From positions 3,162,001 through 3,226,000 of the forward strand of contig CM102283.1 in assembly GCA_046563655.1 (NCBI GenBank): a stretch of DNA of 64,000 nucleotides, given 5' to 3'. The stretch's first letter is position 1, and every line of letters begins with the position of its first letter. Below, one piece after another: positions 1-64,000 of the stretch. This stretch comes from Yuukianura sp. NJ FZ-2021 (lineage: Eukaryota). The notes beneath the pieces were generated by a model. That model saw only the letters and a program-made list of their open reading frames with translations, did no database searches and was not told where the DNA came from. The translations under genes were made by a program, and so were the position numbers.

Positions 1-78
1 CGGTTCATTTATTAAAAGCATGACAGTTAACAAAATGATCTCGTAGTCGTAATTGTCATTGTTAGTCTTTCTCTTTAC

Positions 79-247
79 CGTAACCAATCATTTGACCAGA
101 AGCTGTTTCTACTTTTTGGATGTACTCTGGCCATCGAGCCAAGTAGCTCATGTAAAATGAAAATCCGTATGTCTCCGTCAGTGCATCGAACTGGACTTTG
201 TTGTATTTCAGAAGATCCCAGCATGTGAACGGGACTAGGGTCACCAT
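79..247 (-). CDS. NAA20: N-alpha-acetyltransferase 20-like (NatB catalytic subunit), first coding exon; gene continues off the window start
   Basis: MVTLVPFTCWDLLKYNKVQFDALTETYGFSFYMSYLARWPEY resembles the NAA20 N-terminus (F.C.DL..FN...LD.LTETY...FY..YL..WPEY). GT donor at 78-77. Confidence 0.85.
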
Positions 248-1008
248 CTTGAATCTTTAAATCGTTTTTCCACCTAAGACAAACAAAAATCGATCGTCAT
301 GAACCGTAACACAGTGAGAGTGAGAGTGATAATAACCGGTGATCATAAACTAAACAGACGGTTGGTATTTACCTTTCAACGTCGTCCAGACCTTTACCCA
401 CTCCCACTGAGAGTAACTGGAGTTCTCAACCTAAGTATACTAATAAGGTAACAATTAATTAATTAAATTAACAAATGAACAATCAATTGATTCTGATTGA
501 GATGACGCCGAATAAATAAACATAAACAATGCGTGGATATTTTTTGAAATTGAATTGAGGAGTCTGAAAATGGTTTTTAACTTTCGCGCCTTTTTCTTTT
601 CACTTCATATTCAAATCTCTCTGTATTGCAAAGTACCGTTATTCTTTAAGGAAAGTAACGTAATTAAATTAGAGTTAATTAAGTTAATTTAAAGTAATTA
701 ATTTACCATTAAATTAATTACACCTAATAAGTGAATTCGTGACTTTGTTTCGGAGAAAGGCATATACTGTGAGGTTTAACTCGGGTTTTTACCGTTAGCT
801 CGTCACGTGACTCTTTTGAGTATGACGTCACGTAACGGTTCTTTACACACAATGCCGTTAGCCCAGAGTTCATTGAACTTTTCCTTTGTCTCGTCATTCT
901 CCGTCTTCTTCTTCAGCAGATCTGATGTCTCTTGTCTCCCTGTCTCCAATTGGTCATCGTCAATTGATCCAGTATCCAGTACTTCCAGTATTTCACCTGT
1001 TTCGAACC

Positions 1009-1510
1009 ATGGCAGCATCAGAGGTCGTTGGACAACAACAAGCACAAGAAGATTCCTACACAAATCAGAGTCCAAAACCGGCCGAATCGAAGTCACCTCC
1101 TGGCACGGCTACTGCCGACGGTAACTGTATGGTTGAACCCTTGAAAAGTTTGAAATTACTGAGGAAGGTGGCTCCGACTCCACCACAACCAGCTCCATCC
1201 AACCTTGCAACGATTACGGTACGCGGAGGATCCGATTACCTTGTGGCACTTTGTAAAGGTGAAAACAGAGATGCTACTATTCGGGCATGGGTGACGGATA
1301 CTCTTCCGGGAAAACCCCTTTCCGAATCGGGACAAATCGCATTGGCTCGTGGTAAGTAAGTGGCAGTGCTCAACTTTTAAAACTCAATTACTGTTGTCTG
1401 TAAATCTGTAAACTTAACCAGGTTTTGCTTCCTTTGTCACAGCTCTACTAATCAAACGCATGGACAAAATGGACAAGAATAAGAGCAAGGGGTTGAAGCG
1501 GCTGTGCTGA
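1009..1510 (+). CDS. Hypothetical protein (~136 aa, 2 exons), divergent from NAA20
   Basis: ATG 1009; GTAAGT donor at 1352; CAG acceptor at 1442; in-frame TGA at 1508-1510. No recognised domain. Confidence 0.35.
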
Positions 1511-1936
1511 AAAAGTAATCCGTTAGCGAACAAGAATCATTCAGAAAATTGCGTGCGAACCGCCAATAATCAGCAGGTGAGGGTGACATATAGTATTTGA
1601 GCTAGGTATAACTATTTCAGATTGATTGATGAATTGTTAAATGTTAACGTTTTATTAACGTTATGTGCGCTAACATTGGCAGGTCCGGAGTGTCGAGTCC
1701 ATAAGTCAGTGACTTTCGTCAATCAAGCATCAATTCATCAGTCGTAACATCGGTCTCAATTACTCAGTCTACGTCAACTAATCAACTCACATGCAATCAC
1801 TCCACGTACCGTCACAGATGATAGAAGTACCGGTAATCCCAAGAGAATTTGTGCTCAACAATCAAGCAAGGAATAGGAGTCAATCAAAATGTTTAATGAA
1901 TAGTGTAACCCATTATGTTAGAATGTTTAGTAAATT

Positions 1937-4605
1937 TTAGAGATTGGATCCGGTCACTTGGTTCACATAGTCCAGAAAGGCCGTAGTTCGTGTAAACCCG
2001 ACCGGTAATCCTCCTTGGCAGGTCAGGGATCCAAAGGAAACGATTCCAACCTGCATCACGTAAGGTCCAAGTGGTCCAACTCTCTTTACCACAAGTGGAC
2101 CACCGCTGTCTCCCTATTACAGTAGTCAAAGTTTAATAAGAATGTTAGTTTTAGTTGATTAAGTTTAATTAGTAATCGTTAGTTTATGTTTTACCTTGCA
2201 TGGTGACGCATCTCGTTGCGTCTCTACGCATATTTGATTGCCAGTTATAATGCCACGGAAAGTGTTGCGACAAACTCCGTTGTTCAATACCTTTACCTCG
2301 GCCTCCTTCAGATACGGGTTTACTCCAGCAGCATCTGAACATAGTATTAACTTTTACTTTTAACTTTTCAACTTTTACTTTTAACTTTTTAACTCTTACT
2401 TTTAACTTTTTAACTCTTACTTTTGACTTTTAACTTTTTAAAAAGTTAAAAGTGAGGGGTAAAAATAAAAAACTTTTAACGCTCACTTTTAACTTAAACT
2501 TTTAACTCTTTCCTTTTTACATTTAACTTTTTCACTTTTAACTTATTACTTTTAACTTTTTAACTTCGCACTTACTATCAGAGTTCTTGCCCCATCCAGT
2601 AACTTTTACTTTTTCATCGTCGAAGAATCTAGCAATGGAGTACCGGTTTGGAAGGCAAATGGGTCTTATGCGATCTGTATTTAAGTATTAATATATTTAA
2701 ATATATTTTAACTTTAATATATTTAAATATATTCCTACTTACCTGTATAGGTGATAGGTTCTGGAAGGCGGAGAATACTAATGTCATGCGTGATCGTGTT
2801 TCCGTTGTACTCTGGATGCTGGAAGATATGGGACCGCGTAATGTTAAAAATTTGACGCCCATCTTCAATGCTCTTGTTCGCTTTTATGTTGTGTGTTCCA
2901 AGGAGAATCGTTATGTCATTGGCCTTGTCTGTACAGTGAGCTGCAATTTTAATTAAAATTAAGTTAATTACTAATGAAACTAATTTAATTGAGGTTAATT
3001 TATATTTTCGGAATCCTTTTAAATTTTGTTACCGGCAGTGAGAATGTACTGGTTAGAAATCAAGGAACCTAAAAATTTAAGTAAGATGTTCAATATTTTT
3101 AAGTTAGCAAGTAAAATCATGATTTTAAAATTCTTGAATTTTGAGTTTTTCGAAATTTTGAAAATTTAAAAAATTTTGAATTTTACCGCCACAGAAGTGT
3201 TTGCGGTCAATGAGTAGGGCGACCATCCAAGGGTATGCGTACTTAAGGGCTTCGTTTCCACCTACGATGTGATCTTGTATCTGCACTCTCTGTTTGCCAT
3301 CTTCAGTTGCAGCGGGGTTTGACGGGGGTTGTTGCGGCATGATGACGGGGACAAGTGGGGGCTGGTTGGACCCCGCGGCGGGGATTTCGGATGGTGGGGT
3401 TGTGGGGTCAGTGGGGATCGGGATTCCTTCGGGCAGTTTTGGCGGTGGAGTGGATGATGGCATGTAAGCAGGTTGACCACACAAGCCTTTTTTTCAAAAA
3501 AATTTTATTTGTGTTTTTTTTTCTCTTAAAGTGTTTCATTTTCAAAATTTTGTGCATAATTCTGTTTTACCGTCAAAAACTGGAGGTTCAAAAGCAGCTA
3601 GGTTTTCGTCAGCGGGAATGACCTACCATTTTTTTTGAGTTAAATTTTGTTTTCAAGTCATTTTATAAAATAGTTTTTTTCAAATTTCGAAATTTTGAAA
3701 CCTACCAAATATTGCAGTTTGAATCCCCGGAAGTTGAAGAGTGACGAAGACCGAAATCGGACTCCGAATTTGTTTTCATCTGACATGAGGATCATTGGTG
3801 TTTTCCCATTCATGTCTCCTGACATTCTAAAGTAAATTCAAATTCAAAATGACTTTTTCAGCACCGTGTTTCAAAAATTTGAAATTTTGAAAAATTTTAC
3901 CGATCCACTGTACTAAAATTTCCATCTTTGGATACCATTACGTAGTCAAAGTAGGCAAAAAACCAGGGTTGCGTAACAATGTCAAAGAAAACGACTTGGA
4001 TCTTTGACCCAGGCAAGGACTACACAAAATACATTAGATTACATGTTGGCAAAGGTCAAAGGTCAATGACCTTCAACAAAGGTCAAAGTTCAATGACTTT
4101 TACTCAAGGTCAAAGGTCAATGACCGTTTGTGCATTACCTCTAAATACCATTCGCAAGACAGTCGAGCAGGATAGTTTCTTGGATAATTCGGAGTCGAAA
4201 CGCTGCCAAAATCGCCAATTTTGAGACCGGTTCGATTCTCACTGCATTCTAAAAATATGTTAAACACAATTAATTATTTTATATACTTATTATAATTTTA
4301 ATTTAAGTTGACCTTTGACCTTACCATTCAACGGTTGAAATGCTCCACTGTATTGTTCATTGTGTGTGAATTTGGCTTGTGAAGATTCTGGAGCCCAAAC
4401 GTCCGGTGTTCTGAACAGAGGATGTCTCGGTGTTGCATCCAAAAACAGTTGCATCAACTCTTCATTTCTTCCCTAAAGTAAATTTCAAAAACGAAAAAAT
4501 TAACTTTTTCAAAAAAGTTTTCAAAATTTTGAACCTTACATTGACAATGGCGAGAGCAACGGAAAGGACGAGGCAAACGAGCAAACTTTTCGGTAACATT
4601 GCCAT
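1937..4605 (-). CDS. Secreted CUB-domain chymotrypsin-like serine protease (multi-exon)
   Basis: Signal peptide MAMLPKSLLVCLVLSVALAIVN; CUB motifs STPNYPRNYPARLSCEWYL and FRSSSLFNFRGFKLQY; Pro-rich linker; IVGG, LTAAHC, HDISIL and CKGDSGGP (intact triad); TAA at 1937-1939. Confidence 0.9.
2345..2570. repeat. Intronic low-complexity tandem repeat (ttttaac/ttttact units)
   Basis: Repeated units seen directly inside a protease intron. Confidence 0.8.
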
Positions 4606-5133
4606 TTTTTGTAAAAGTTGCAACAGAAAATTGCAAACCGTTTTCGTCACTCCTATTTGTAGACTCCAAAGTCACCTTTTGCACTAAACTCACCTGAGAC
4701 TTAATTAACTAACTTAATTAATACAATTAATAATTAATTTTATAACATAATTAATTCAATTCACACTTGGACACAAACGCTTTCCATCAACTCTCTCCAG
4801 ACTCATTGTTAATTAATTAACAAAACTCAATTAACTAAAGCTTAAGTTATTTAGAAATTTTGGAAAAATTTTGAGGTCATTCAACTTTTTTTCCGAATTT
4901 GCTCAACAGATGAAGTTTTTACTACGTTCAGCTTTTTTGTTTCTTCCTAATCTAGTAACATTTTTTTTTTTGCAATAAATTGCATTTATTTTGCAGTTTG
5001 CATACTTTTAGACCACCAAATTTCAAATTTGATGATATTGGCGGCTAAACATAAACTTATGTACATGCTGTGATTTTGAAGTTTTGTGACCTCGGTTGAC
5101 CTTTGACGACTCAAAATGAAGGTCAATGCTACT

Positions 5134-6164
5134 CTACAGAGAACTGCTGACTTCCATCGTTCGTGGAACGACGGGCAGAGGTGGATCGTCGACCAGAAAT
5201 TTGGCGCCAATTTTTGAATGGTCCACCAAGCGATTTGCTGGACTGACAAGAAGTGACCTCACTCTGTTTTGTGCAGGAGTCAATGAGAGAAGTGGACCAC
5301 CTCCATTGTATTCCAATGACTCTTCACTTCTGCTCTCCTCTCTCACACAAGTTTCATCAAAAGTACATGTTACTATGAACAGGTCAAAGGTCAGTGTCAT
5401 CAACAAAAATTCAAAATTTTGAAATCAGAAATTTCGAAATTCTTGATTACCTGAACTGCAGCAAACCTTGTGTGCAGCACATTGGCCATTGATTGACACT
5501 CCAGAATTCCCACTGCATGATTTTCCTGGATTTTGACACATCGAAGTGTAACGAGCTTCCAGAACACAAGAGACTGTTTCAAAATATGTTATTATAATAA
5601 AATATTTTATTATACTAAAATATGTTATTGTAATAAAATATTTTGTTATACTAAAATATATATGTTATTGTAATAAAATATGATATAATATATTATAATT
5701 TGGGTAGAACTTAACCTGTTTCTGGTCCTCCTATTAAACAGCCAAATTCATTTGAACAACAAATGTTTGGGCCGTAGCAGCTAATTACAACAGTAATAAT
5801 TTTTAATTAATTTCATAACTTAATTAACTAAGTAAAAGGATTTTAAAAGCCTACGAAACGTACCGTCCAGCTCTATTTGTGCCACACGACTCGCATTCCT
5901 GTAAATAGGAGTTTAGTAAACAAAAAATTATAAATTAACAATTCAAACTTCATGAATTTTTTTTTGAAAAAACCCTTTGAAAAAAGTTTTCAAAATTTTG
6001 AAGTTTACCCTTGTAATAAGTGGAGGTGAAACAGCACGTTTTCCGCCTGGTGGACAATTCGTGATGAAGCATCCAGTAGCAGAAGCCACTGAAATCAGAA
6101 GAACCAAGCAACCAGTACTTTTGCCAAGTACGAGCATCATGCTTGCCCAGTACTCTTGTACCAT
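5134..6164 (-). CDS. Oxytocin/vasopressin-like (inotocin-type) neuropeptide-neurophysin precursor
   Basis: Signal peptide, CFITNCPPG-GKR, then Cys-rich neurophysin over small exons (CESCG..CYGPNICC..GC..C..C..C..C..CC..C..C) and a C-terminal extension. Confidence 0.95.
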
Positions 6165-6859
6165 TCAAAATACTTGTCCAGCACTGTTGTAGCAGTCAAA
6201 AGATTAAAATTTTTAACAGCCAAGAAATAAATGCTCAGGTTTTGCCCAAAACAAGACTTTTTTTAAATTTTTAAACTTTCAATATAAGGTGCCCTACTTA
6301 AGAGGAGGAAAATCCAAAAATTGTTCAGGAACGGAAAAATAGCATCTGAATGGTATTGACGCCTGTTTTTAAAGGAACGTCTTCAGACAATTCAGAAATG
6401 CGCGGGCGCTGATTCATTTTTCAAATCCACGACGTGATGCTGGTTTTTGGAAGAAAAAAAAATAGAATTTGAGACAAACAAAACCGAAATATGTACGAAG
6501 ATTGCACATTAAGTGAAGCAAAACTTCAAAAGTTCATAGATTCAAAATCCTTTTGTTCTACTGAAAATTTTTGTTTTTTCGTACAAACCAGATTTTGAAC
6601 ATTTTTTTTATTTCTGAATGTCTTTTTGTAACTTTAAAATTCTTGTCACGATAAAGTCGAGAAGAAAAGGAGAAATTTCAAACTTCAATTTTTTCAACCT
6701 TTTGTATTAAAAAAAATATTTTTTCCTTTGATTTTTATTTTCAAAAGGCACGAATTCCGGATTTTCGGATTTAGCTCACGTGACCTCCAGAACTAGTGGG
6801 CGGGGCTTGTGATATGATTCACTTTTAGACACTCTATCTACACAGCTCACAAGGTTGAC

Positions 6860-7115
6860 CAAGGTTCCTTGACAACCGAAAATAAACTTCCTTTACCAGG
6901 TTGAGTACTACCTCGCTCGTTCACAAAACGAAAAAACAACTAAAATTGATACGAATCCAAAAAACTGGTACCAATTCGCATGCAAAATTTAAAAAATTCG
7001 GCTGTATTTATGACTACGATACCATGAAATGAAAGACACTCTTTTTTTTTAGAAAATCAAAAAGACAAGAGGGATTACTCAACCTGTTAAAGAAAATCAA
7101 AGTCAAACAACCTTG
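6860..7115. mobile_element. CAAGGTTG-family MITE, degenerate copy just past the stop of the CAMSAP-CH gene
   Basis: Ends caaggttcc...caaccttg; internal inverted repeat caggttgagta/tactcaacctg; similar to the 17229 copy. TSD not clear. Confidence 0.6.
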
Positions 7116-7118
7116 ACC

Positions 7119-10100
7119 TCAAAACCTGCGTGATGCTGACAAATTCCCTTGGGTCAATCGGTTGACCCGTATGATTGGATTGACCTCTAGATGTGTGAAG
7201 AGGTCAATGAGGAAAGCCAAGATGTTTTGCTTCATGTAGCCATGGACGTACAGAAAGTCGGTCACTTTCAAATGGTAAATTTTTTGCGGGAAAAAGTCGT
7301 TGCATAATTTTTGAATCAGAGTGTGGTTGAGTGTCATGTGATACAGGTTGAGCACTTCGCCGGGTTCCGGAACTGCGATGTCTTCCAGCCTCACGTCAGA
7401 GGCAAAGTACAAAGCAAAGAGCGCAGAAATTCCAACGCCGTCACAGAGGTCACGGATTTCCGTCACGAGAGCCACGTTGAGCCACCGGAGAATGTGGGGC
7501 GTTGGTGGGGCATAAGGAGCCACAGGATCATAGCAGGATCCACGATTCTGTAATTCAAAGAAAAAAGTCAAAGGAATAGAGGGATCGAATTTCGAAAAAA
7601 AAAAGTCTTGTTTTTGCAACACGCCACTTTTTTCAAATTGGCGCCCTTTATTCTCGCACGTGAATAAAAACAGATTTTGAAATCCAACTCATTGTATTTC
7701 TTTCGAAATTTTATTTTATTTTCCTTGGAAGGCAGATCATCTTACGTTATTAAATTGGAAAAAAAAACTGTCGTTCAAAGAAGTAAAATTTTGAAAACGA
7801 AAGAATCGAAAAAAATGTGTTTTATAAAACTTTTTTCAAAGTGAGAAAAACGTTTCGCACCTGAGTAGCATGGATTTGAGAAGAAGCAAGAATGCAGGCT
7901 TTGAGCGTCGTCACTGCCGAATTAATCCAACTGATGATCAATTCTTCAGGAGTTTTGGCATCTTTAGAACAAATTACATAACATTACATAATTTTTACAT
8001 AACAGTACATAAATAACATAACATGATACATAACAGTACATAAATAATATAACATGATACATAATTCACATAATTTTAGGAATTTACCATTTTTGAGGGA
8101 GTGTCCGAAACTGTTGAGGATTAGTCGCACCCTGTCCTGCCTCACGAGTTCCGTAGCGTAGAGGCTCATCAGTGACTCAATCAAGGCCATATGAGCTGCC
8201 TATTTCAAAAATTTTTGAAATTTTGAAAAAAATTGGTTTTTGAAAAAGTATTTTGAATTTTTTTATGTACGATTCTCAATGGTCTTCTTTCACGTAGAGC
8301 TCCTTCAGTAAGTTTCATGTCTGACGGTTGAGCGTCATAGACTCCTTTTCGACTTAAAACCTTAATGATTTCCCAGAGAGACAGTTTTTGTGTGACCTTG
8401 ACCTGCGCAGAACTTTCTGATTGCAACTGCGCAACTCCGATTCCATCTGAAACAAGGTTGCTTTATCACCCATTTATACAACTGTTCTAACAGGTTACGT
8501 CATAACTCTCAGTTTTTTTTTTCAAAAAAATACGAAAAAGAAACAACAAATTTTGTACGAATCACATTGGCTTTACAAGGTGTGACGTCAACTTTGCAGG
8601 CAAATGCAAAAATCAAAACAAACATTTTTTAAAACAGGAGTTATGGCATAACCTGTTAAGACAAAGCAAACAAAATATTGAGTTAAACAACCTTGGTCTG
8701 AAACTGCTCCTGATTGGTTCCCGTACAAATTGACTAGCACAAGAGTATATAACTTCCCGTTGGTCAGATCACGAATCACTTCGTCCTTGAGTCTTAGCTG
8801 TTGTTTGTCCTAAGCGGAAAAATTTGAATTTTGAATTTCAAGCATTAGAATTTTCAAAAATTTTGAAATTTTTTAAATTTTGAATTACATACTTTTTTGG
8901 ACTCCTTGTAAGGACACAGTTGAGTAGAATTTGGGGGGAGATTTTCAAAAGCTTTGGCGAGTAGCCACGTGATTGAGGCTTCCTTTTTGGACTAAAAATT
9001 TGTATTGAAATACCTCAAAATGTTTCAAAATTTAAAATTTTGCATTTTTTTTCAAAATTTTGAAACTTACTTCCCACCAAGGAGCTGAAAATTCTTTAGG
9101 CCTTTTGTGTAACCAAATAAACATGCGTTTTGTTCTCTCAATCGTAGTGTTCGAAGTTGGTCCAAAATTTCGGTTTTTGGCTTCCGACATTTCCCGCCAG
9201 CATCGCCAGCATTCTCCTTCAATTTCCAGGGGAGTTGTGCTTTTGAAATTGGCGGAATACAGTGACTCTAAATCACTCCATCCCATGCATGGATCAGGAG
9301 CCAACCAGCACTTGGGATGCGCATGACTCTGATTTTGAGTCTGCGCATGTGCAGTTTGTCCTGTTCTGAAATTAACACCGTCTTGTTGTGGTAGAGCTGC
9401 GCACAACTCGTCTTCTTCGTCTATCGTACACAGTGGAACAGTCGGTTTTTGCTGAGCTTGAGGTTCGGGAAGTGTCGGATCAATCCGGAAATTTTCCGAG
9501 TTGTGCACCGTATTTGTTGATTCCGAGTTGACATTGTTTGAATTCTGCCGTTCTGCACATGTGCAATGACAATCACAGGTTTTATTTGGTGGCGAAATTT
9601 CGGAAACGCCGGAACGAAACGAACGGTACGAATTTCCGGTTTTTGTTTTCGATTTTGAGTGTTTCACGAACTTTGGTTTTCGCCGAACCATTTTGGATTT
9701 TTTGGGAACCGACGAGGCACAGGGAGCTTGAAAAGCTAGTCGTGGAGAACTACCTACGCAGTAAGGTTTATTTTGAGTTGTTTCTGCGCAGACACCTTCA
9801 GTTTGTTCATAAGGATTCCGATAGAGACCGCCACTTATGCATTCCTGGCATCCCGGACGAAACATGCAACCATGCTGGTCTTCATCTACCGTCGGAGATC
9901 CTGATTGTCTTCCTTGCGTCTGCGCAGATCCCGAACCTTTTCCGGAATCAGCCGAAGTTGCCGTAGTTGTAGAAGTTTTTCGCAGTTTCGATTCACTTTC
10001 AGTTGGAGACGAAGAATTTGAATGATAGTTTTGAATTCCGCGGCAATTTTTATTCGAATTTGAATTTCCCACTGGACTGTGGAAACTCCCGCCAATCAGA

Positions 10101-11590
10101 ATCGAGAGATCGCGGAGTTGTTGGAGTGCTGAAGTTGAAGCGTCTGTGCTTCTACAGTTTCCAGCAATAGAATCAACTGAGGAAAGTGTAGAGTAAGTGT
10201 CATGTGGTTTGGCATGGCCGCAAGGTAGAATCGCTGCAGCGACGTACGTTTCGTATCCGGTACATTTACAAAACGATTCGTTTCGTTTCGGTTGAGCATG
10301 AGCAGATTTCGTTTCTTCAAACTCCGGATTTTCTGAAAAACGCAGCGTCTTTTTGGCTTCTGCACATGTGCGAACTGTGGTTGGAGTTGGACGAATACCG
10401 GACTTGAAAATGAAACAGTCAGTGTTGTTATTGGGAGAAGACGTGGAACCGACTCCGGAAGACGATTCGGGCGAACTCGGAGACCGGTTTGAAGTCGTCT
10501 TGGGATGAGGTTTGAACAAAACCGAATCGAAACTTTCAAGTAAACTGTCACCGTCGGGGTCTTTGACCTCTTGAAGGTCAGAGGTCACGTGAGACTGTGA
10601 GGCTTCTCTGATTGGCTCTTCCGAAACGGTACGAATGTTTCCGGTTCCGGCCGAATCTCTTCGGGAAAAGCAAGTACCGACCGACTTCGGTTCTGCACAT
10701 GCGTTTCTTTCTGGACTACTGCGTTCCATCGGAACATAAACCATTCCAAAACTTGGTAGATAACCTTGACCTGCACCGTGACTTTGACCAGTACCGTGAC
10801 CTGCACCGTGACCTTGACCTGCACCGTGACCTTGACCTGCACCTTGACTTTGACTTTGGCCAGATCGACACGAATAAGAACTGACGGAACTCTCAGAATC
10901 CAAATCCAAACGATACTCTTCATACGACACTCCATTAGTTTCCGGAAAGTGCCGAACTCTGCGATTCGGAACAAGAACTTTAATTGTTTCGGATTCTTTC
11001 GGTAAACTTCTCATTTGTGTCAGTTGATGCCGGGAAGACTGTGCGTTTTCATCATTTGAATTTTTTGAATTCAAATTTTTCCCGCCACAATTTGAAATTG
11101 GCGGTTCGTCCGGTTCAGAATCGGAGCTTCTCCAGGTTTCAGTGCTCGGCAAAGAGTCGTAACTATGGTGACCAAGTTTGTGCCGTCTTCGGGTACCGTC
11201 AGAGCAGTTCGATTTTTTGTGATTGTTGTAAGGGTAGTCATACCCCCGATTACTCTGATTGTTCGGTATGATTACAGTCAACGGTTGTTTTAAAACTGAC
11301 GATACTTCTGTACCGTCGATTGACTTTCCTGTGTTTTGATTGGTCGATTTTCCATACTTTGATCCATAAGTCACTTGATTGTTGTTGTTCTGAGCATGCG
11401 CAATAGGATTTTTGAACGTTGGAGCAGAAGATGCTGATCCAGCATCGTCACCGCCGCGGCGTCCATAAATTCTTGCTTGCAGCTCCGCCTTCGCTTCCAA
11501 AGCAATTCGCGGTCCCCATTTGGAACTTGCCGATCCGCCAGCACTGCTCGGTCCACGGCTCAACTTTTTCTTCAGTTTTCGTCCGTACAT
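7119..11590 (-). CDS. Protein with a long low-complexity N-terminus and a C-terminal CAMSAP/Patronin-type N-terminal/CH region
   Basis: Large exon 11590-9071 splices in phase 0 to SKKEASITWLLAKAF. Later exons give LSLWEIIKVLSRKG, PLRIAAHMALIESLMSLYA and DLCDGVGISALFALY...FLYVHGYMKQNILAFLIDLFTHLEVNP, resembling Patronin N-terminal and CH motifs. Start codon uncertain. Confidence 0.75.
8453..8695. mobile_element. CAAGGTTG-family MITE forming a coding-region intron (8447-8691, minus strand)
   Basis: Perfect 8-bp TIR CAAGGTTG/CAACCTTG; TSD atctgaaa/gtctgaaa; internal inverted repeat aacaggttacgtcataactc/gagttatggcataacctgtt. Confidence 0.85.
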
Positions 11591-14500
11591 TTGAAAAATT
11601 TGAAGAAAACTTTTGAAAAACTTTTTTTCGAAACTGTTTTTTTCTGAAAAACTGGCACTTTTTTGTTTCTTGTGGCCTTGCTTGGTGGTTCTTCGAATTG
11701 AATCTAGTTGCAACGGTCTAGTTCCTTATTGGTTGTCATTCGACAGCGGCGCGGTCACCACCGTGGCAACTCCACCGTGGCAACTGCACCCACCACCCAA
11801 GAAAATTTTGAAGTTGGTGCAACTTCAAAATTTTGCACCTTAAAAAACTTTTTTTTCGAAATGAAAACTCAAAAACCGTTAGCGTTGCTAACGCTGAGTC
11901 GAGGTGAGAAAAGTCAATGAAGCGGGAACTTTTAAATCAAGCAAAACTGAATTTCAATGAAAAAAAAACTGTGTTTTTTGCAATGTTTTTGCTCAACTGT
12001 GTTTTTTAAGTGTTTTTCTTCAAACGGAAGCACTGGAGTGTAAAAATGTTCAATTAACTAACCGTTAGATAAGGCTACACTCGTCAGTCACACTTTTCCT
12101 TGAAAATTCAATTTTAAAAAGTTGTAAAATTTAAAACGGGTTTCTTCAAAAAAGTTAATGCAATTTCTAAAGTGTAATTGTGTAAAATTTTTAAAGTTTT
12201 AGGAGGAGATGGTGCCTGAAGAAACAATTGGAGACGACTGACTCTGGTCTTTTCATTTCAACAATGAAAACTTCCTCTTTTTTCCACGATTTTGACGCCA
12301 AGAATGGCAAAAGTTTTTCCTCCACGGTTACTTTACTATTGTTAACTTTTGAAAAGTAACCGCAAACTTTCAAGAAAAAGTGACAAAGAACTTATAACTT
12401 TTCAAAAAATAAGCAGATTTACGGTAAAATAAAAAAAGAAGAAAAAATCTATGAAAAGATAATGAAATGCAGAACTTTTTTTTGTCGAAGAGTCTAAGCG
12501 TTTTTAAAAATGATTTTCGTATTTTGCGGTTTTACCGGATGAAATTAGTAAAGCTTTCAAATTTCCAAATTTGCAAATTTTGTGCAAAATATCTTTGCAC
12601 AGAGTCTGTCATTCTTCTATTGTTAAAAACTTTCGTTATTGTTCCTTTTATAAACTATTTAAAACGCAAATTGCTTTTTAAAAACACAAATTTCTTGGTT
12701 CTATCAAATCATCTTGCCAAAATTTTGTGCGCATCCTCCTCAAAAATTTGCACAATGAAAACAAAAGGCAATTTTTTTTGCACAAAGCAAAATTTTTACA
12801 CAGAAAAAAAAAGGAATCCGCCACCTAATTAACTGCAGTTTCCTTTTTCCTCATTTCAAAAAAGTTAATTACTGACAGACATTTTATGTTTCTTTCTCGG
12901 CCGTGTGAGTTTACCTAAAACTTTCTGTTTCAGATTTTTCAAAATTTTCAAAAAAAAAATGCTTTTTTATCTCTTTGAAAGGAATTCGCAAATTACAAAG
13001 TCCGTTAACAGAGAAAGTAAAGTAGGTGAAATATGGAGGAATGCAGACAGATTTAAATCAAGCAAAAAAAATTTTTTTTTACCACAAAAATGACAAAGAG
13101 GGAAAAACTTTTTCTTTCTTTTCAGTTTTGTGTCACTCATAAATTCCCACCTACATAAAATTTTGTCTTTTTCTTGTCATTCTGCGGTCACTGACCTCGT
13201 GACCTACAAAACTGTCAAAACTCACAATTATAAAAACCATACATAGTTTTTCATTTCTGTTAAAAAGTACAACAAAATGGTCAGTTGACATGTGCGTAGT
13301 GATGACCTAAATTTGAAATGCAAAATTTTGACAAAAAAGATGAAAAGAAAAGACAAACTTTTTTTTTTTGTAATTCCCTATTTACCTACTCGCTCATCAT
13401 CAAGCATGTCGTTAGCCTACATAAAGACATTGAAAATAAATTCCAAATTTCCTTTTTTTCAAAAAATCAAAATTCATGTTTTTCCAAAGTGTCAATTTTT
13501 TCGAAATCGCGTTTTAAAAACTTTGCCAAAGAATTCCTTGCTAATGATCATGAACTTGATATAGTTGGTTACAAAATACGTCCACCTTGCCCAATTTTGC
13601 AAATTTGTCATTCATTGTGTTCCAAATTTGAAATTTGTCCCGTTTTAGACACTTTTGACTAATTTTTGACAATGAGAGGAATTAAACAAAGAAAAAGTAA
13701 ACAAGTGGAACTGAGAAGGGACAGTTTTTTTCCAAAACGCTGATTTTTTGAGCAGTGGTTGCTGACGTGTGGTAAAATTTTGAAATTGTCAAATCAGTTT
13801 TAAAAACCGTTACAACTGTGATTGGCAGCAGCTGATTTTTAAAGTAAGTTTAACGTGGAGACGCCTTTTAAGACTTCAGATGCTCAGACACCGTGAAAAA
13901 GGAAATGCTCCGTGGGTGACGCCGTCGTAAAACGTCACGGTGGAGCTGATGCACCGCGGTGGGCTGTTTTCAGAGGTTGCTTCAATCATGTCACTCCAAG
14001 TTGTCACTTCTTACTACCGGTCAGTTATTTCAAAATGTGTCAAAATTTCAAAAAAAAAAGTTTTGAATTTGTTTAAATTGAGTTTTTAGAACTGTGATTT
14101 TGTTGGTTGAAAAATTTAGTAGAAAAGTATGATGTTCGAAATGAAAGGAAGTGAAGGGAAGTGTACATGTAGTATAATGATTTCAGGCGAATGTGTGTTA
14201 AATTTTGTATAAATTGTGTCAATTTTTTTTTGAAAATTTGGTTTTTTTGAAAAGTAATTTTAACTCCAATGAAACCGAGACTTTTACCACACATGAGAAT
14301 CCGGTCACTGTTTTAAGACATTGTGTGGTGAAAAATGGGTTTTTTAGGAAAGAAAAACTTGAACAAAAAAAAAGTCAAGAAAACTTCTGTTTCTTTCCAA
14401 TTATTTAAAAAAACACTAATTTTTTTTCTTCTTTTTTTTTTGTTTATACCGAAGCTAAAATTTTTTTTTGCAATTTGGTATCAATTTCAAGCCACCATCA

Positions 14501-16458
14501 CCATTACAGGAGTTGTGGTAGGTTAGTTGTGAAATTTGACACTTCTTAATACAAAATGCTGTCACCCAGCTATTTTTAACACAATTTTTTGTTATGCAAA
14601 TGTTGTGGCTGCAATTTAAGAATTTTTTATGAATTGCGTTTCAATTTCCGTGTTGATTCAATCTAAGCTGTGAGTTTTATTTTACTTCTGCTCCTTTGGA
14701 ACGATAATGAAAGGGAGATGTAAAGATAAATCTTCAGTAATTAAAGTTTTGTTAAATGTAGTTAATTACTAACAGTTTACAAACCAATTAACCTGAATTT
14801 TACTTCCGTGAAATCCATACGGACATAACAGGAGGTAGAAATGCACACAGTGAAATTAGACACAAATTTTTGAAACAAGGTTACCACTAACGTAAATAGT
14901 CCGCAAAGGAAGAAAAAGCGTGGGAAAAACATACAAAACAAATGTATTTGCAGTGGTGGATGAAGTTTGTCACACATTAATAAGTTTTAATTGTGTAAAA
15001 CACACAAGACACAAAAAAAAGCTGTGGTTGAAGTACGGCAAACCTCCTCGTCATGTACCCAGTACAAAAACGAGAAACATTGAAATTGAAAAAGCACAAA
15101 ACCCGCGTTAAATAAAACTCACAACTGACAAAAAAAGGTTGAATTGAACTTCCCACTTAAGCACGTGGATACAGCAAGCCTAATTCTGGTTCACTTCAAC
15201 CAAAATTTTACAAAAAAAAAAAAAGACCCATAAAGCGTTAAATTTCCAAGTACTTTGAGTAATAAGCTATTGTCACTTTGGTTTTATTTTCACTTGAGCG
15301 TTTGAATAAAGATCTTTATCCTCCCTTTATTTGGAAAATATTAAAAAAAATGTCGCTTTTTCATCCAAAAATTTATCACTCCTTATTTTTTTTATTAAAA
15401 TGGAATTATAGAAAGGAGGAAACAATGGAGAGCAATAACTTATACAAAATTGGCACTAAATTTATGTACTAAAAAGTGAAATCTAAGGAAAGTTTGTTAG
15501 AATAAGGAAAACGACAACAAAAAAGTTTCATTCAGTTTCCTTTTCCGTAATTTTTTTTTCTTTTCCTATTTAGTAAAGGTTTATTACCTTTAATAAACCT
15601 CTTCAATTCAACTTTTTTTTTTGGAAATGATACAATTTTATTCCAATTCCTATTTGAGTCAGTGAGTCAACCATTTTTTCCTTTCCTTTCTCTCAAACAA
15701 TCAATGGAATTGACCGTGGAAAATTGCCAATTTGCGATTTCTGGGAATATTTCTAGCTACTGCACAAAAAAGTCAAGTTTACGTTTGATCTCGATTTTTT
15801 TCAGCACCAGCACCATTTGGAATTCAATACACGTCAAACCAAATGTGTTTTGCAGTCACACGTACACGCACGTACTAATCCGATTTCTTTATATACATCG
15901 TTATACTATGCATTACTATTTTAGAGTATACTTACAATAGAAACACAATAAAAAAAATCATGCATGACTTCCGTCTGAGACGCTTTGGTACTGCTTTATA
16001 AAAAAAAATTAAGTACGTTTTTATAAAATATTTCTGTCAAAATAACAGCAATTTTGTAATTTCAAAATTTTAAACTTATGCGTTTCAATTTCAAAAACAA
16101 AGAAACCTTACACTAATAAAAGAGAAAACAAATTATTCACTTTTGACAAAATAAAATCGCAATAAAATGAAAGTTTTTCATAAACTTGAAACCTAAATCT
16201 AAAACATTCCTAAATACATTAGAACATCGAAAAAAAAACAAAAAACGGAGTTCGGACGGACAAAAACATGCCGATTTCATTAGTTTTGGCTTAAAAACGA
16301 TAAAATCCTGATTTTTCTAGAGAAAATGCTAGTCTATACGCAAGGTAAATAGAATCCTAACGACAAAAAAAGAAGTAACGGCGAGTGCGGACGGACAAAA
16401 ATGTACAAAATTTCATTAGTTCAGAAACAAAATTTTTGTTGTTTTTCTGCTAAAAATG

Positions 16459-18450
16459 TTAATCTAAGCGCAGAATTTTTCTGAACGCTTTTTGATATTC
16501 CTGATTGGACACTCCGTAGATGATTGGATTGAGGGCAGAGTTGACATATCCAAGCCACGTAAAGACATGAAACCAAATGACATTCGGTTTCATTCCATCC
16601 GGACACAAGGAACCAATCACATTCAAGAATCCAAGCGGCAACCAACAAATCACAAAAGCCGCCATGATTATCCCGAGCGTCTTGGCAGCTTTTCTCTCCT
16701 TGGACAAACTAAATTTCTGCTTGTTGACCAAAAAAGTGCTAATTTGGGCCGACACTTTTCGTCTCCCTTGACTCTTCGTAGACTTGCCAATGCAACTGAC
16801 AGTCCCATTGCTTTCTTCTTCCGAGACGGTTGACTTTGGATCCAGTTTGTCTGTCGTGTCAGCGTCACTTGTCAACTCCATGCAGTTGACACGGGCTCTC
16901 TCACGCAGTCGCTCTTGAATGGCATAGTAAATCTTAGAGTAGATGACTGACATGATGATGAGGGGGAAGAACAGTCCACCAATGGCCAAGTGGAAGTTGA
17001 ATCCCGGGGAACTCGGCATCTCACAGGAGACGCCGTCGTATCGAATGGCCCAATCTTCTACAGCCAGGAGCGTGGGAGAGCCAATCCACAGTGCAATTAT
17101 CCACAGGAAGAAGATGTTGACGAGGACGTTCCTCAGGTTACGCTTCTGGACGTAATGGATACCGTCAGTAATGGCCCGGTACCGCTAAAAATAAAATCAC
17201 AATTTTGAAGGTGACAAAAAACTGAAAACAAGGTTCCTTGACAAAAATTTAGTATTCTTCAAAAGGTTACGTAATACCTGAGTTGTTTACAAGAAAAAAA
17301 AGAATACCAAAAGTATCAATTCCACAAAAGAGTTTCTGGTACTCTTTAGTATGTAAAATTTTTTTAAATTCGTTTATAATATCATGATTACGTTGACCTT
17401 AAATAGAAATTATTATTATTGTTATTTTTTTTTTGTAAAATCTAAGAAAAGCACGAGTTATTATGCAACCTGTTAAAGAAAAATGGCAACAAACCTTGAC
17501 CATAAAAGTTTGAATTTTTTGTCGGGAGTGCTTACGTCAATTCCGATGGCGCAGAGATGAAAAATGGAGACGCAGCATAGTGAGACGTCCATGACCAAGT
17601 AGACTTTACACATTGCGTCTCCGAAGATCCATTTCTGGAGGATGAGTGTGGTCATGTTGTAGGGCAGGACGAGCAGCGCCACGCCCATGTCAGTCATAGC
17701 GAGTGACACAATGTAGATGTTTTGTGGAGTGCGGAGTGACCTCTTGGTGAAAACTGCTATGACAACCAACAGATTTCCGAGGATGATGGACAAGGTTATG
17801 ATAACGAGGGGGACCAAAGTCAGGACCGCTGCTGTGGTGGACATCATTTCGGGCATTCCGGATCCGGAAGTATTCGATGTGCTCCATGGTGGCACAAGAC
17901 CTGTGGAGGTACCAGAGGTACCCAGTTGGGTAGTACAGTTGACGTATACTGTATTGATGATTGTAGAACTACTGGAAGTTTCGGTACCGTTGAGCCAGGG
18001 TGAAGCGGTTGGTAGGAAGTCTGAGGTACCGGTACTGTTTTTCCAAAATGACGGCAGAAATCCGATGGTACCGTTTTTCCACGGCGGAAGGAATTCCGCG
18101 GTACCGTTTTGCCAGGATGAGGGAACGATCAATTCAGCGGTACCGTTTTGCAATGACGGGAATACCGAAGAATCTGTGGTACCGTGGGGCAAAAGCGTAC
18201 TTGAAAAAATGGTGGGAAGCTCAGACGTTGACATCGTGTCGGTATGGTATTCTGTTGAGGTCACTGGCAGTATTTCACTTTTGTCCCACTTCCAAGGTGG
18301 ATACTTCTCAGCAGTATTTGCAGTAGTATTGGCAGCAGTATTGTCAGCCATACTTGCACTAATGTTGTTTTGACTGTGGTTGGGTGAAGTTATTCCGAAC
18401 TTTCCATTGCCCAGTACGTTCGCTAGTGTCCAAATCGCAGACGGATCCAT
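16459..18450 (-). CDS. Aminergic rhodopsin-family GPCR, tyramine-receptor-1-like, 2 coding exons (18450-17536, 17184-16459)
   Basis: GNLLV, LAMTD, TM3 Asp (LVMDV), D|RY across the intron, SLSKERKAAKTLGIIM, CWLP and WLGYVNSALNPIIY. Confidence 0.9.
17229..17498. mobile_element. CAAGGTTG-family MITE, older copy inside the GPCR intron
   Basis: Ends caaggttcc...aaaccttg; internal aggttacgtaatacct/gagttattatgcaacctgtt; degenerate TSD. Confidence 0.6.
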
Positions 18451-18824
18451 GTCACTTTAAGTTCCTGTAAATGAAAACACCAACCCGTACAACCAACTTG
18501 TAAATATTAGATACCAATAGCGTGAATATGGCTTAGTGAATAAGTAGTTACCGATTTGCCCCGATTCCATTTACATTTCATGCACTGCATATTCTGTACA
18601 TAATCTGTTCATATACTTAATCACTACTTTGTGTGTATCAGATCAATGCATAAAAAACGACAAGTTTATGTACAAAATATGCACGCTTTATGAATGAGTG
18701 GTATATAATATTGAAATAAACTGTGATCAAAATCAACGCCATTTAGACGAGTTTCAGATGATGTATTTTATTTATCAGTATTACGCTACAATATTTACAA
18801 AAGACTAATGGAGTAACAATTAAA

Positions 18825-20555
18825 TTAATTACAAAGTGGAATACAGAATACGCTCTGCTTGAATGGTAGGCAAATACATTTTTTTCTTAACAAATCTAGC
18901 TTGTAAGACATAACCGTTCGCTTTAAGGTTTTACAAAAGAAGATTCCAAGTAGTTTCGATTCACAAGGATAATGTTTAGCATTTTCGAGTACTCTGTAAC
19001 GCTTAACCAAAACAGTGCCTTTTGTAGTGTCAATGCTTTGTACAACACAAATATCGGTTTCATTTACAATGTAACAACATCCCACACCTACACTACTACA
19101 TTGAACATCAGATTTAGTGCCTCCTAAATCGAAACTGTTGCCTCTTTCTGTAATTCTATTAACAGTTTGCATTAAATGGTTGCTAGTACCATGAACTAAT
19201 TTTTTTAGTCTAGACATAAAACTCTCAAACTCGAAAGCACTAAAAGAGTCCAAGCTGCCATATTTCTTAACATCTTGTACCAAATGTAAAAGTGAGTGCA
19301 TATTATAAGTAATTAATTCACAGCCATATAACTCAGGAATCTGTTCAACAAATTTGCAAATTAATTGTGAGGCATATTTAAGCCAACTGGAATTCTTAGC
19401 TTGAGGAGATACTAAAATATACATAGCAGTATGAAATATCAGAAAATGTGAATACTTTTCTAGTGTCAAAATTCCTTTCAGTACTACCGGTCCTAAATAC
19501 AGCATAAACATTCTATACTCCACGGCTTTAAAATAAGCCAGGTAAGTAAGTGGACGAGGCTTCCTTACAAATTCCTTAGGAATAAATTTGCGGAGTCGCA
19601 CCATTCGACTGGAAATGCGTTCCAAGTCACCACTTGACAACTTGTAAGGACCCTTGCTCCAAACGATAAGCATTCTTTTCATAATACCTAAACAACATAG
19701 ATGCATATACTCCAGTGGTATCTCTGTAATTAGTCCTATGTTTAACTCAACAAGAGGCGAAAACCCAGTGTGGTGCTTCTTATAAATTTGATTTTTAAAT
19801 GAATTATTAGAATAAAGTGAAGTCACTTTAGCTGGGAAGCATACCCTATTGTTTTTCCAAGTGCCTCGGGCGTAACAACGTTCACAACTATAATAACCAG
19901 TATGCGGCTTTACACATTTTAAGAAAGACCGGGCGGGGGCATCGGCTATTATTGCCCTGAGAGTTATTGGATAAATCGAATTTTTGAATAGGATACCGTT
20001 TTGCTCTAAGTGTTTCATCTCCTCTACAAAATCTGCTAAAAACTCGTCAACATTTGTTGGCTTGTTATACGCGCTAAATAGTGAAATTACAAAAATTGGG
20101 TTTTTTCTAAATTCGGAAATTTTGCCTAATATTGGCCAAAATTGCAATTTGGAGCTTTTAGAAATGGGAAGTCCATCAATGTTCACAGTTAGTGTTAAGT
20201 TAGAAGACTTGGAAGGGACTTCACTTTCTAATATGCGCGTAATATTTTTTTCAATACCAAAATAAAACATTTCACCACCACTGGATTTTTTGGCGAGAAC
20301 TTTTCTAGGAGTCCTTAAAAAAGATCTGGAATCGCTAGGGAAGTTCTCATTTGGAAACCACGATGCTACTAGTTTTAGTAAATCACTAGTAGCAGCACCG
20401 GTTAAGTTATGTTTAAATACAAAATCTCGTAACTCACATTTTCTAGAAATAGTATTATTTACACTAATATTGGCATACTGTGGTGTAGTCGAATGATGAA
20501 TAGTGTCGTCAGCCAAAATCAGATTGTCTTCTCGAGGCGAAATCGCAGTATCCAT
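18825..20555 (-). CDS. CMC/EnSpm-type transposase (uninterrupted ORF; alternative upstream ATG at 20672)
   Basis: NIDGLPISKSS..FWPILG, ADAPAR..C...H.GYYSCERC, PLEYMHLCCLG, YNMHSLLHL and GSLDSFSAFEFES are motifs of animal EnSpm-like transposases. Confidence 0.88.
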   Translation of the reverse strand: MDTAISPREDNLILADDTIHHSTTPQYANISVNNTISRKCELRDFVFKHNLTGAATSDLLKLVASWFPNENFPSDSRSFLRTPRKVLAKKSSGGEMFYFGIEKNITRILESEVPSKSSNLTLTVNIDGLPISKSSKLQFWPILGKISEFRKNPIFVISLFSAYNKPTNVDEFLADFVEEMKHLEQNGILFKNSIYPITLRAIIADAPARSFLKCVKPHTGYYSCERCYARGTWKNNRVCFPAKVTSLYSNNSFKNQIYKKHHTGFSPLVELNIGLITEIPLEYMHLCCLGIMKRMLIVWSKGPYKLSSGDLERISSRMVRLRKFIPKEFVRKPRPLTYLAYFKAVEYRMFMLYLGPVVLKGILTLEKYSHFLIFHTAMYILVSPQAKNSSWLKYASQLICKFVEQIPELYGCELITYNMHSLLHLVQDVKKYGSLDSFSAFEFESFMSRLKKLVHGTSNHLMQTVNRITERGNSFDLGGTKSDVQCSSVGVGCCYIVNETDICVVQSIDTTKGTVLVKRYRVLENAKHYPCESKLLGIFFCKTLKRTVMSYKLDLLRKKCICLPFKQSVFCIPLCN

Positions 20556-20556
20556 G

Positions 20557-22049
20557 TTAAGCTGAATTTTCGGAAGAGGAAGACTTCTCTCTGGCCTCCT
20601 TTGAATTCTTTGCAGGTTTTGAACAACCTGCTGTTGAATTCGTCTTACTCGGCTTCGCCTCGGTGTCTCCATTGTCGTCTTTCTTAGAGTTTCGGAAATG
20701 ACGTCCAATAAATAAATTGAGTTTTGCGTCTGATGCGTCTTCGCCTTTGTATGTTTGCTGAACCGCAGCTGGAAATTTAAGATAAAAGTGTTAATTGAAC
20801 AATTTGTAGTAAAGAATCACAAAAAATGGAAATCGTTATACACAAAGTTAAGTTACCTCTCACAGCCAAAGCCAGAGTCAATCCACCGAAAGGAACTTTG
20901 CCAGAGTTATCCGTAATTCTCAGCTGTTTTCTTACATCCTCTGAGATTAGCAGACGTAGGGTGTTATATACCGCTTTCGACACTGGATATCCGCCGGCTT
21001 TGGACAACTCAGTGACCTTAGTATATTAACAAACACTTGGTAGAGAGTTGATTCTAGTTAAGTAATTAAAATAGTGTGATGTTGAGAATGCACTTACAAG
21101 GAACTGATATTGAGTTTGATTTTGAACTATTTGTTCTGCGATGTTCAACTCATCAATTGTTTTCAATGGCAAGGGAGGATACTCGTGACGTTGGGTGGTG
21201 ACAGTGTTTGATTGTGCAAGTGACAGACGAACAAATTTAGTCAAATCCACCATCTGTTGGTTTAAGCGCTCAAGACTCTCCAGCACTATCTGTTGGAACT
21301 CTGGAAAAAAGGAGTAAATCATTAGTTATAATAATAGATATAATTTCGTACATTAAATTGAAGAACGTCATTACCACGATGCTCATTTTGCATTTGCTCG
21401 AGGGAAACTGTCGACAGGACTGCGAATTCTCCAACGTTCTGTGTGACGCCAACTCCTGAAACACACATAGTCTCCAATAACTCAAATTGAATGAATGTAA
21501 TTAATGTTTGGGTTTGATCACCTGTATCTTGCACGGTTTGTTCCGAATCTGGATTGATTCCCAACACAAATTCCTCATGTAAGTAGGTAGTCGGTGGCGG
21601 AGGCAACGATTGGGATGCTGAAGACTGATTTTCACTCTCGCTTGTGTCCGCTAGATCTAACCTCCTGGATTTTCGTAAAATATTGGATTTCTTCACAGCC
21701 TTTTCGTGGGAATCTAAAAAAGAATACATAAATTTGGTTATGTGGAGGCACAATTGATTCAACTTTGATTATCTAACACATGCATCTTAAACCCTATACG
21801 CAATGAGCATTATCGAGTTATCCACTCACCAAATCCTTTTACGTATTCTATCTCATACTTGTCCCAGTTCTCGTCCGGTACAGATTCCGCGGATTTAGAG
21901 AGTAGTCCCACATTTTTTGTTTTTTTTGGTGGCCAGTGACACTTTAGGTTTCCTTCTTCTGGCGATATCCACTTCGACGGCACAACGGAGTATCGGTTTT
22001 CGTGTGGAAAGAATACTACTGAAAAGTTTTTGAATTGAACAGAAGTCAT
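20557..22049 (-). CDS. Transposon accessory protein (spliced; DUF4806-like C-terminus)
   Basis: FSVVFF..E..YSVVPSKWI..CHWPP N-terminus; PLPLKTIDEL, GGYPVSKAVYNTLRLLIS, and last exon ...LFIGRHFRNSKKD...ENSA*. Canonical GT-AG introns. Confidence 0.7.
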
Positions 22050-23218
22050 GATACTGGAAGGAAGAGAACTGTGGTCGACGAACAAACACACAAACAAACT
22101 GAAGTAGACAACGTGGTTTATAAACTGTATTCTTTGTATGACTAAACTGTATCATTCCATGAGGTGTGCACTTTCAGAACTGTATAGCATCATGCACATT
22201 TTGTAGCATGCTGAAACTGTGCATAAATCGCGCCACCTCAGATGATATCGTCAATACAACTTTCCTAGTCATCCAAACTATGTATTTTATTTACTCAAAG
22301 CCTATGACATAAAGTGTACCTGATAATGTATACATTTTCGGTGTATATTTTCATCCACGGTGGAAGTACATATTTCGGCTGCATATTTTTGGCACATAAA
22401 AACTAAATGAAAGTAACTGTGTAAAAATGACGGCATCTAATATTTACTCAAGTGACACATTTGGTTAGACACGTAAGCTTTATTCACAAAAAATTCACCA
22501 AATATTTTGCGATATTCACGAAATATATATTAGTGGTTGTATGGGAATTTACAAACAATTGCAATACAAAGGACAAAAAAACGTTGAAAATTTCGAAATT
22601 CTTACCACTAACCAGACAGTTTGACGCAATCGACCACAATTTCCACTAAAAAGAGTGTCACAAGAAAACTGTGATTGGGCATAATACTAAGAAGTGTTCG
22701 GTTAATTCATTACTCTAACAAACTTAACTTTTAGCTTTAACTTAGACTTTTACAAAAAGTAGGCACAAAAAACTTGCGGAAAGGACTTCCTGGACTTGTG
22801 TTCTGGATCATGTGACTTCCGTTCCTGTTTTCCAGAAAAAAAAGTTAGATTAATCATAGTGTTAGTTTGATTAATCATAGCATTAGTTTGATTAATTAGA
22901 CTAAAACAATTGTAAGGTATACAAATGCTTACCGTAGAGGCAAAGAAGCGTCCTGTAAAACTCCAGAATTTAAAACAAGTTTTTCAATTTTTTGAGGAAA
23001 ATTTTTTTTTGGAAAACGTTGTGTTAGCTTCCTTAAAATTTTAATAAGTTCATGGCGGGGTAAAAGCTAAACAGTCTATGAATGGATTTCGATGCCATTT
23101 TTAGTAAAAGTTACAGACGGTAAAATACACATAAAATTTGTGATGCGTTAGATTTGTTCTTGGCTATGTTGAAAAATTTCAGACATTTCAGTTTCGGAGT
23201 TTTTTAGAACAGAGAATT

Positions 23219-24945
23219 TCAGAGAGCATCGCTGAGAGAAGGCACGGTGGGTTCTGAAGGATTTTCCAAATTTTTACGAGCGGCTCGCAGAATTCCGTGA
23301 GTGCGATGAAGTTGACGACAAACGGCTTTTTCAACTTGTTCCTTCTGCTCGGTAGTTGCGCTAAGACGTTCCATGGTCTTATCCAACGCCTGAAAAGATA
23401 TGAAGATATCGAGGGGTAACTTTGATATCCACTGAGATAACTTTGTATCTAGGTAAATTGACGAAAATGTTTACCAATTTGGTTTGACGGAGTCTAAATG
23501 CCAATTCCTTGTTCATTGCTTTCAAAGTTCGGATTTTCTCTTGATCAGAGTTGTCTTTCGGTGCTTTGAGAACGTTTTCCATTCGCGACATTTCAATACC
23601 CGACTCGATTCCAAGGTCAGGCGAAACGTCATCAGATCGTTGGTCTCGTTTCGACTATACAAAGCAAGTTTCAAAAATCAACTTCCAAATTTTGAACTCA
23701 AATTCAAAAAACAGATACGTCAACTTTTGAAAAACGTCTTACAGCAGCCAATGTTTCAAAGTCATGCTTCATTTGCTCCAAAGCGGCCCGAACAGCGTCG
23801 TATTCTTCCAGCAATTCCTGTGAAATGCAAAAAACGTCGATAAATCGTTTTTGATGTTGTCTCAACATTGGCGATAGTTAGTTTTAAGTTGATTAATTTG
23901 ATACTCACTTTGTATCTGGATTTGAGACTGTTGTGTTGCGTCAGTTCCTCTGCGTGGCGAAAACCAAGGTCCTGGATTGAATACGTGTAAAGTTAGACCT
24001 TACTTAAAGTTAAATTAATTGATAATTACTAATTGGTTAATTGACATATCAACTTACTTTAAAGGCTTGTGTCATGTTGATAATCTTCTCCTTGTACTTG
24101 GTAACTTCCAGATCCAAGCTCTCAGTCACTTCGTTTTTGTCTCTCAAAACAGTTTCGAGTGAATCAATCAGCCGTGACTTTGTAGTTACTTCCTCCATGG
24201 CCATGTCCAGCTTTTCCTTCAGTTGTTGCACCTCCGCTTCAAGATTTATAATCCGTTCGTTGTTCAGTGTCATGTTGTGACCATCATGCATTGGAATCAG
24301 ACATGTTCCAGCTGATTCCTTCTCGTCATGCAAGTTCATCAGTGATTTGTCCAGAAGGCACTCGTCATTCTTTCGAAAGTTTGCCAGTTCCAGTTCATGA
24401 TCCAGAACGTCCAGTTTGTGCACAAGATCTTCGTTACGTTGTTGTAGTAAAGCTTCACGCTGCTGTCCAGTTACGATCGCTTCTTGTAGAAACTTATTCT
24501 GAGTTTCGAAATCTCGTGCTTTCCGCTCTGCAAGTTCACGACCTTCCTTCAGTAACTGGATTTCACGAGCCAGTTCCTGAATGTTAGCAGCCGACAACGT
24601 CGTTCCTGGATAAACAAACGAAAATTAGTTAGGTCAATCACAAATTGTTATAATAATGACTATGCAATTACCACCACTGGTATGGGTCGATGACCTTCCA
24701 AGTTTTTCCGTGACATAACGGCACTTGAGATCCCAGTTTTCGTTCCTGAGTTTCCTGATGATCTCTCCACATTCTTTGGATGTTGGACACCTCGATGTTG
24801 CTGAATTGTCTTCACAGGATGGCATGGCTGCCAAGTAATTCGTAACGGACAATTGACTCGCCTTGTTCCTTGGACTTAGTTCCATTATTGCCAGTTGTGC
24901 TTGAGCAGTAAGCTCTTGTTCAGACTCCGTAGTATGAAGCTCCAT
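23219..24945 (-). CDS. Compact centrosomin/CDK5RAP2-like coiled-coil protein with CM1 and CM2 motifs
   Basis: CM1-like TSKECGEIIRKLRNENWDLKCRYVTEKL; central coiled coil; CM2-like QKEQVEKAVCRQLHRTHGILRAARKNLE; TGA at 23219-23221. Confidence 0.75.
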
Positions 24946-25843
24946 TTCCCCTTTGGATCCACAGTTAAAATCAAAGATTCTTATTAACCGTAGATTACTA
25001 ATTTGGCCAGAATTTCCTGAAAGGCACGAACAGTCGGCAGTAGATAGACATCAAAGTGAGCAAATAGACTAACTAATCGTTAATTGTGTACAAAAAGGCA
25101 CTTAATTTTTAAATTGATCCGAACCAATTTCAATTGATTTGACTTTGTTTTTTTGTTGACAGGTTTTTGGAGGTTAGAAAAATAAACTTTTGTTTCCCGC
25201 CTTTTGAAATTTGAATTTACTACGCCTGTATCACATGACTAAAACAAGCGTTGCTCTTCTTTATACACACGAAACTTTTGATTAAAAACTGTAGGTCAAG
25301 GTCAAAGGTCAATGACCTTAGAGGTCAACTAATCCAAAGCGCAGTAATTTAACTATTAATTAAAGTTAATCAAAAAAAATCGAAGCAAAAAAAATTTTTT
25401 TTTTCAAAAAGAAAAATTGCCATTTCTTGAAATTTTCACAAAAATCTTATTGACTCTACCAATTTTTTCACAACTGTTGACAAAAATGTTGTGACTAAAC
25501 GAAATTTCGGAAGGTGAGGTTTTGTTTTGACCAAAACTTTGAACATTCTTGACCTCTGGTTTTCCTTAAGACTTTACTTAATTCCTAATTAACAGTTTTG
25601 TTAATTATTTTGTAACATCGAGATAATCCAGAAATAGAACACATGTTAAGACGTTGTGCCAATCCCAGGATTAAGTTTTAACCAGATGACAATCACTTTT
25701 GTCTTAGTTTTGGTTACAACTCAATTTCAGTTTCAGTTTGAGTTGAAAAGTGGAACTTACTAATGACTGTATACTCTGTTCATTAATGTTGGTTAGGTGT
25801 AGACCACAATTAATCACTCCTTTTAATTAATTCACTTCACACT

Positions 25844-33999
<8,156 letters not shown>

Positions 34000-34083
34000 A
34001 CTCCACCTTTATTTTACATTTTTAAAAACCTATAATTTTTTTGATCAAATTTCCAGAAAAATGTCCATCCAAAATAAAATTTT

Positions 34084-34896
34084 CTAAAAAAGGCTTCTGA
34101 AGACGTTTTCCTTAAAGTAGATTCCGTCTTCCCCCAGCAGATTTCCAGGTGGGGAGTATGCTGCTACCACCACGGTGCGCATGCGCCGTTGACGTATGCC
34201 GAATCCTACTTGCGTGGATCCCTTCCAGACCATGGCTGAGAATGGAGTGACTCCAGGATCTGTCCAGTTGTAGTTTTGTATGGTAGCGTACCACCGAGCC
34301 ACTGCGTGCTCCATGGCGTCAAGGACGTCAATTGACGTCTTTCCACGGTATTGGTACAAGTTTTTGACGTATCCCGGTTGCAACTGGTTCGTAAAAGTGT
34401 TTGATCGAATAAGGTGGTGGGCATATCCCAAAGCAGCAATAGATAACTAAACGAGGTCAAAGGTCAAAAATGTAAATTTTGAAATTTTAGTTTAAAATTT
34501 TACCGTTCGGTTGAGTTCTAGCGGTGGAACTCCGTGTTTCTCCCTCAGTTCATTGTGCAACTTCAAACCAAGAATGGAAACTAAGAAAAATTGGGCCATT
34601 TTAAGCCTTGTTGTCCAAAAAAACTTTCAAAATGTTTTTCAAAACGAAATTTCAAAATTGAGAACTGAATTTTTTGACGAAAAAAGAACTTACAGTTTCC
34701 TGTGACTTCCGTATCTCGTGGTTTCCCATTCTCGGTTAACTCATTGTTCAAAACTCCCTGTACGAAGTTTTGAAAAGTGAAAAGTAAAGGCTTGGATTTG
34801 AAATTTCAAAATTACAAAAATTTGATTTTTTTTTGCACTTACGTAACTGAACTTCAGAATTGTCACAAAATAAAAAATGCAAAACCAACGGCTCAT
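34084..34896 (-). CDS. Secreted stand-alone CAP/SCP (GAPR-1/GLIPR2-like) protein
   Basis: Signal-like MSRWFCIFYFVTILKFSY; LHNELREKHGVPPLEL; AVARWY; FSAMVWKGSTQVGFG; VVAAYSPPGN; ENV. Confidence 0.85.
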
Positions 34897-35860
34897 TTTG
34901 ATCCTAACTGCACAACTAAATGTTATTAATTTAAATATAATGTTGAAATTAATTATTAGTTTGTACAAAACAATTAATTGTTCAACTGTTCTCCCTGGTG
35001 TGATGAAAGCCACACTAACATATAAATTACCAAATTTACAAAGGAAATGCAAAATTTCCAAAAAGTTTTCCTCAAAACTCTGTTTACTTGGACTTGGGAG
35101 TTAACGATCATGGAGTCCTTCCTCTACAAGGTAACTTACCTTCATGGAGATTAAAGTTATGAAAAAAATTAAGATGAATTAACAGGATTATATAATTGTT
35201 GTAAGTTTACTCTACCCATAAACTTTTAATTTGAAGTGACACAGATCAAAGGTCAGCTCCTCTTCACTATATGATTCCTAGAGGTCAACTGGTTCACCTT
35301 CCTCTGCTTTTAAAAGTCATAAAACAAACGGAAACTTGCAAAAAGTATGGAAGATTCACTCCATTTGCAATTTGCAAGTGGCAGGTTGCAACAAAATGAT
35401 CACACTGTGAATCATTGATTTTCTTGTATTTTTAGTAGATGGACATCAACTCCCTTCCAAGTTAAAGTTCGTCCAATCACTTCTTCTATTGGTACCAAAT
35501 TCTTTCTGAGGCGAAGCCCCAGCACGCATACGCAGTAGGCTGGTGTTTTCTACAACGTTGTGTTCGCTGGCAACAAGACAGAGGAAAATTCATTTGGACA
35601 ATGTATGGTTGTTATTTGACTACAACTAAATTTGGACTAAACGACTAAAGTAACTAGGTTCCTGAACAATTCAAGGCGCGTCATCTCTTGTCGGGGCCAC
35701 GTTCTTTCTACGGCGACGTCCCAACAAGTATAAATTCCTCAGTTGGTTTGCGCTACTTCAAATATTTCTATACCTAACTTTGATGTGCAAATATTAAAAT
35801 ATTGAATGCTCATATGCCGAATCCGGTTAAGCCGAAACATCAGCCACTTTGGACAGATCT

Positions 35861-38705
35861 TTAGTACGATTCTGATATGTATAGATATGATGCCACCACA
35901 AGTGGAAGTAGGATAATGGATGCAACGATAGTCCATGGTATAAAGAAAGCCAAAATTGTGAAGAGCCAAAGTATTTTGAGAATACCAACTTCAACAGCAC
36001 CCGCACCAAGGTGAGCTAACAGGGAGCCAAAACTTATAACTGCAACAGACGGAATTTGTGGATTTGGTGGAAGTACCAGAGTCTGGTTCAACATGTCTTC
36101 TGGAGGAGACCGTTCTATAGACCAACGGAACAACATTTCAAATAAATTATGTAAATAAATAATTAATAAAATTATATTCATAATCAGCCCCCTGCAAATG
36201 GCGCCCATAGCAACCAACGCAATTTTTTTTTGTGACGTCACCAGCTGAAAAATACAGTAATCGTGAAATTGGAACCCGCAGGCATTTACTGTTCCGTTCA
36301 TTTAACAAATGTAAAAAAAGCCAAATTGCGACAAAGGTTATACTCCCATAAGAAAAAAATGTCTCAAAAAAAGATCCTCGTTTCCTCCCTCCGTCATTGA
36401 GAAAAGAGGGAACTTCTTTCCTGACACCTGGCCTTTCTGAAAAACCTCCGAAATTAGATGTTGCGCGGCAAGCACATGTTGCAACGATTAAATTGTTGGA
36501 CGCACAATTAAATCAACTCTAAAAGTAATTTGAAAATATGTATTACTATTTTAATGTAATTTATACAGATTTGTTGAAGTATTCATTATTATTGGAGTAA
36601 TTTGTCCAATAATTTAACGATGTTAACATGTGCTTGCCGCGCAAACTCTAATTTCAGAGAGTTTTTGGAAAGACCAGGTGTCAGGAAGGAAACTCCCTCT
36701 TTTCTCAATGACGGAAGGAGGGAGCGAGGATCTTTTTTTGAGACTCATTTTCTTATGGGAGTATAGCCTTTGTCGCAATTTCGCTTTTTTACATTTGTTA
36801 AATGAACGGAACAGTATGTAACCAAGATGTGTCTTACGGGTTTCTATAGGACACCACCAATAATTGGCATAATTCCGGTATTTTCAGCGGGTGACGTCAT
36901 TCTTTTTTTCCAAATGGCAACCAAACAAATTTTCCATTCGCACTACCTAGTAGTATTCTATTTACCTTGATTCATAACATAGTTTTTCCTAGGCTACGTT
37001 CGGGTTAAACCCAGGTTCAAGTAATGGTGAATATAATTGGCTGAAGAGCTTACCACTGCAGAAGAATAGCCGTGTTACGCGTCCGCAGTCATTTCGAACG
37101 TCTACTGCTAAGGAATTCGTGTAGTTGACTGTGGCGCATGTCCCATTTTCCCCGAGGGATGCCCAAAAGTTGCCTAAATACATATTTCCTACGTTAGTAC
37201 CAGTACTCGTTACAGCGAACTCCTTAAGTATGTTCAATTGCATAAGTTATACCATAACCGAGTGTGGTTGTGTTAAGTGTGAAACTGATATGACTCCTCT
37301 TAGGTATATGTATGACTGCATCTTATCACATACGTTGAGTTAGTTAAGTTTTTGCTTACCATTGTTTTGAAAAGTTGGTGCAATTTCGACTAATCTTTTC
37401 ATTACTTCCTTGACAGAGGTTAAGGAAACATTGCGTACATTGCAACACGCTACAGCTGACTCATACACGAGTTTTCTTGCCGACTGCCAAATTCCGTTCC
37501 CAATTTTTTGAAATAATTGTTGTTGACCACACTCCTCCACAACTAAAGGAATTTCACAACAGGTTATTAACGTCTACAAAATTTAGTTTGTTCAGCTCAA
37601 CTCTGCTACTAACAGAAATCCTAAGACGAATTCACCTCTGCTGTGGTTTGCCTTGCACAAGAAATAGATGGGAAGGGTACACATTGATGCTTGTTTGTAG
37701 AGACTTCCATTGCTTCCCGCTCCAACACTCAGGCAGGCTTCCCTTCGCAGTGTGTCACGACCATCATCCAGAGGAAACGTAGCAGACGACGCGTTGTTTA
37801 ACCACTGAAACTGGACTTGTGTGGAAATCTTTGCTCCGAGCCATAAGAACCAGTACCTAACTAGAACAATGTTCAAGCGTTGCAATTCTCTTTAATTTTA
37901 CGAAAGCAGGGAACTCACGTGAGTCCACAGGCTCAAGCAATTGACGGATCTGTTCGACTTCACTTGCGTCTTCGATTATAGGAGGTTCCATACCAAAGGA
38001 TGTAGCGCAACTTTTCATTGCATTGGGCCAATCCATCTACGGACGTGGAATTAGAATAGAATCAAACGGTTCACAAGAAAATGTACGTACCAGTATTCGG
38101 TATTTGCAAGGAACGGTAATCTAGAACGCTTACCTGAACTGTAGAATAAAACAGCTGCGAATTCCCCAATTGTCGCAACTCTTGGAAAGGATGTGTCCCT
38201 GTAATGAAGTATGAATTAACATTAGTGGATTAGTATTCTATGACTCAAGGTTATGTCATCCTCATCACCCCATTGAATTACGTGAGGTTATCAACTTTTA
38301 GCTACCGTTTATATAGCTACCATTAGCTATATTAATTACCTCACTGGGAACGTGGGTAATGTTAAAATGTACTTGATATAGGCACACTATTATAAAGTTA
38401 ATTGTATCTGTCAGTATGTTGGATAGATACTAAATTTTTAAAATTTGTACATCTTGTATGTACTACATTTAAGTGTTCGAATATTGAGAAGCACCTGTGC
38501 CCATGCAGTTGACAGGAAGTCCAGGCGGCGTGCATTCGCAAAGCCCCTTGCGCCGATGCGGTGGAGATTGATCGATCAGCCAATTGTCACGCCACATTGC
38601 ATTTGGTCCATCAAGTGATTCCGCCCAATTTGTAAAATCTCCCGTGTCTACGTCTAGCGTTATGAATACAGTAGCCTCTTCGGCCGCATTCTCCTGTAGG
38701 ACCAA
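35861..38705 (-). CDS. Putative C-type-lectin-like (tandem CTLD) membrane protein; exon structure and limits uncertain
   Basis: WPNAMKSC, LWLGAK..FQWLNN..C..C...YFLC and a second C..C..LFFC module, followed by a hydrophobic C-terminal exon. Exon joins were not fully resolved. Confidence 0.4.
36233..36899. mobile_element. Foldback-type non-autonomous element (long inverted repeat)
   Basis: 36289-36500 is the near reverse complement of 36604-36816; outer tgacgtcaccagctgaaaaata / tattttcagcgggtgacgtca. Confidence 0.8.
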
Positions 38706-39289
38706 ATATAATTATCATATACACATTACGCAAGAGTAACGCGGCTAGGCAAGCCTAATGGCAAAGTTGGCAAAACCAATGTGTTTTCATCTGTGCTTGG
38801 AGAAGTGGAACGAACCTGGCAGGGCTGGGATTTTACATAACATTTCTCCTACTAGCGCAGACTTTTTCTCGTATCGCACTTGCAGCAAAAAAAAATGAAA
38901 ATAAAACGAATGGGCTGCAGTAGACCAGCATTGGAGTTGCAACAGTGGTGCACGGCTGTCTATTTTAAACCATTATCATTAATTGCGGCGTAATCTATTA
39001 GGTTACGAACGCTTTACTCTAGACTATTTGCGCTGCCGTAAGCCAACGCAATAGTCTAGTTCTTCTATATTGTGTTCTGAGTCATTTTAAATATCAGCAA
39101 AACGAAAGAGGCGGGTCATTTTAAATATTCAAGTTTCATAGTTCAAGCCACTAGAGGAAACCATGCTATTCCACAAGGAAACTAGCAGACGTTGAAATGG
39201 CTAAAATTACACAAATTACAAAGAAAAAATTAATTGTAGTGCCTCGTTAAAATACATTATTTTTTTTATTAATTAATAAACAACGGGTT

Positions 39290-39362
39290 CAAGGTGGGTA
39301 AACAAACAAAAGCTACAGATACTTACTTGTAGCAAATACAATCGGTTGCTATAGCAACCTTG
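39290..39362. mobile_element. Short (73 bp) CAAGG-family MITE
   Basis: Ends caaggtgg...tagcaaccttg; perfect 8-bp TSD aacgggtt; an empty-site-like duplicate lies at about 39730-39795. Confidence 0.8.
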
Positions 39363-40089
39363 AACGGGTTATAAATGTTGACACCGTGGAGGAACATGGA
39401 TAATGTCATTGGCCTAGTCCAGTGTTCCGAGGTGCTTTAAAGCAGATGCTTTTTTTGCTTGCTTTTTTTGCTTTAAAAGCAAAAGCAGCAAGCAGCGATT
39501 TTCGCACTTGCTTTTTTTTAAACTTGCTGTTTTTGAAAGACCAATTAATTAACTTTTTTTAAGACAAATTCTTCGTTTTCTAAGGTAAAACGGTCATAAA
39601 CTAACTTTAGTTACGTTATATAACAAGAATAAGGTGATTTTGACGTATAATACGTCAGTTTCACGTTAGTCGATTTTGGCCGCATTCCTTCCAGCGGCAT
39701 TTACAGCAACTTTTTGGTTTTATTGTTGATAAATAATGGGTTATAAATGTTGACACCGTGGAGGAACAGGGATAATTAATGTCTTTCGCCTAGTCGGTCC
39801 TTTGTTAAAAACAATAAGGAAGAAGGAAGTGCCCTGACATTTCTAACATCGTTTCAAAGTTCTCATTCTCTTCCCGACTAGCTGACAGGTTTGTCCAACT
39901 CTGAAAATCATCCCAGCAACTTCGCAAATTTAGCGCAGTCGTTGTAAGACGAGACTTTGAACGGGTAACACATTAAATGAACTAAATTTAATTATTCGTT
40001 TAACTAATAACTAATATAACGCTACTCTTCCCTTGATTCACACTGCACACATAATGTCCTTATAGGATTACGTTATAAGTGTACATATA

Positions 40090-40303
40090 CAGGGACCGCC
40101 AGCTAAAATGGTGCACTCCTGTTTTGTTTCCACATAAACGAGTTAAAGTTTATGTAAACATGAGGTGAAAGCACTCAAAATTTGAAATTTTAGTTAATTC
40201 TCATACTGGAATTTTTGCAAATTCCGTTATTTTACTTGTTCTGGCTCCAGTTGAGAATTTAAAGCAATAATTTTTGGGTGTACTCTTTTAGCTGCCGGTC
40301 ACC
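40090..40303. mobile_element. Small MITE with ~30-bp TIRs
   Basis: cagggaccgccagctaaaatggtgcac versus gtgtactcttttagctgccggtcaccg; TA on the left flank. Confidence 0.55.
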
Positions 40304-40357
40304 GTTTAATCATGTGACCTTCAAGACTTTCTTTTTAAGATTTTAAATTTGATTAGC

Positions 40358-41565
40358 ATGTTTGGGAGGCTGAGTGTGGCGGTTTTACTAGTCTGGGGAG
40401 TGGCGTTGTCGAAAAGAGTGCCAGTACAGTTTCCATTTGCTAGTACCAAGGTGAGTTTACTCTCATTCTAGAGACTCTCTGCAACCGTCGATTTGTATTA
40501 ACATTTGATGAGTTTCTACTTTCTAGGAAAAACCTGATGAAGGGCTCTACTACTTTCCTATACCAGACACTTGCCCAGGTCACTTAACAAAACAAAACCA
40601 TCCACCTTCTCGAATATGTAGATGCAAGATTACTATAGCAACCATTTGTACAAATGGCTTAAGAGGTTATGTCATAATTCCGATTTTCAAAAAAAAACAA
40701 GAAAAAACAACTTTGGTACGAATTTCATACGAATTTTGTTTTCTTACCAAAAATGTTGGTTTTTTTCTTACGCTTTGCTATAGGAATCTTTAGTTTTGAT
40801 TTCGAATTGCTAACGCAACGGAAGCGTGTAAGGGTAGCGCAAGACGTGTGATTCAAAAAATTTAAAATCAAGAAAACAGGAGTTTTGACATAACCTTATA
40901 AGAAGAAATAAACAAAATTTCGAGTTAAACAAGCTTGATGTAGATGGCTGTATACTATACTGTAAATATACTACAGTACTACTATATACTATAGTATATT
41001 TACAATTTAGTATACAGCCATCTCTAGTATATATATAGTAAATATACTATATATATACATAGTACATATACAATATATATCATTGTACTATATGGTGGTT
41101 ATATATATAGCATTATAGTATATTGTACATATACTATGTATATGTAGTAAAAGGTATATGTGTACAGACGAATGTGTCTACATTCCGGAGTGTGGCCCAG
41201 GCAGATTTCTGCCCACAATGGAGGAAATGGACAAAATCGAAAAAACGAGGGGGTATGGGAATTCTAGTCGACGGTTTATCGCCACTGGGGGAGGTGACTG
41301 TGAAGGACTCTACGACCTTGACCCCGTCATTTGTCCAATTACGTCCGTTGGGGAGTGTTACATCAAGTGCGGTGGATTACGCTGTGCTACCCCAGAACAC
41401 AATGGATTCACCACCCGCAACCCTCTCCACCCTGTCGTATTTGAAGAAATGGTCCAACTCCACCGCAAGGAAAACAATCCTACGTTGAACATGTTCAGAT
41501 TCCGCGATATTGCGCAAGCCAAATACCCACAGTATAAACCTCCTCAGCCTTACTACAAATCATAA
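40358..41565 (+). CDS. Hypothetical secreted Cys-containing protein (3 exons)
   Basis: Signal-like MFGRLSVAVLLVWGVALS; donor at 40451; exon starting at 40527; last exon ECVYIPECGPG...C..C..C..C..C...YYKS*. Confidence 0.55.
40625..40937. mobile_element. CAAGGTTG-family MITE
   Basis: Ends caagatta...caagcttg; direct repeat atgtagatg on both sides; body closely similar to the 44429 copy. Confidence 0.85.
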
Positions 41566-42161
41566 TATGTTTATGTTTCTTACATATGCATTCGGATATC
41601 GTGCAAAGAACCGAGAAAAATTCAAGCGACAACTTCCATTGTTCGAGCGTAGTTCGTCCATATTCGAATGCCGACCCTCCACATCAATCCAGAGCCCCTC
41701 TTTGTTCTCTGTTCCTTAAAATTCAAATAAAACCAATGGTTAGCGCAATTTTCTTTTTTTCTTTTACATAAGCTATTATGTAAGGGGTCTACATAATGCG
41801 TATCTATAGTAACAACGATAGCTAAATTCTTTTTGTGTGTAACGAGGAATGTAATTAAATTAACGAATAACGAGCAAAGGCCGGATAAGCAAGTTTAAAA
41901 AAAAACGTTCTAACAATTTTAAAATCTCTTTAACAAATAAGCCATAATAGTCTCTAAAAAGTTCTTACAAAAAACTACAAAAATCTAGCAATTTATTGTG
42001 TATCATTTTACGTAACAAGTCCAAAATCTGATACAATGGGCATTTCGAAGTTTTCTATAGTCATATTTTACACTCTGGGAAAAGAATCGGGACGAAATGA
42101 AGTTTTGTGTCGAAAAAACGTTCAGAACACACATTAAACTTTGGCAGCAACTGACGCTGAG

Positions 42162-42544
42162 CAGTGTTGCTGGATGCTTAAACGTCCAGTGGCTTAATTA
42201 CCACTTTCACTGGATATTCAGTGGAAGAAGTGGGGTCTTACTGGATGGTGGATGGAAGAAATCAGCTGCGTTTAGAGAACATAAGCGCAAATTTCAGATA
42301 AATTTAAATTATAAATTATAAAATAATGTAATTAAATATGAATTTGCTAATTACATTTAATTAAATATATTTTAACACAATTTTCCCTTTTTTCGGCGCT
42401 TATTTGAATTTATTCTGTCCGTTAAGGTTTAAAAAAAAATCAAAAAGCGCTATTGTAACTCTACGCTTTTGAATTCATCCATTTCTTCCACTGGATATCC
42501 AGCCGTGGATGATATACCAAAAAAGTGGATATCCAGCAACACTG
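42162..42544. mobile_element. hAT-like MITE
   Basis: 14-bp TIR cagtgttgctggat/atccagcaacactg; 8-bp TSD acgctgag/acgatgag. Confidence 0.8.
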
Positions 42545-42667
42545 ACGATGAGTATGTCTCCCGATCATTTTGGCGTACCATTTAAATTAGGAACGGGATC
42601 GGGGATTGCATCAAAGCAGAGAAAGGAACGGGAGCGGATTTCCCGGAACTCTGCGCTACACAAACTT

Positions 42668-43044
42668 ACGAATCAAATATAAGCTAATTTCTTCGTTTTC
42701 GGCTTCAGAAGAAATGAGCGCTCGCTTTAGGGTCCCGGTGCAGCTCATATGACTCCGATCTGGGGTAAATGAGGCGTCACTTACAACGAAGCGGGAGTAT
42801 ACACTGAGCCTTTGGTAACCACTAGGAATTCCACATGGGAGTTCCACTTCTGCTCTATACGAAATGACTACGGAATGAATAGTAAAAAAAATGCAATTTT
42901 TGTAACTCAAGAACGCTAGAATATGTATTGTTGCTAACAACACTTGTTAATGGCGTTTGGAAACTCACCCTCGGCGTCTTCAGTAGTCACTTGTGAAGAT
43001 GAGTGGAAAAACAGAAATAATATCAATATTGTTAAAAATAACAT
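42668..43044 (-). CDS. Hypothetical secreted protein (first two exons; may continue near 41570-41717)
   Basis: Signal-like MLFLTILILFLFFHSSSQ; GTGAGT donor near 42968; exon ISYRAEVELPCGIPSG...; GTAAGT donor near 42669. Confidence 0.4.
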
Positions 43045-43926
43045 TTTGAAATTTTACTGGGAAAAAATTGTTTAACGTCCAATTTCGGTAAGCAGAGTAA
43101 ATGCTGAGTACATTGGAGTTTAGCCTTTTATTCATCTTAAGTCTAACGCGTCTTGGGAGTTTAAAAATACTACTTCAAAAATGGTGACGAACTAAAGCGG
43201 ACCACGACCGTAGTAAAAAAAAAATTTCAGTACTAATTTCGTTTCGTAAAACTTTGAGACACGTCGGTTCTTTTGTCCATTCTTTAAATTGTACAAAAAA
43301 CATAGTTTAATTTGGAATTAAAAATTCAATAAAAATTTTTATGTGTGAAACATAACAGTTGATGCTTTACTTTGTTAGTAAGTATCTACAAAGTCTTAAA
43401 TAACCTAACCTATCTTGAGGCAGGTTGAGGAATACTGCAATTATATATTTATGGCTGTTTTCTTTTGTTTCCAAAACCAGAAAGTGTTTTTACGTGGTCT
43501 TAACATTTTAAAAGCTCTGCTATCTTGAATGACATAAATTGAAACAGCGTTGTTGCAGTATAATTACTTAAAGTTAAAAATAATAGCCTTGCCTTGCTTT
43601 GTATTTTGAAATGGTCTTCCATTCTTTACTATTCTGATGAAACAATTGAATTTTTAATTTTAAATTTGAACTTACAAGTTGGAAGTTGTTAAATTTGTGA
43701 ATGGAATTGAATTTTTACAACAAAACGGTAACTTTATTTTAAAAGTTCCGATATTTCTTGTTTTTCCTCTTATTTTTTTTCAAGCAATTAAGCGAAAATT
43801 GTACAACAGGACCAAAATATATTTTATTTTAAGATTTGGAAATAAGTGAGCCCAAACTCCAAATCCAAAATAAACCTAACACAAGAGTTTAAAAAAGAAA
43901 GAAAAAAGTGTGCTGAAGGTTTTACC

Positions 43927-44150
43927 CAAAGTTGTTTAAATCCAAATTTTGTTTTATTTTTTTAACAGGTTATGCCATGACTCCTGTTTTTAGAAAATTG
44001 TTTGTAATTTCTTATGCGATTTGTTGGCCTCGCGCCATGCAAAATAAAAAAGGATTGGTCCAAAAGTTTTTTTTTAAGTTTGTTTTTTAAATCCGAGTTA
44101 TGGCATAACCTGTTACGGAATTTGTGCAAACCGCCACTATAGCAACCTTG
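43927..44150. mobile_element. CAAGGTTG-family MITE (reverse orientation) just past the stop of fusion gene A
   Basis: Ends caaagttg...caaccttg; TSD gttttacc/gttttaag; internal aacaggttatgccat/atggcataacctgtt. Confidence 0.8.
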
Positions 44151-44161
44151 GTTTTAAGCGG

Positions 44162-47100
44162 CTAACTTGGTGTTTTGGGGAAAACATTTTCATGAAAATG
44201 CTTTCCGTTTTCTCCAAGGATGTTTCCTGGTGGAAAGTAAGCGACTACCACAATCGTGCGACGTCCATTGCTGGCCACTCCTGTGCCCATATCTGTTGTG
44301 TCTTTCCAAACAACTTGTGAAAAGGTAGAGTAGTACGGATTGTCCCAGTTGTAGGAAGAAATGTCATCGTACCAAGCATTCACTGCTGCAACTACTGAAG
44401 TCTCGGCAGTAGAGCGATTCCCTGTAACCAAGATTCCTATAGCGACCATTTATACAAATGCCGTAAGAGGTTATGTCATAACTCCCATTTTTCAAAAAAA
44501 AAATTACAATAATCTCTCGAATTTTTTTAATTTCCCGCTTTGATTAATTGTTTTAATTTCGAATTGCTAACGCAACGGAACATCGTCGTAAGATGTGCGT
44601 TTCAAAAAATTTGAAATAAGAAAAAAAGGAGTTATGGTATAACCTTTTAAGAAAAATTGAACAAAATTTTGAGTTAAACTTGCCTGTAACGTAGTACACG
44701 TTTTTGTTTATCCCCTCTTCATGCTCATTTTCAAAAGTTCCCTCTCGAATCAACTTGTTAGCATACGCTTGAGCTCTTTGTTTCATCTAAAAAAAGTTTT
44801 TGGTTTTCAGAAAAAATGATAAAAATTTGAAGTTGAAAAACAAAGTTTTATGAATTTACACGAGCACTGAGCCGGAGCGGTGGAGAATCATGCATGGAGC
44901 GGTAGAAGTTGTGTCTTTCAAGTGACTTCAACTCATATTCTAAAAATAATGTTGAAATGAAATTTCAAAAATCAAAAAAGTAAAAATTTTTAAAAAATTT
45001 TGAAAAATTTTGGATTTCATGTTTTTTAAATTTACGTTGAGTGTGAGCTCGATTTGAAAGTGGAAGTGAAGTTGTGGCTGCCTTGGCTGGAACTGTTTGT
45101 CGACGTCGATGTTGACTAGTTTTTACAACTGTAACTTCAACGGTAGTCGAGGGGTCAATGACCTCTGGGGGCGATTTTGTTGTTGAAGATGTTGCTGTTG
45201 ATGTTATTGATGTTGATGAATTTGTTGTTGACCTTATTGTTGTTTCTGAATTTGCTATTAATGTAGTTGCTGTTGTTGTTGACTTGGTTGGCGTACTCAT
45301 TGTGACCTCCGTTGTACCTTCAATGCTTTCAGGCGAAACGTCCGTCACGGCAGTCGTTTCTTCAAACGTGGCAGGAGTTGAATTTTTCAAAATTTCGAAA
45401 ATCGTTGTTATTTCTGGAGCTGCTGGAGTTGTTGACAGAGTTTTTTCAAAATTTGAAACCAAAATTGATTTGGAATTTTTTGGCGTTTCGATAGTAGGAA
45501 TAGGAGTTACTTCAATTTTTTCTGCTGTATGTATTGGAGTCGTAGATGTGTGGGTAGGAAGTGGCTGAAAACGTAAAATTTGAACTTTTTCAACAATGAA
45601 AAATGAAGGAATGAATTTTTTTTTTTAATTTTCACAAAATTTTGGTTTTACTGAATCTTGTTCATCGCCTTCTGGAAACAACTCTTCTGCTGTATCTCGG
45701 ATCCACTTGGCATAGGAGTTGACTTTAGTAAAGACGCTGTAGTTGTCACAAGATTCAAATCCTCCGCTCAAGTCTTTCTTACCGTGACTAACTATACCCT
45801 AGTGTTCAAAATTTGAAATTTTTGAAATTTTGAAATTTTGAACAAAATGGATTTGGAAAAATTCATGTGGTTTGCTACCTGAATGTAGTACCGACTGACG
45901 CCATTTGTATTTGATTTGAACATGAAACCTCCGCCGTTGTCACCATTACACGCGCCTTGAACTGAACAAGAAATTTCAAAATTTCAAAAAAAAAAAAATG
46001 TTTCGTTAAGATTATAAAATTTTGAATTACAGTTTTCAGTGCCGGCACAAAATTCGTACGGAGTGAGTTGGCGTTGGCGCCATTCAAAACACAAATTTGA
46101 ATTTACCACCGGCAGAGTCACGTTCCTCAACGTGAACGAAACGGCGTGTGGATCACCTTCACTAAACTGTCCAAAACCTACCACCTTCGAAATTTTGAAA
46201 ACTTAAAAAAATGCTTTTCAAAAAAGTTAAAAATTTTTAATTTTGGCGCTCAATTTACCTCTCCTTGTCCCATTTCCTCTGTAATGTCAACGCTTCTACT
46301 GAAACAAGCTGGAATTACGTTAGGGTTTAGCTCAACCGTTTTGATAAGCGAAATAAGTGCGATATCTGCCTGAAAATCTCCTGGAATTCCTTCAAACGAT
46401 TTGTGCAAAACGATTTTCCTAACCTACATACATAAAATTTCAATTTTGGAAATGCTAAAAATTTTAAAATTTTGAAAAAATTTTAACCTCATGGATTTGG
46501 ACATCTTGAAGACCTAAGTTTTCCTCCAGAGAACTAAATTCCCCGCCAAGAACGATTCGAATGTTTTCAAAATCTTCGCGCCCTTGGTGCACTTCATTTG
46601 CCAAGCAGTGTGCAGCTATAAATCCATTTTTAAAAACTTTCAAGTTTCCAAGAAACTTTGAATTTTTGAGGAATTTTACCTGTGAGGATCAGAAATCCTT
46701 TGTTGAAGGGCTTAATCAAGGTCCCACCACAAATATATTTGAAATCCGCAGTTAAATTTTCGCGGGAAAAAATCGATGCGTGCCAAGGCCAGAGTTCTCT
46801 CCGCGTTTCAGTTCCGCCAACGACAAATCCAACTGCATTGGCTAATTGTGGTAAACCGCAGTTTATGGCACAGGAAAACGCCAGGAACTCGGCTCGACCA
46901 ATCCACTGACTCCGCGGACTACAAATCAGCTGACCATCTTCAACGTCGTCGTTGAGTGCGACGTAGTAGTTGTTAACGCAGTTGTACGTTGCGATCGTTC
47001 CCGTCGGGAGTTTTGCACCACCGTGACAGTCAATGACTTCACCAGTGTTGGAGTTCTTGCAACGCACTCTCACGCCCTGCGCAGAATTCAAAATTTAAAC

Positions 47101-47569
47101 GAATTGCGCATGTATCTCATTTCCCAATTTAACTCAATCAGGCCGATTCCAAAATCACCTTGGTGAGTAATGTTAACTGCTAGGCTGTAACCTTATCTAA
47201 ACGGCGGACATCTAATCATCAGAGATGTCAAAAATATGTGCTATGCTAAAAACCCCCGAAATATGGACAAAAAATATGTTTTTTTTGTTAAAACCGGCCA
47301 AATATTTCCTTACTTAATAATAAGGGCATGGACAAATAATAAATATTTAGAAACAAAAACCCCACAAATATTTTTTCTGTTAACATTAGAGGAATGGAGA
47401 CTGAATATGTTTGGCATCTCTGCTAATCATGCACCGGAGACGCGAAAAAATTTACATACCGAGTAATTTGGTAGGTTTAGTTACTTACTTCTCGGTAGAT
47501 CAACGAATCACAGTCAGCGGAAATTCCAAGGATAAAAGACGACAGCAAAAGTATAACAAATTTTAACAT
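44162..47569 (-). CDS. Fusion gene A: signal peptide - Sushi/CCP-like - non-catalytic serine protease homolog - Thr-rich linker - CAP domain
   Basis: VVGG..WPWHASI..ICGGTLI..TAAHC..ADIALI..ACNGDNGGG (catalytic Ser to Asn). In-phase splices lead into a Thr-rich exon and then HNFYRSMHDSPPL..AVNAWY..FSQVVWK..YFPPGN. Confidence 0.85.
44429..44682. mobile_element. CAAGGTTG-family MITE forming a GC-AG intron (44422-44683) in the CAP domain of gene A
   Basis: Perfect 8-bp TSD cctgtaac at 44421-28 and 44683-90; family-diagnostic internal inverted repeat. Confidence 0.88.
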
Positions 47570-48282
47570 TTTGGTCAAAAAATGTTGAAATTGGCAAATT
47601 GCCAATTTTTGTTTGTTTTAAATTTTCAAAATTTTGAGTTTAAAGATTTTGTCCTCGTCTTACAACAAGGAAAGTGAAGTGAGTAATTTAATTAGGGAAG
47701 TGATAGACTGTGCGAGAACGACATTGAGGTGAGAAGATGATACACGCCAATTTGCAAAAATTTATTGCCATTTTTTTTTTGAAAAAGTTGTCCTTGTCTG
47801 GCCCATCTCACGTCAGGCGACAAATTTCGAAATAATTAGCCAATTTAGTCACCAAAACCAGTTTTGTTCAAATCCGCATTGTGTAATTTATTCACGCTCA
47901 TCAATGTAGGAAAAGACGAAAAACAACTTTTTTCTAAAACACTTTTTCGGAATTTTTTAAATTACAAAATGGTCAAATAGTTAAAAAAAAATTTCAATAC
48001 TTGATCTTAACCTTAACATTAAACTAAAGTTGAAAAAATAAGCGACTTGTTAAACGCCAAAGTTTTTCGGCAATTACGTAAAACGCATTTTTTGACGATT
48101 TTAAGTAAATTTGCATGTTCAGAAAATAAATTAGTAGATAGTACTTGAAGACTTTTGCGTCATATGACTCATATGACGCATTTTGTGGCAAATGGCAAAT
48201 TGCGAATGGCAATTGCCAAATGGCAAATTAGAAATGACAAATTCCACACGACGTGAAATAAATCGGCGTCGCGTGACATATT

Positions 48283-51024
48283 TCACGCCTCATGTGCATT
48301 TCCTCCAGTAATCGGTGGGAAAACGTTTTCAGCAAAAGATTTTTGTCGTTCAGAGGAATTAACTGGAGGTCTATCGTACTTGACCACCGCAAGTTGTTTT
48401 TTCCCACGCTGAGCCACGCCCACTCCAATCGCTGTTGTGCGTTGCCATACAATTTGTGTAAAGGGATTTGCTCGTGGTGATGCAAAATTGTAGTTTCCGG
48501 CAGTTTTGTACCAATCGCGAACGGCGTCTTGAATGAGACGTGTGGCTGGTACAACGTTACCAGACAAGCCGTACCAGTTCGTAAATCCAGAAAATTTAAA
48601 ACGGTTCGTAGCCAACGCTTGTTCAGCTTCGGCTTGAGCGAGTTGGCTCAACTAAAAACAAATAAACACAAAATGTTCAACATTTTTTCTTCAAAGGAAC
48701 CAAAATTTGAGACCTTTTTTTCGGTAATACTGGTTTACCTGATGAGAAATTTTGACTGGCGGAGCTCCGTGGCGCCGACGGAATAAATTGTGTTGCAGAA
48801 CAGCTGTGATTTCGTAATCTGAAAGAGTTGTATGGTTAACTTTTGTTGACAAAATTACAAGTTGACAAAATTGCATGTTGATCAAATTGCAAGATGATGA
48901 AGACTACCTTTCATAGAGTTGTCAAGGGCGGAATTGACGTCAGGTTGGTCTGGCTCTACGAGAGCAATGACGTCAGGATCCTGCGTTCGAATTAAACTGT
49001 GAATTATGTCTTGAATTGCAATTGGCAATGACGCAAAGTCGTCTGGGTTCAATTCGTGGTCAGCTGATACCGTTTCTGGCACGGAAGTTTGCAATCTCTG
49101 CGAAGATTGCGGTAAAGTTGGGCGCGGAGTTTGAATCTTGGAAATGGCGGGAATCCGAACTTGAATTTGTTCAACTGGCGCCTGAGGGGTCAAAGGTCGT
49201 TCCGCCCGAGGAGTTTCTTGAAATGAATTCGGGTTTGGCTAAAAACAGATCAAACCGGTTTTGAACTTATTCTTAAACAAATTGGCAAATTAATGCACAC
49301 TTTTTAAGTTTACCGCGAAAAAAATTCGTAGGAAAAATTTTCGCCAGCAAAACTTTCGCGAAAGTCAACTTTTTTTTTCCTCACCTGAACTGACTGTTGA
49401 TGTCGCTGTCTCTCTTCATGCAGTTCCAGGGCAGTTTGTTTGATCCAATCTGCATAGTCACTCACGCCAATAAACCAACTGTGCTTTCTACATGTACGAA
49501 GTCCCTCTCCCAAAACGCCCTAAAATTTTCAAAATTTTAAGATTTTTTGAAATTTTGAATTTCCAGTTTCTAGAAAGTTTTAGTATACCAGAATGAAATG
49601 GCGCTCAGAGTTGGCTGAAAAGCGTGGAAACAAAAGTCCGCTACCAAAGTCTCCGTCGCAAATATTTTTTCCTACATGACAAAAAAAAAGTATGCTTTCA
49701 AAATGTGTTTCTTTCCAAGTTTTTCAAAATACATGTGATTTCAAAAAATTGTGTCTTTCGAAATTTTGAAAACTTACCTTCGCTACTTCCAGCACAGAAG
49801 GAATGTTTAGAAATTATTCGCGCCCTTTTGTCAATGCAGTTTCCAAGCGTGACTACTCCTGCGCTGATATTTCGCAGGGCGTCGTTTGTACTTTTTTGAC
49901 CAAACCCAACTAACTATTTCAAAATTCAAAATTTTTGCATTTAAAGTTTCAAAATTTTGAAAAATGTAAAATTTGGGAACTTACTTGACCAAATGTGGAT
50001 TCTTGGAGTTGGTGTTTGGCAAAATCGACGCTCAGACTGAGACATGCTGGTAAAACCATTTTGCTTAAAACTGTTTCACGGGAAAGCTGAATCAGCGCCA
50101 GCAGACCATCATCTTCCGTTACAATTCTTCTGACCTAAAAATATTTCAAATTTTTCAAAAATTTGAGTTTTAGATTTTCGAAAAATGATAATTTTGTTTG
50201 ATTACTGGAGAAGTTTGTCCATTGCTTTTGTGTCTGGAGTTTTTCTCGTGTGAAAAAAGTCCGAGACGAATTTCGATGTCTTCCGGATTTCTGTTTCGGA
50301 CGCATTCGGCTCCCGTGAGAACCAAAAGTTCGTCGGCGTTAAAGGGATTGATCAAAGTCCCGCCACAAGCAAATTTGAAATTTTCTGGGGCAGAGTGAGA
50401 CTCCCGGGCAAAAATTCCTACATGCCAAGGCCAAAATGTATGGGCAGAATCCGGGTAAGATTTACCACAATCTGTGTCAAAAGTTCAAAATTTTGAAAGG
50501 TCTGCAGAAGAGATAAATTTCTGAAATTTTGAATTTTCAGAATGTGGTTTCTCACCCATGTGACACGAAAAAGAGCGAAATCTCAAATCCGGCGTCCATT
50601 TTCCATTTTTTGAACAAACCATTTGCCCTCCAGTGTCTCCGTCATTTGTGACACTTTTGGAACAAAAAAAAAAACATTTTTTTTTCAAAATACTTCTTTT
50701 TTGAATTTTTTTTTGAAACGTACAAGAAGTCTTCGCATTTGTATTTCGCAATTGTTCCTGGCGGCATTCGCATTTTTTGACAATCCAAGGACTCTTTTGT
50801 ACTTGGATGTTGACACTCAATGTCAACTCCCTAAAATTCAAAATTTCAAACAAAAATCATACTAAAAATCTCTTTTTTTTAAAGTTTTCAAAATTTTTCA
50901 AAAAGTTTTAGGTTCTTACTGTTCTGAAAGACAGTGACTCACAACTCTGTCCTTGTGCAGACACTTTTCCTAAACCCATCGCAGCAACAAATTGCACAAA
51001 AACTAAAACTTTAACTTTTTCCAT
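48283..51024 (-). CDS. Fusion gene B: signal peptide - Sushi/CCP-like - non-catalytic serine protease homolog - Pro/Gln linker - CAP domain
   Basis: FWPWHVGIF..FACGGTLI..LTGAEC (His lost)..ICDGDFGSG (Ser lost). In-phase splices lead to HNLFRRRHGAPPV..AVRDWY..FTQIVWQ..ENVFPP. Shares intron positions with gene A. Confidence 0.82.
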
Positions 51025-52048
51025 ATTTTTCTCTTTTCAAATTGTAATAAGCTTTCAAAAACTTTTGAAATTTTGCAAAATTTTTGTCTTCCTGAGAAAA
51101 CCTCTTCCTGGGGGCTCCACTTGGACAATGACCAGTGCAAATTAGATGTCCGGATCTAAAAAGGCCTGATGGAATTGGCGTCACATTTTGAAAAAAAAGA
51201 AGCCATACGTGCCGCATTGTCCGTGATGAAATGTGAATCTTGCTTGACTGGATTTTGACTTCTTTAGGACATTGGCAACTTCTGCGTCAAAAAAAAAGTA
51301 GAGGATGAGGTGACAATATCCTGAAAAAATTAGTAAAATCTAAGTGGAATTATTTTTTTTCATGAAAAATAAGTTTCAGTTTTGCGAGAATATAAGTATA
51401 CAACTTGTCCACCAAAAATTTACATCTTCTAATAATCCCTTTGGTTCAAAAACAAGATCCGGTTCAAAGATTTTCAGAATTTTTACGTTGGACGTCATCA
51501 ATAATTGTTGACATTTTGACATTTTTTTAAAAGAATTTTTCAAGCTCAACTCGTTTTTCTTTTAGCATTTCAATGTCTAGTTAAAAGTTTGAAAAAAAAA
51601 CTGCAGAGAATTTTGGAGGGTCGTACGATTTTTTTTTTCCATTTTTTTTCTACTCAAGTAATTTTTTTTAATACTAATGAGGTCATGAACTGCAAAATGT
51701 CGTTTCCGGAATTCCAAATTTTTATTTTGTGTAAATTTTTGTAAACTTTTACATCAAACAACATTTTTGATGACTAAAAGTGTGACTGTCGCGACCTTCA
51801 CTTTGACCTCGACCATTCCAAAAATGTACCTAAACTGTCTCCTCTGTGATACAGTCAAAGCCTACGTAAAAAAAAGTTCAATGTTACTGAAATTTCCAAA
51901 TTCCACAAACAATGATGTAATGAAAATGATGTAACATAGCGTAAATGTTGTTCGACAGTTTATTTTTTATGTAATGCGGATAATGTAAAATACAAATTTT
52001 TTAAGAAGTAATTTTTAAGAAGTAATTAACAAACACAAGAAGTAATTT

Positions 52049-53561
52049 TTATGACCGATTGGAAACTTCAAAATACGAAACGGTTTGCTTCAAACTCTCA
52101 GCGTCGGTGTCAACTCGTTTGATTGTGGTTGTTCGTGCGTTGTAGATTCCGCAAGTGCCCAAAGTTTGGTAAAGTTGGGAGGCAGTTCCCGCGGGAACTT
52201 CGAATTCCACTTGAGTAACGGTTTCTACCGACCAAACTTCTGTGTTGGTGACAGTCCAGTTGTATCCCGTGATTTCACTGGATCCATAGTTGTAGCCGAA
52301 GTTGAAGGAGAGTGGAGTAGGGGCAAGGTCAAGGGTGAATCCAAGGTCATTGTAAACTGCAGTCACATCATAGTGTGTCTCTGACTCTGTTCGTGAGTGG
52401 GAAACTCCGATTTTCCTTGCGTAGGTGCAAGTAGTTGGCGTAGTTGCTTGTGTGTTGTCACATTCAATCAGAAGATCCCACTCGTCAGAGGGTCCACAGA
52501 TACTGGCTGGGTCAGGAACATCACAGCATTTGAAGTTGACGTTGTTAAAAGCAGTTTCATCTCCTGAAAAATTTAAAAAAAAGTCAGAATTTTGGAAATT
52601 TTAGAAATCAGTCGACACTATATGTGACTAAATCGGGAAATACTAAGGCGATGTAATGGCGATGGAACAACGCTGTTTTTCTAGGAGAGACTGAAATATG
52701 CCATCTAACTAAACATACATGCGAATGTGAAGAATCTGAATTTTTATGTTAGTTTCGCATGTAGACGAAACCAAATTTCTGGTTTTTGTCTATACTAATG
52801 AAATGTTGTATTTCTGTCTCTGAATATTGCTTTTGTATTTTTTTTTGTCTATACTAATGAAATGTCGTATTTCTGTCCATGAATATTGTTTTTATGTATT
52901 TTTGTCTGTACTAATGAAATGTTGTATTTCTGTTCATTGCTTACCACCACCGGTTCCGTCCATTTCGATTTGCGTTTGGATTCCGCACATTGCTTGTTTG
53001 TTGAAGCATTCCTGTGGCATCGTCCAATCACCAAACCACAAACCATCTCCTTCAATTGCTTCTTCCTTCTTCTGGTTGCAGATCAAACGCATGTTGTTTG
53101 CTGCCGTATCGTCAGACGATCCACCCTGGTACCCTTCCGATCTCAACTGAAATCCAGTACCCGCACCTTGGCAGAACATCTCTCTTCCCCAATCTCCACG
53201 AGGGTTGGTACCGGAAGTGATGGATACATTGTTGTATCGGTACCCAATCGGAGCACAGAATACCTTGATGCTGTTCAAAGCGGTATCGTCATAAAACCAA
53301 GATCCGCCCCAGGCCTCCGTCTGCAACTGGAATCCGCTGATGTAGGTATCTTCCGGACAGTACTCAAAGTCAAACAACTAAAAACAAATATATAAAATGC
53401 ATAAAAACATTAAATATAAAAAATTATATATTATTATATTGTTTTTAAGTATGTCTCACCGTGCCCCAGTTCGTAACTTGCGGAGAGTAGATGATGACGT
53501 CAGCTTCTTGACTCTGAACGCCCAAAGCCAAACAAACCAAAAGACACAAAATGGACTTCAT
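52049..53561 (-). CDS. Secreted VMO-I (vitelline membrane outer layer protein 1, beta-prism) domain protein with a ~150-aa C-terminal beta-rich domain
   Basis: Signal peptide; three VMO-I repeats (WG..CP..GFQL..E..DDTALN; GDWG..C..GFQLR.E..DDTAANN; FGDW..C..CGIQTQIE..DETAFNNV.F.CC); then a Ser/Thr-rich extension. Confidence 0.88.
52788..52933. repeat. Three copies of a ~58-bp intronic repeat (gtctatactaatgaaatgttgtatttctgt)
   Basis: Seen directly. Confidence 0.75.
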
Positions 53562-55252
53562 TTCTAAAAACTTTTTGGGTTTTCAAAAATTTCCAAAAGT
53601 TTGCTAGCTGTTTTCAGAATTATTCCGAAGCTTGATGTGCAAATGAACCAACTTCGGACTGTTTTATAAGGCTTTGCTAAAAATCAAAATTATCGTTACC
53701 TAATCCTCAGAAGGCACAGATTAAGTGTCAATCAATTCTTTTTTTTGGTTATCAAAACCAAAATTTCAAGTGCACAAGTGTCGCGTTTTTCCAGAAATTA
53801 ACTTTTTTTGGATGAGTCGATTATTCAGAAATTATTCAAATTATTCCAAAATTTTAAAACAAGAGACACCACATCCGTTTTCACCTTTGACCTGAGTTCA
53901 AACTCCGAAAAACTCCATAGGTACGAGTGACCTCTGAAAACTTAGTTGCTAACAAGACACGGTGGTACCTCAAGGGGTACTTATAGGTACCCTTCATGCA
54001 TTTCAGGTACCATTATCAAGTACCTTCATGCATATTAGTACCATTTTGTCTAGAATCAGTAGATTCCTAACTTTAATTAATGAGCATGAGTCACATGTCG
54101 TTAAGGACTCGGCGACCTTTGACCTTGTCCGCATTTTGTTTAATACCACCCATGAAATTTTTTTAGTAGTAAAGCAACTTCTACTTTTTGTCACTTCAAA
54201 GTTGTCACTTTAATAAATTGAAATTTTAAAACGTGTGCAATTTGTCAATTCAACGGTATGATTTCCAGAAAAAATGAAATTTCAATTTTCATCCAATTCT
54301 GACTAACTAAAAAAAATTCGTCGTAAAAAGTTGAAGTGGGCACTTGTGTTTTTCTAGCATGACAAGACAAGCAGACCTTAACACATCAAACCAATGTATC
54401 GGCAGAGAAATTAGACAAAGCTAATTTGATCAAAAAGTGAAAAGGTCCAAAAATTGAAAAGGTCAACCGTAACAAATAAGTTGGTTAGACGAGATATTTT
54501 TTATGTCTGATCTCACTTTTTCATGTTTTGAGTTTTTGGCCAAATTGTTTTTGACTATATTACATGGAAGAACCTTAGTTTAATTAGTAATTGAGTAATT
54601 AAAATTTGAAGGCTATAGCATTTGTACCTCAAAGGTCACGTGGACCTCCAACAGTTTTTATTTAAGAGGTTGGTCTCGATGTTACAGTTTATTTGCAGAA
54701 AGTGGGTTGAGGTCATGCGTTCTGGGCAGAACTTAACAACATAATCAATGTCACTTCCGCCAAGGTCATGACCAGTGTTGTCAACACAAACAAGGTGTCA
54801 AACTAATTGAAAAAGTGACGATTAATGACAATTGACAACTACGATGTTAGGTACGGAACCACTTCTGGACTGGACTCAAACTCAAAAGACGTCAATTTAA
54901 CCCCAAAAAAATAGTTTTGAACGAGCGTCATACAAATTTTTGGAATCAATTAGCATTTTAAACTGGAACTTTTCAAAACAAAACTAAAAAGGTTTGAAGT
55001 AACGTTTAATTTATTACGCAAAGTGAAGTTTTCTAAATTTTTGCTGTACCTAAGCGTACGCCAACTACGTCAATCCAAAAATTCTGTATTTTCTTAAAAT
55101 TTGAAATTTCACAACAAGAGATGTTAGTTTTAGGCTTGATCCACTTTAGTTTTATTTAGGACTAAACTGGTACTAGTACTACAATTATTTATATTATATT
55201 ATACAATTATATTATTTTTATTATATTAATTATAGAATTCTATTGTAAAGAT

Positions 55253-55696
55253 CTACGTTTCGTATGGGTATTCTGGCAAATCGAGATTGGCGGGAATGAG
55301 AACATGTCCAAAATCTTCCTGGAAAGCTACACAGTAGATGGAGAGATAGTCAATGTCATTGAAGGTCAACTTGCCAGGTAAGGTCAATTCTATGTCAACT
55401 CCATCGTAGGCTCCCAGCACATCCGAACTGCCCAGTTCATTTTGAATTTTGTAGCCATGGGCATTCGGAATGCCGCCTTTTCCCACGACGAAGTAGGCGT
55501 CTGGCCCTGCTCCGTCGTAGCGTAGTTTGCTGATGTGGATTCTCTTTGTGTCGAGGATTGTGATTGGTCCAGAGGAAACCCCGTGAGCCAACTTCTTAAA
55601 CCCCGGCAAAATTTTAGCCGACGGATAACTACTTGCTAGGTTCAAAAATGCCGCTCCAATTACCACCAAAAATGCTAACGTGAGTCTTCTGTCCAT
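55253..55696 (-). CDS. Secreted single DM13-domain protein, intronless
   Basis: Signal peptide; HGVSSG.I.I.D...I.I....YDG.GPDAYF.VG; I.LTLP..DIDYLSIYC..F..DFGHV.IP, a DM13 (Skeletor-type) pattern. Confidence 0.88.
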   Translation of the reverse strand: MDRRLTLAFLVVIGAAFLNLASSYPSAKILPGFKKLAHGVSSGPITILDTKRIHISKLRYDGAGPDAYFVVGKGGIPNAHGYKIQNELGSSDVLGAYDGVDIELTLPGKLTFNDIDYLSIYCVAFQEDFGHVLIPANLDLPEYPYET

Positions 55697-56784
55697 CTCG
55701 CGAAGTGCTAATTACTTTTAGTTTAGCTTTTAGTACTTTTACTTCCAGCTTTTAGTACTTTTAGTTTTTTAACTTTAGAGTTGTGCACTCGTCACATTCA
55801 AAATGGAGACTAACAAACGGTGAAGTAAGAAACGGAGGTACATATACACATTGCAGATAAATCAATGACCTCTCCTCCCCCTACTTACATTGAAAGTTGA
55901 CCCCCAGGGGTAATAACCCCTAAGGGAAGGGGGTTAAATTTTAGGAAGTTTGATTTGTATCAAAGTTAATTAACTTTGTAATTAAAGTTAACCGGCTAAA
56001 ATGCTTTTTCACGCCCATGAATTCAAATAGTTGCAACAATTTTGAAAATAAATGAAACAATTCCAACCAAATTTAAAATTCAATTGAAAACTGAATGAAA
56101 AACTACTTCCAATGCAACCAAGGCAAAAAGCTTGTAGAATTTTAATTTGATCTTTTAAGAGGCTTTTGATGCTGACACCATTCATATGTGGCACCAATAA
56201 GCATTGGAAATTACAAAATAGTTGATTGATTACTCAATTGATCAATTGATTAGCCAATTGATCAATTGATTGAGATTTTGAAACTATTGGATGCATAGGA
56301 AGTGGCAAGCACAGACTCAATGACGCCTTGTTAATTAGTTGGATTACAGTCGATTACTTCATGAATGCAAAGAATGAGGGGAGTACCATTATGTATTTGA
56401 CAACACAAAGTGATATGAATAATTACAAAGTGAAACTAGGGCACAAGTTAGTGATAAGTTGCAAGTTGCCAGTGGCAATATTTAGCATATGAACTAAATC
56501 ATAACTGTTAAATGTTAGTCGTTGCATTTTCACTTTTTGGCAATCGACATAGGAAGAATGGTAAAATTACGTAAAAGACAAGTTGATGTGTGTGCTGTTT
56601 CACTTTTGCCAAATCCCGAATTTATAACAAGAATTTCTCGTTTTGTTAACAATCGATGTGCATGCAAAAAGCAAAATGTATCATTTAAAATGTTGCCTTT
56701 TAAAATGTACGTAGCTACTTTTAAAAGTCTTTCTTTAGTAGCAGCTTTCAATGCACTTTTGGTGTCCGCACTTCCTCAAATTGG

Positions 56785-57818
56785 TTATGCTCTACATGCA
56801 CCACCCATTTGCTCGACGTAGCCTTGACGACAGTCCAAAGTGTCCCCTTGCGGTCGATTGTGTGGTGTCCAGACTGGTTCTCCAATGAACAATCTCATGG
56901 TCTTGATGTAATCTTTTGCGTCCAAAGTGAATCGATGGTACATTCCGGCTGGAAGGATAATCAAATCTCCCTTGGCAACTTCAATCCGAATCCACTCTTC
57001 ATTCATCGTCCGAACGTCAAAGTATCCAGAACCATCCAGAACCAAACGAATCTCTTCGTCAGTGTGTAGGTGCTCAGTGAAGAAGGTTTTGATCTGAAAA
57101 AACAAACAGTTAACAGTGATTTTGAATTGATATTAGACTTTTAATTGATAATTGATACTGGATTACCTTGGTTTCGTAGTCTGGAAGTGTATGGGGTGCG
57201 ACTTCGATGACGTCGTGATAAGTGTAGCCACGGTCTTTCCGGATCTTGTCCAGCACTCCATCAGTTTCAAGTGTATCCGAATTCAACTGACGATGAGTCA
57301 TAATAAGTCAAAATGAATCAAAATGAGTCCAACAGTAATTAACTTTACTGAAACTTAGTTTCTAATTACTATCAATTAAGTTAAATTAGGAAGGAATGTA
57401 ATTTATGTTGATTTATGGAATAATTTATGGAATGTTCAACACTTTCGCGGGAATGCGGCCGGAATGAGGAGGCGCCAAAATATGTGATTTTTGAAAAAAG
57501 TAAAAAAAAGTAAAAAGGCGGGAAACTGAACATGTGATTTCTTCGCGGATAAAAATAAACTTTTCTGTTTTGGTTTTCGCTCGTCCTTTTTTGAAAGCTA
57601 TTTTTGATTTTTTTTAGAAAACCTTTTTTTTGAAATTTGAGAACAGTAGTATTTTTAGAACAAGCATGAACATTTTTTGTGTATTTTTGTTTTACCTTCC
57701 AGTGCAAAATTCCGGTCAACTGCTTGACGGTTTCTAAATCCAAGAATTCCGGTGGATCCCTCATATGCTCCAAACGCTGATCCTCTTTCGAATCGTCCAT
57801 CAACCAGGCACGGACCAT
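56785..57818 (-). CDS. ADI1: Acireductone dioxygenase (methionine salvage), 3 coding exons
   Basis: [69 protein letters not shown]. Confidence 0.96.
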
Positions 57819-57917
57819 CTTGATTCCCAATTAACTGCAAAGGTAAGCAAACATTAGAGCTAACAAGCAATTAACTTCGCGTTTAACTTAATTAGTTAAG
57901 TTTTATTAGTTTTTAAC

Positions 57918-60433
57918 GGGTGTATCAAGACAGCACCTCATCACCGTCAAGCCAGCACCTCAATTTCAGCACCGTCAAGACAGCACCTCATTTCAGCACC
58001 TCAGCTCTGTGTCAAGCCATCACCTCAGCACCTCAATTCTTTTTTAAAAAGTGAGGTGTTTGGGTGCTGACTTGACATATCCCCCCCGGTGTATAAAGTC
58101 ACACCTCACTTCTAGCACCTCACTCCATATGTTAAAGGGTGCATCATAAAAAATTCAATTTCAAACATAGAGTTGTCATGGGTATTTTTTGATTTTTTCT
58201 CTTTAACTAGAGTGGACATTTGGCATTTTTTAAACTAATTTTTTGAAGCAAATTTGAAGAGGTTTGAAGAGGTAAAAAACCGCTTTCATCTGAAGTTTAA
58301 GCACGGTTCACACAAACTATCAAAATGCGCATAACTGCGCTAAAACTGCGCATGAACTGCGCATGAACTGCGCACAAACTAAATTTTGATTATGAAATAC
58401 AGAATGCAGCATGAAACTGGGCATAAACTGCGCATAACCTGCGCACTAGATGCGCATAAACTGCGCACTAAATGCGCTAAAACTGCGCACAAATGGCGCA
58501 GTTTATTATTTTTGGAATTACCATTTCTTCCAGAAAGTCTTCCAGAAATTCTTCTATAAATTATATTTGCTCAGAATCAGCTTATCAAGCCCTTTCCATC
58601 AAGATATTACTTGCATGGGGTTGCCTGTCATAAGGTCAAGTGGTGACCTCAGAGGTCAATTTGTGACCACAAATCACAAAACCATTTAAAGCTAATCACG
58701 TTTGGAATAATAATAATGGTTTCTGGCATTCGTTTAGAATTCCATTTTTTCTATAAGTTTATACGTGCGATTTCAACTTGAAATCTCTACGTTAACTTTG
58801 ACAGCAAACGTAGAAGGAAAGTGATCAGCTGCAAACGCGCGTTCTACGTTCAAACCTACGATGTCAACTCCTCTAATTACTAAAAGCCCAACCAAACCAC
58901 TATTTGTAATTGTAACAACAAAACTGATTTTCAGAGGACAGTAGTGCTAGTCACACAATAACTTCCAATTCCGGAATTATTCAAACTGCGTGGAAATAAT
59001 GTGTTGTGTGAACCGTGCTTAAAGATTTTTTTTTCCATTTTTCTGAAAATTTTTGGAGAGACACTACATAGACCCCTCATAACAAAAAGCAAAAAAAAAA
59101 AATGACCGGAAATCAAAAAATCAACGGCTCGGTCTAAAAAGCTGCAACTTTTCCTATATGTTAAGAGCATGGGAAAAGGCTGCAACTTTTCCTTACAATT
59201 AACATGGCTAAAAAGCTGCAATTTCGGAGGCTGCAAGCGTTATACTAAAGTACCCAGACCACATGTTGGACATGACCCTCTGTCCGTCTGTCCGTCGGAC
59301 AACCTTACCAAAACTACTTTATGCGTTCCAATGTCACTCTATCTGACAAAGTTATCAAAGCTACTTTATGAGTTCCAATGTCACTCTGTCCATCTGACAA
59401 AGTTATCAAAGCTACTTTATGAGTTCCATTGTCTCTGTCCAAATGTCAGACTTGCCAATTATGGAATTGAGAATTCTTAAATAAAAAAAAACCAAAGAAT
59501 CACAAGTTAATACGGTTTCGCCCTGCCGTCGTCATTAGTACCGGGCAACACGGTAGACCGCAGTGCAATGGCCCCTTCGCGCATGACATCTGAGAATTAC
59601 GTCTCTGGTATGTTATGCAGGGTATGGTCCTTGTAGTATTCATAGTAACAATTGATTTCCCTTTATCATAATAAATATTTTATTGGAGAAGGAGTTTTAG
59701 TCAAACATTTATCTGCCTTGCCAATTATGTATTTAGATTATTAATAAGTTAAAATTTGTCAGATTGGTAAAATTGGTAACTTTGTCAGATAGACAGAGTG
59801 ACACTGGAACTCATAAAGTAGCTTTGATAACTTTGTCAGATAGACAGAGTGACATTGGAACGCATGAAGTAGTTTTGGTAACGTTGTCCGACGGACAGAC
59901 GGACAGATTGTCATGTCCAACATGTGTTCTGGGTACTTTAGTATAACGCTTGCAGCCTCCGAAATTGCAGCTTTTTAGCCATGCTAATTGTAGGCAAAAG
60001 TTGCAGCCTTTTCCCATGCTCTTAACACATAGGAAAAGTTGTAGGTTTTTAGACCGAGCCGTAGATTTTTTGATTTCCGGTCAATTTTTTTTGCTTTTTG
60101 TTGTGAGGGGTCTCTGTAGTGTCTCCCCAAAAGTTTTCAGAAAAATGGAAAAAAAAATCCTAGATTTGAAATTGAATTTTTTATGATGCACCCTTTAACA
60201 TTGGGAGTGAGGTGCTAGAAGTGAGGTGCTGACTTGACGCACCGGGGGGGATGCGTCAAGTCAGCACCCAAACACCTCACTTTTTTTAAAAAAAAATTGA
60301 GGTGCTGAGGTGATGTCTTGACGGTGGGGTATCCTTTAACACAGAGCTGAGGTGCTGAAATGAGGTGCTGTCTTGACGGTGCTGAAATTGAGGTGCTGGC
60401 TTGACGGTGATGAGGTGCTGTCTTGATACACCC
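57918..60433. mobile_element. Mutator/Foldback-like non-autonomous element with long modular inverted repeats
   Basis: GGGTGTATCAAGACAGCACC TIR; perfect 9-bp TSD gtttttaac; outer arms ~57918-58170 and ~60161-60433 with cagcacctca subrepeats; inner arms ~59023-59450 and ~59757-60159. Confidence 0.88.
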
Positions 60434-61074
60434 GTTTTTAACCAATTAATTAACCTGTTTTCCTCTCTTTTTAATAGTTACCAAACAAGAAACACCGGAT
60501 CAGACCAGCTGGTTGAGTACAACTGACTAATCGAAAAGTAAGGCGTATCTGAATTGACTAGTCTTACTACGCAGTCCACTCACTTTCTGGAGAGTGTACC
60601 ACTATAAACAAGATAAAAATTTTCTAATCAACTATGAAGAATTGGTATAACTTTTCCTTTCTGTGGACTTTGCAGCAGGATACTTTGCTGAAACAGAGAC
60701 AAGGGAAGGAAGATCTTGTTATTCTGGAAGGCAGAAATACACAACATCAAGAGCTAGAAGCAGCAGCAGCAGATAATCCAAGCCAGAGAACAGATTTGTT
60801 GCTTCTGTTTTCAGTTGGGGACTGGATTGAATTGACAGTAGCTGGAGACTCCAGACTGGAGTTCACGAATGTTCTCGTGAGTTTCATAAAGTTGTATGAT
60901 TTAACAACACATCTTTATTGACATTCGAGTGAAAGCTTAACTTATAAGCTTTAGTTTTAGCTGCTTAAAAGCATATGTATAATGCCATTTTTGATGTTTT
61001 ATCGAAGATGTTATGAACAAGAACAACTTCTGTTTTGCAGGTTTTTGAAAAGGCTGACGCTGTCCAGGAGCTAA

Positions 61075-61628
61075 ATGGATCCGTTGGCACTGATTTACAT
61101 GGTGATGGTGGCCTTGATTTGGGGGTTGACAAATCCACTGATGAAGAGAAGTTCAAAAGGAATTGAGAAATGCTCCAATCCAGAAACATCTTGGATCTTA
61201 TCGACAATTCAAGAACTTAAGTTCCTAGTAACGAATTGGCAGGTTCGTAAGCAGAACTCCCTAGATGTCACTTCAAATTTTAAAAGCTTCACCGATTAAC
61301 TTTCTGTTTCTATTGCAGTATTCTTCGTCCTATCTACTAAATCAAAGCGGATCGTTACTCTACTATTACACTTTAGGACAAGTCGGTAAGTTCGGATTCA
61401 TCAACAAGAGAATTTCAGTTTTTCCTTAAGATTCGAAACTAATTTTACCGTTTTTTGTTAGATTTATCAATAGCCAGTCCAGTAACAAATACGCTAACGT
61501 TCATAGTCACATACATCGCTGGCGTTTTACTATTTGGCGAAAAAGATGAAGATGCAAGTCTGGAGAAAAAGATCGGTCTATCCTTGGTCTGTTCCGGCGT
61601 GCTACTAATCATGATCGATAAGTTGTGA
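61075..61628 (+). CDS. TMEM234: Transmembrane protein 234-like, 3 exons
   Basis: VALIWGLTNPLMKR; ELKFLVTNWQY..YLLNQSGSLLYYYTL; DLSIASPVTNTLTF; LFGEK. Confidence 0.9.
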
Positions 61629-62401
61629 CACTAGCCAGAAAACGTAACTTACAACGATTAATAATCTAGAGAGTACAAACTATGTATAATTTTATTATTC
61701 AAGAACGAAAGAACTCCAAGAAATAAGACAATCTTGGACTCCTGATGGTGACAACGGCGTAACCTTGAGATCAAGGTCACCATGTACTTTCTTCGTGTTT
61801 CTTTCGTAAATCCAGAATTTCAATTTAATCACAAATTGCTGTTGCTTACTGCGATTTCCAGGACTGGACTTAGATTACACCAAATTTTGTTGATACAAAC
61901 AACGTCGTTCGTGAATCGTGACTCATTTATTATTGAATTGACAAATGAAGGACAAACAGGACAAGCGGTTGATACACGAAACACGATAACGTCAATTCCC
62001 CTAAATCATAAAAATCAATTTAGCATTTTGCAAACTAAATACAGATTGTGCATGCTTAGTGAAAGGTCAAGTGGAGGTCACGGTTAGTTTCGAAGCAACA
62101 AGTTACATGATACACTGTAGCAGAGACAGGGAGGAGTTGACATAAAGTTGTTGTTAGGAGATCCCGTATTGCACCGCACCGACCAAACAAGGATTTTATC
62201 CAGAAAAGGAAGAGGGAGGGGAGGAAGAGACGACGAGACGAGGATCTTCAGTGTTTGAGTGACATTGGACAGAGGAGGTACATCTTAGCTCCAGTTGACA
62301 ACAACTGTCATCGACATTTCATCATCATCCACTTGTTCGTGAGTCATCAACCGATAACCGGGCACTTATCTTATCACCACCGCGCACTTAGAAACAGGAA
62401 G

Positions 62402-64000
62402 ATGGACACGGTGTCCAATGGGTAAGGCTTTCGTTGATCTTATTGGTTTAAAAAACGTCAGTCATTCGTTTGTGGCAACTGCTCTGCACTTCTGTGGTTA
62501 ATTCTGCGGAGATTAATTGGAAAACATCCTTCCAGAACCACAATTTCTTTAGATTAGTAACGTATAACTCATGTTACTCGATTAATCAAAAACCTTTCTA
62601 TTAATAAAACCATAGAAAAAATCTTGGGTGTTAAAAACGATTTGACTATGGACGGTACATGCGTGTAGGATTACTTAAATTATAACTATTTAAGTACTAT
62701 GTCTTTCAGAGAATTTTCCCCAGTTAATTGACACTTCTGATTTTTTTGTTTAAGGGGCTTGGCGGCCATTACGACGGAAGTAAAAGTAAAGACGACACCT
62801 AATACTGCCAAGGCAAAGCCGAAACCGAATCCAGTGTCTACCGCCGGTGCTGCCGTTAAGAAACCGGCTCCAGAGGGCGCGATGCCTAGCCCCGTTGGGC
62901 CCAAATCTAAGAGAAGTGCTAAAAGAGTTGCAAGAGTGTTTTTCCGGAAAGAAATAGACCAAGATGTAAGATCGTTTACGTTTTATAATTTGGGTCGAAG
63001 TAAGGATTAACGACCGTCATTCTACCCGCACAGTGTAGCCACTCTGACCATCTTGTGTGGCTGCAATATGCAGCTACACCTAGGGGTTACATTTGTAACC
63101 GCTCTAACTTAAAAGAAACCTAGCGTAACGTGGCAACAAAAGTAGCCGTATAGTGTAGCCATCCATTATAGCCACGAAGTGGCTGCAATGACTGTCGTTA
63201 ATCCTTACCCCAACCGTAAATTCGAATTCATTCCAATGCGTGGTTGTCAACTTCTCTATGTTAATTCCGTAGGTCCTGACTGATTATATGAAGAACTTGA
63301 ATTTGTCTGATGCTGGTCCTGGTGGGGATGATGGTCCCGGTAGTCCTGGTGCTGGGCCTGTCGGTTCATTTGATGACATGAACTTGAAGCCAGAACTGCT
63401 CCAAGGAATTAAAAGTAAAAAACTTACGGAACCAGCTGAGTGTCAAAAGAATGTCATCATGCCAATGATCCAGGGACGTGACGTAATCTGTCAAGCTCAA
63501 TCTGGGAAGGGGAAGACTGCTGCCTTTGTTATTTCGATTCTACAGCGCTTGGACCCGAAAGATCCAATGTGCAAGGCTTTGGTGCTAGCTCCGACACGAG
63601 AGTTAGCTGAGCAAGTAATTAATCAATTCTTGAAGAAATCTATGTCGTTTTACTGGTGAAATGAATATAAACTCAACTCTTTTTTTTTCAGATTCTAGCA
63701 GAGTTTGAGGTCATTGGCAAGTACATGAATGTCAAATGTCTTCCTTGCATTGGAGGGAGGAAATGGTCTTACAAGAAGAATCTTCGGCATGCTGCAACTG
63801 GTAATTTCCAGATTGCTGTTGGAACTATTGGACGAATTGCTCATCTGCTGGATCCTCGTCAAGGCGAGGACGACCACGGTATCCCAAGACCAGGGGGTAT
63901 GAATGGAGATTCGATTAAGATGTTCGTGATTGACGAAGCAGATAAGATGCTAATGGAACGCTCATTTCGGAACGACTTGAAATTCGTGAGTATTGAGTTT
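62402..64000 (+). CDS. eIF4A-like DEAD-box RNA helicase, divergent, partial (runs off the window end)
   Basis: SFDDMNLKPELLQGI, GRDVICQAQSGKGKT, LVLAPTRELAEQ, GTIGRI and MFVIDEADKML. Upstream Lys/Pro-rich exons (62402-62421, 62756-62965) join in phase. Confidence 0.85.

Follow-up and report, generated by a model that had tools for sequence, protein, structure and literature searches.

The origin of spliceosomal introns is an old question, and only a transposon origin, among the proposed mechanisms, accounts for introns gained in bursts, with very few animal groups reported. A 2009 study of a crustacean-like arthropod is said to have described new introns carrying short direct repeats, which were ascribed to double-strand-break repair and belonged to no repeated family. 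Huff, Zilberman and Roy reportedly derived introners, in 2016, from terminal-inverted-repeat DNA transposons. The figure legends of Gozashti et al. 2022 (PMC9860276) describe introner families that bring a 5′ splice site with them and take over a 3′ site that the duplication supplies (Fig. 2C), and Aureococcus elements that add 12 bp, of which the element contributes 4 and the duplication 8 (Fig. 2F); the same paper places introners in only two animal groups, copepods included. To these, Gozashti et al. 2025 (PMC12130899) add a sea urchin, and they describe most of the classified families as terminal-inverted-repeat DNA elements. In a survey of nematodes (PMC9169325), the text that deals with introners has them as background only.

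Here, we describe a MITE family in a 64-kb window (by which we mean the whole stretch of DNA that was analysed), one copy of which, copy A, lies within an exon of a CAMSAP/Patronin-like gene. We give a probability of about two in three to the reading that copy A inserted into this exon and is now removed as a predicted 245-nt intron, 8691-8447. The locus resembles the introners made by terminal-inverted-repeat transposons in that a non-autonomous element sits in an exon, from which its removal is here predicted, and in that one predicted splice site comes from the element and the other from the duplication, which would leave a small in-frame scar. It differs from them in having two putative intron-forming copies, as counted in one 64-kb window, whose predicted donors are not the same (GT versus GC), and in a host that is probably an arthropod. 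The arthropod introns of 2009 share with ours the short direct repeats flanking a new intron, whereas the intron described here belongs to a multi-copy family with inverted repeats. The proposed mechanism matches that of published introners; what makes the case notable is its animal host and the presence of two putative rescue modes side by side.

The coordinates are given in Table 1. The first bases of copy A are CAAGGTTG (8695-8688) and its last CAACCTTG (8460-8453), both on the minus strand, where the GGAATC... of the next exon part follows directly after the 3′ duplication. With the boundaries set by the family alignment, the two copies of the target-site duplication are identical at 7 of 8 positions, and the single mismatch, GAC versus GAT, is synonymous in both places. 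A repeat search returned the 8-mer TCTGAAAC as a perfect direct repeat (8446-8453 and 8697-8704) with a spacing of 251 nt, which is the same duplication with its register shifted by one base. The inserted DNA adds up to 251 nt, 243 nt from the element and 8 nt from the duplication. The minus-strand sequence is as the preliminary description of this locus had written it, accurate to the base. That description had also assigned copy A to the same MITE family as another insertion, called event 1, and had given both the same orientation relative to the gene; the common family is confirmed by end-to-end alignment and nhmmer for four copies in the window, and in the family alignment copy D has the orientation claimed. 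We took event 1 to be copy D. Copy A is a real MITE insertion into a formerly single, continuous coding exon.

Table 1. Features of the copy A locus and the other members of the repeat family (positions in the window; a slash marks a predicted splice junction)
Feature	Position	Strand	Description	Basis
MITE copy A	8453-8695	minus	243 nt, non-coding; termini CAAGG...CCTTG	family alignment, nhmmer, sequence reading
5′ copy of the 8-bp target-site duplication, TTTCAGAC	8703-8696	minus	coding; closes the upstream exon	
3′ copy of the target-site duplication, TTTCAGAT	8452-8445	minus	source of the predicted acceptor TTTCAG/AT	
5′ terminal inverted repeat of copy A	8685-8695	minus	contains AAG/GT; 11 nt, 91% complementary	
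3′ terminal inverted repeat of copy A	8453-8463	minus	same 11-nt arm pair, 91% complementary	
Subterminal inverted arm 1 of copy A	8638-8663	minus	contains the family motif AGGTTATGNCATAACTC; 26 nt, 85% complementary	
Subterminal inverted arm 2 of copy A	8483-8508	minus		repeat search and arm-motif count
Predicted new intron	8691-8447	minus	245 nt, phase 1; frame kept, no stop arises	
Upstream half of the former single exon	8692-8809	minus	ends ...LVNLYGNQSGAVSDQ; PF25532; 70% identity to P0095 residues 1-27 (E 2e-14)	
Downstream half of the former single exon	8271-8446	minus	DGIGVAQ...PLRI; PF25532; 69% identity to P0095 residues 32-86 (E 5e-26)	
MITE copy B	40625-40937	minus	313 nt; 9/9 flanking direct repeat; surrounding coding sequence not assigned	
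MITE copy C	43927-44150	plus	224 nt; 6/8 duplication; close by on the 3′ side of the CAP-domain exon's stop codon	
MITE copy D	44429-44682	minus	254 nt; splits the CAP-domain exon (PF00188)	
Degenerate copy E	6860-7115	minus	model positions 1-237; no recognisable duplication	nhmmer, E 0.013
Degenerate copy F	17229-17498	minus	inside GPCR-gene intron 17185-17535; no recognisable duplication	partial nhmmer matches
Further weak piece, fragment	26436-26535			
Further weak piece, terminus	39337-39362			

The identification of the host gene as CAMSAP/Patronin-like comes from Pfam PF25532, the CAMSAP2-like N-terminal CH domain, which matches both exon parts, and from a downstream exon that matches PF11971, CAMSAP_CH (E 5.5e-10). 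Distant CAMSAP proteins align with five exon blocks between 9021 and 7134, and the four neighbouring introns of the gene, read by eye, measure 83, 71, 126 and 313 nt. The four downstream exons are open and match homologues. The CKK domain and other C-terminal CAMSAP parts were not found within the 64-kb window. An exhaustive HMMER search with the CH exon gave 92 proteins, one of them a 130-aa fragment at 74% identity and the rest distant (at most 39%) and uninformative on the copy A junction. Elsewhere in the window, positions 5943-6164 of the minus strand encode a signal peptide followed by CFITNCPPG-GKR, which is vasopressin/oxytocin-like. A review table in PMC7181382 gives a peptide of the CFITNCPPG type for two crabs, Cancer borealis and Portunus pelagicus. 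Together with the affinities of the transposase-like ORF described below, this peptide makes the host arthropod-like, and a nematode origin was rejected.

The age of the intron can be read from relatives of the interrupted exon. The downstream stop-to-stop ORF of this exon, used as a query, found P0095, a protein of 100 aa and 72% identity, and P0096, of 111 aa and 53% identity, each of them one uninterrupted ORF that spans both exon halves. Both continue beyond the conserved ...PLRI, the position of a GT donor in our sequence, into a V and unrelated residues. Since they read past the PLRI/GT donor, they are ORFs of unspliced genomic sequence rather than gene models after splicing. Their continuity across the junction argues strongly that the intron at copy A is not ancestral. 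The preliminary description had proposed that orthologs be searched for a pre-existing intron, and in P0095 and P0096 the position of copy A has none. The loop from LVNL[YF] to KLSLWEII has 30 residues here after the proposed splice, versus 22 in P0095 and 21 in P0096; because its length varies among relatives, a scar of two residues (+6 nt) is not readable from the protein alignment. An intron gained through insertion is the one economical way to read these comparisons at copy A.

A blastn search of the window with the copy A region revealed three more copies. The four clear copies, which are non-coding and 224-313 nt long, align from CAAG to CTTG and share the same terminal inverted-repeat ends (4/4). 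An nhmmer profile covers each of them from end to end (E 5e-60 to 1e-54), including copy A over model positions 1-238 (E 4.9e-60). The subterminal arm motif occurs eight times in the window, in both arms of all four copies, versus a mean of 0.03 in shuffles. Flanking duplications are conserved at 7/8 positions for A, 9/9 for B, 6/8 for C and 8/8 for D, and their sequence differs at every site. Copies A-D are therefore classed as MITEs, i.e., non-autonomous DNA transposons, on their short length, inverted repeats, site-specific duplications and dispersed copies. The mean column identity of the family alignment is 64%, with the subterminal arms of copy A at the complementarity given in Table 1, and the family looks old. 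Counting the degenerate copies and weak pieces, two of the eight copies or fragments are exonic; the others are in an intron, beside an exon end or in unassigned sequence. There is a possible donor where the CAMSAP_CH exon ends, and copy E begins 13 nt further on. Copy F was considered as a third intron-creating event and rejected: the pre-existing intron in which it sits has splice sites of its own, a GTAAGC donor and a TTTTTAG acceptor, and 37 and 44 nt of intron sequence flank the element. Outside the window, a motif scan of metagenomes gave 119 stretches, and among the 80 listed each was a match to a single arm; when the four copies were compared by blastn with the full set of 119, no match went past low-complexity extensions of 31 nt. 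A similar scan of viral contigs gave six loci, each with a single arm match, which we take as chance matches.

The family resembles MITEs of the hAT superfamily in being short and non-coding and in having subterminal inverted repeats. Its 8-bp duplications and its consensus terminus CAAGG, of the YARNG type, would fit as well, although the flanking repeat of copy B has 9 bp (9/9) and a number of copy ends do not follow YARNG at position 5. The 8-bp duplication and the YARNG termini are part of the description of hAT elements in PMC3014272. Neither an autonomous hAT partner nor a hAT transposase was found in the 64-kb window. Hence, we call the family only hAT-like. The only transposase-like ORF near the family, at 18825-20816 (663 aa), resembles Atlas clusters that come mostly from Arthropoda, some of them with Transposase_21 or Plavaka, and looks to be of that kind and not of the hAT kind.

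Copy D provides a second exonic insertion within 64 kb, as had been claimed. The element is flanked by exact 8-bp duplications (8/8) at 44421-44428 and 44683-44690 and splits a CAP-domain exon that is continuous in P0097, a protein of 118 aa and 72% identity found by a search with the downstream ORF. Residues 1-35 of P0097 align with the upstream part at 89% identity and residues 40-117 with the downstream part at 74%, and residues 36-39 stand opposite four residues of our sequence, so that the length is equal across the junction. Hence, a mature message would have to lose exactly element D and one duplication. Only one canonical solution lies within 12 nt of the ends of D: a GC-AG intron at 44422-44683, whose 262 nt are the 254 of the element plus the 8 of the duplication. 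Its predicted donor, CAG/GCAAGT, is made of the last base of the duplication and the start of the element, and its predicted acceptor, GTTACAG/G, lies in the second duplication. Copy D does not have the four bases that give the other copies a GT at that end, which rules out a donor of the copy A type. Among the candidate introns, this GC-AG intron is the only one that would restore the length of P0097, and it would do so without a scar. The predicted donors of the two exonic copies are thus different, a GT in the terminal repeat for A and a GC at the joint between duplication and terminus for D.

How often would such an element be removable by splicing if it inserted at random? We simulated the insertion of A or D, each together with a duplication of 8 bp. 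All positions in ten of the window's long open frames were used in either orientation, which makes 18072 site-orientations per element. A solution consisted of a donor (GT or GCAAGT) and a YAG acceptor whose 6 upstream positions include 3 or more pyrimidines, both sites within 12 nt of the element ends, leaving 0-12 extra bases in frame and without a stop codon. The resulting figures are indicative only, since the criteria were set after both cases were known and the pyrimidine rule was loosened because the real acceptor of D failed a stricter one: any solution was found for A in 732 of 18072 (4.1%) and for D in 1097 of 18072 (6.1%), a scar of at most 6 nt in 420 (2.3%) and 381 (2.1%), and exact excision in 80 (0.4%) and 94 (0.5%). 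Both exonic copies of the window qualify (2/2), A with +6 nt and D exactly. That both are spliceable suggests selection for splicing. If exonic insertions persist only when they are spliceable, this filter would mean that copies A and D are spliced.

The predicted splice sites of copy A deserve closer consideration. The donor GT is placed at 8691-8690, within the terminal repeat, and the acceptor AG at 8448-8447, within the duplication. The intron so defined is composed of 239 nt of the element and 6 nt of the duplication and nothing else, and its removal would keep the frame between ...GAVSDQ and DGIGVAQ.... The preliminary description had given it as a 245-nt intron that leaves +6 nt of the 251 inserted, in frame, and both the arithmetic and the ORF reading agree with this. 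We propose the following sequence of events. A hAT-like MITE of 243 nt, a member of an abundant family, entered a coding exon of the CAMSAP/Patronin-like gene. Its terminus, CAAG/GTTG, would supply an AAG/GT donor, and the duplicated target happens to read TTTCAG, a good acceptor. Of the 251 inserted bases, the spliceosome would then take out 245 as a phase-1 intron, and the 6 left behind (4 of the element and 2 of the duplication) would lengthen a loop of the N-terminal CH-like domain by two residues. The consensus terminus of the family offers this AAG/GT donor in either orientation. Both the splicing itself and its exact sites at copy A are predictions from sequence.

The donor, AAG/GTTGTT, has a good exon side, but T, G and T at +3, +4 and +5 make it atypical. 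As a comparison set, we read by eye the sites of six neighbouring introns: all six donors have a purine at +3 (GTAAGT, GTATGT, GTACAT, GTAAAT, GTGCGA and GTAAGC), and the six acceptors are similar to the predicted one, TTGTTTCAG/A. Splice-site matrices self-trained on the ORF-joining GT...AG pairs of the window were also tried and set aside; they yielded 305 mostly spurious clusters and no usable consensus. The RNA of the copy A intron is predicted to fold into one long hairpin (-58.4 kcal/mol, z -3.5), and only 1 of 200 shuffles folds as well. This hairpin would bring the intron ends together, yet it would pair the first 7 intron bases in its terminal stem.

Such a weak and stem-paired donor is a reason to ask whether the insertion is rescued at all. 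Copy A could have created a disruptive allele or a young pseudogene, which would give either no product or a truncated protein ending in the element, and the C-terminal CAMSAP parts not being found in the window speaks for the same reading. Nematodes survive the loss of their orthologue, and a copy that is broken could therefore be kept. A full protein would need splicing, since reading through into copy A encounters a stop after 34 codons by the ORF reading, giving only short read-through ORFs, yet the four downstream exons have kept their frames and homologue matches. Several points speak against a dead copy: the other exons are conserved, the sole mismatch of the duplication is a silent one, and, if the family is as old as it looks, damage would be expected. 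Moreover, both exonic copies have an in-frame canonical solution, each of a kind expected, as an indicative figure, in about 4-6% of random insertions. We regard an unrescued insertion as unlikely, though it is the rival that survives best.

If copy A is spliced, it could also be spliced elsewhere than at the sites that we propose. Within 12 nt of the element ends, the enumeration of sites gave two solutions that are canonical and in frame. The +6 nt solution leaves the smallest scar, and the second uses a GTTTAA donor 3 nt further in and adds 9 nt, also in frame. By sequence reading, more phase-1 GTs lie deeper in the element; one of these, CAG/GTTATG, is in the subterminal arm and would make the insertion in the loop longer, and the 34 open codons of the read-through leave these deeper phase-1 donors possible in a loop that tolerates changes of length. 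The alternatives have a T at +3 as well, and, of all these donors, the proposed one is best on its exon side (AAG/) and entails the smallest change to the protein. We therefore hold the use of other sites to be quite unlikely. It is very improbable that the intron is ancestral, that the MITE colonised it later and that the relatives lost it independently: the comparison covers two relatives only, but the intron is absent in both while the flanking exon ends are kept in both, no intron sequence is present beyond the element and the duplication, unlike at copy F, and an open frame returns once the element and one duplication are removed. Insertion into the exon followed by removal as the 245-nt intron is thus the reading that we retain.

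Does this amount to an introner family? Two features of introners are found here. Similar predicted introns lie in unrelated genes, since A (in the CAMSAP-like gene) and D (in the CAP-domain gene) align from end to end (n = 2), and relatives are without the intron in both cases (P0095 and P0096 for A, P0097 for D). The preliminary description had suggested a systematic intron-generating family. Of this, the presence of two spliceable exonic copies stands, whereas the systematic character is put in question by the exonic share of only 2/8 and by the different donors. The pattern looks more like opportunistic rescue with a survivorship filter than like a dedicated intron-making design. It is possible, if doubtful, that this hAT-like MITE family is a working introner in an arthropod, with exonic copies surviving when the duplication supplies a YAG in register.

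The copy A locus would present the full anatomy of the birth of an intron: an intact duplication, a predicted donor in the terminal repeat, a predicted acceptor in the target and relatives in which the exon is unsplit. Within 64 kb, there would be two modes of rescue, one with the GT in the terminus and a +6 nt scar, the other with a GC at the joint and no scar. If a density of about one copy per 8-16 kb held genome-wide, the family would have made many lineage-specific introns in this animal. If the predicted junctions are true, it would be a convenient animal system in which to learn which insertions can be rescued and how weak splice signals borne by transposons work.

Copy D, a clear member of the hAT-like MITE family, interrupts an exon of a CAP-domain gene (see table). 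In a comparison with a relative, the homologous database ORF (P0097) is unbroken over the insertion site and has the same length. Exact removal of the element has a sole canonical solution, a GC-AG intron, whose donor (CAG/GCAAGT) is built by joining the last base of the duplication to the element terminus.

Two degenerate copies of the family, E and F, lie in other contexts. In an aminergic-type GPCR, copy F (17229-17498) makes up most of the intron that interrupts the D/RY motif; the intron would otherwise measure ~81 nt, a size usual in the window. Copy E starts 13 nt past a possible donor (CAG/GTTTTG) closing the CAMSAP_CH exon, a downstream exon of the CAMSAP-like gene, and an in-frame TGA lies between this donor and the element. 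A following exon was sought past copy E and not found. The stretch occupied by copy E may be intron or 3' UTR.

Features of the MITE copies and of neighboring sequences
Feature	Position	Strand	Remark
Degenerate copy E	6860-7115	minus	beyond CAMSAP_CH exon end
GPCR intron	17185-17535	minus	holds copy F
Copy D with duplications	44421-44690	minus	interrupts CAP-domain exon
Palindromic motif, examples	8204-8219, 8853-8867, 9050-9065, 49925-49962		like TTCAAAATTTTTGAA
897-aa open frame	9032-11725	minus	serine-rich
Neuropeptide-like ORF	5943-6164	minus	signal peptide, then CFITNCPPG and GKR
663-aa open frame	18825-20816	minus	look-alikes by language model
Tandem repeat	30546-30650	plus	translated as AHKLRT units

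An AT-rich palindrome resembling TTCAAAATTTTTGAA occurs 38 times in the whole window with at most 2 mismatches, against 4.2 expected. It is also present within copy D and another clear copy, B, and the three examples examined in the CAMSAP-like gene (8204-8219, 8853-8867 and 9050-9065) are all in short introns.

The surroundings of the CAMSAP-like gene include two further open frames. The 897-aa frame, which has no Pfam match, terminates at a GTAAGT donor immediately upstream of the first CAMSAP-like exon, and may either belong to this gene as a long N-terminal exon or represent a separate gene. Directly downstream of the gene is the short ORF, which by its sequence looks like a vasopressin/oxytocin-type neuropeptide precursor, in the form listed for crabs. 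Elsewhere, the AHKLRT repeat immediately precedes exons bearing P-type (Na/K-like) ATPase motifs.

The 663-aa frame has neither a Pfam match nor flanking MITE termini. By language model it resembles arthropod clusters that bear the name transposase and in some cases carry Transposase_21, DUF1258 or Plavaka; it may encode a CACTA/KDZ-like transposase.

What the first reader, a model, noticed from the sequence alone, without database searches (positions are those of the whole stretch)
44421..44690. Introner-like event 1: a MITE inserted in a CAP coding exon appears to be removed exactly as a new GC-AG intron
Seen in sequence: the element 44429-44682 is flanked by a perfect 8-bp TSD (GTTACAGG on the coding strand). 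The donor AG|GCAAGT is built from the last TSD base plus the TIR start, and the acceptor CAG|G lies in the second TSD copy. Splicing 44683-44422 (262 nt = element + one TSD) restores ...NVYYVT-GNRS... with no net change. The paralogous CAP exons (48283-48651 and 34084-34446) have no intron at this position. Established knowledge: Introners are non-autonomous DNA transposons that create introns using TIR and TSD splice sites. Inference: this is a recent intron gain by an intron-generating MITE in a terrestrial arthropod.
Basis: partly seen in the sequence, partly recalled or inferred. Interest (0 to 1): 0.88.

Follow-up and report, generated by a model that had tools for sequence, protein, structure and literature searches.

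The report
Transposon in exon, probably spliced out
A small non-autonomous DNA transposon sits inside a protein-coding exon of a springtail-like animal in a way that would let the cell cut it out as a brand-new intron, which is how some genomes are thought to gain introns, but no RNA data could be laid to show that this really happens.

Summary
A 254-nt element (44429-44682), flanked by a perfect 8-bp duplication, interrupts a CAP-domain exon on the minus strand. It belongs to a repeat family with at least 7 copies in the window, with CAAGG...CCTTG termini and mostly 8-9-bp duplications, which looks hAT-like.

The insertion is derived:
- A syntenic metagenome contig from a distant relative (L001) reads straight through the site, with GTTACGGG once.
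- Both paralogous exons in the window are also uninterrupted.

Removing 44683-44422 (CAG|GCAAGT...TTACAG|G) gives an intact 708-aa ORF. This GC donor matches the CAG|GTAAGT consensus at 8 of 9 positions, better than the gene's 9 other donors (4-7 of 9).

A second copy (8453-8695) splits a CAMSAP/Patronin CH-domain exon that is continuous in six relatives. It has a GT-AG solution that adds 6 nt in frame.

Simulated random insertions give A's configuration at 1.6% of sites and C's at 6%.

"Recent" is unsupported. "Terrestrial arthropod" fits, since the best named hits are Orchesella springtails.

Verdict: a real exon insertion, probably an introner-like intron gain (about 0.6). A disrupted allele is the main rival.

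The parts
44429..44682 (-). Element A, a 254-nt non-autonomous repeat (MITE). On the coding strand it starts CAAGTTTAACTC and ends CTATAGGAATCTTG.
   Evidence: nhmmer E 2.8e-53. Subterminal 30-nt inverted repeat 83% complementary.
44683..44690 (-). Target-site duplication copy 1 (GTTACAGG). It lies in the upstream exon, and its last G is the first base of the proposed intron.
44421..44428 (-). Target-site duplication copy 2 (GTTACAGG). It supplies the TTACAG| acceptor, and its last G (44421) is the first base of the downstream exon.
44422..44683 (-). Proposed GC-AG intron, 262 nt, CAG|GCAAGTTT...GGTTACAG|GG, 71% A+T.
   Evidence: The RNA folds as a long hairpin, -50.8 kcal/mol, z -2.3.
44684..44786 (-). 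CAP exon 10 of gene A (MKQRAQ...NVYYVT + G).
   Evidence: Aligns to L001 4944-5052 at 79%.
44162..44421 (-). CAP exon 11 of gene A, including the stop codon.
   Evidence: Pfam CAP 7.8e-8. Aligns to L001 5087-5299.
44162..47569 (-). Gene A: signal peptide, trypsin-like domain (GDNGGG), Thr-rich linker and CAP domain. 11 exons, 708 aa if the proposed intron is removed.
   Evidence: Gene model and translation. Pfam. The L001 orthologue is collinear.
43927..44150 (+). Copy D of the family, 11 nt downstream of gene A's stop codon and in the opposite orientation to A. Duplication 6/8.
8453..8695 (-). Copy C (243 nt), which splits a CAMSAP CH-domain exon. Duplications at 8445-8452 and 8696-8703 (7/8). 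Proposed intron 8447-8691, AAG|GTTGTT...TTTCAG|AT, adding 6 nt in frame.
   Evidence: RNA fold z -3.5.
40625..40937 (+). Copy B (313 nt), duplication (A)TGTAGATG. No coding context was found.
26436..26653 (+). Copy E, a diverged relative with the same termini. Duplication CTAGAAAAC 9/9.
   Evidence: (E 0.002).
17229..17498 (+). Copy F, lying inside an existing intron of a GPCR gene (at the DRY motif).
6860..7115 (+). Copy G, lying inside an intron of the CAMSAP gene. No recognisable duplication.
48283..48651 (-). Paralogous CAP exon, continuous across the homologous site.
34084..34446 (-). Second paralogous CAP exon, continuous across the homologous site.

Best explanation
A short non-autonomous DNA transposon inserted into a continuous CAP-domain coding exon of a secreted trypsin-like/CAP gene and duplicated the target GTTACAGG. 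Its 8-bp duplications and CAAGG...CCTTG ends look hAT-like.

The pre-mRNA is most likely still made into a normal message. The last G of the first duplication plus the element's first bases form a strong GC donor (CAG|GCAAGT), and the second duplication ends in an acceptor (TTACAG|G). Removing element plus one duplication (262 nt) therefore restores the old reading frame exactly. A second acceptor inside the element's terminal repeat (CTATAG|) would also stay in frame, adding 15 nt. The element's inverted repeats fold the intron into a hairpin that brings the two splice sites close together.

Shown: the insertion, its family, the duplication, the empty ancestral site, the intact reading frame and the quality of the splice signals.
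Inferred: that the spliceosome actually uses these sites, and that the family does this repeatedly (introner-like behaviour).
For: 1. Insertion and duplication.

2. Derived state:
- P0001 is a single 118-aa ORF from a metagenome contig. It joins exon 10 and exon 11 without interruption.
- Its contig L001 is syntenic with the window over both tandem genes and reads TAC GTT ACG GGG AGC at the site.
- The two paralogous exons are also continuous.

3. With the 262 nt removed, gene A is an uninterrupted 708-aa ORF. Its 9 other introns are all GT-AG.

4. Among all GT/GC-AG pairs near the junctions, only the GC donor at 44684 gives an in-frame product with good sites, either exact or +15 nt.

5. The donor matches CAG|GTAAGT at 8/9 positions, against 4-7/9 for the gene's 9 other donors. 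Other acceptors of the gene are equally poor in pyrimidines.

6. No sign of decay in the last two exons:
- 89 of 118 residues are identical to the distant orthologue, with pN 0.15 against pS 0.77.
- dN to an outgroup paralogue is 0.634 for gene A and 0.592 for the orthologue.

7. A second copy (C), in the same orientation relative to its host, splits a CAMSAP CH-domain exon:
- Pfam PF25532 is collinear on four exons and PF11971 scores 39.4 bits.
- The exon is one ORF in six relatives.
- Copy C has an in-frame AAG|GT...TTTCAG| solution.

8. Chance: inserting the elements at all 2275 positions of the two host coding sequences gives exact restoration with a donor of 7/9 or better at 1.6% of sites for A. 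It gives a donor of 5/9 or better plus YAG, in frame, at 6.0% for C.

9. Both proposed introns fold better than shuffles (z -2.3 and -3.5).
Against: - No transcript evidence of any kind.
- The proposed intron is 262 nt, while 8 of the gene's 9 other introns are 64-96 nt. It would also need a rare GC donor.
- Element A's duplication is perfect, so the insertion could be young. In that case the intact downstream exon says nothing about splicing.
- Gene A belongs to a tandem family with paralogues and could tolerate loss.
- Its protease domain has lost the catalytic serine (GDNGGG against GDSGGG in the orthologue), which could mean relaxed constraint.
- Under loose criteria, 21-44% of random insertion sites offer some in-frame pair.
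- Only two exon-splitting copies were seen, and both gene models are my own.
Confidence: 0.6

Rival explanations
1. The insertion simply breaks the gene. The transcript keeps the element and translation stops inside it (...YYVTGKFNSKF...AIRN*). The CAP domain is truncated, and gene A, or at least its CAP module, is a young pseudogene or a deleterious allele caught in the assembled individual.
For: - Perfect 8/8 duplication, compatible with a young insertion.
- Read-through hits a stop codon 42 codons after the junction (ORF 44553-44786).
- The gene family is tandemly duplicated.
- The catalytic Ser is replaced by Asn in gene A but not in the orthologue.
- The proposed intron would be long and GC-AG, unlike the gene's other introns.
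Against: - The rest of the gene is fully intact: 708 aa and 9 canonical introns.
- There is no excess protein divergence against an outgroup.
- An exact, strong splice solution is expected at only 1.6% of random sites.
- A sister copy sits in a conserved CAMSAP gene with its own in-frame solution.
- Loss of the catalytic serine is also seen in the neighbouring paralogues of both species (GDTGGQ and GDFGGG), so it is a habit of this family rather than a sign of decay.
Confidence: 0.25
2. The element is removed from the RNA, but not exactly as proposed. The spliceosome could use the upstream acceptor CTATAG| (first exon base 44436, +15 nt, inserting GILVT), another pair, or a mixture of isoforms.
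For: - CTATAG| lies in the conserved terminal repeat and is the first AG after the likeliest branch region.
- With the GC donor it stays in frame.
- Introner families that add codons are described in Gozashti 2022 (PMC9860276, passages read).
Against: - The inserted residues fall inside the CAP domain.
- TTACAG|G is the closer match to the gene's CAG/TAG acceptors.
- There are no data either way.
Confidence: 0.1
3. The insertion is an assembly or haplotype artefact: a repeat wrongly placed, or present in only a minority of the reads.
For: - The family is abundant (7 copies in 64 kb).
Against: - A clean 8-bp duplication with exact family ends is what real transposition leaves, not what a misassembly leaves.
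Confidence: 0.05

Closest known systems
Introners: intron-generating transposable elements (Gozashti et al. 2022, PMC9860276, abstract and passages read; Gozashti et al. 2025, PMC12130899, abstract and Results part 1 read)
   Same: - A non-autonomous element with terminal inverted repeats and a target-site duplication sits exactly where an intron would have to be.
- The splice sites are partly recruited from the duplication and partly carried by the element.
- The mRNA is restored with no net change (copy A) or with a few added codons (copy C).
- GC donors are described for some families (0-50%).
- One Aureococcus family also has an 8-bp duplication and leaves 4 element bases in the message.
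   Different: - No RNA evidence and no genome-wide count here.
- The family's other copies lie in ordinary introns, a 3' flank and intergenic DNA, and its copies are old and diverged (A-D 67-78%).
- The host looks like a terrestrial hexapod. [quoted passage not shown]
- The two exon copies would use different donor positions, so the element does not carry one fixed splice design.
Ds and other hAT-family insertions in maize exons that are spliced from the transcript
   Same: An element with 8-bp duplications sits in an exon. It is removed from RNA through donor- and acceptor-like sequences near its termini, which leaves partly or fully functional alleles.
   Different: Those are mutant alleles with imprecise, leaky splicing. 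Here the best solution restores the message exactly, and the locus may be fixed.
Ordinary hAT-type MITE insertion
   Same: - 8-bp (sometimes 9-bp) duplications.
- Short terminal repeats beginning CAAGG (fits the recalled YARNG pattern of hAT ends).
- 220-313 nt with no coding capacity, hairpin-forming, many copies near and inside genes.
   Different: Fixed MITEs are normally absent from coding exons. Here 2 of 7 copies in the window split exons of otherwise intact genes.

Membership tests
Introner (intron-generating transposon) | The element is a mobile repeat with several copies in the genome | tested here: met
   4 full copies at E 1e-53 or better plus 3 diverged copies. Duplications flank 5 of the 7 copies.
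Introner (intron-generating transposon) | The insertion-free state of the same site exists in an orthologue, paralogue or other strain | tested here: met
   Copy A: L001/P0001 and two paralogous exons. Copy C: six relatives' single ORFs.
Introner (intron-generating transposon) | Splice sites are carried by the element and/or recruited from the duplication so that the frame is kept | tested here: met
   Copy A: G(duplication)+CAAGT(element) donor and TTACAG(duplication) acceptor, net change 0. Copy C: CAAG|GT(element) donor and TTTCAG(duplication) acceptor, net change +6. This shows sequence potential only.
Introner (intron-generating transposon) | The element is actually spliced out of the transcript | not testable with these tools
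   No RNA run was listed. No transcript-derived protein of this species was found.
Introner (intron-generating transposon) | Many copies coincide with whole introns in unrelated genes | tested here: inconclusive
   2 of 7 copies in 64 kb would be whole introns (A, C). 2 lie inside older introns (F, G), 1 lies in a 3' flank (D), and 2 are unassigned (B, E). No whole genome is held.
hAT-superfamily MITE | 8-bp target-site duplication | tested here: met
   A 8/8, B 8/8 (9/9), C 7/8, D 6/8, E 8/8 (9/9), F 5/8, G none.
hAT-superfamily MITE | Short terminal inverted repeats with hAT-like ends, and an autonomous partner encoding a hAT transposase | tested here: inconclusive
   The termini CAAGGTTGYTWTAG / CAAGGTTGTTTAAC are shared, and the YARNG rule is recalled. 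No transposase partner was found. The only large transposon-like ORF (18825-20816) has no Pfam match.
U2-type GC-AG intron | GC at +1/+2 with otherwise near-perfect donor consensus, and an AG acceptor | tested here: met
   CAG|GCAAGT is 8/9 to CAG|GTAAGT, and the acceptor is TTACAG|. The rule that GC donors need a strong remaining consensus is recalled knowledge.
CAP / SCP superfamily (host domain) | Match to Pfam PF00188 above the curated cut-off | tested here: met
   Exon 11 scores 33.6 bits against a cut-off of 21.1. The paralogous exon scores 39.3 bits.

The most novel reading that the evidence does not exclude
This hAT-like MITE family is a working introner family in a terrestrial hexapod (springtail-like). 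It has seeded new introns in coding exons genome-wide, including in a conserved single-copy-type gene (CAMSAP/Patronin). The splice sites are improvised case by case from the CAAG|GT terminus and from AG-containing target duplications. That would place ongoing or recent transposon-driven intron gain in a land animal, where surveys have found almost none.
Probability: 0.4. Interest if true: 0.8.

Novelty: new member of a known kind. Interest (0 to 1): 0.62.

Why it matters
Transposon-made introns ("introners") are the leading explanation for bursts of intron gain. Published surveys found them almost only in aquatic, unicellular or fungal species, and in very few animals (PMC9860276, PMC12130899).

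This locus is a land arthropod with two independent exon insertions of one MITE family. For each, the ancestral uninterrupted exon is seen in relatives. That gives a concrete, cheaply testable case with two RT-PCRs and one genome-wide census.

If spliced, it shows how an ordinary MITE, without a fixed splice design, can become an intron through whatever its terminus and the duplicated target provide, including a GC donor. If not spliced, it is just a pair of disrupted alleles and of little interest.

Tried and rejected
- Whole genome: none is held for this window, so no genome-wide family census was possible.
- Sequencing runs: 5 rows, all DNA, from 2 studies, and no RNA holder was listed.
Neither the presence of the element in the reads nor the state of the site in 'organism B' could be examined.
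- The search for homologous proteins with exon 11, longer proteins: no hit, so no annotated or transcript-derived full-length protein of a close relative was found.
- Automatic intron finding from ORF pairs with iterated splice-site matrices: it converged on noise, because short ORFs are too common in this A+T-rich DNA. It was abandoned, and a hand-built model of gene A was used instead.
- Rfam and tRNA scans of the window: nothing.
- Protein atlas for taxonomy: uninformative.
- Earlier findings of this scan: nothing.
- Pfam on the flank of copy B: nothing, so its context stays unassigned.
- Other GT donors considered for copy A (CAA|GTTTAA, TAC|GTTACA): rejected. They shift the frame or need poor acceptors that delete conserved residues.
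- Intron spread by reverse splicing: rejected, because non-genic copies also carry duplications.
- Literature: the listings of these five searches show no paper reporting an introner in a springtail or other land arthropod. One search was badly framed and listed no paper holding 'introner'. Supplementary species tables of the two surveys were not seen and could list one.

Full report
**What is there.** On the minus strand the sequence reads ...AAC GTG TAC TAC GTT ACA G|GCAAGTTTAACTC ... CGCTATAGGAATCTTGGTTACAG|GG AAT CGC TCT....
- GTTACAGG occurs at 44690-44683 and again at 44428-44421.
- The 254 nt between the two copies (44682-44429) carry a 30-nt subterminal inverted repeat, 83% complementary.

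**It is a transposon family.** BLAST of the element against the window found full-length relatives.
- A profile of four copies scores them at E 1e-53 to 1e-57: A 44429-44682, B 40625-40937, C 8453-8695 and D 43927-44150 (reversed).
- Three more diverged copies share the termini: E 26436-26653, F 17229-17498 and G 6860-7115.
- The ends are CAAGRTTNCTATAG... on one side and ...GAGTTAAACAACYTTG on the other.
- Duplications are 8/8 (A), 8/8 or 9/9 (B, E), 7/8 (C), 6/8 (D), 5/8 (F) and none (G).
- Pairwise identity among A-D is 67-78%, so this is an old or diverse family.
- Eight-base duplications and CAAGG ends fit a hAT-type MITE. The terminal rule is recalled, and no transposase partner was found.
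- Copy A lacks 4 nt at its coding-strand 5' end compared with B, C and D. That deletion is what turns ...G|GCAAGGTTG... into ...G|GCAAGTTT.

**The host gene.** I built a model of gene A by hand.
- It has 11 exons from 47569 to 44162 on the minus strand.
- It encodes a signal peptide, a trypsin-like domain, a Thr-rich linker and a CAP domain (Pfam CAP 7.8e-8 on exon 11; Trypsin 0.0021 and below cut-off on exon 2).
- With 44683-44422 removed, the reading frame is open for 708 residues.
- The 9 other introns are all GT-AG. Eight are 64-96 nt and one is 412 nt, and they are 65-86% A+T.
- The proposed intron is 262 nt and 71% A+T.

**The insertion is derived.** A search with exon 11 against proteins of similar length returned one hit, P0001 (118 aa, 74% identity, a metagenome contig).
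- P0001 is a single ORF that reads MKQRAQAYADKLIREGTFANENEKGINKNVYYVTGSGVRAET..., that is, exon 10 and exon 11 without a break.
- Its contig L001 aligns with the window in the same order over both tandem genes.
- At the site L001 reads TAC GTT ACG GGG AGC, the target sequence once with one synonymous difference.
- The intron before exon 10 is at the same position in both species.
- The two paralogous CAP exons in the window are also continuous across the site.
- The relative is distant. Over 118 codons pS is 0.77 (saturated) and pN is 0.15. The empty site therefore gives the direction of change but not its date.

**Can it be spliced?** I listed all GT/GC-AG pairs around the junctions that keep the frame open.
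- The only ones with plausible signals use the GC donor at 44684.
- These pair it either with TTACAG| (exact restoration) or with CTATAG| in the terminal repeat (+15 nt).
- The GC donor matches CAG|GTAAGT at 8 of 9 positions. The gene's other donors match at 4-7 of 9.
- That strong remaining consensus is what real GC-AG introns usually look like (recalled).
- The acceptor region is poor in pyrimidines, but so are several of the gene's other acceptors.
- The intron RNA folds into a long hairpin that brings the ends together (-50.8 kcal/mol, z -2.3).

**A second event in the same window.** Copy C lies between two minus-strand ORFs that read in the same frame across the duplication.
- The flanks and their neighbouring exons match the CAMSAP2-like CH-domain profile PF25532 in collinear order. 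Profile positions 16-46, 47-79, 77-117 and 119-135 fall on four successive exons.
- The next exon matches CAMSAP_CH above the cut-off.
- A full HMMER search with the downstream flank found 7 proteins. Six of them are short ORFs from other organisms that cover both flanks in one piece, so this exon is also continuous elsewhere.
- The best in-frame solution is ACCAAG|GTTGTT (donor inside the terminal repeat, 5/9) with CCTTGTTTCAG|AT (acceptor in the duplication). That gives a 245-nt intron and +6 nt in a variable loop.
- The RNA fold has z -3.5.
- A and C have the same orientation relative to their hosts.
- C's duplication has one mismatch, so C is not brand new, yet the surrounding CAMSAP exons are intact.

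**Chance.** I inserted each element, with an 8-bp duplication, at all 2275 positions of the two host coding sequences.
- Element A gives some in-frame GY-AG pair at 44% of sites.
- It gives a donor of 5/9 or better plus YAG at 21% of sites.
- It gives exact restoration at 5.5% of sites, and exact restoration with a donor of 7/9 or better at 1.6%.
- For C, the criterion it meets is reached at 6.0% of sites.
- Two unselected, unspliced insertions would rarely both look like this. Survival of only the spliceable insertions would explain it.
- This is indirect support, not proof.

**Against.**
- No RNA was seen.
- A's perfect duplication allows a young insertion. In that case the intact exon 11 and the unremarkable divergence (dN to an outgroup 0.634 against 0.592) are uninformative.
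- Gene A sits in a tandem family.
- Its protease domain reads GDNGGG where the orthologue has GDSGGG. However, the neighbouring paralogues of both species also lack the serine.

**Host.** A 211-residue Na/K-ATPase exon is 79% and 78% identical to Orchesella dallaii and O. cincta (springtails), and 74% or less to all other named taxa in the 120 rows listed. This rests on one exon of a multi-copy gene family, so 'springtail-like hexapod' is a reasoned guess.

**Comparison with what is known.** The arrangement is what the introner literature describes.
- Elements with terminal repeats and duplications recruit one or both splice sites from the duplication. They sometimes use GC donors and sometimes add codons (PMC9860276, passages read).
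- The 2022 survey found introners in only two animal groups and 6.5-fold more often in aquatic species.
- The listings of my searches showed no report in springtails or other land arthropods. The supplementary tables were not seen.

**Verdict.**
- The insertion into a once-continuous exon is shown.
- Splicing as a GC-AG intron is the best explanation at about 0.6.
- 'Recent' is unsupported.
- If confirmed, this is a new member of a known kind in an unexpected host.

Noticed in passing
window 8445-8703 (copy C) and its flanks 8271-8444 and 8696-8809: A second copy of the same MITE family splits a CAMSAP/Patronin CH-domain exon that is continuous in six relatives. An in-frame GT-AG solution (8692^8446) would add 6 nt.
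   Followed up: yes
window 44414-44420 and 8438-8444, minus strand, just 3' of the second duplication: Copies A and C share the heptamer GGAATCG immediately after their second duplication, overlapping its last base in copy A. Copy B has ATTCG at the same offset. This could be target-site preference, chance, or something about the element's true end. It is unexplained.
   Followed up: partly
window about 45944 (minus strand) versus L001 about 4104: Gene A's trypsin-like domain reads CNGDNGGGF (catalytic Ser replaced by Asn), while the orthologue has CNGDSGGGF. The neighbouring paralogues read GDTGGQ (window) and GDFGGG (L001). The family seems to drift repeatedly into non-catalytic protease homologues.
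   Followed up: partly
window 43927-44150: Copy D lies 11 nt after gene A's stop codon and is inverted relative to copy A. The transcript would carry two family copies able to pair with each other.
   Followed up: no
window 47077-47488: Intron 1 of gene A is 412 nt, against 64-96 nt for the others. It holds a 23-nt inverted-repeat pair (47215-47237 / 47405-47427), possibly another small element. The L001 alignment spans this position in a single tblastn segment.
   Followed up: partly
window 36287-36816: A 540-nt sequence that matches its own reverse complement at 82% (a large palindrome).
   Followed up: no
window 57895-58165, 59024-59460 and 59771-60454: Inverted repeats of 270-390 nt at 87-93% identity. 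This is another, younger repeat family.
   Followed up: no
window 18825-20816, minus strand: A 663-aa uninterrupted ORF with no Pfam match, unusual among the short exons here. It is possibly transposon-derived.
   Followed up: partly
window 30378-31139: A tandem short-period repeat (translating as CAVRSL / AHKLRT runs) just upstream of Na/K-ATPase exons.
   Followed up: no

What the first reader, a model, noticed from the sequence alone, without database searches (positions are those of the whole stretch)
44162..51024. Tandem pair of Sushi - pseudo-protease - CAP fusion genes, an unusual secreted architecture with two degenerate active sites
Seen in sequence: two paralogs with shared intron phases join a Sushi-like plus trypsin-fold module (reminiscent of arthropod modular serine proteases) to a GAPR-1-like CAP domain through a low-complexity linker. 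The protease is inactive (GDNGG in gene A; GAEC and GDFGS in gene B). The CAP domains lack the usual GENL and GHFTQ residues (NKNV/STFSQ and FTNW/NPFTQ). I do not recognise this domain combination from characterised proteins. Inference: a lineage-specific immune, cuticular or reproductive scaffold that couples protease-cascade binding to lipid/sterol binding.
Basis: partly seen in the sequence, partly recalled or inferred. Interest (0 to 1): 0.75.

Follow-up and report, generated by a model that had tools for sequence, protein, structure and literature searches.

The report
Tandem dead-protease–CAP fusion genes
Two neighbouring animal genes each join a Sushi domain, a catalytically dead trypsin-like domain and a degenerate CAP domain into one secreted protein, a domain combination I could not find elsewhere but built wholly from familiar parts.

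Summary
On the minus strand lie two complete 11-exon genes: A (47569-44162, 708 aa) and B (51024-48283, 619 aa). They are 30% identical end to end (E 4e-84). All 14 cysteines are conserved, and 8 of 10 intron positions are shared.

Each encodes a signal peptide, a Sushi/CCP module, a trypsin-fold domain, a low-complexity linker and a cysteine-free CAP domain. A keeps His and Asp but has Asn for the catalytic Ser. B has lost all three triad residues and the activation segment. All four CAP His/Glu/Glu/His positions are replaced in both.

The linker exons are open, phase-compatible and conserved in arrangement in both paralogs, so a single transcription unit is likely. No transcript was available.

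A stand-alone secreted paralog of the CAP module (gene C, 34896-34084) shares the CAP intron phases. This suggests fusion by exon joining.

None of 142 database relatives of the Sushi-protease exon carries a CAP part. Close relatives exist only as exon-sized fragments, so the spread of the architecture is unknown.

Function is inferred: a secreted, non-enzymatic two-headed binding protein.

In passing: gene A's extra intron is a 254-bp MITE with an 8-bp target-site duplication.

The parts
44162..47569 (-). Gene A, complete CDS (708 aa, 11 exons): 47569-47489, 47076-46680, 46615-46488, 46423-46259, 46184-46031, 45961-45879, 45798-45652, 45564-45036, 44939-44860, 44786-44684, 44421-44162
   Evidence: open frame, splice sites; corrected exon 10/11 junction.
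47489..47569 (-). A exon 1: hydrophobic N-terminus, read as a signal peptide
   Evidence: Read from the sequence. No signal-peptide predictor was run.
46867..47076 (-). A Sushi/CCP-like module (first ~70 residues of exon 2)
   Evidence: Near-invariant C, C, C, W, C columns. AF2 pLDDT 81.5. Foldseek top hits almost all complement-control/Sushi-module proteins at E >= 0.22. Pfam Sushi not detected directly.
45652..46827 (-). A trypsin-fold pseudo-protease domain. FVVGG at 46827-46813 with no basic P1 residue. His codon 46610-46608, Asp codon 46366-46364, Asn replacing Ser195 at 45938-45936.
   Evidence: collinear Pfam pieces; phmmer to trypsin proteins; alignment; coordinates.
45036..45564 (-). 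A linker exon, 176 aa: 26% Thr, 13% Ser, 9% Pro (mucin-like)
   Evidence: composition; the 219-codon open frame has P ~5e-6. Acceptor in phase 0 and donor in phase 1.
44162..44939 (-). A CAP domain (3 exons), cysteine-free. Tetrad positions replaced: NKNV 44708-44697, WYDD 44374-44363, STFSQ 44329-44315.
   Evidence: Pfam CAP 34.1 bits on the last exon. Alignment. Cysteine list.
44422..44683 (-). A-specific intron 10 (GC-AG, 262 nt). It equals a 254-bp MITE-like element (44429-44682) plus 8 nt of the duplicated target GTTACAGG (copies at 44683-44690 and 44421-44428).
   Evidence: B and C have no intron at this position.
48283..51024 (-). Gene B, complete CDS (619 aa, 11 exons): 51024-50920, 50830-50724, 50653-50556, 50471-50206, 50134-49985, 49913-49778, 49671-49589, 49519-49385, 49238-48908, 48818-48739, 48651-48283
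50556..50830 (-). B Sushi/CCP-like module, split over exons 2 and 3
   Evidence: Aligns to the A module and to fragment P0044 (phmmer E 1.5e-23). P0044 reaches Pfam Sushi at 25.4 bits.
49385..50471 (-). B trypsin-fold pseudo-protease. Activation segment deleted. Glu for His57 (50307-50305), Leu for Asp102 (50104-50102), Phe for Ser195 (49648-49646).
   Evidence: Pfam Trypsin 23.1 bits on exon 4..
48908..49238 (-). B linker exon, 110 aa, Pro/Gln-rich
48283..48818 (-). B CAP domain (2 exons). FTNW 48585-48574, WYKT 48513-48502, NPFTQ 48468-48454.
   Evidence: Pfam CAP 39.3 bits. PDB sequence hits Pry1, SmVAL4 and GAPR-1 at about 2e-5..
34084..34896 (-). Gene C: stand-alone secreted paralog of the CAP module (185 aa, 4 exons: 34896-34843, 34757-34694, 34580-34504, 34446-34084). 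It has the same degenerate tetrad and the same two CAP intron phases.
   Evidence: Pfam CAP 29.9 bits; 38% identity to the A CAP, E 4e-26.
43934..44153 (+). Sister copy of the MITE, inverted, starting 9 bp after gene A's stop codon

Best explanation
A and B are intact tandem paralogs in a compact, short-intron animal genome. The organism was not identified.

Each gene encodes one secreted polypeptide with this layout: signal peptide, a short Cys-containing lead-in, a Sushi/CCP module, a chymotrypsin-fold domain that cannot hydrolyse peptide bonds, a flexible low-complexity stalk (Thr/Ser-rich and probably O-glycosylated in A; Pro/Gln-rich in B), and a cysteine-free minimal CAP domain that has lost the His/Glu/Glu/His metal-binding tetrad.

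Shown:
- The gene models.
- The domain identities.
- The loss of the catalytic and tetrad residues.
- The conservation of all disulfide cysteines.
- The paralogy.

Inferred history: a Sushi-protease gene of the LDLa-Sushi-protease (modular serine protease) lineage was joined, through a phase-1 exon border, to a secreted CAP gene of the kind still present 10 kb away (gene C). The fused gene then duplicated. The 30% identity and the presence of A-like and B-like fragments in other genomes suggest the duplication is old.

Inferred mechanism: a non-enzymatic extracellular adaptor with two binding heads held apart by a stalk. The dead protease head would bind a protein ligand through its substrate-cleft or exosite surface, as haptoglobin and arthropod serine-protease homologs do. 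The CAP head would bind a second partner, either a lipid or sterol (more plausible for A) or a protein. This could tether or present one ligand to the other on a surface such as sperm, cuticle or a microbe.

The confidence of 0.6 is a blend: about 0.85 for the anatomy and the single-gene reading, about 0.3 for the adaptor mechanism.
For: Gene models: complete ORFs and splice sites. Linker frames are open (P ~5e-6 for A, ~1.4e-3 for B) and phase-compatible.

Purifying selection:
- A and B are 30% identical over their full length, E 4e-84.
- 14 of 14 cysteines are conserved.
- 8 of 10 intron positions are shared.
- Exon-sized relatives occur in other genomes: P0001 at 58% identity with the same intron position, the B-like P0044, and P0051 with the same His-to-Glu change.

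Domains: Pfam CAP is above cut-off in both genes and the Trypsin pieces are collinear. Spliced A matches trypsin proteins down to E 3.8e-55. For Sushi support.

Dead sites.

Ancestry: the best full-length relatives carry LDLa plus Sushi directly before an intact protease.

Stand-alone CAP paralog with a signal peptide and the same CAP intron phases.

Functional analogy:
- In Drosophila the sex-peptide network uses inactive serine proteases, CAP-domain proteins and lectins interdependently (10.1101/2025.10.27.684572, passages read).
- GAPR-1-type CAP domains occur in extracellular multidomain matrix proteins (PMC7853314, passages read).
- Haptoglobin and arthropod SPH roles are from my own knowledge.
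Against: - No transcript, EST or annotated ortholog was available, so the fusion rests on sequence logic alone.
- Reading through the donor after the last protease exon reaches a stop within 11 codons (A) or 27 codons (B). A short Sushi-pseudoprotease isoform without CAP is therefore possible.
- Gene A's CAP exon carries a MITE. It must be spliced from a GC donor for the CAP domain to be made. If it is not spliced, the frame stops 44 codons after the junction, 42 codons into the element.
- No binding partner, expression site or localisation is known.
- The AlphaFold model of the CAP exon was unusable (pLDDT 41.5).
- Pfam does not call Sushi on A or B themselves.
- The Foldseek hits to complement-control/Sushi-module proteins are all at E >= 0.22.
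Confidence: 0.6

Rival explanations
1. Each unit is really two genes, a Sushi-pseudoprotease gene followed by a linker-CAP gene, and the join is an artefact of in-silico splicing.
For: No transcript evidence. Intron retention after the protease part gives an early stop. GAPR-1 itself (from knowledge) lacks a signal peptide, so a CAP gene without one is conceivable.
Against: - The first CAP exon starts in phase 1 directly after an acceptor and has no in-frame ATG at its start.
- The linker exons have no start context or signal peptide, yet stay open for 219 and 118 codons.
- The same arrangement and phases survive in both paralogs at 30% identity.
- The stand-alone paralog C has its own signal-peptide exon, which A and B lack at that place.
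Confidence: 0.1
2. The genes, or at least gene A's CAP half, are decaying pseudogenes. The dead active sites, the lost activation segment and a transposon in a coding exon would mark loss of function.
For: Triad and tetrad losses. A MITE sits inside A's CAP-coding exon and depends on a non-canonical GC donor.
Against: - 22 exons carry no frameshift or stop.
- 19 of 20 introns are GT-AG and the GC donor is GCAAGT.
- 14 of 14 cysteines are conserved.
- The exon downstream of the MITE is intact and keeps the family's invariant residues.
- Removing the element with one target-site copy restores the frame exactly.
- Dead-site variants recur in fragments from other genomes.
Confidence: 0.1
3. The protein is a regulator of a protease cascade rather than a general adaptor. 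The dead protease domain would compete with, or act as cofactor for, an active paralogous modular protease. The CAP domain would act as a protease-binding or inhibitory module, as described for CAP-family peptidase inhibitors PI15/PI16 (from knowledge).
For: The closest full-length relatives are active LDLa-Sushi-proteases. A keeps His, Asp, the oxyanion-hole Gly and all disulfides, so its cleft is likely preserved.
Against: B has lost the activation segment and all three triad residues, so a common cleft-based mechanism is less likely. No cognate active protease was identified. The active CUB-trypsin gene in the window is unrelated at tblastn E < 0.01.
Confidence: 0.2

Closest known systems
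Arthropod-type modular serine proteases (LDLa repeats - Sushi - S1 protease)
   Same: A Sushi module sits directly N-terminal to an S1 domain. The Cys-containing lead-in and the whole Sushi-protease unit align (A residues ~20-377 against P0068, P0015, P0027 and P0063, E 1e-46 to 1e-55). Those relatives carry Pfam Ldl_recept_a and Trypsin domains, except P0015, for which only Trypsin was found.
   Different: A and B have no LDLa repeats, a dead triad, no basic activation site, and a C-terminal linker plus CAP domain. None of the 142 relatives has that CAP part.
Serine protease homologs: haptoglobin (CCP + dead protease) and arthropod SPHs (from knowledge)
   Same: A secreted chymotrypsin-fold domain with a lost nucleophile, used as a binding module. 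Haptoglobin likewise pairs it with a CCP/Sushi module.
   Different: None of these has a CAP domain or a mucin-like stalk. Orthology was neither tested nor implied. Typical arthropod SPHs have Gly at Ser195 and clip domains; here the residues are Asn and Phe, with Sushi.
GAPR-1/GLIPR2-type minimal CAP domains (PDB 1smb) and yeast Pry1
   Same: Pfam CAP is above cut-off. PDB sequence hits to Pry1, SmVAL4 and GAPR-1 are at about 2e-5. The domain has no cysteines. The best long database hit is a beetle triple-CAP protein, P0143.
   Different: All four His/Glu/Glu/His positions are replaced. There is a 4-residue deletion before the FTQ motif and a 4-residue insertion near the C-terminus, both shared by A, B, C and P0144. 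The domain is secreted and fused rather than free and cytosolic.
Drosophila sex-peptide network seminal proteins (separate inactive proteases, CAP proteins, lectins)
   Same: Dead S1 proteases and CAP-domain proteins act interdependently in one extracellular pathway (10.1101/2025.10.27.684572, passages).
   Different: There they are separate polypeptides in a fly-specific network. No homology or reproductive expression was shown here.

Membership tests
S1A chymotrypsin-fold (Pfam Trypsin PF00089) | Significant sequence match to the family | tested here: met
   Per-exon Pfam pieces are collinear. A scores 18.7, 17.0, 14.1 and 11.9 bits at profile positions 1-34, 71-115, 125-169 and 193-220. B exon 4 scores 23.1 bits against a cut-off of 20.6. 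Spliced A and B match Pfam-verified trypsin proteins by local phmmer, down to E 3.8e-55.
S1A active serine protease | Catalytic triad His57/Asp102/Ser195 | tested here: not met
   A has His, Asp, Asn. B has Glu, Leu, Phe (alignment with 8 relatives; coordinates).
S1A active serine protease | Zymogen activation site (basic P1 followed by an IVGG-type new N-terminus) | tested here: not met
   A has VG-FVVGG with no Arg or Lys. In B the segment is deleted.
S1A chymotrypsin-fold | Conserved disulfide cysteines | tested here: met
   14 of 14 cysteines sit at homologous positions in A and B and line up with relatives.
Sushi/CCP (Pfam PF00084) | Pfam match on the sequence itself | tested here: not met
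   No Sushi hit at E <= 1 for A exon 2, for the 75-aa A module alone, or for B exons 2 and 3.
Sushi/CCP (Pfam PF00084) | Four-Cys plus Trp consensus, and homology to Pfam-positive Sushi modules | tested here: met
   C17, C33, C52, W58 and C69 are near-invariant in 14 rows. Of 5 short relatives scanned, P0044 (25.4 bits), P0124 (27.3) and P0073 (20.7) reach the 20.7 cut-off, P0004 (20.3) is just below, and P0001 shows none.
Sushi/CCP (Pfam PF00084) | CCP beta-sandwich fold | tested here: inconclusive
   The AF2 model has pLDDT 81.5 and is all-beta. The Foldseek PDB top hits are almost all complement-control/Sushi-module proteins (factor H, beta2-GPI, CD46, C1r, MASP), with one pilus adhesin among the listed rows. 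The best E is 0.22 and 0 hits have E <= 0.001.
CAP superfamily (Pfam PF00188) | Pfam match above the gathering score | tested here: met
   A last exon 34.1 bits, B last exon 39.3 bits, C 29.9 bits; cut-off 21.1.
CAP superfamily | Conserved His/Glu/Glu/His tetrad of the CAP cavity | tested here: not met
   0 of 4 positions are kept in A, B and C, judged against the three canonical domains of P0143. The short fragment P0144 covers three of the four positions and keeps none. The B alignment to Pry1 shows Pro at the GHFTQ His.
CAP superfamily | Alpha-beta-alpha sandwich fold | tested here: inconclusive
   The AF2 model of the B CAP exon (4-row alignment, domain lacking its first helix) reached only pLDDT 41.5 and was not used.
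Sterol-binding CAP proteins (Pry1-like) | Aromatic caveolin-binding-motif loop (pattern recalled, not from a call) | tested here: inconclusive
   A has YNWDNPYY at the position of Pry1's YDFSNPGF. B (YNFASPRA) and C (YNWTDPGV) lack the third aromatic residue. No binding was tested.
Arthropod modular serine protease (MSP) | N-terminal LDLa repeats and an active protease | tested here: not met
   No Ldl_recept_a hit in any A or B exon. The triad is dead.

The most novel reading that the evidence does not exclude
The fusion is a 'Rosetta stone'. It would show that dead S1 proteases and CAP proteins form one physical working unit. These two classes turn up together as separate proteins in seminal fluids and venoms, for reasons not understood. 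Here the unit would be hard-wired into a single stalked polypeptide that docks a lipid- or sterol-bearing surface (sperm, cuticle or microbe) to a protein ligand. Its CAP subfamily (A, B, C, P0144) would be a new tetrad-less, secreted clade used as a portable C-terminal module.
Probability: 0.15. Interest if true: 0.6.

Novelty: new variant of a known kind. Interest (0 to 1): 0.4.

Why it matters
All three domains are textbook families, so this is not a new kind of system. Its value is as a natural fusion.

If transcripts confirm it, the fusion gives a concrete and testable hypothesis: serine-protease homologs and CAP proteins cooperate physically. That would bear on reproductive and venom protein networks, where both classes co-occur.

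It also defines a tetrad-less secreted CAP clade, for which metal-dependent mechanisms can be excluded.

The MITE-born GC-AG intron in gene A is a clean single-locus example of intron gain by transposon insertion. The ancestral state is preserved in two paralogs in the same window.

Tried and rejected
- **Word-index protein searches for longer, fused relatives.** A exon 2 gave nothing. B's CAP exon gave only the beetle triple-CAP protein P0143, which has no protease. Gene C's exon in 'near' mode gave only a 99-aa fragment, P0144, from a 976-bp contig.
- **Exhaustive HMMER search with A exon 2.** It gave 142 hits. A local phmmer of spliced A and B against all 142 found no alignment to the CAP part. 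Close relatives are exon-sized ORF fragments only, so the architecture in sister species stays unknown.
- **ESM Atlas with A exon 2.** No usable hit.
- **Rfam on the whole window.** 0 matches. This gave no help with the organism, which remains unidentified.
- **AlphaFold of the B CAP exon.** pLDDT 41.5, discarded, and no fold search was run on it.
- **Spliced proteins.** They could not be submitted to Pfam, PDB, structure or complex tools because they are joined sequences. All such tests were done per exon or locally.
- **Literature.** Five searches aimed at the architecture found no paper describing Sushi-trypsin-CAP. I read passages of PMC7694928, which were not relevant. I saw no supplements.
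- **C-type lectin idea.** I suspected that ORFs at 36992-38036 upstream of gene C were C-type lectins. Pfam at E <= 1 gave no support, so I dropped it.

Full report
**What is there**

The window is eukaryotic DNA of about 37% G+C with short introns (introns mostly 57-146 bp, with two longer ones of 262 and 412 bp in gene A). Both units of the finding lie on the minus strand. From the sequence I built exon models and checked them by script.

- Gene A runs from ATG 47569 to TAG 44162. It has 11 exons and 2127 nt of CDS (708 aa).
- Gene B runs from ATG 51024 to TGA 48283. It has 11 exons and 1860 nt of CDS (619 aa).
- Nineteen introns are GT-AG. One, A intron 10, is GC-AG with donor GCAAGT (junction corrected).
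- The finding's end coordinates coincide with A's stop codon and B's start codon.

**Paralogy and constraint**

The spliced proteins align over their whole length at 30% identity, E 4e-84. All 14 cysteines of each protein lie at homologous positions.

Six introns fall in identical alignment columns with identical phase. Two more, the borders of the linker exon, match in phase and domain position. That makes 8 shared of 10 in each gene. A has two private introns (before AAHC, and intron 10). B has two private introns, inside and after the Sushi module.

Twenty-two exons without a frameshift at this divergence argue for long-standing purifying selection.

**Domains**

*Per-exon Pfam.* CAP is above cut-off in the last exons: A 34.1 bits and B 39.3 bits against 21.1. 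The Trypsin pieces map collinearly onto the profile but are mostly sub-threshold because each exon is short. B exon 4 reaches 23.1 bits against 20.6.

*Exhaustive search.* HMMER with A exon 2 returned 142 relatives. A local phmmer of the spliced proteins against them matched the Sushi-plus-protease unit of A (residues about 20-377) to long proteins at E down to 3.8e-55. Pfam shows these to be LDLa/Sushi/Trypsin modular proteases.

*Sushi.* Pfam does not call it on A or B directly. The indirect support is:
- Short relatives reach the cut-off: P0044 25.4 bits, P0124 27.3, P0073 20.7.
- The C-C-C-W-C columns are near-invariant.
- An AlphaFold model of the 75-residue A module has pLDDT 81.5.
- Its Foldseek top hits in the PDB are almost all complement-control/Sushi-module proteins, including the CCP that precedes the protease in C1r, C1s and the MASPs, with one pilus adhesin among the listed rows. 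All are at weak E-values (best 0.22, none <= 0.001).

*Other parts.* The N-termini are hydrophobic and look like signal peptides (sequence reading; no predictor was run). The linker exon of A is 26% Thr and 13% Ser. That of B is Pro/Gln-rich.

**Dead sites**

In an alignment with eight relatives that carry TAAHC/DIAL/GDSGG:
- A has His, Asp and Asn at the triad positions, and FVVGG without a basic P1 residue.
- B has Glu, Leu and Phe, and lacks the activation segment altogether.

Against the three canonical CAP domains of P0143, all four His/Glu/Glu/His positions are replaced in A, B and gene C. The short fragment P0144 covers three of the four positions and keeps none. These four sequences also share a 4-residue deletion and a 4-residue insertion, so they form a distinct tetrad-less subgroup.

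The CAP parts contain no cysteine. They hit Pry1, SmVAL4 and GAPR-1 in the PDB at about 2e-5. 'GAPR-1-like' is therefore reasonable but not formally assigned.

**One gene or two?**

No transcript data were available. The sequence favours one gene per unit:
- The linker exons are entered by an acceptor in phase 0 and left in phase 1 into the first CAP exon.
- They remain open for 219 codons (A) and 118 codons (B). At the window's stop frequency of 0.054 this has P ~5e-6 and ~1.4e-3.
- Neither the linker exons nor the first CAP exon offers a start codon with a signal peptide.
- The arrangement is preserved in both paralogs.
- The stand-alone paralog C does have its own signal-peptide exon.

Against this, reading through the donor after the protease part reaches a stop quickly. 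A shorter isoform is therefore possible.

**Origin**

Gene C (34896-34084, 185 aa) is a secreted CAP-only protein. Its CAP domain is 38% identical to that of A. Its first CAP exon is flanked by the same phase-1 and phase-0 introns as in A and B.

The simplest history has three steps:
1. An LDLa-Sushi-protease-type gene lost its LDLa part and its catalytic function.
2. It acquired the CAP exons of a C-like gene across a phase-1 border.
3. The fused gene duplicated.

This history is inferred.

**Distribution**

None of the 142 relatives aligns to the CAP part. The two word-index searches for longer proteins found no fused form.

The closest relatives are exon-sized ORFs from unannotated sequence:
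- P0001, 58% identical, reads into an intron at the same place.
- P0044 is B-like.
- P0051 has the same His-to-Glu change.

Five literature searches aimed at the architecture found no description of it.

**Mechanism (inferred)**

With no nucleophile and no tetrad, both heads can only bind. I read the protein as a secreted adaptor. A dead-protease head binds a protein, as in haptoglobin and arthropod serine-protease homologs (from knowledge). A CAP head sits on a flexible, probably glycosylated stalk.

A keeps the aromatic loop pattern that in Pry1 is linked to sterol binding (recalled). B and C do not.

A useful analogy is the Drosophila sex-peptide network. There, inactive serine proteases, CAP proteins and lectins depend on one another to load a peptide onto sperm (10.1101/2025.10.27.684572, passages). 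Extracellular fusions of GAPR-1-type domains exist too, for example a coral matrix protein with TSP1 repeats (PMC7853314, passages). Neither analogy tests function here.

**Side finding**

A's private intron 10 (44683-44422, 262 nt) is a 254-bp MITE-like element (44682-44429). It has terminal inverted repeats and is flanked by a perfect 8-bp direct repeat, GTTACAGG.

The predicted GC donor uses the last G of the first repeat plus the element's first bases. The acceptor AG lies in the second repeat. Splicing therefore removes the element plus one repeat copy and restores the frame exactly.

B and C have no intron at this position. An inverted sister copy lies 9 bp after A's stop codon, and partial copies lie near 8638 and 40657.

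This matches the 'introner' mode of intron gain (10.1101/2022.06.06.494994 and PMC12130899; search listing and abstracts only). It is also the main risk to A's CAP domain if the element is not spliced.

**Verdict**

The parts are ordinary. The combination is, as far as I could check, undescribed. Function is unknown beyond 'secreted, non-catalytic, two binding modules'. I rate it a new variant of a known kind, of moderate interest.

Noticed in passing
window 44422-44683 (element 44429-44682; repeats 44683-44690 and 44421-44428); sister copy 43934-44153; partial copies near 8638-8661 and 40657-40680: Gene A's private GC-AG intron is a 254-bp MITE-like element with terminal inverted repeats and a perfect 8-bp target-site duplication (GTTACAGG). 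Predicted splicing removes the element plus one duplicate and restores the reading frame exactly. Paralogs B and C lack the intron. It is a candidate transposon-born intron.
   Followed up: partly
window 34084-34896, minus strand: Gene C is a 185-aa stand-alone secreted CAP protein of the same tetrad-less subgroup, with the same two CAP intron phases as A and B. It is 38% identical to A's CAP domain. Its only database relative is a 99-aa fragment at 67% identity.
   Followed up: yes
window ~1937-4273, minus strand: A different protease gene. It has a CUB domain (Pfam 25 bits), a Pro-rich stretch, and an apparently active trypsin domain (HIVGG, AAHC, GDSGGP). It is not similar to A or B at tblastn E < 0.01.
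   Followed up: partly
window 52049-53377, minus strand (just upstream of gene B): An exon with a strong VOMI (vitelline membrane outer layer protein I) match (114.8 bits) lies next to a 183-aa exon with no Pfam match. The gene structure was not resolved.
   Followed up: no
window 18828-20816, minus strand: An uninterrupted 663-aa ORF that looks transposase-like. Its only Pfam match is a weak DUF1258 hit (E 0.03). It lies between a two-exon rhodopsin-type GPCR gene (16462-18456) and other genes.
   Followed up: no
window 43000-52000, introns of genes A and B (e.g. 45808-45842): Most short introns are built from variants of an AAATTTTG / TTTTGAAAATTT motif. One forms an 8-bp tandem array. Acceptors are mostly TAG rather than CAG (14 of 23 introns in genes A, B and C).
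   Followed up: no
window 29312-32823, plus strand: A P-type cation ATPase gene of the Na/K or H/K type, by Pfam pieces. An ORF overlapping 30378-31139 carries a short tandem peptide repeat, probably intronic low-complexity DNA.
   Followed up: no
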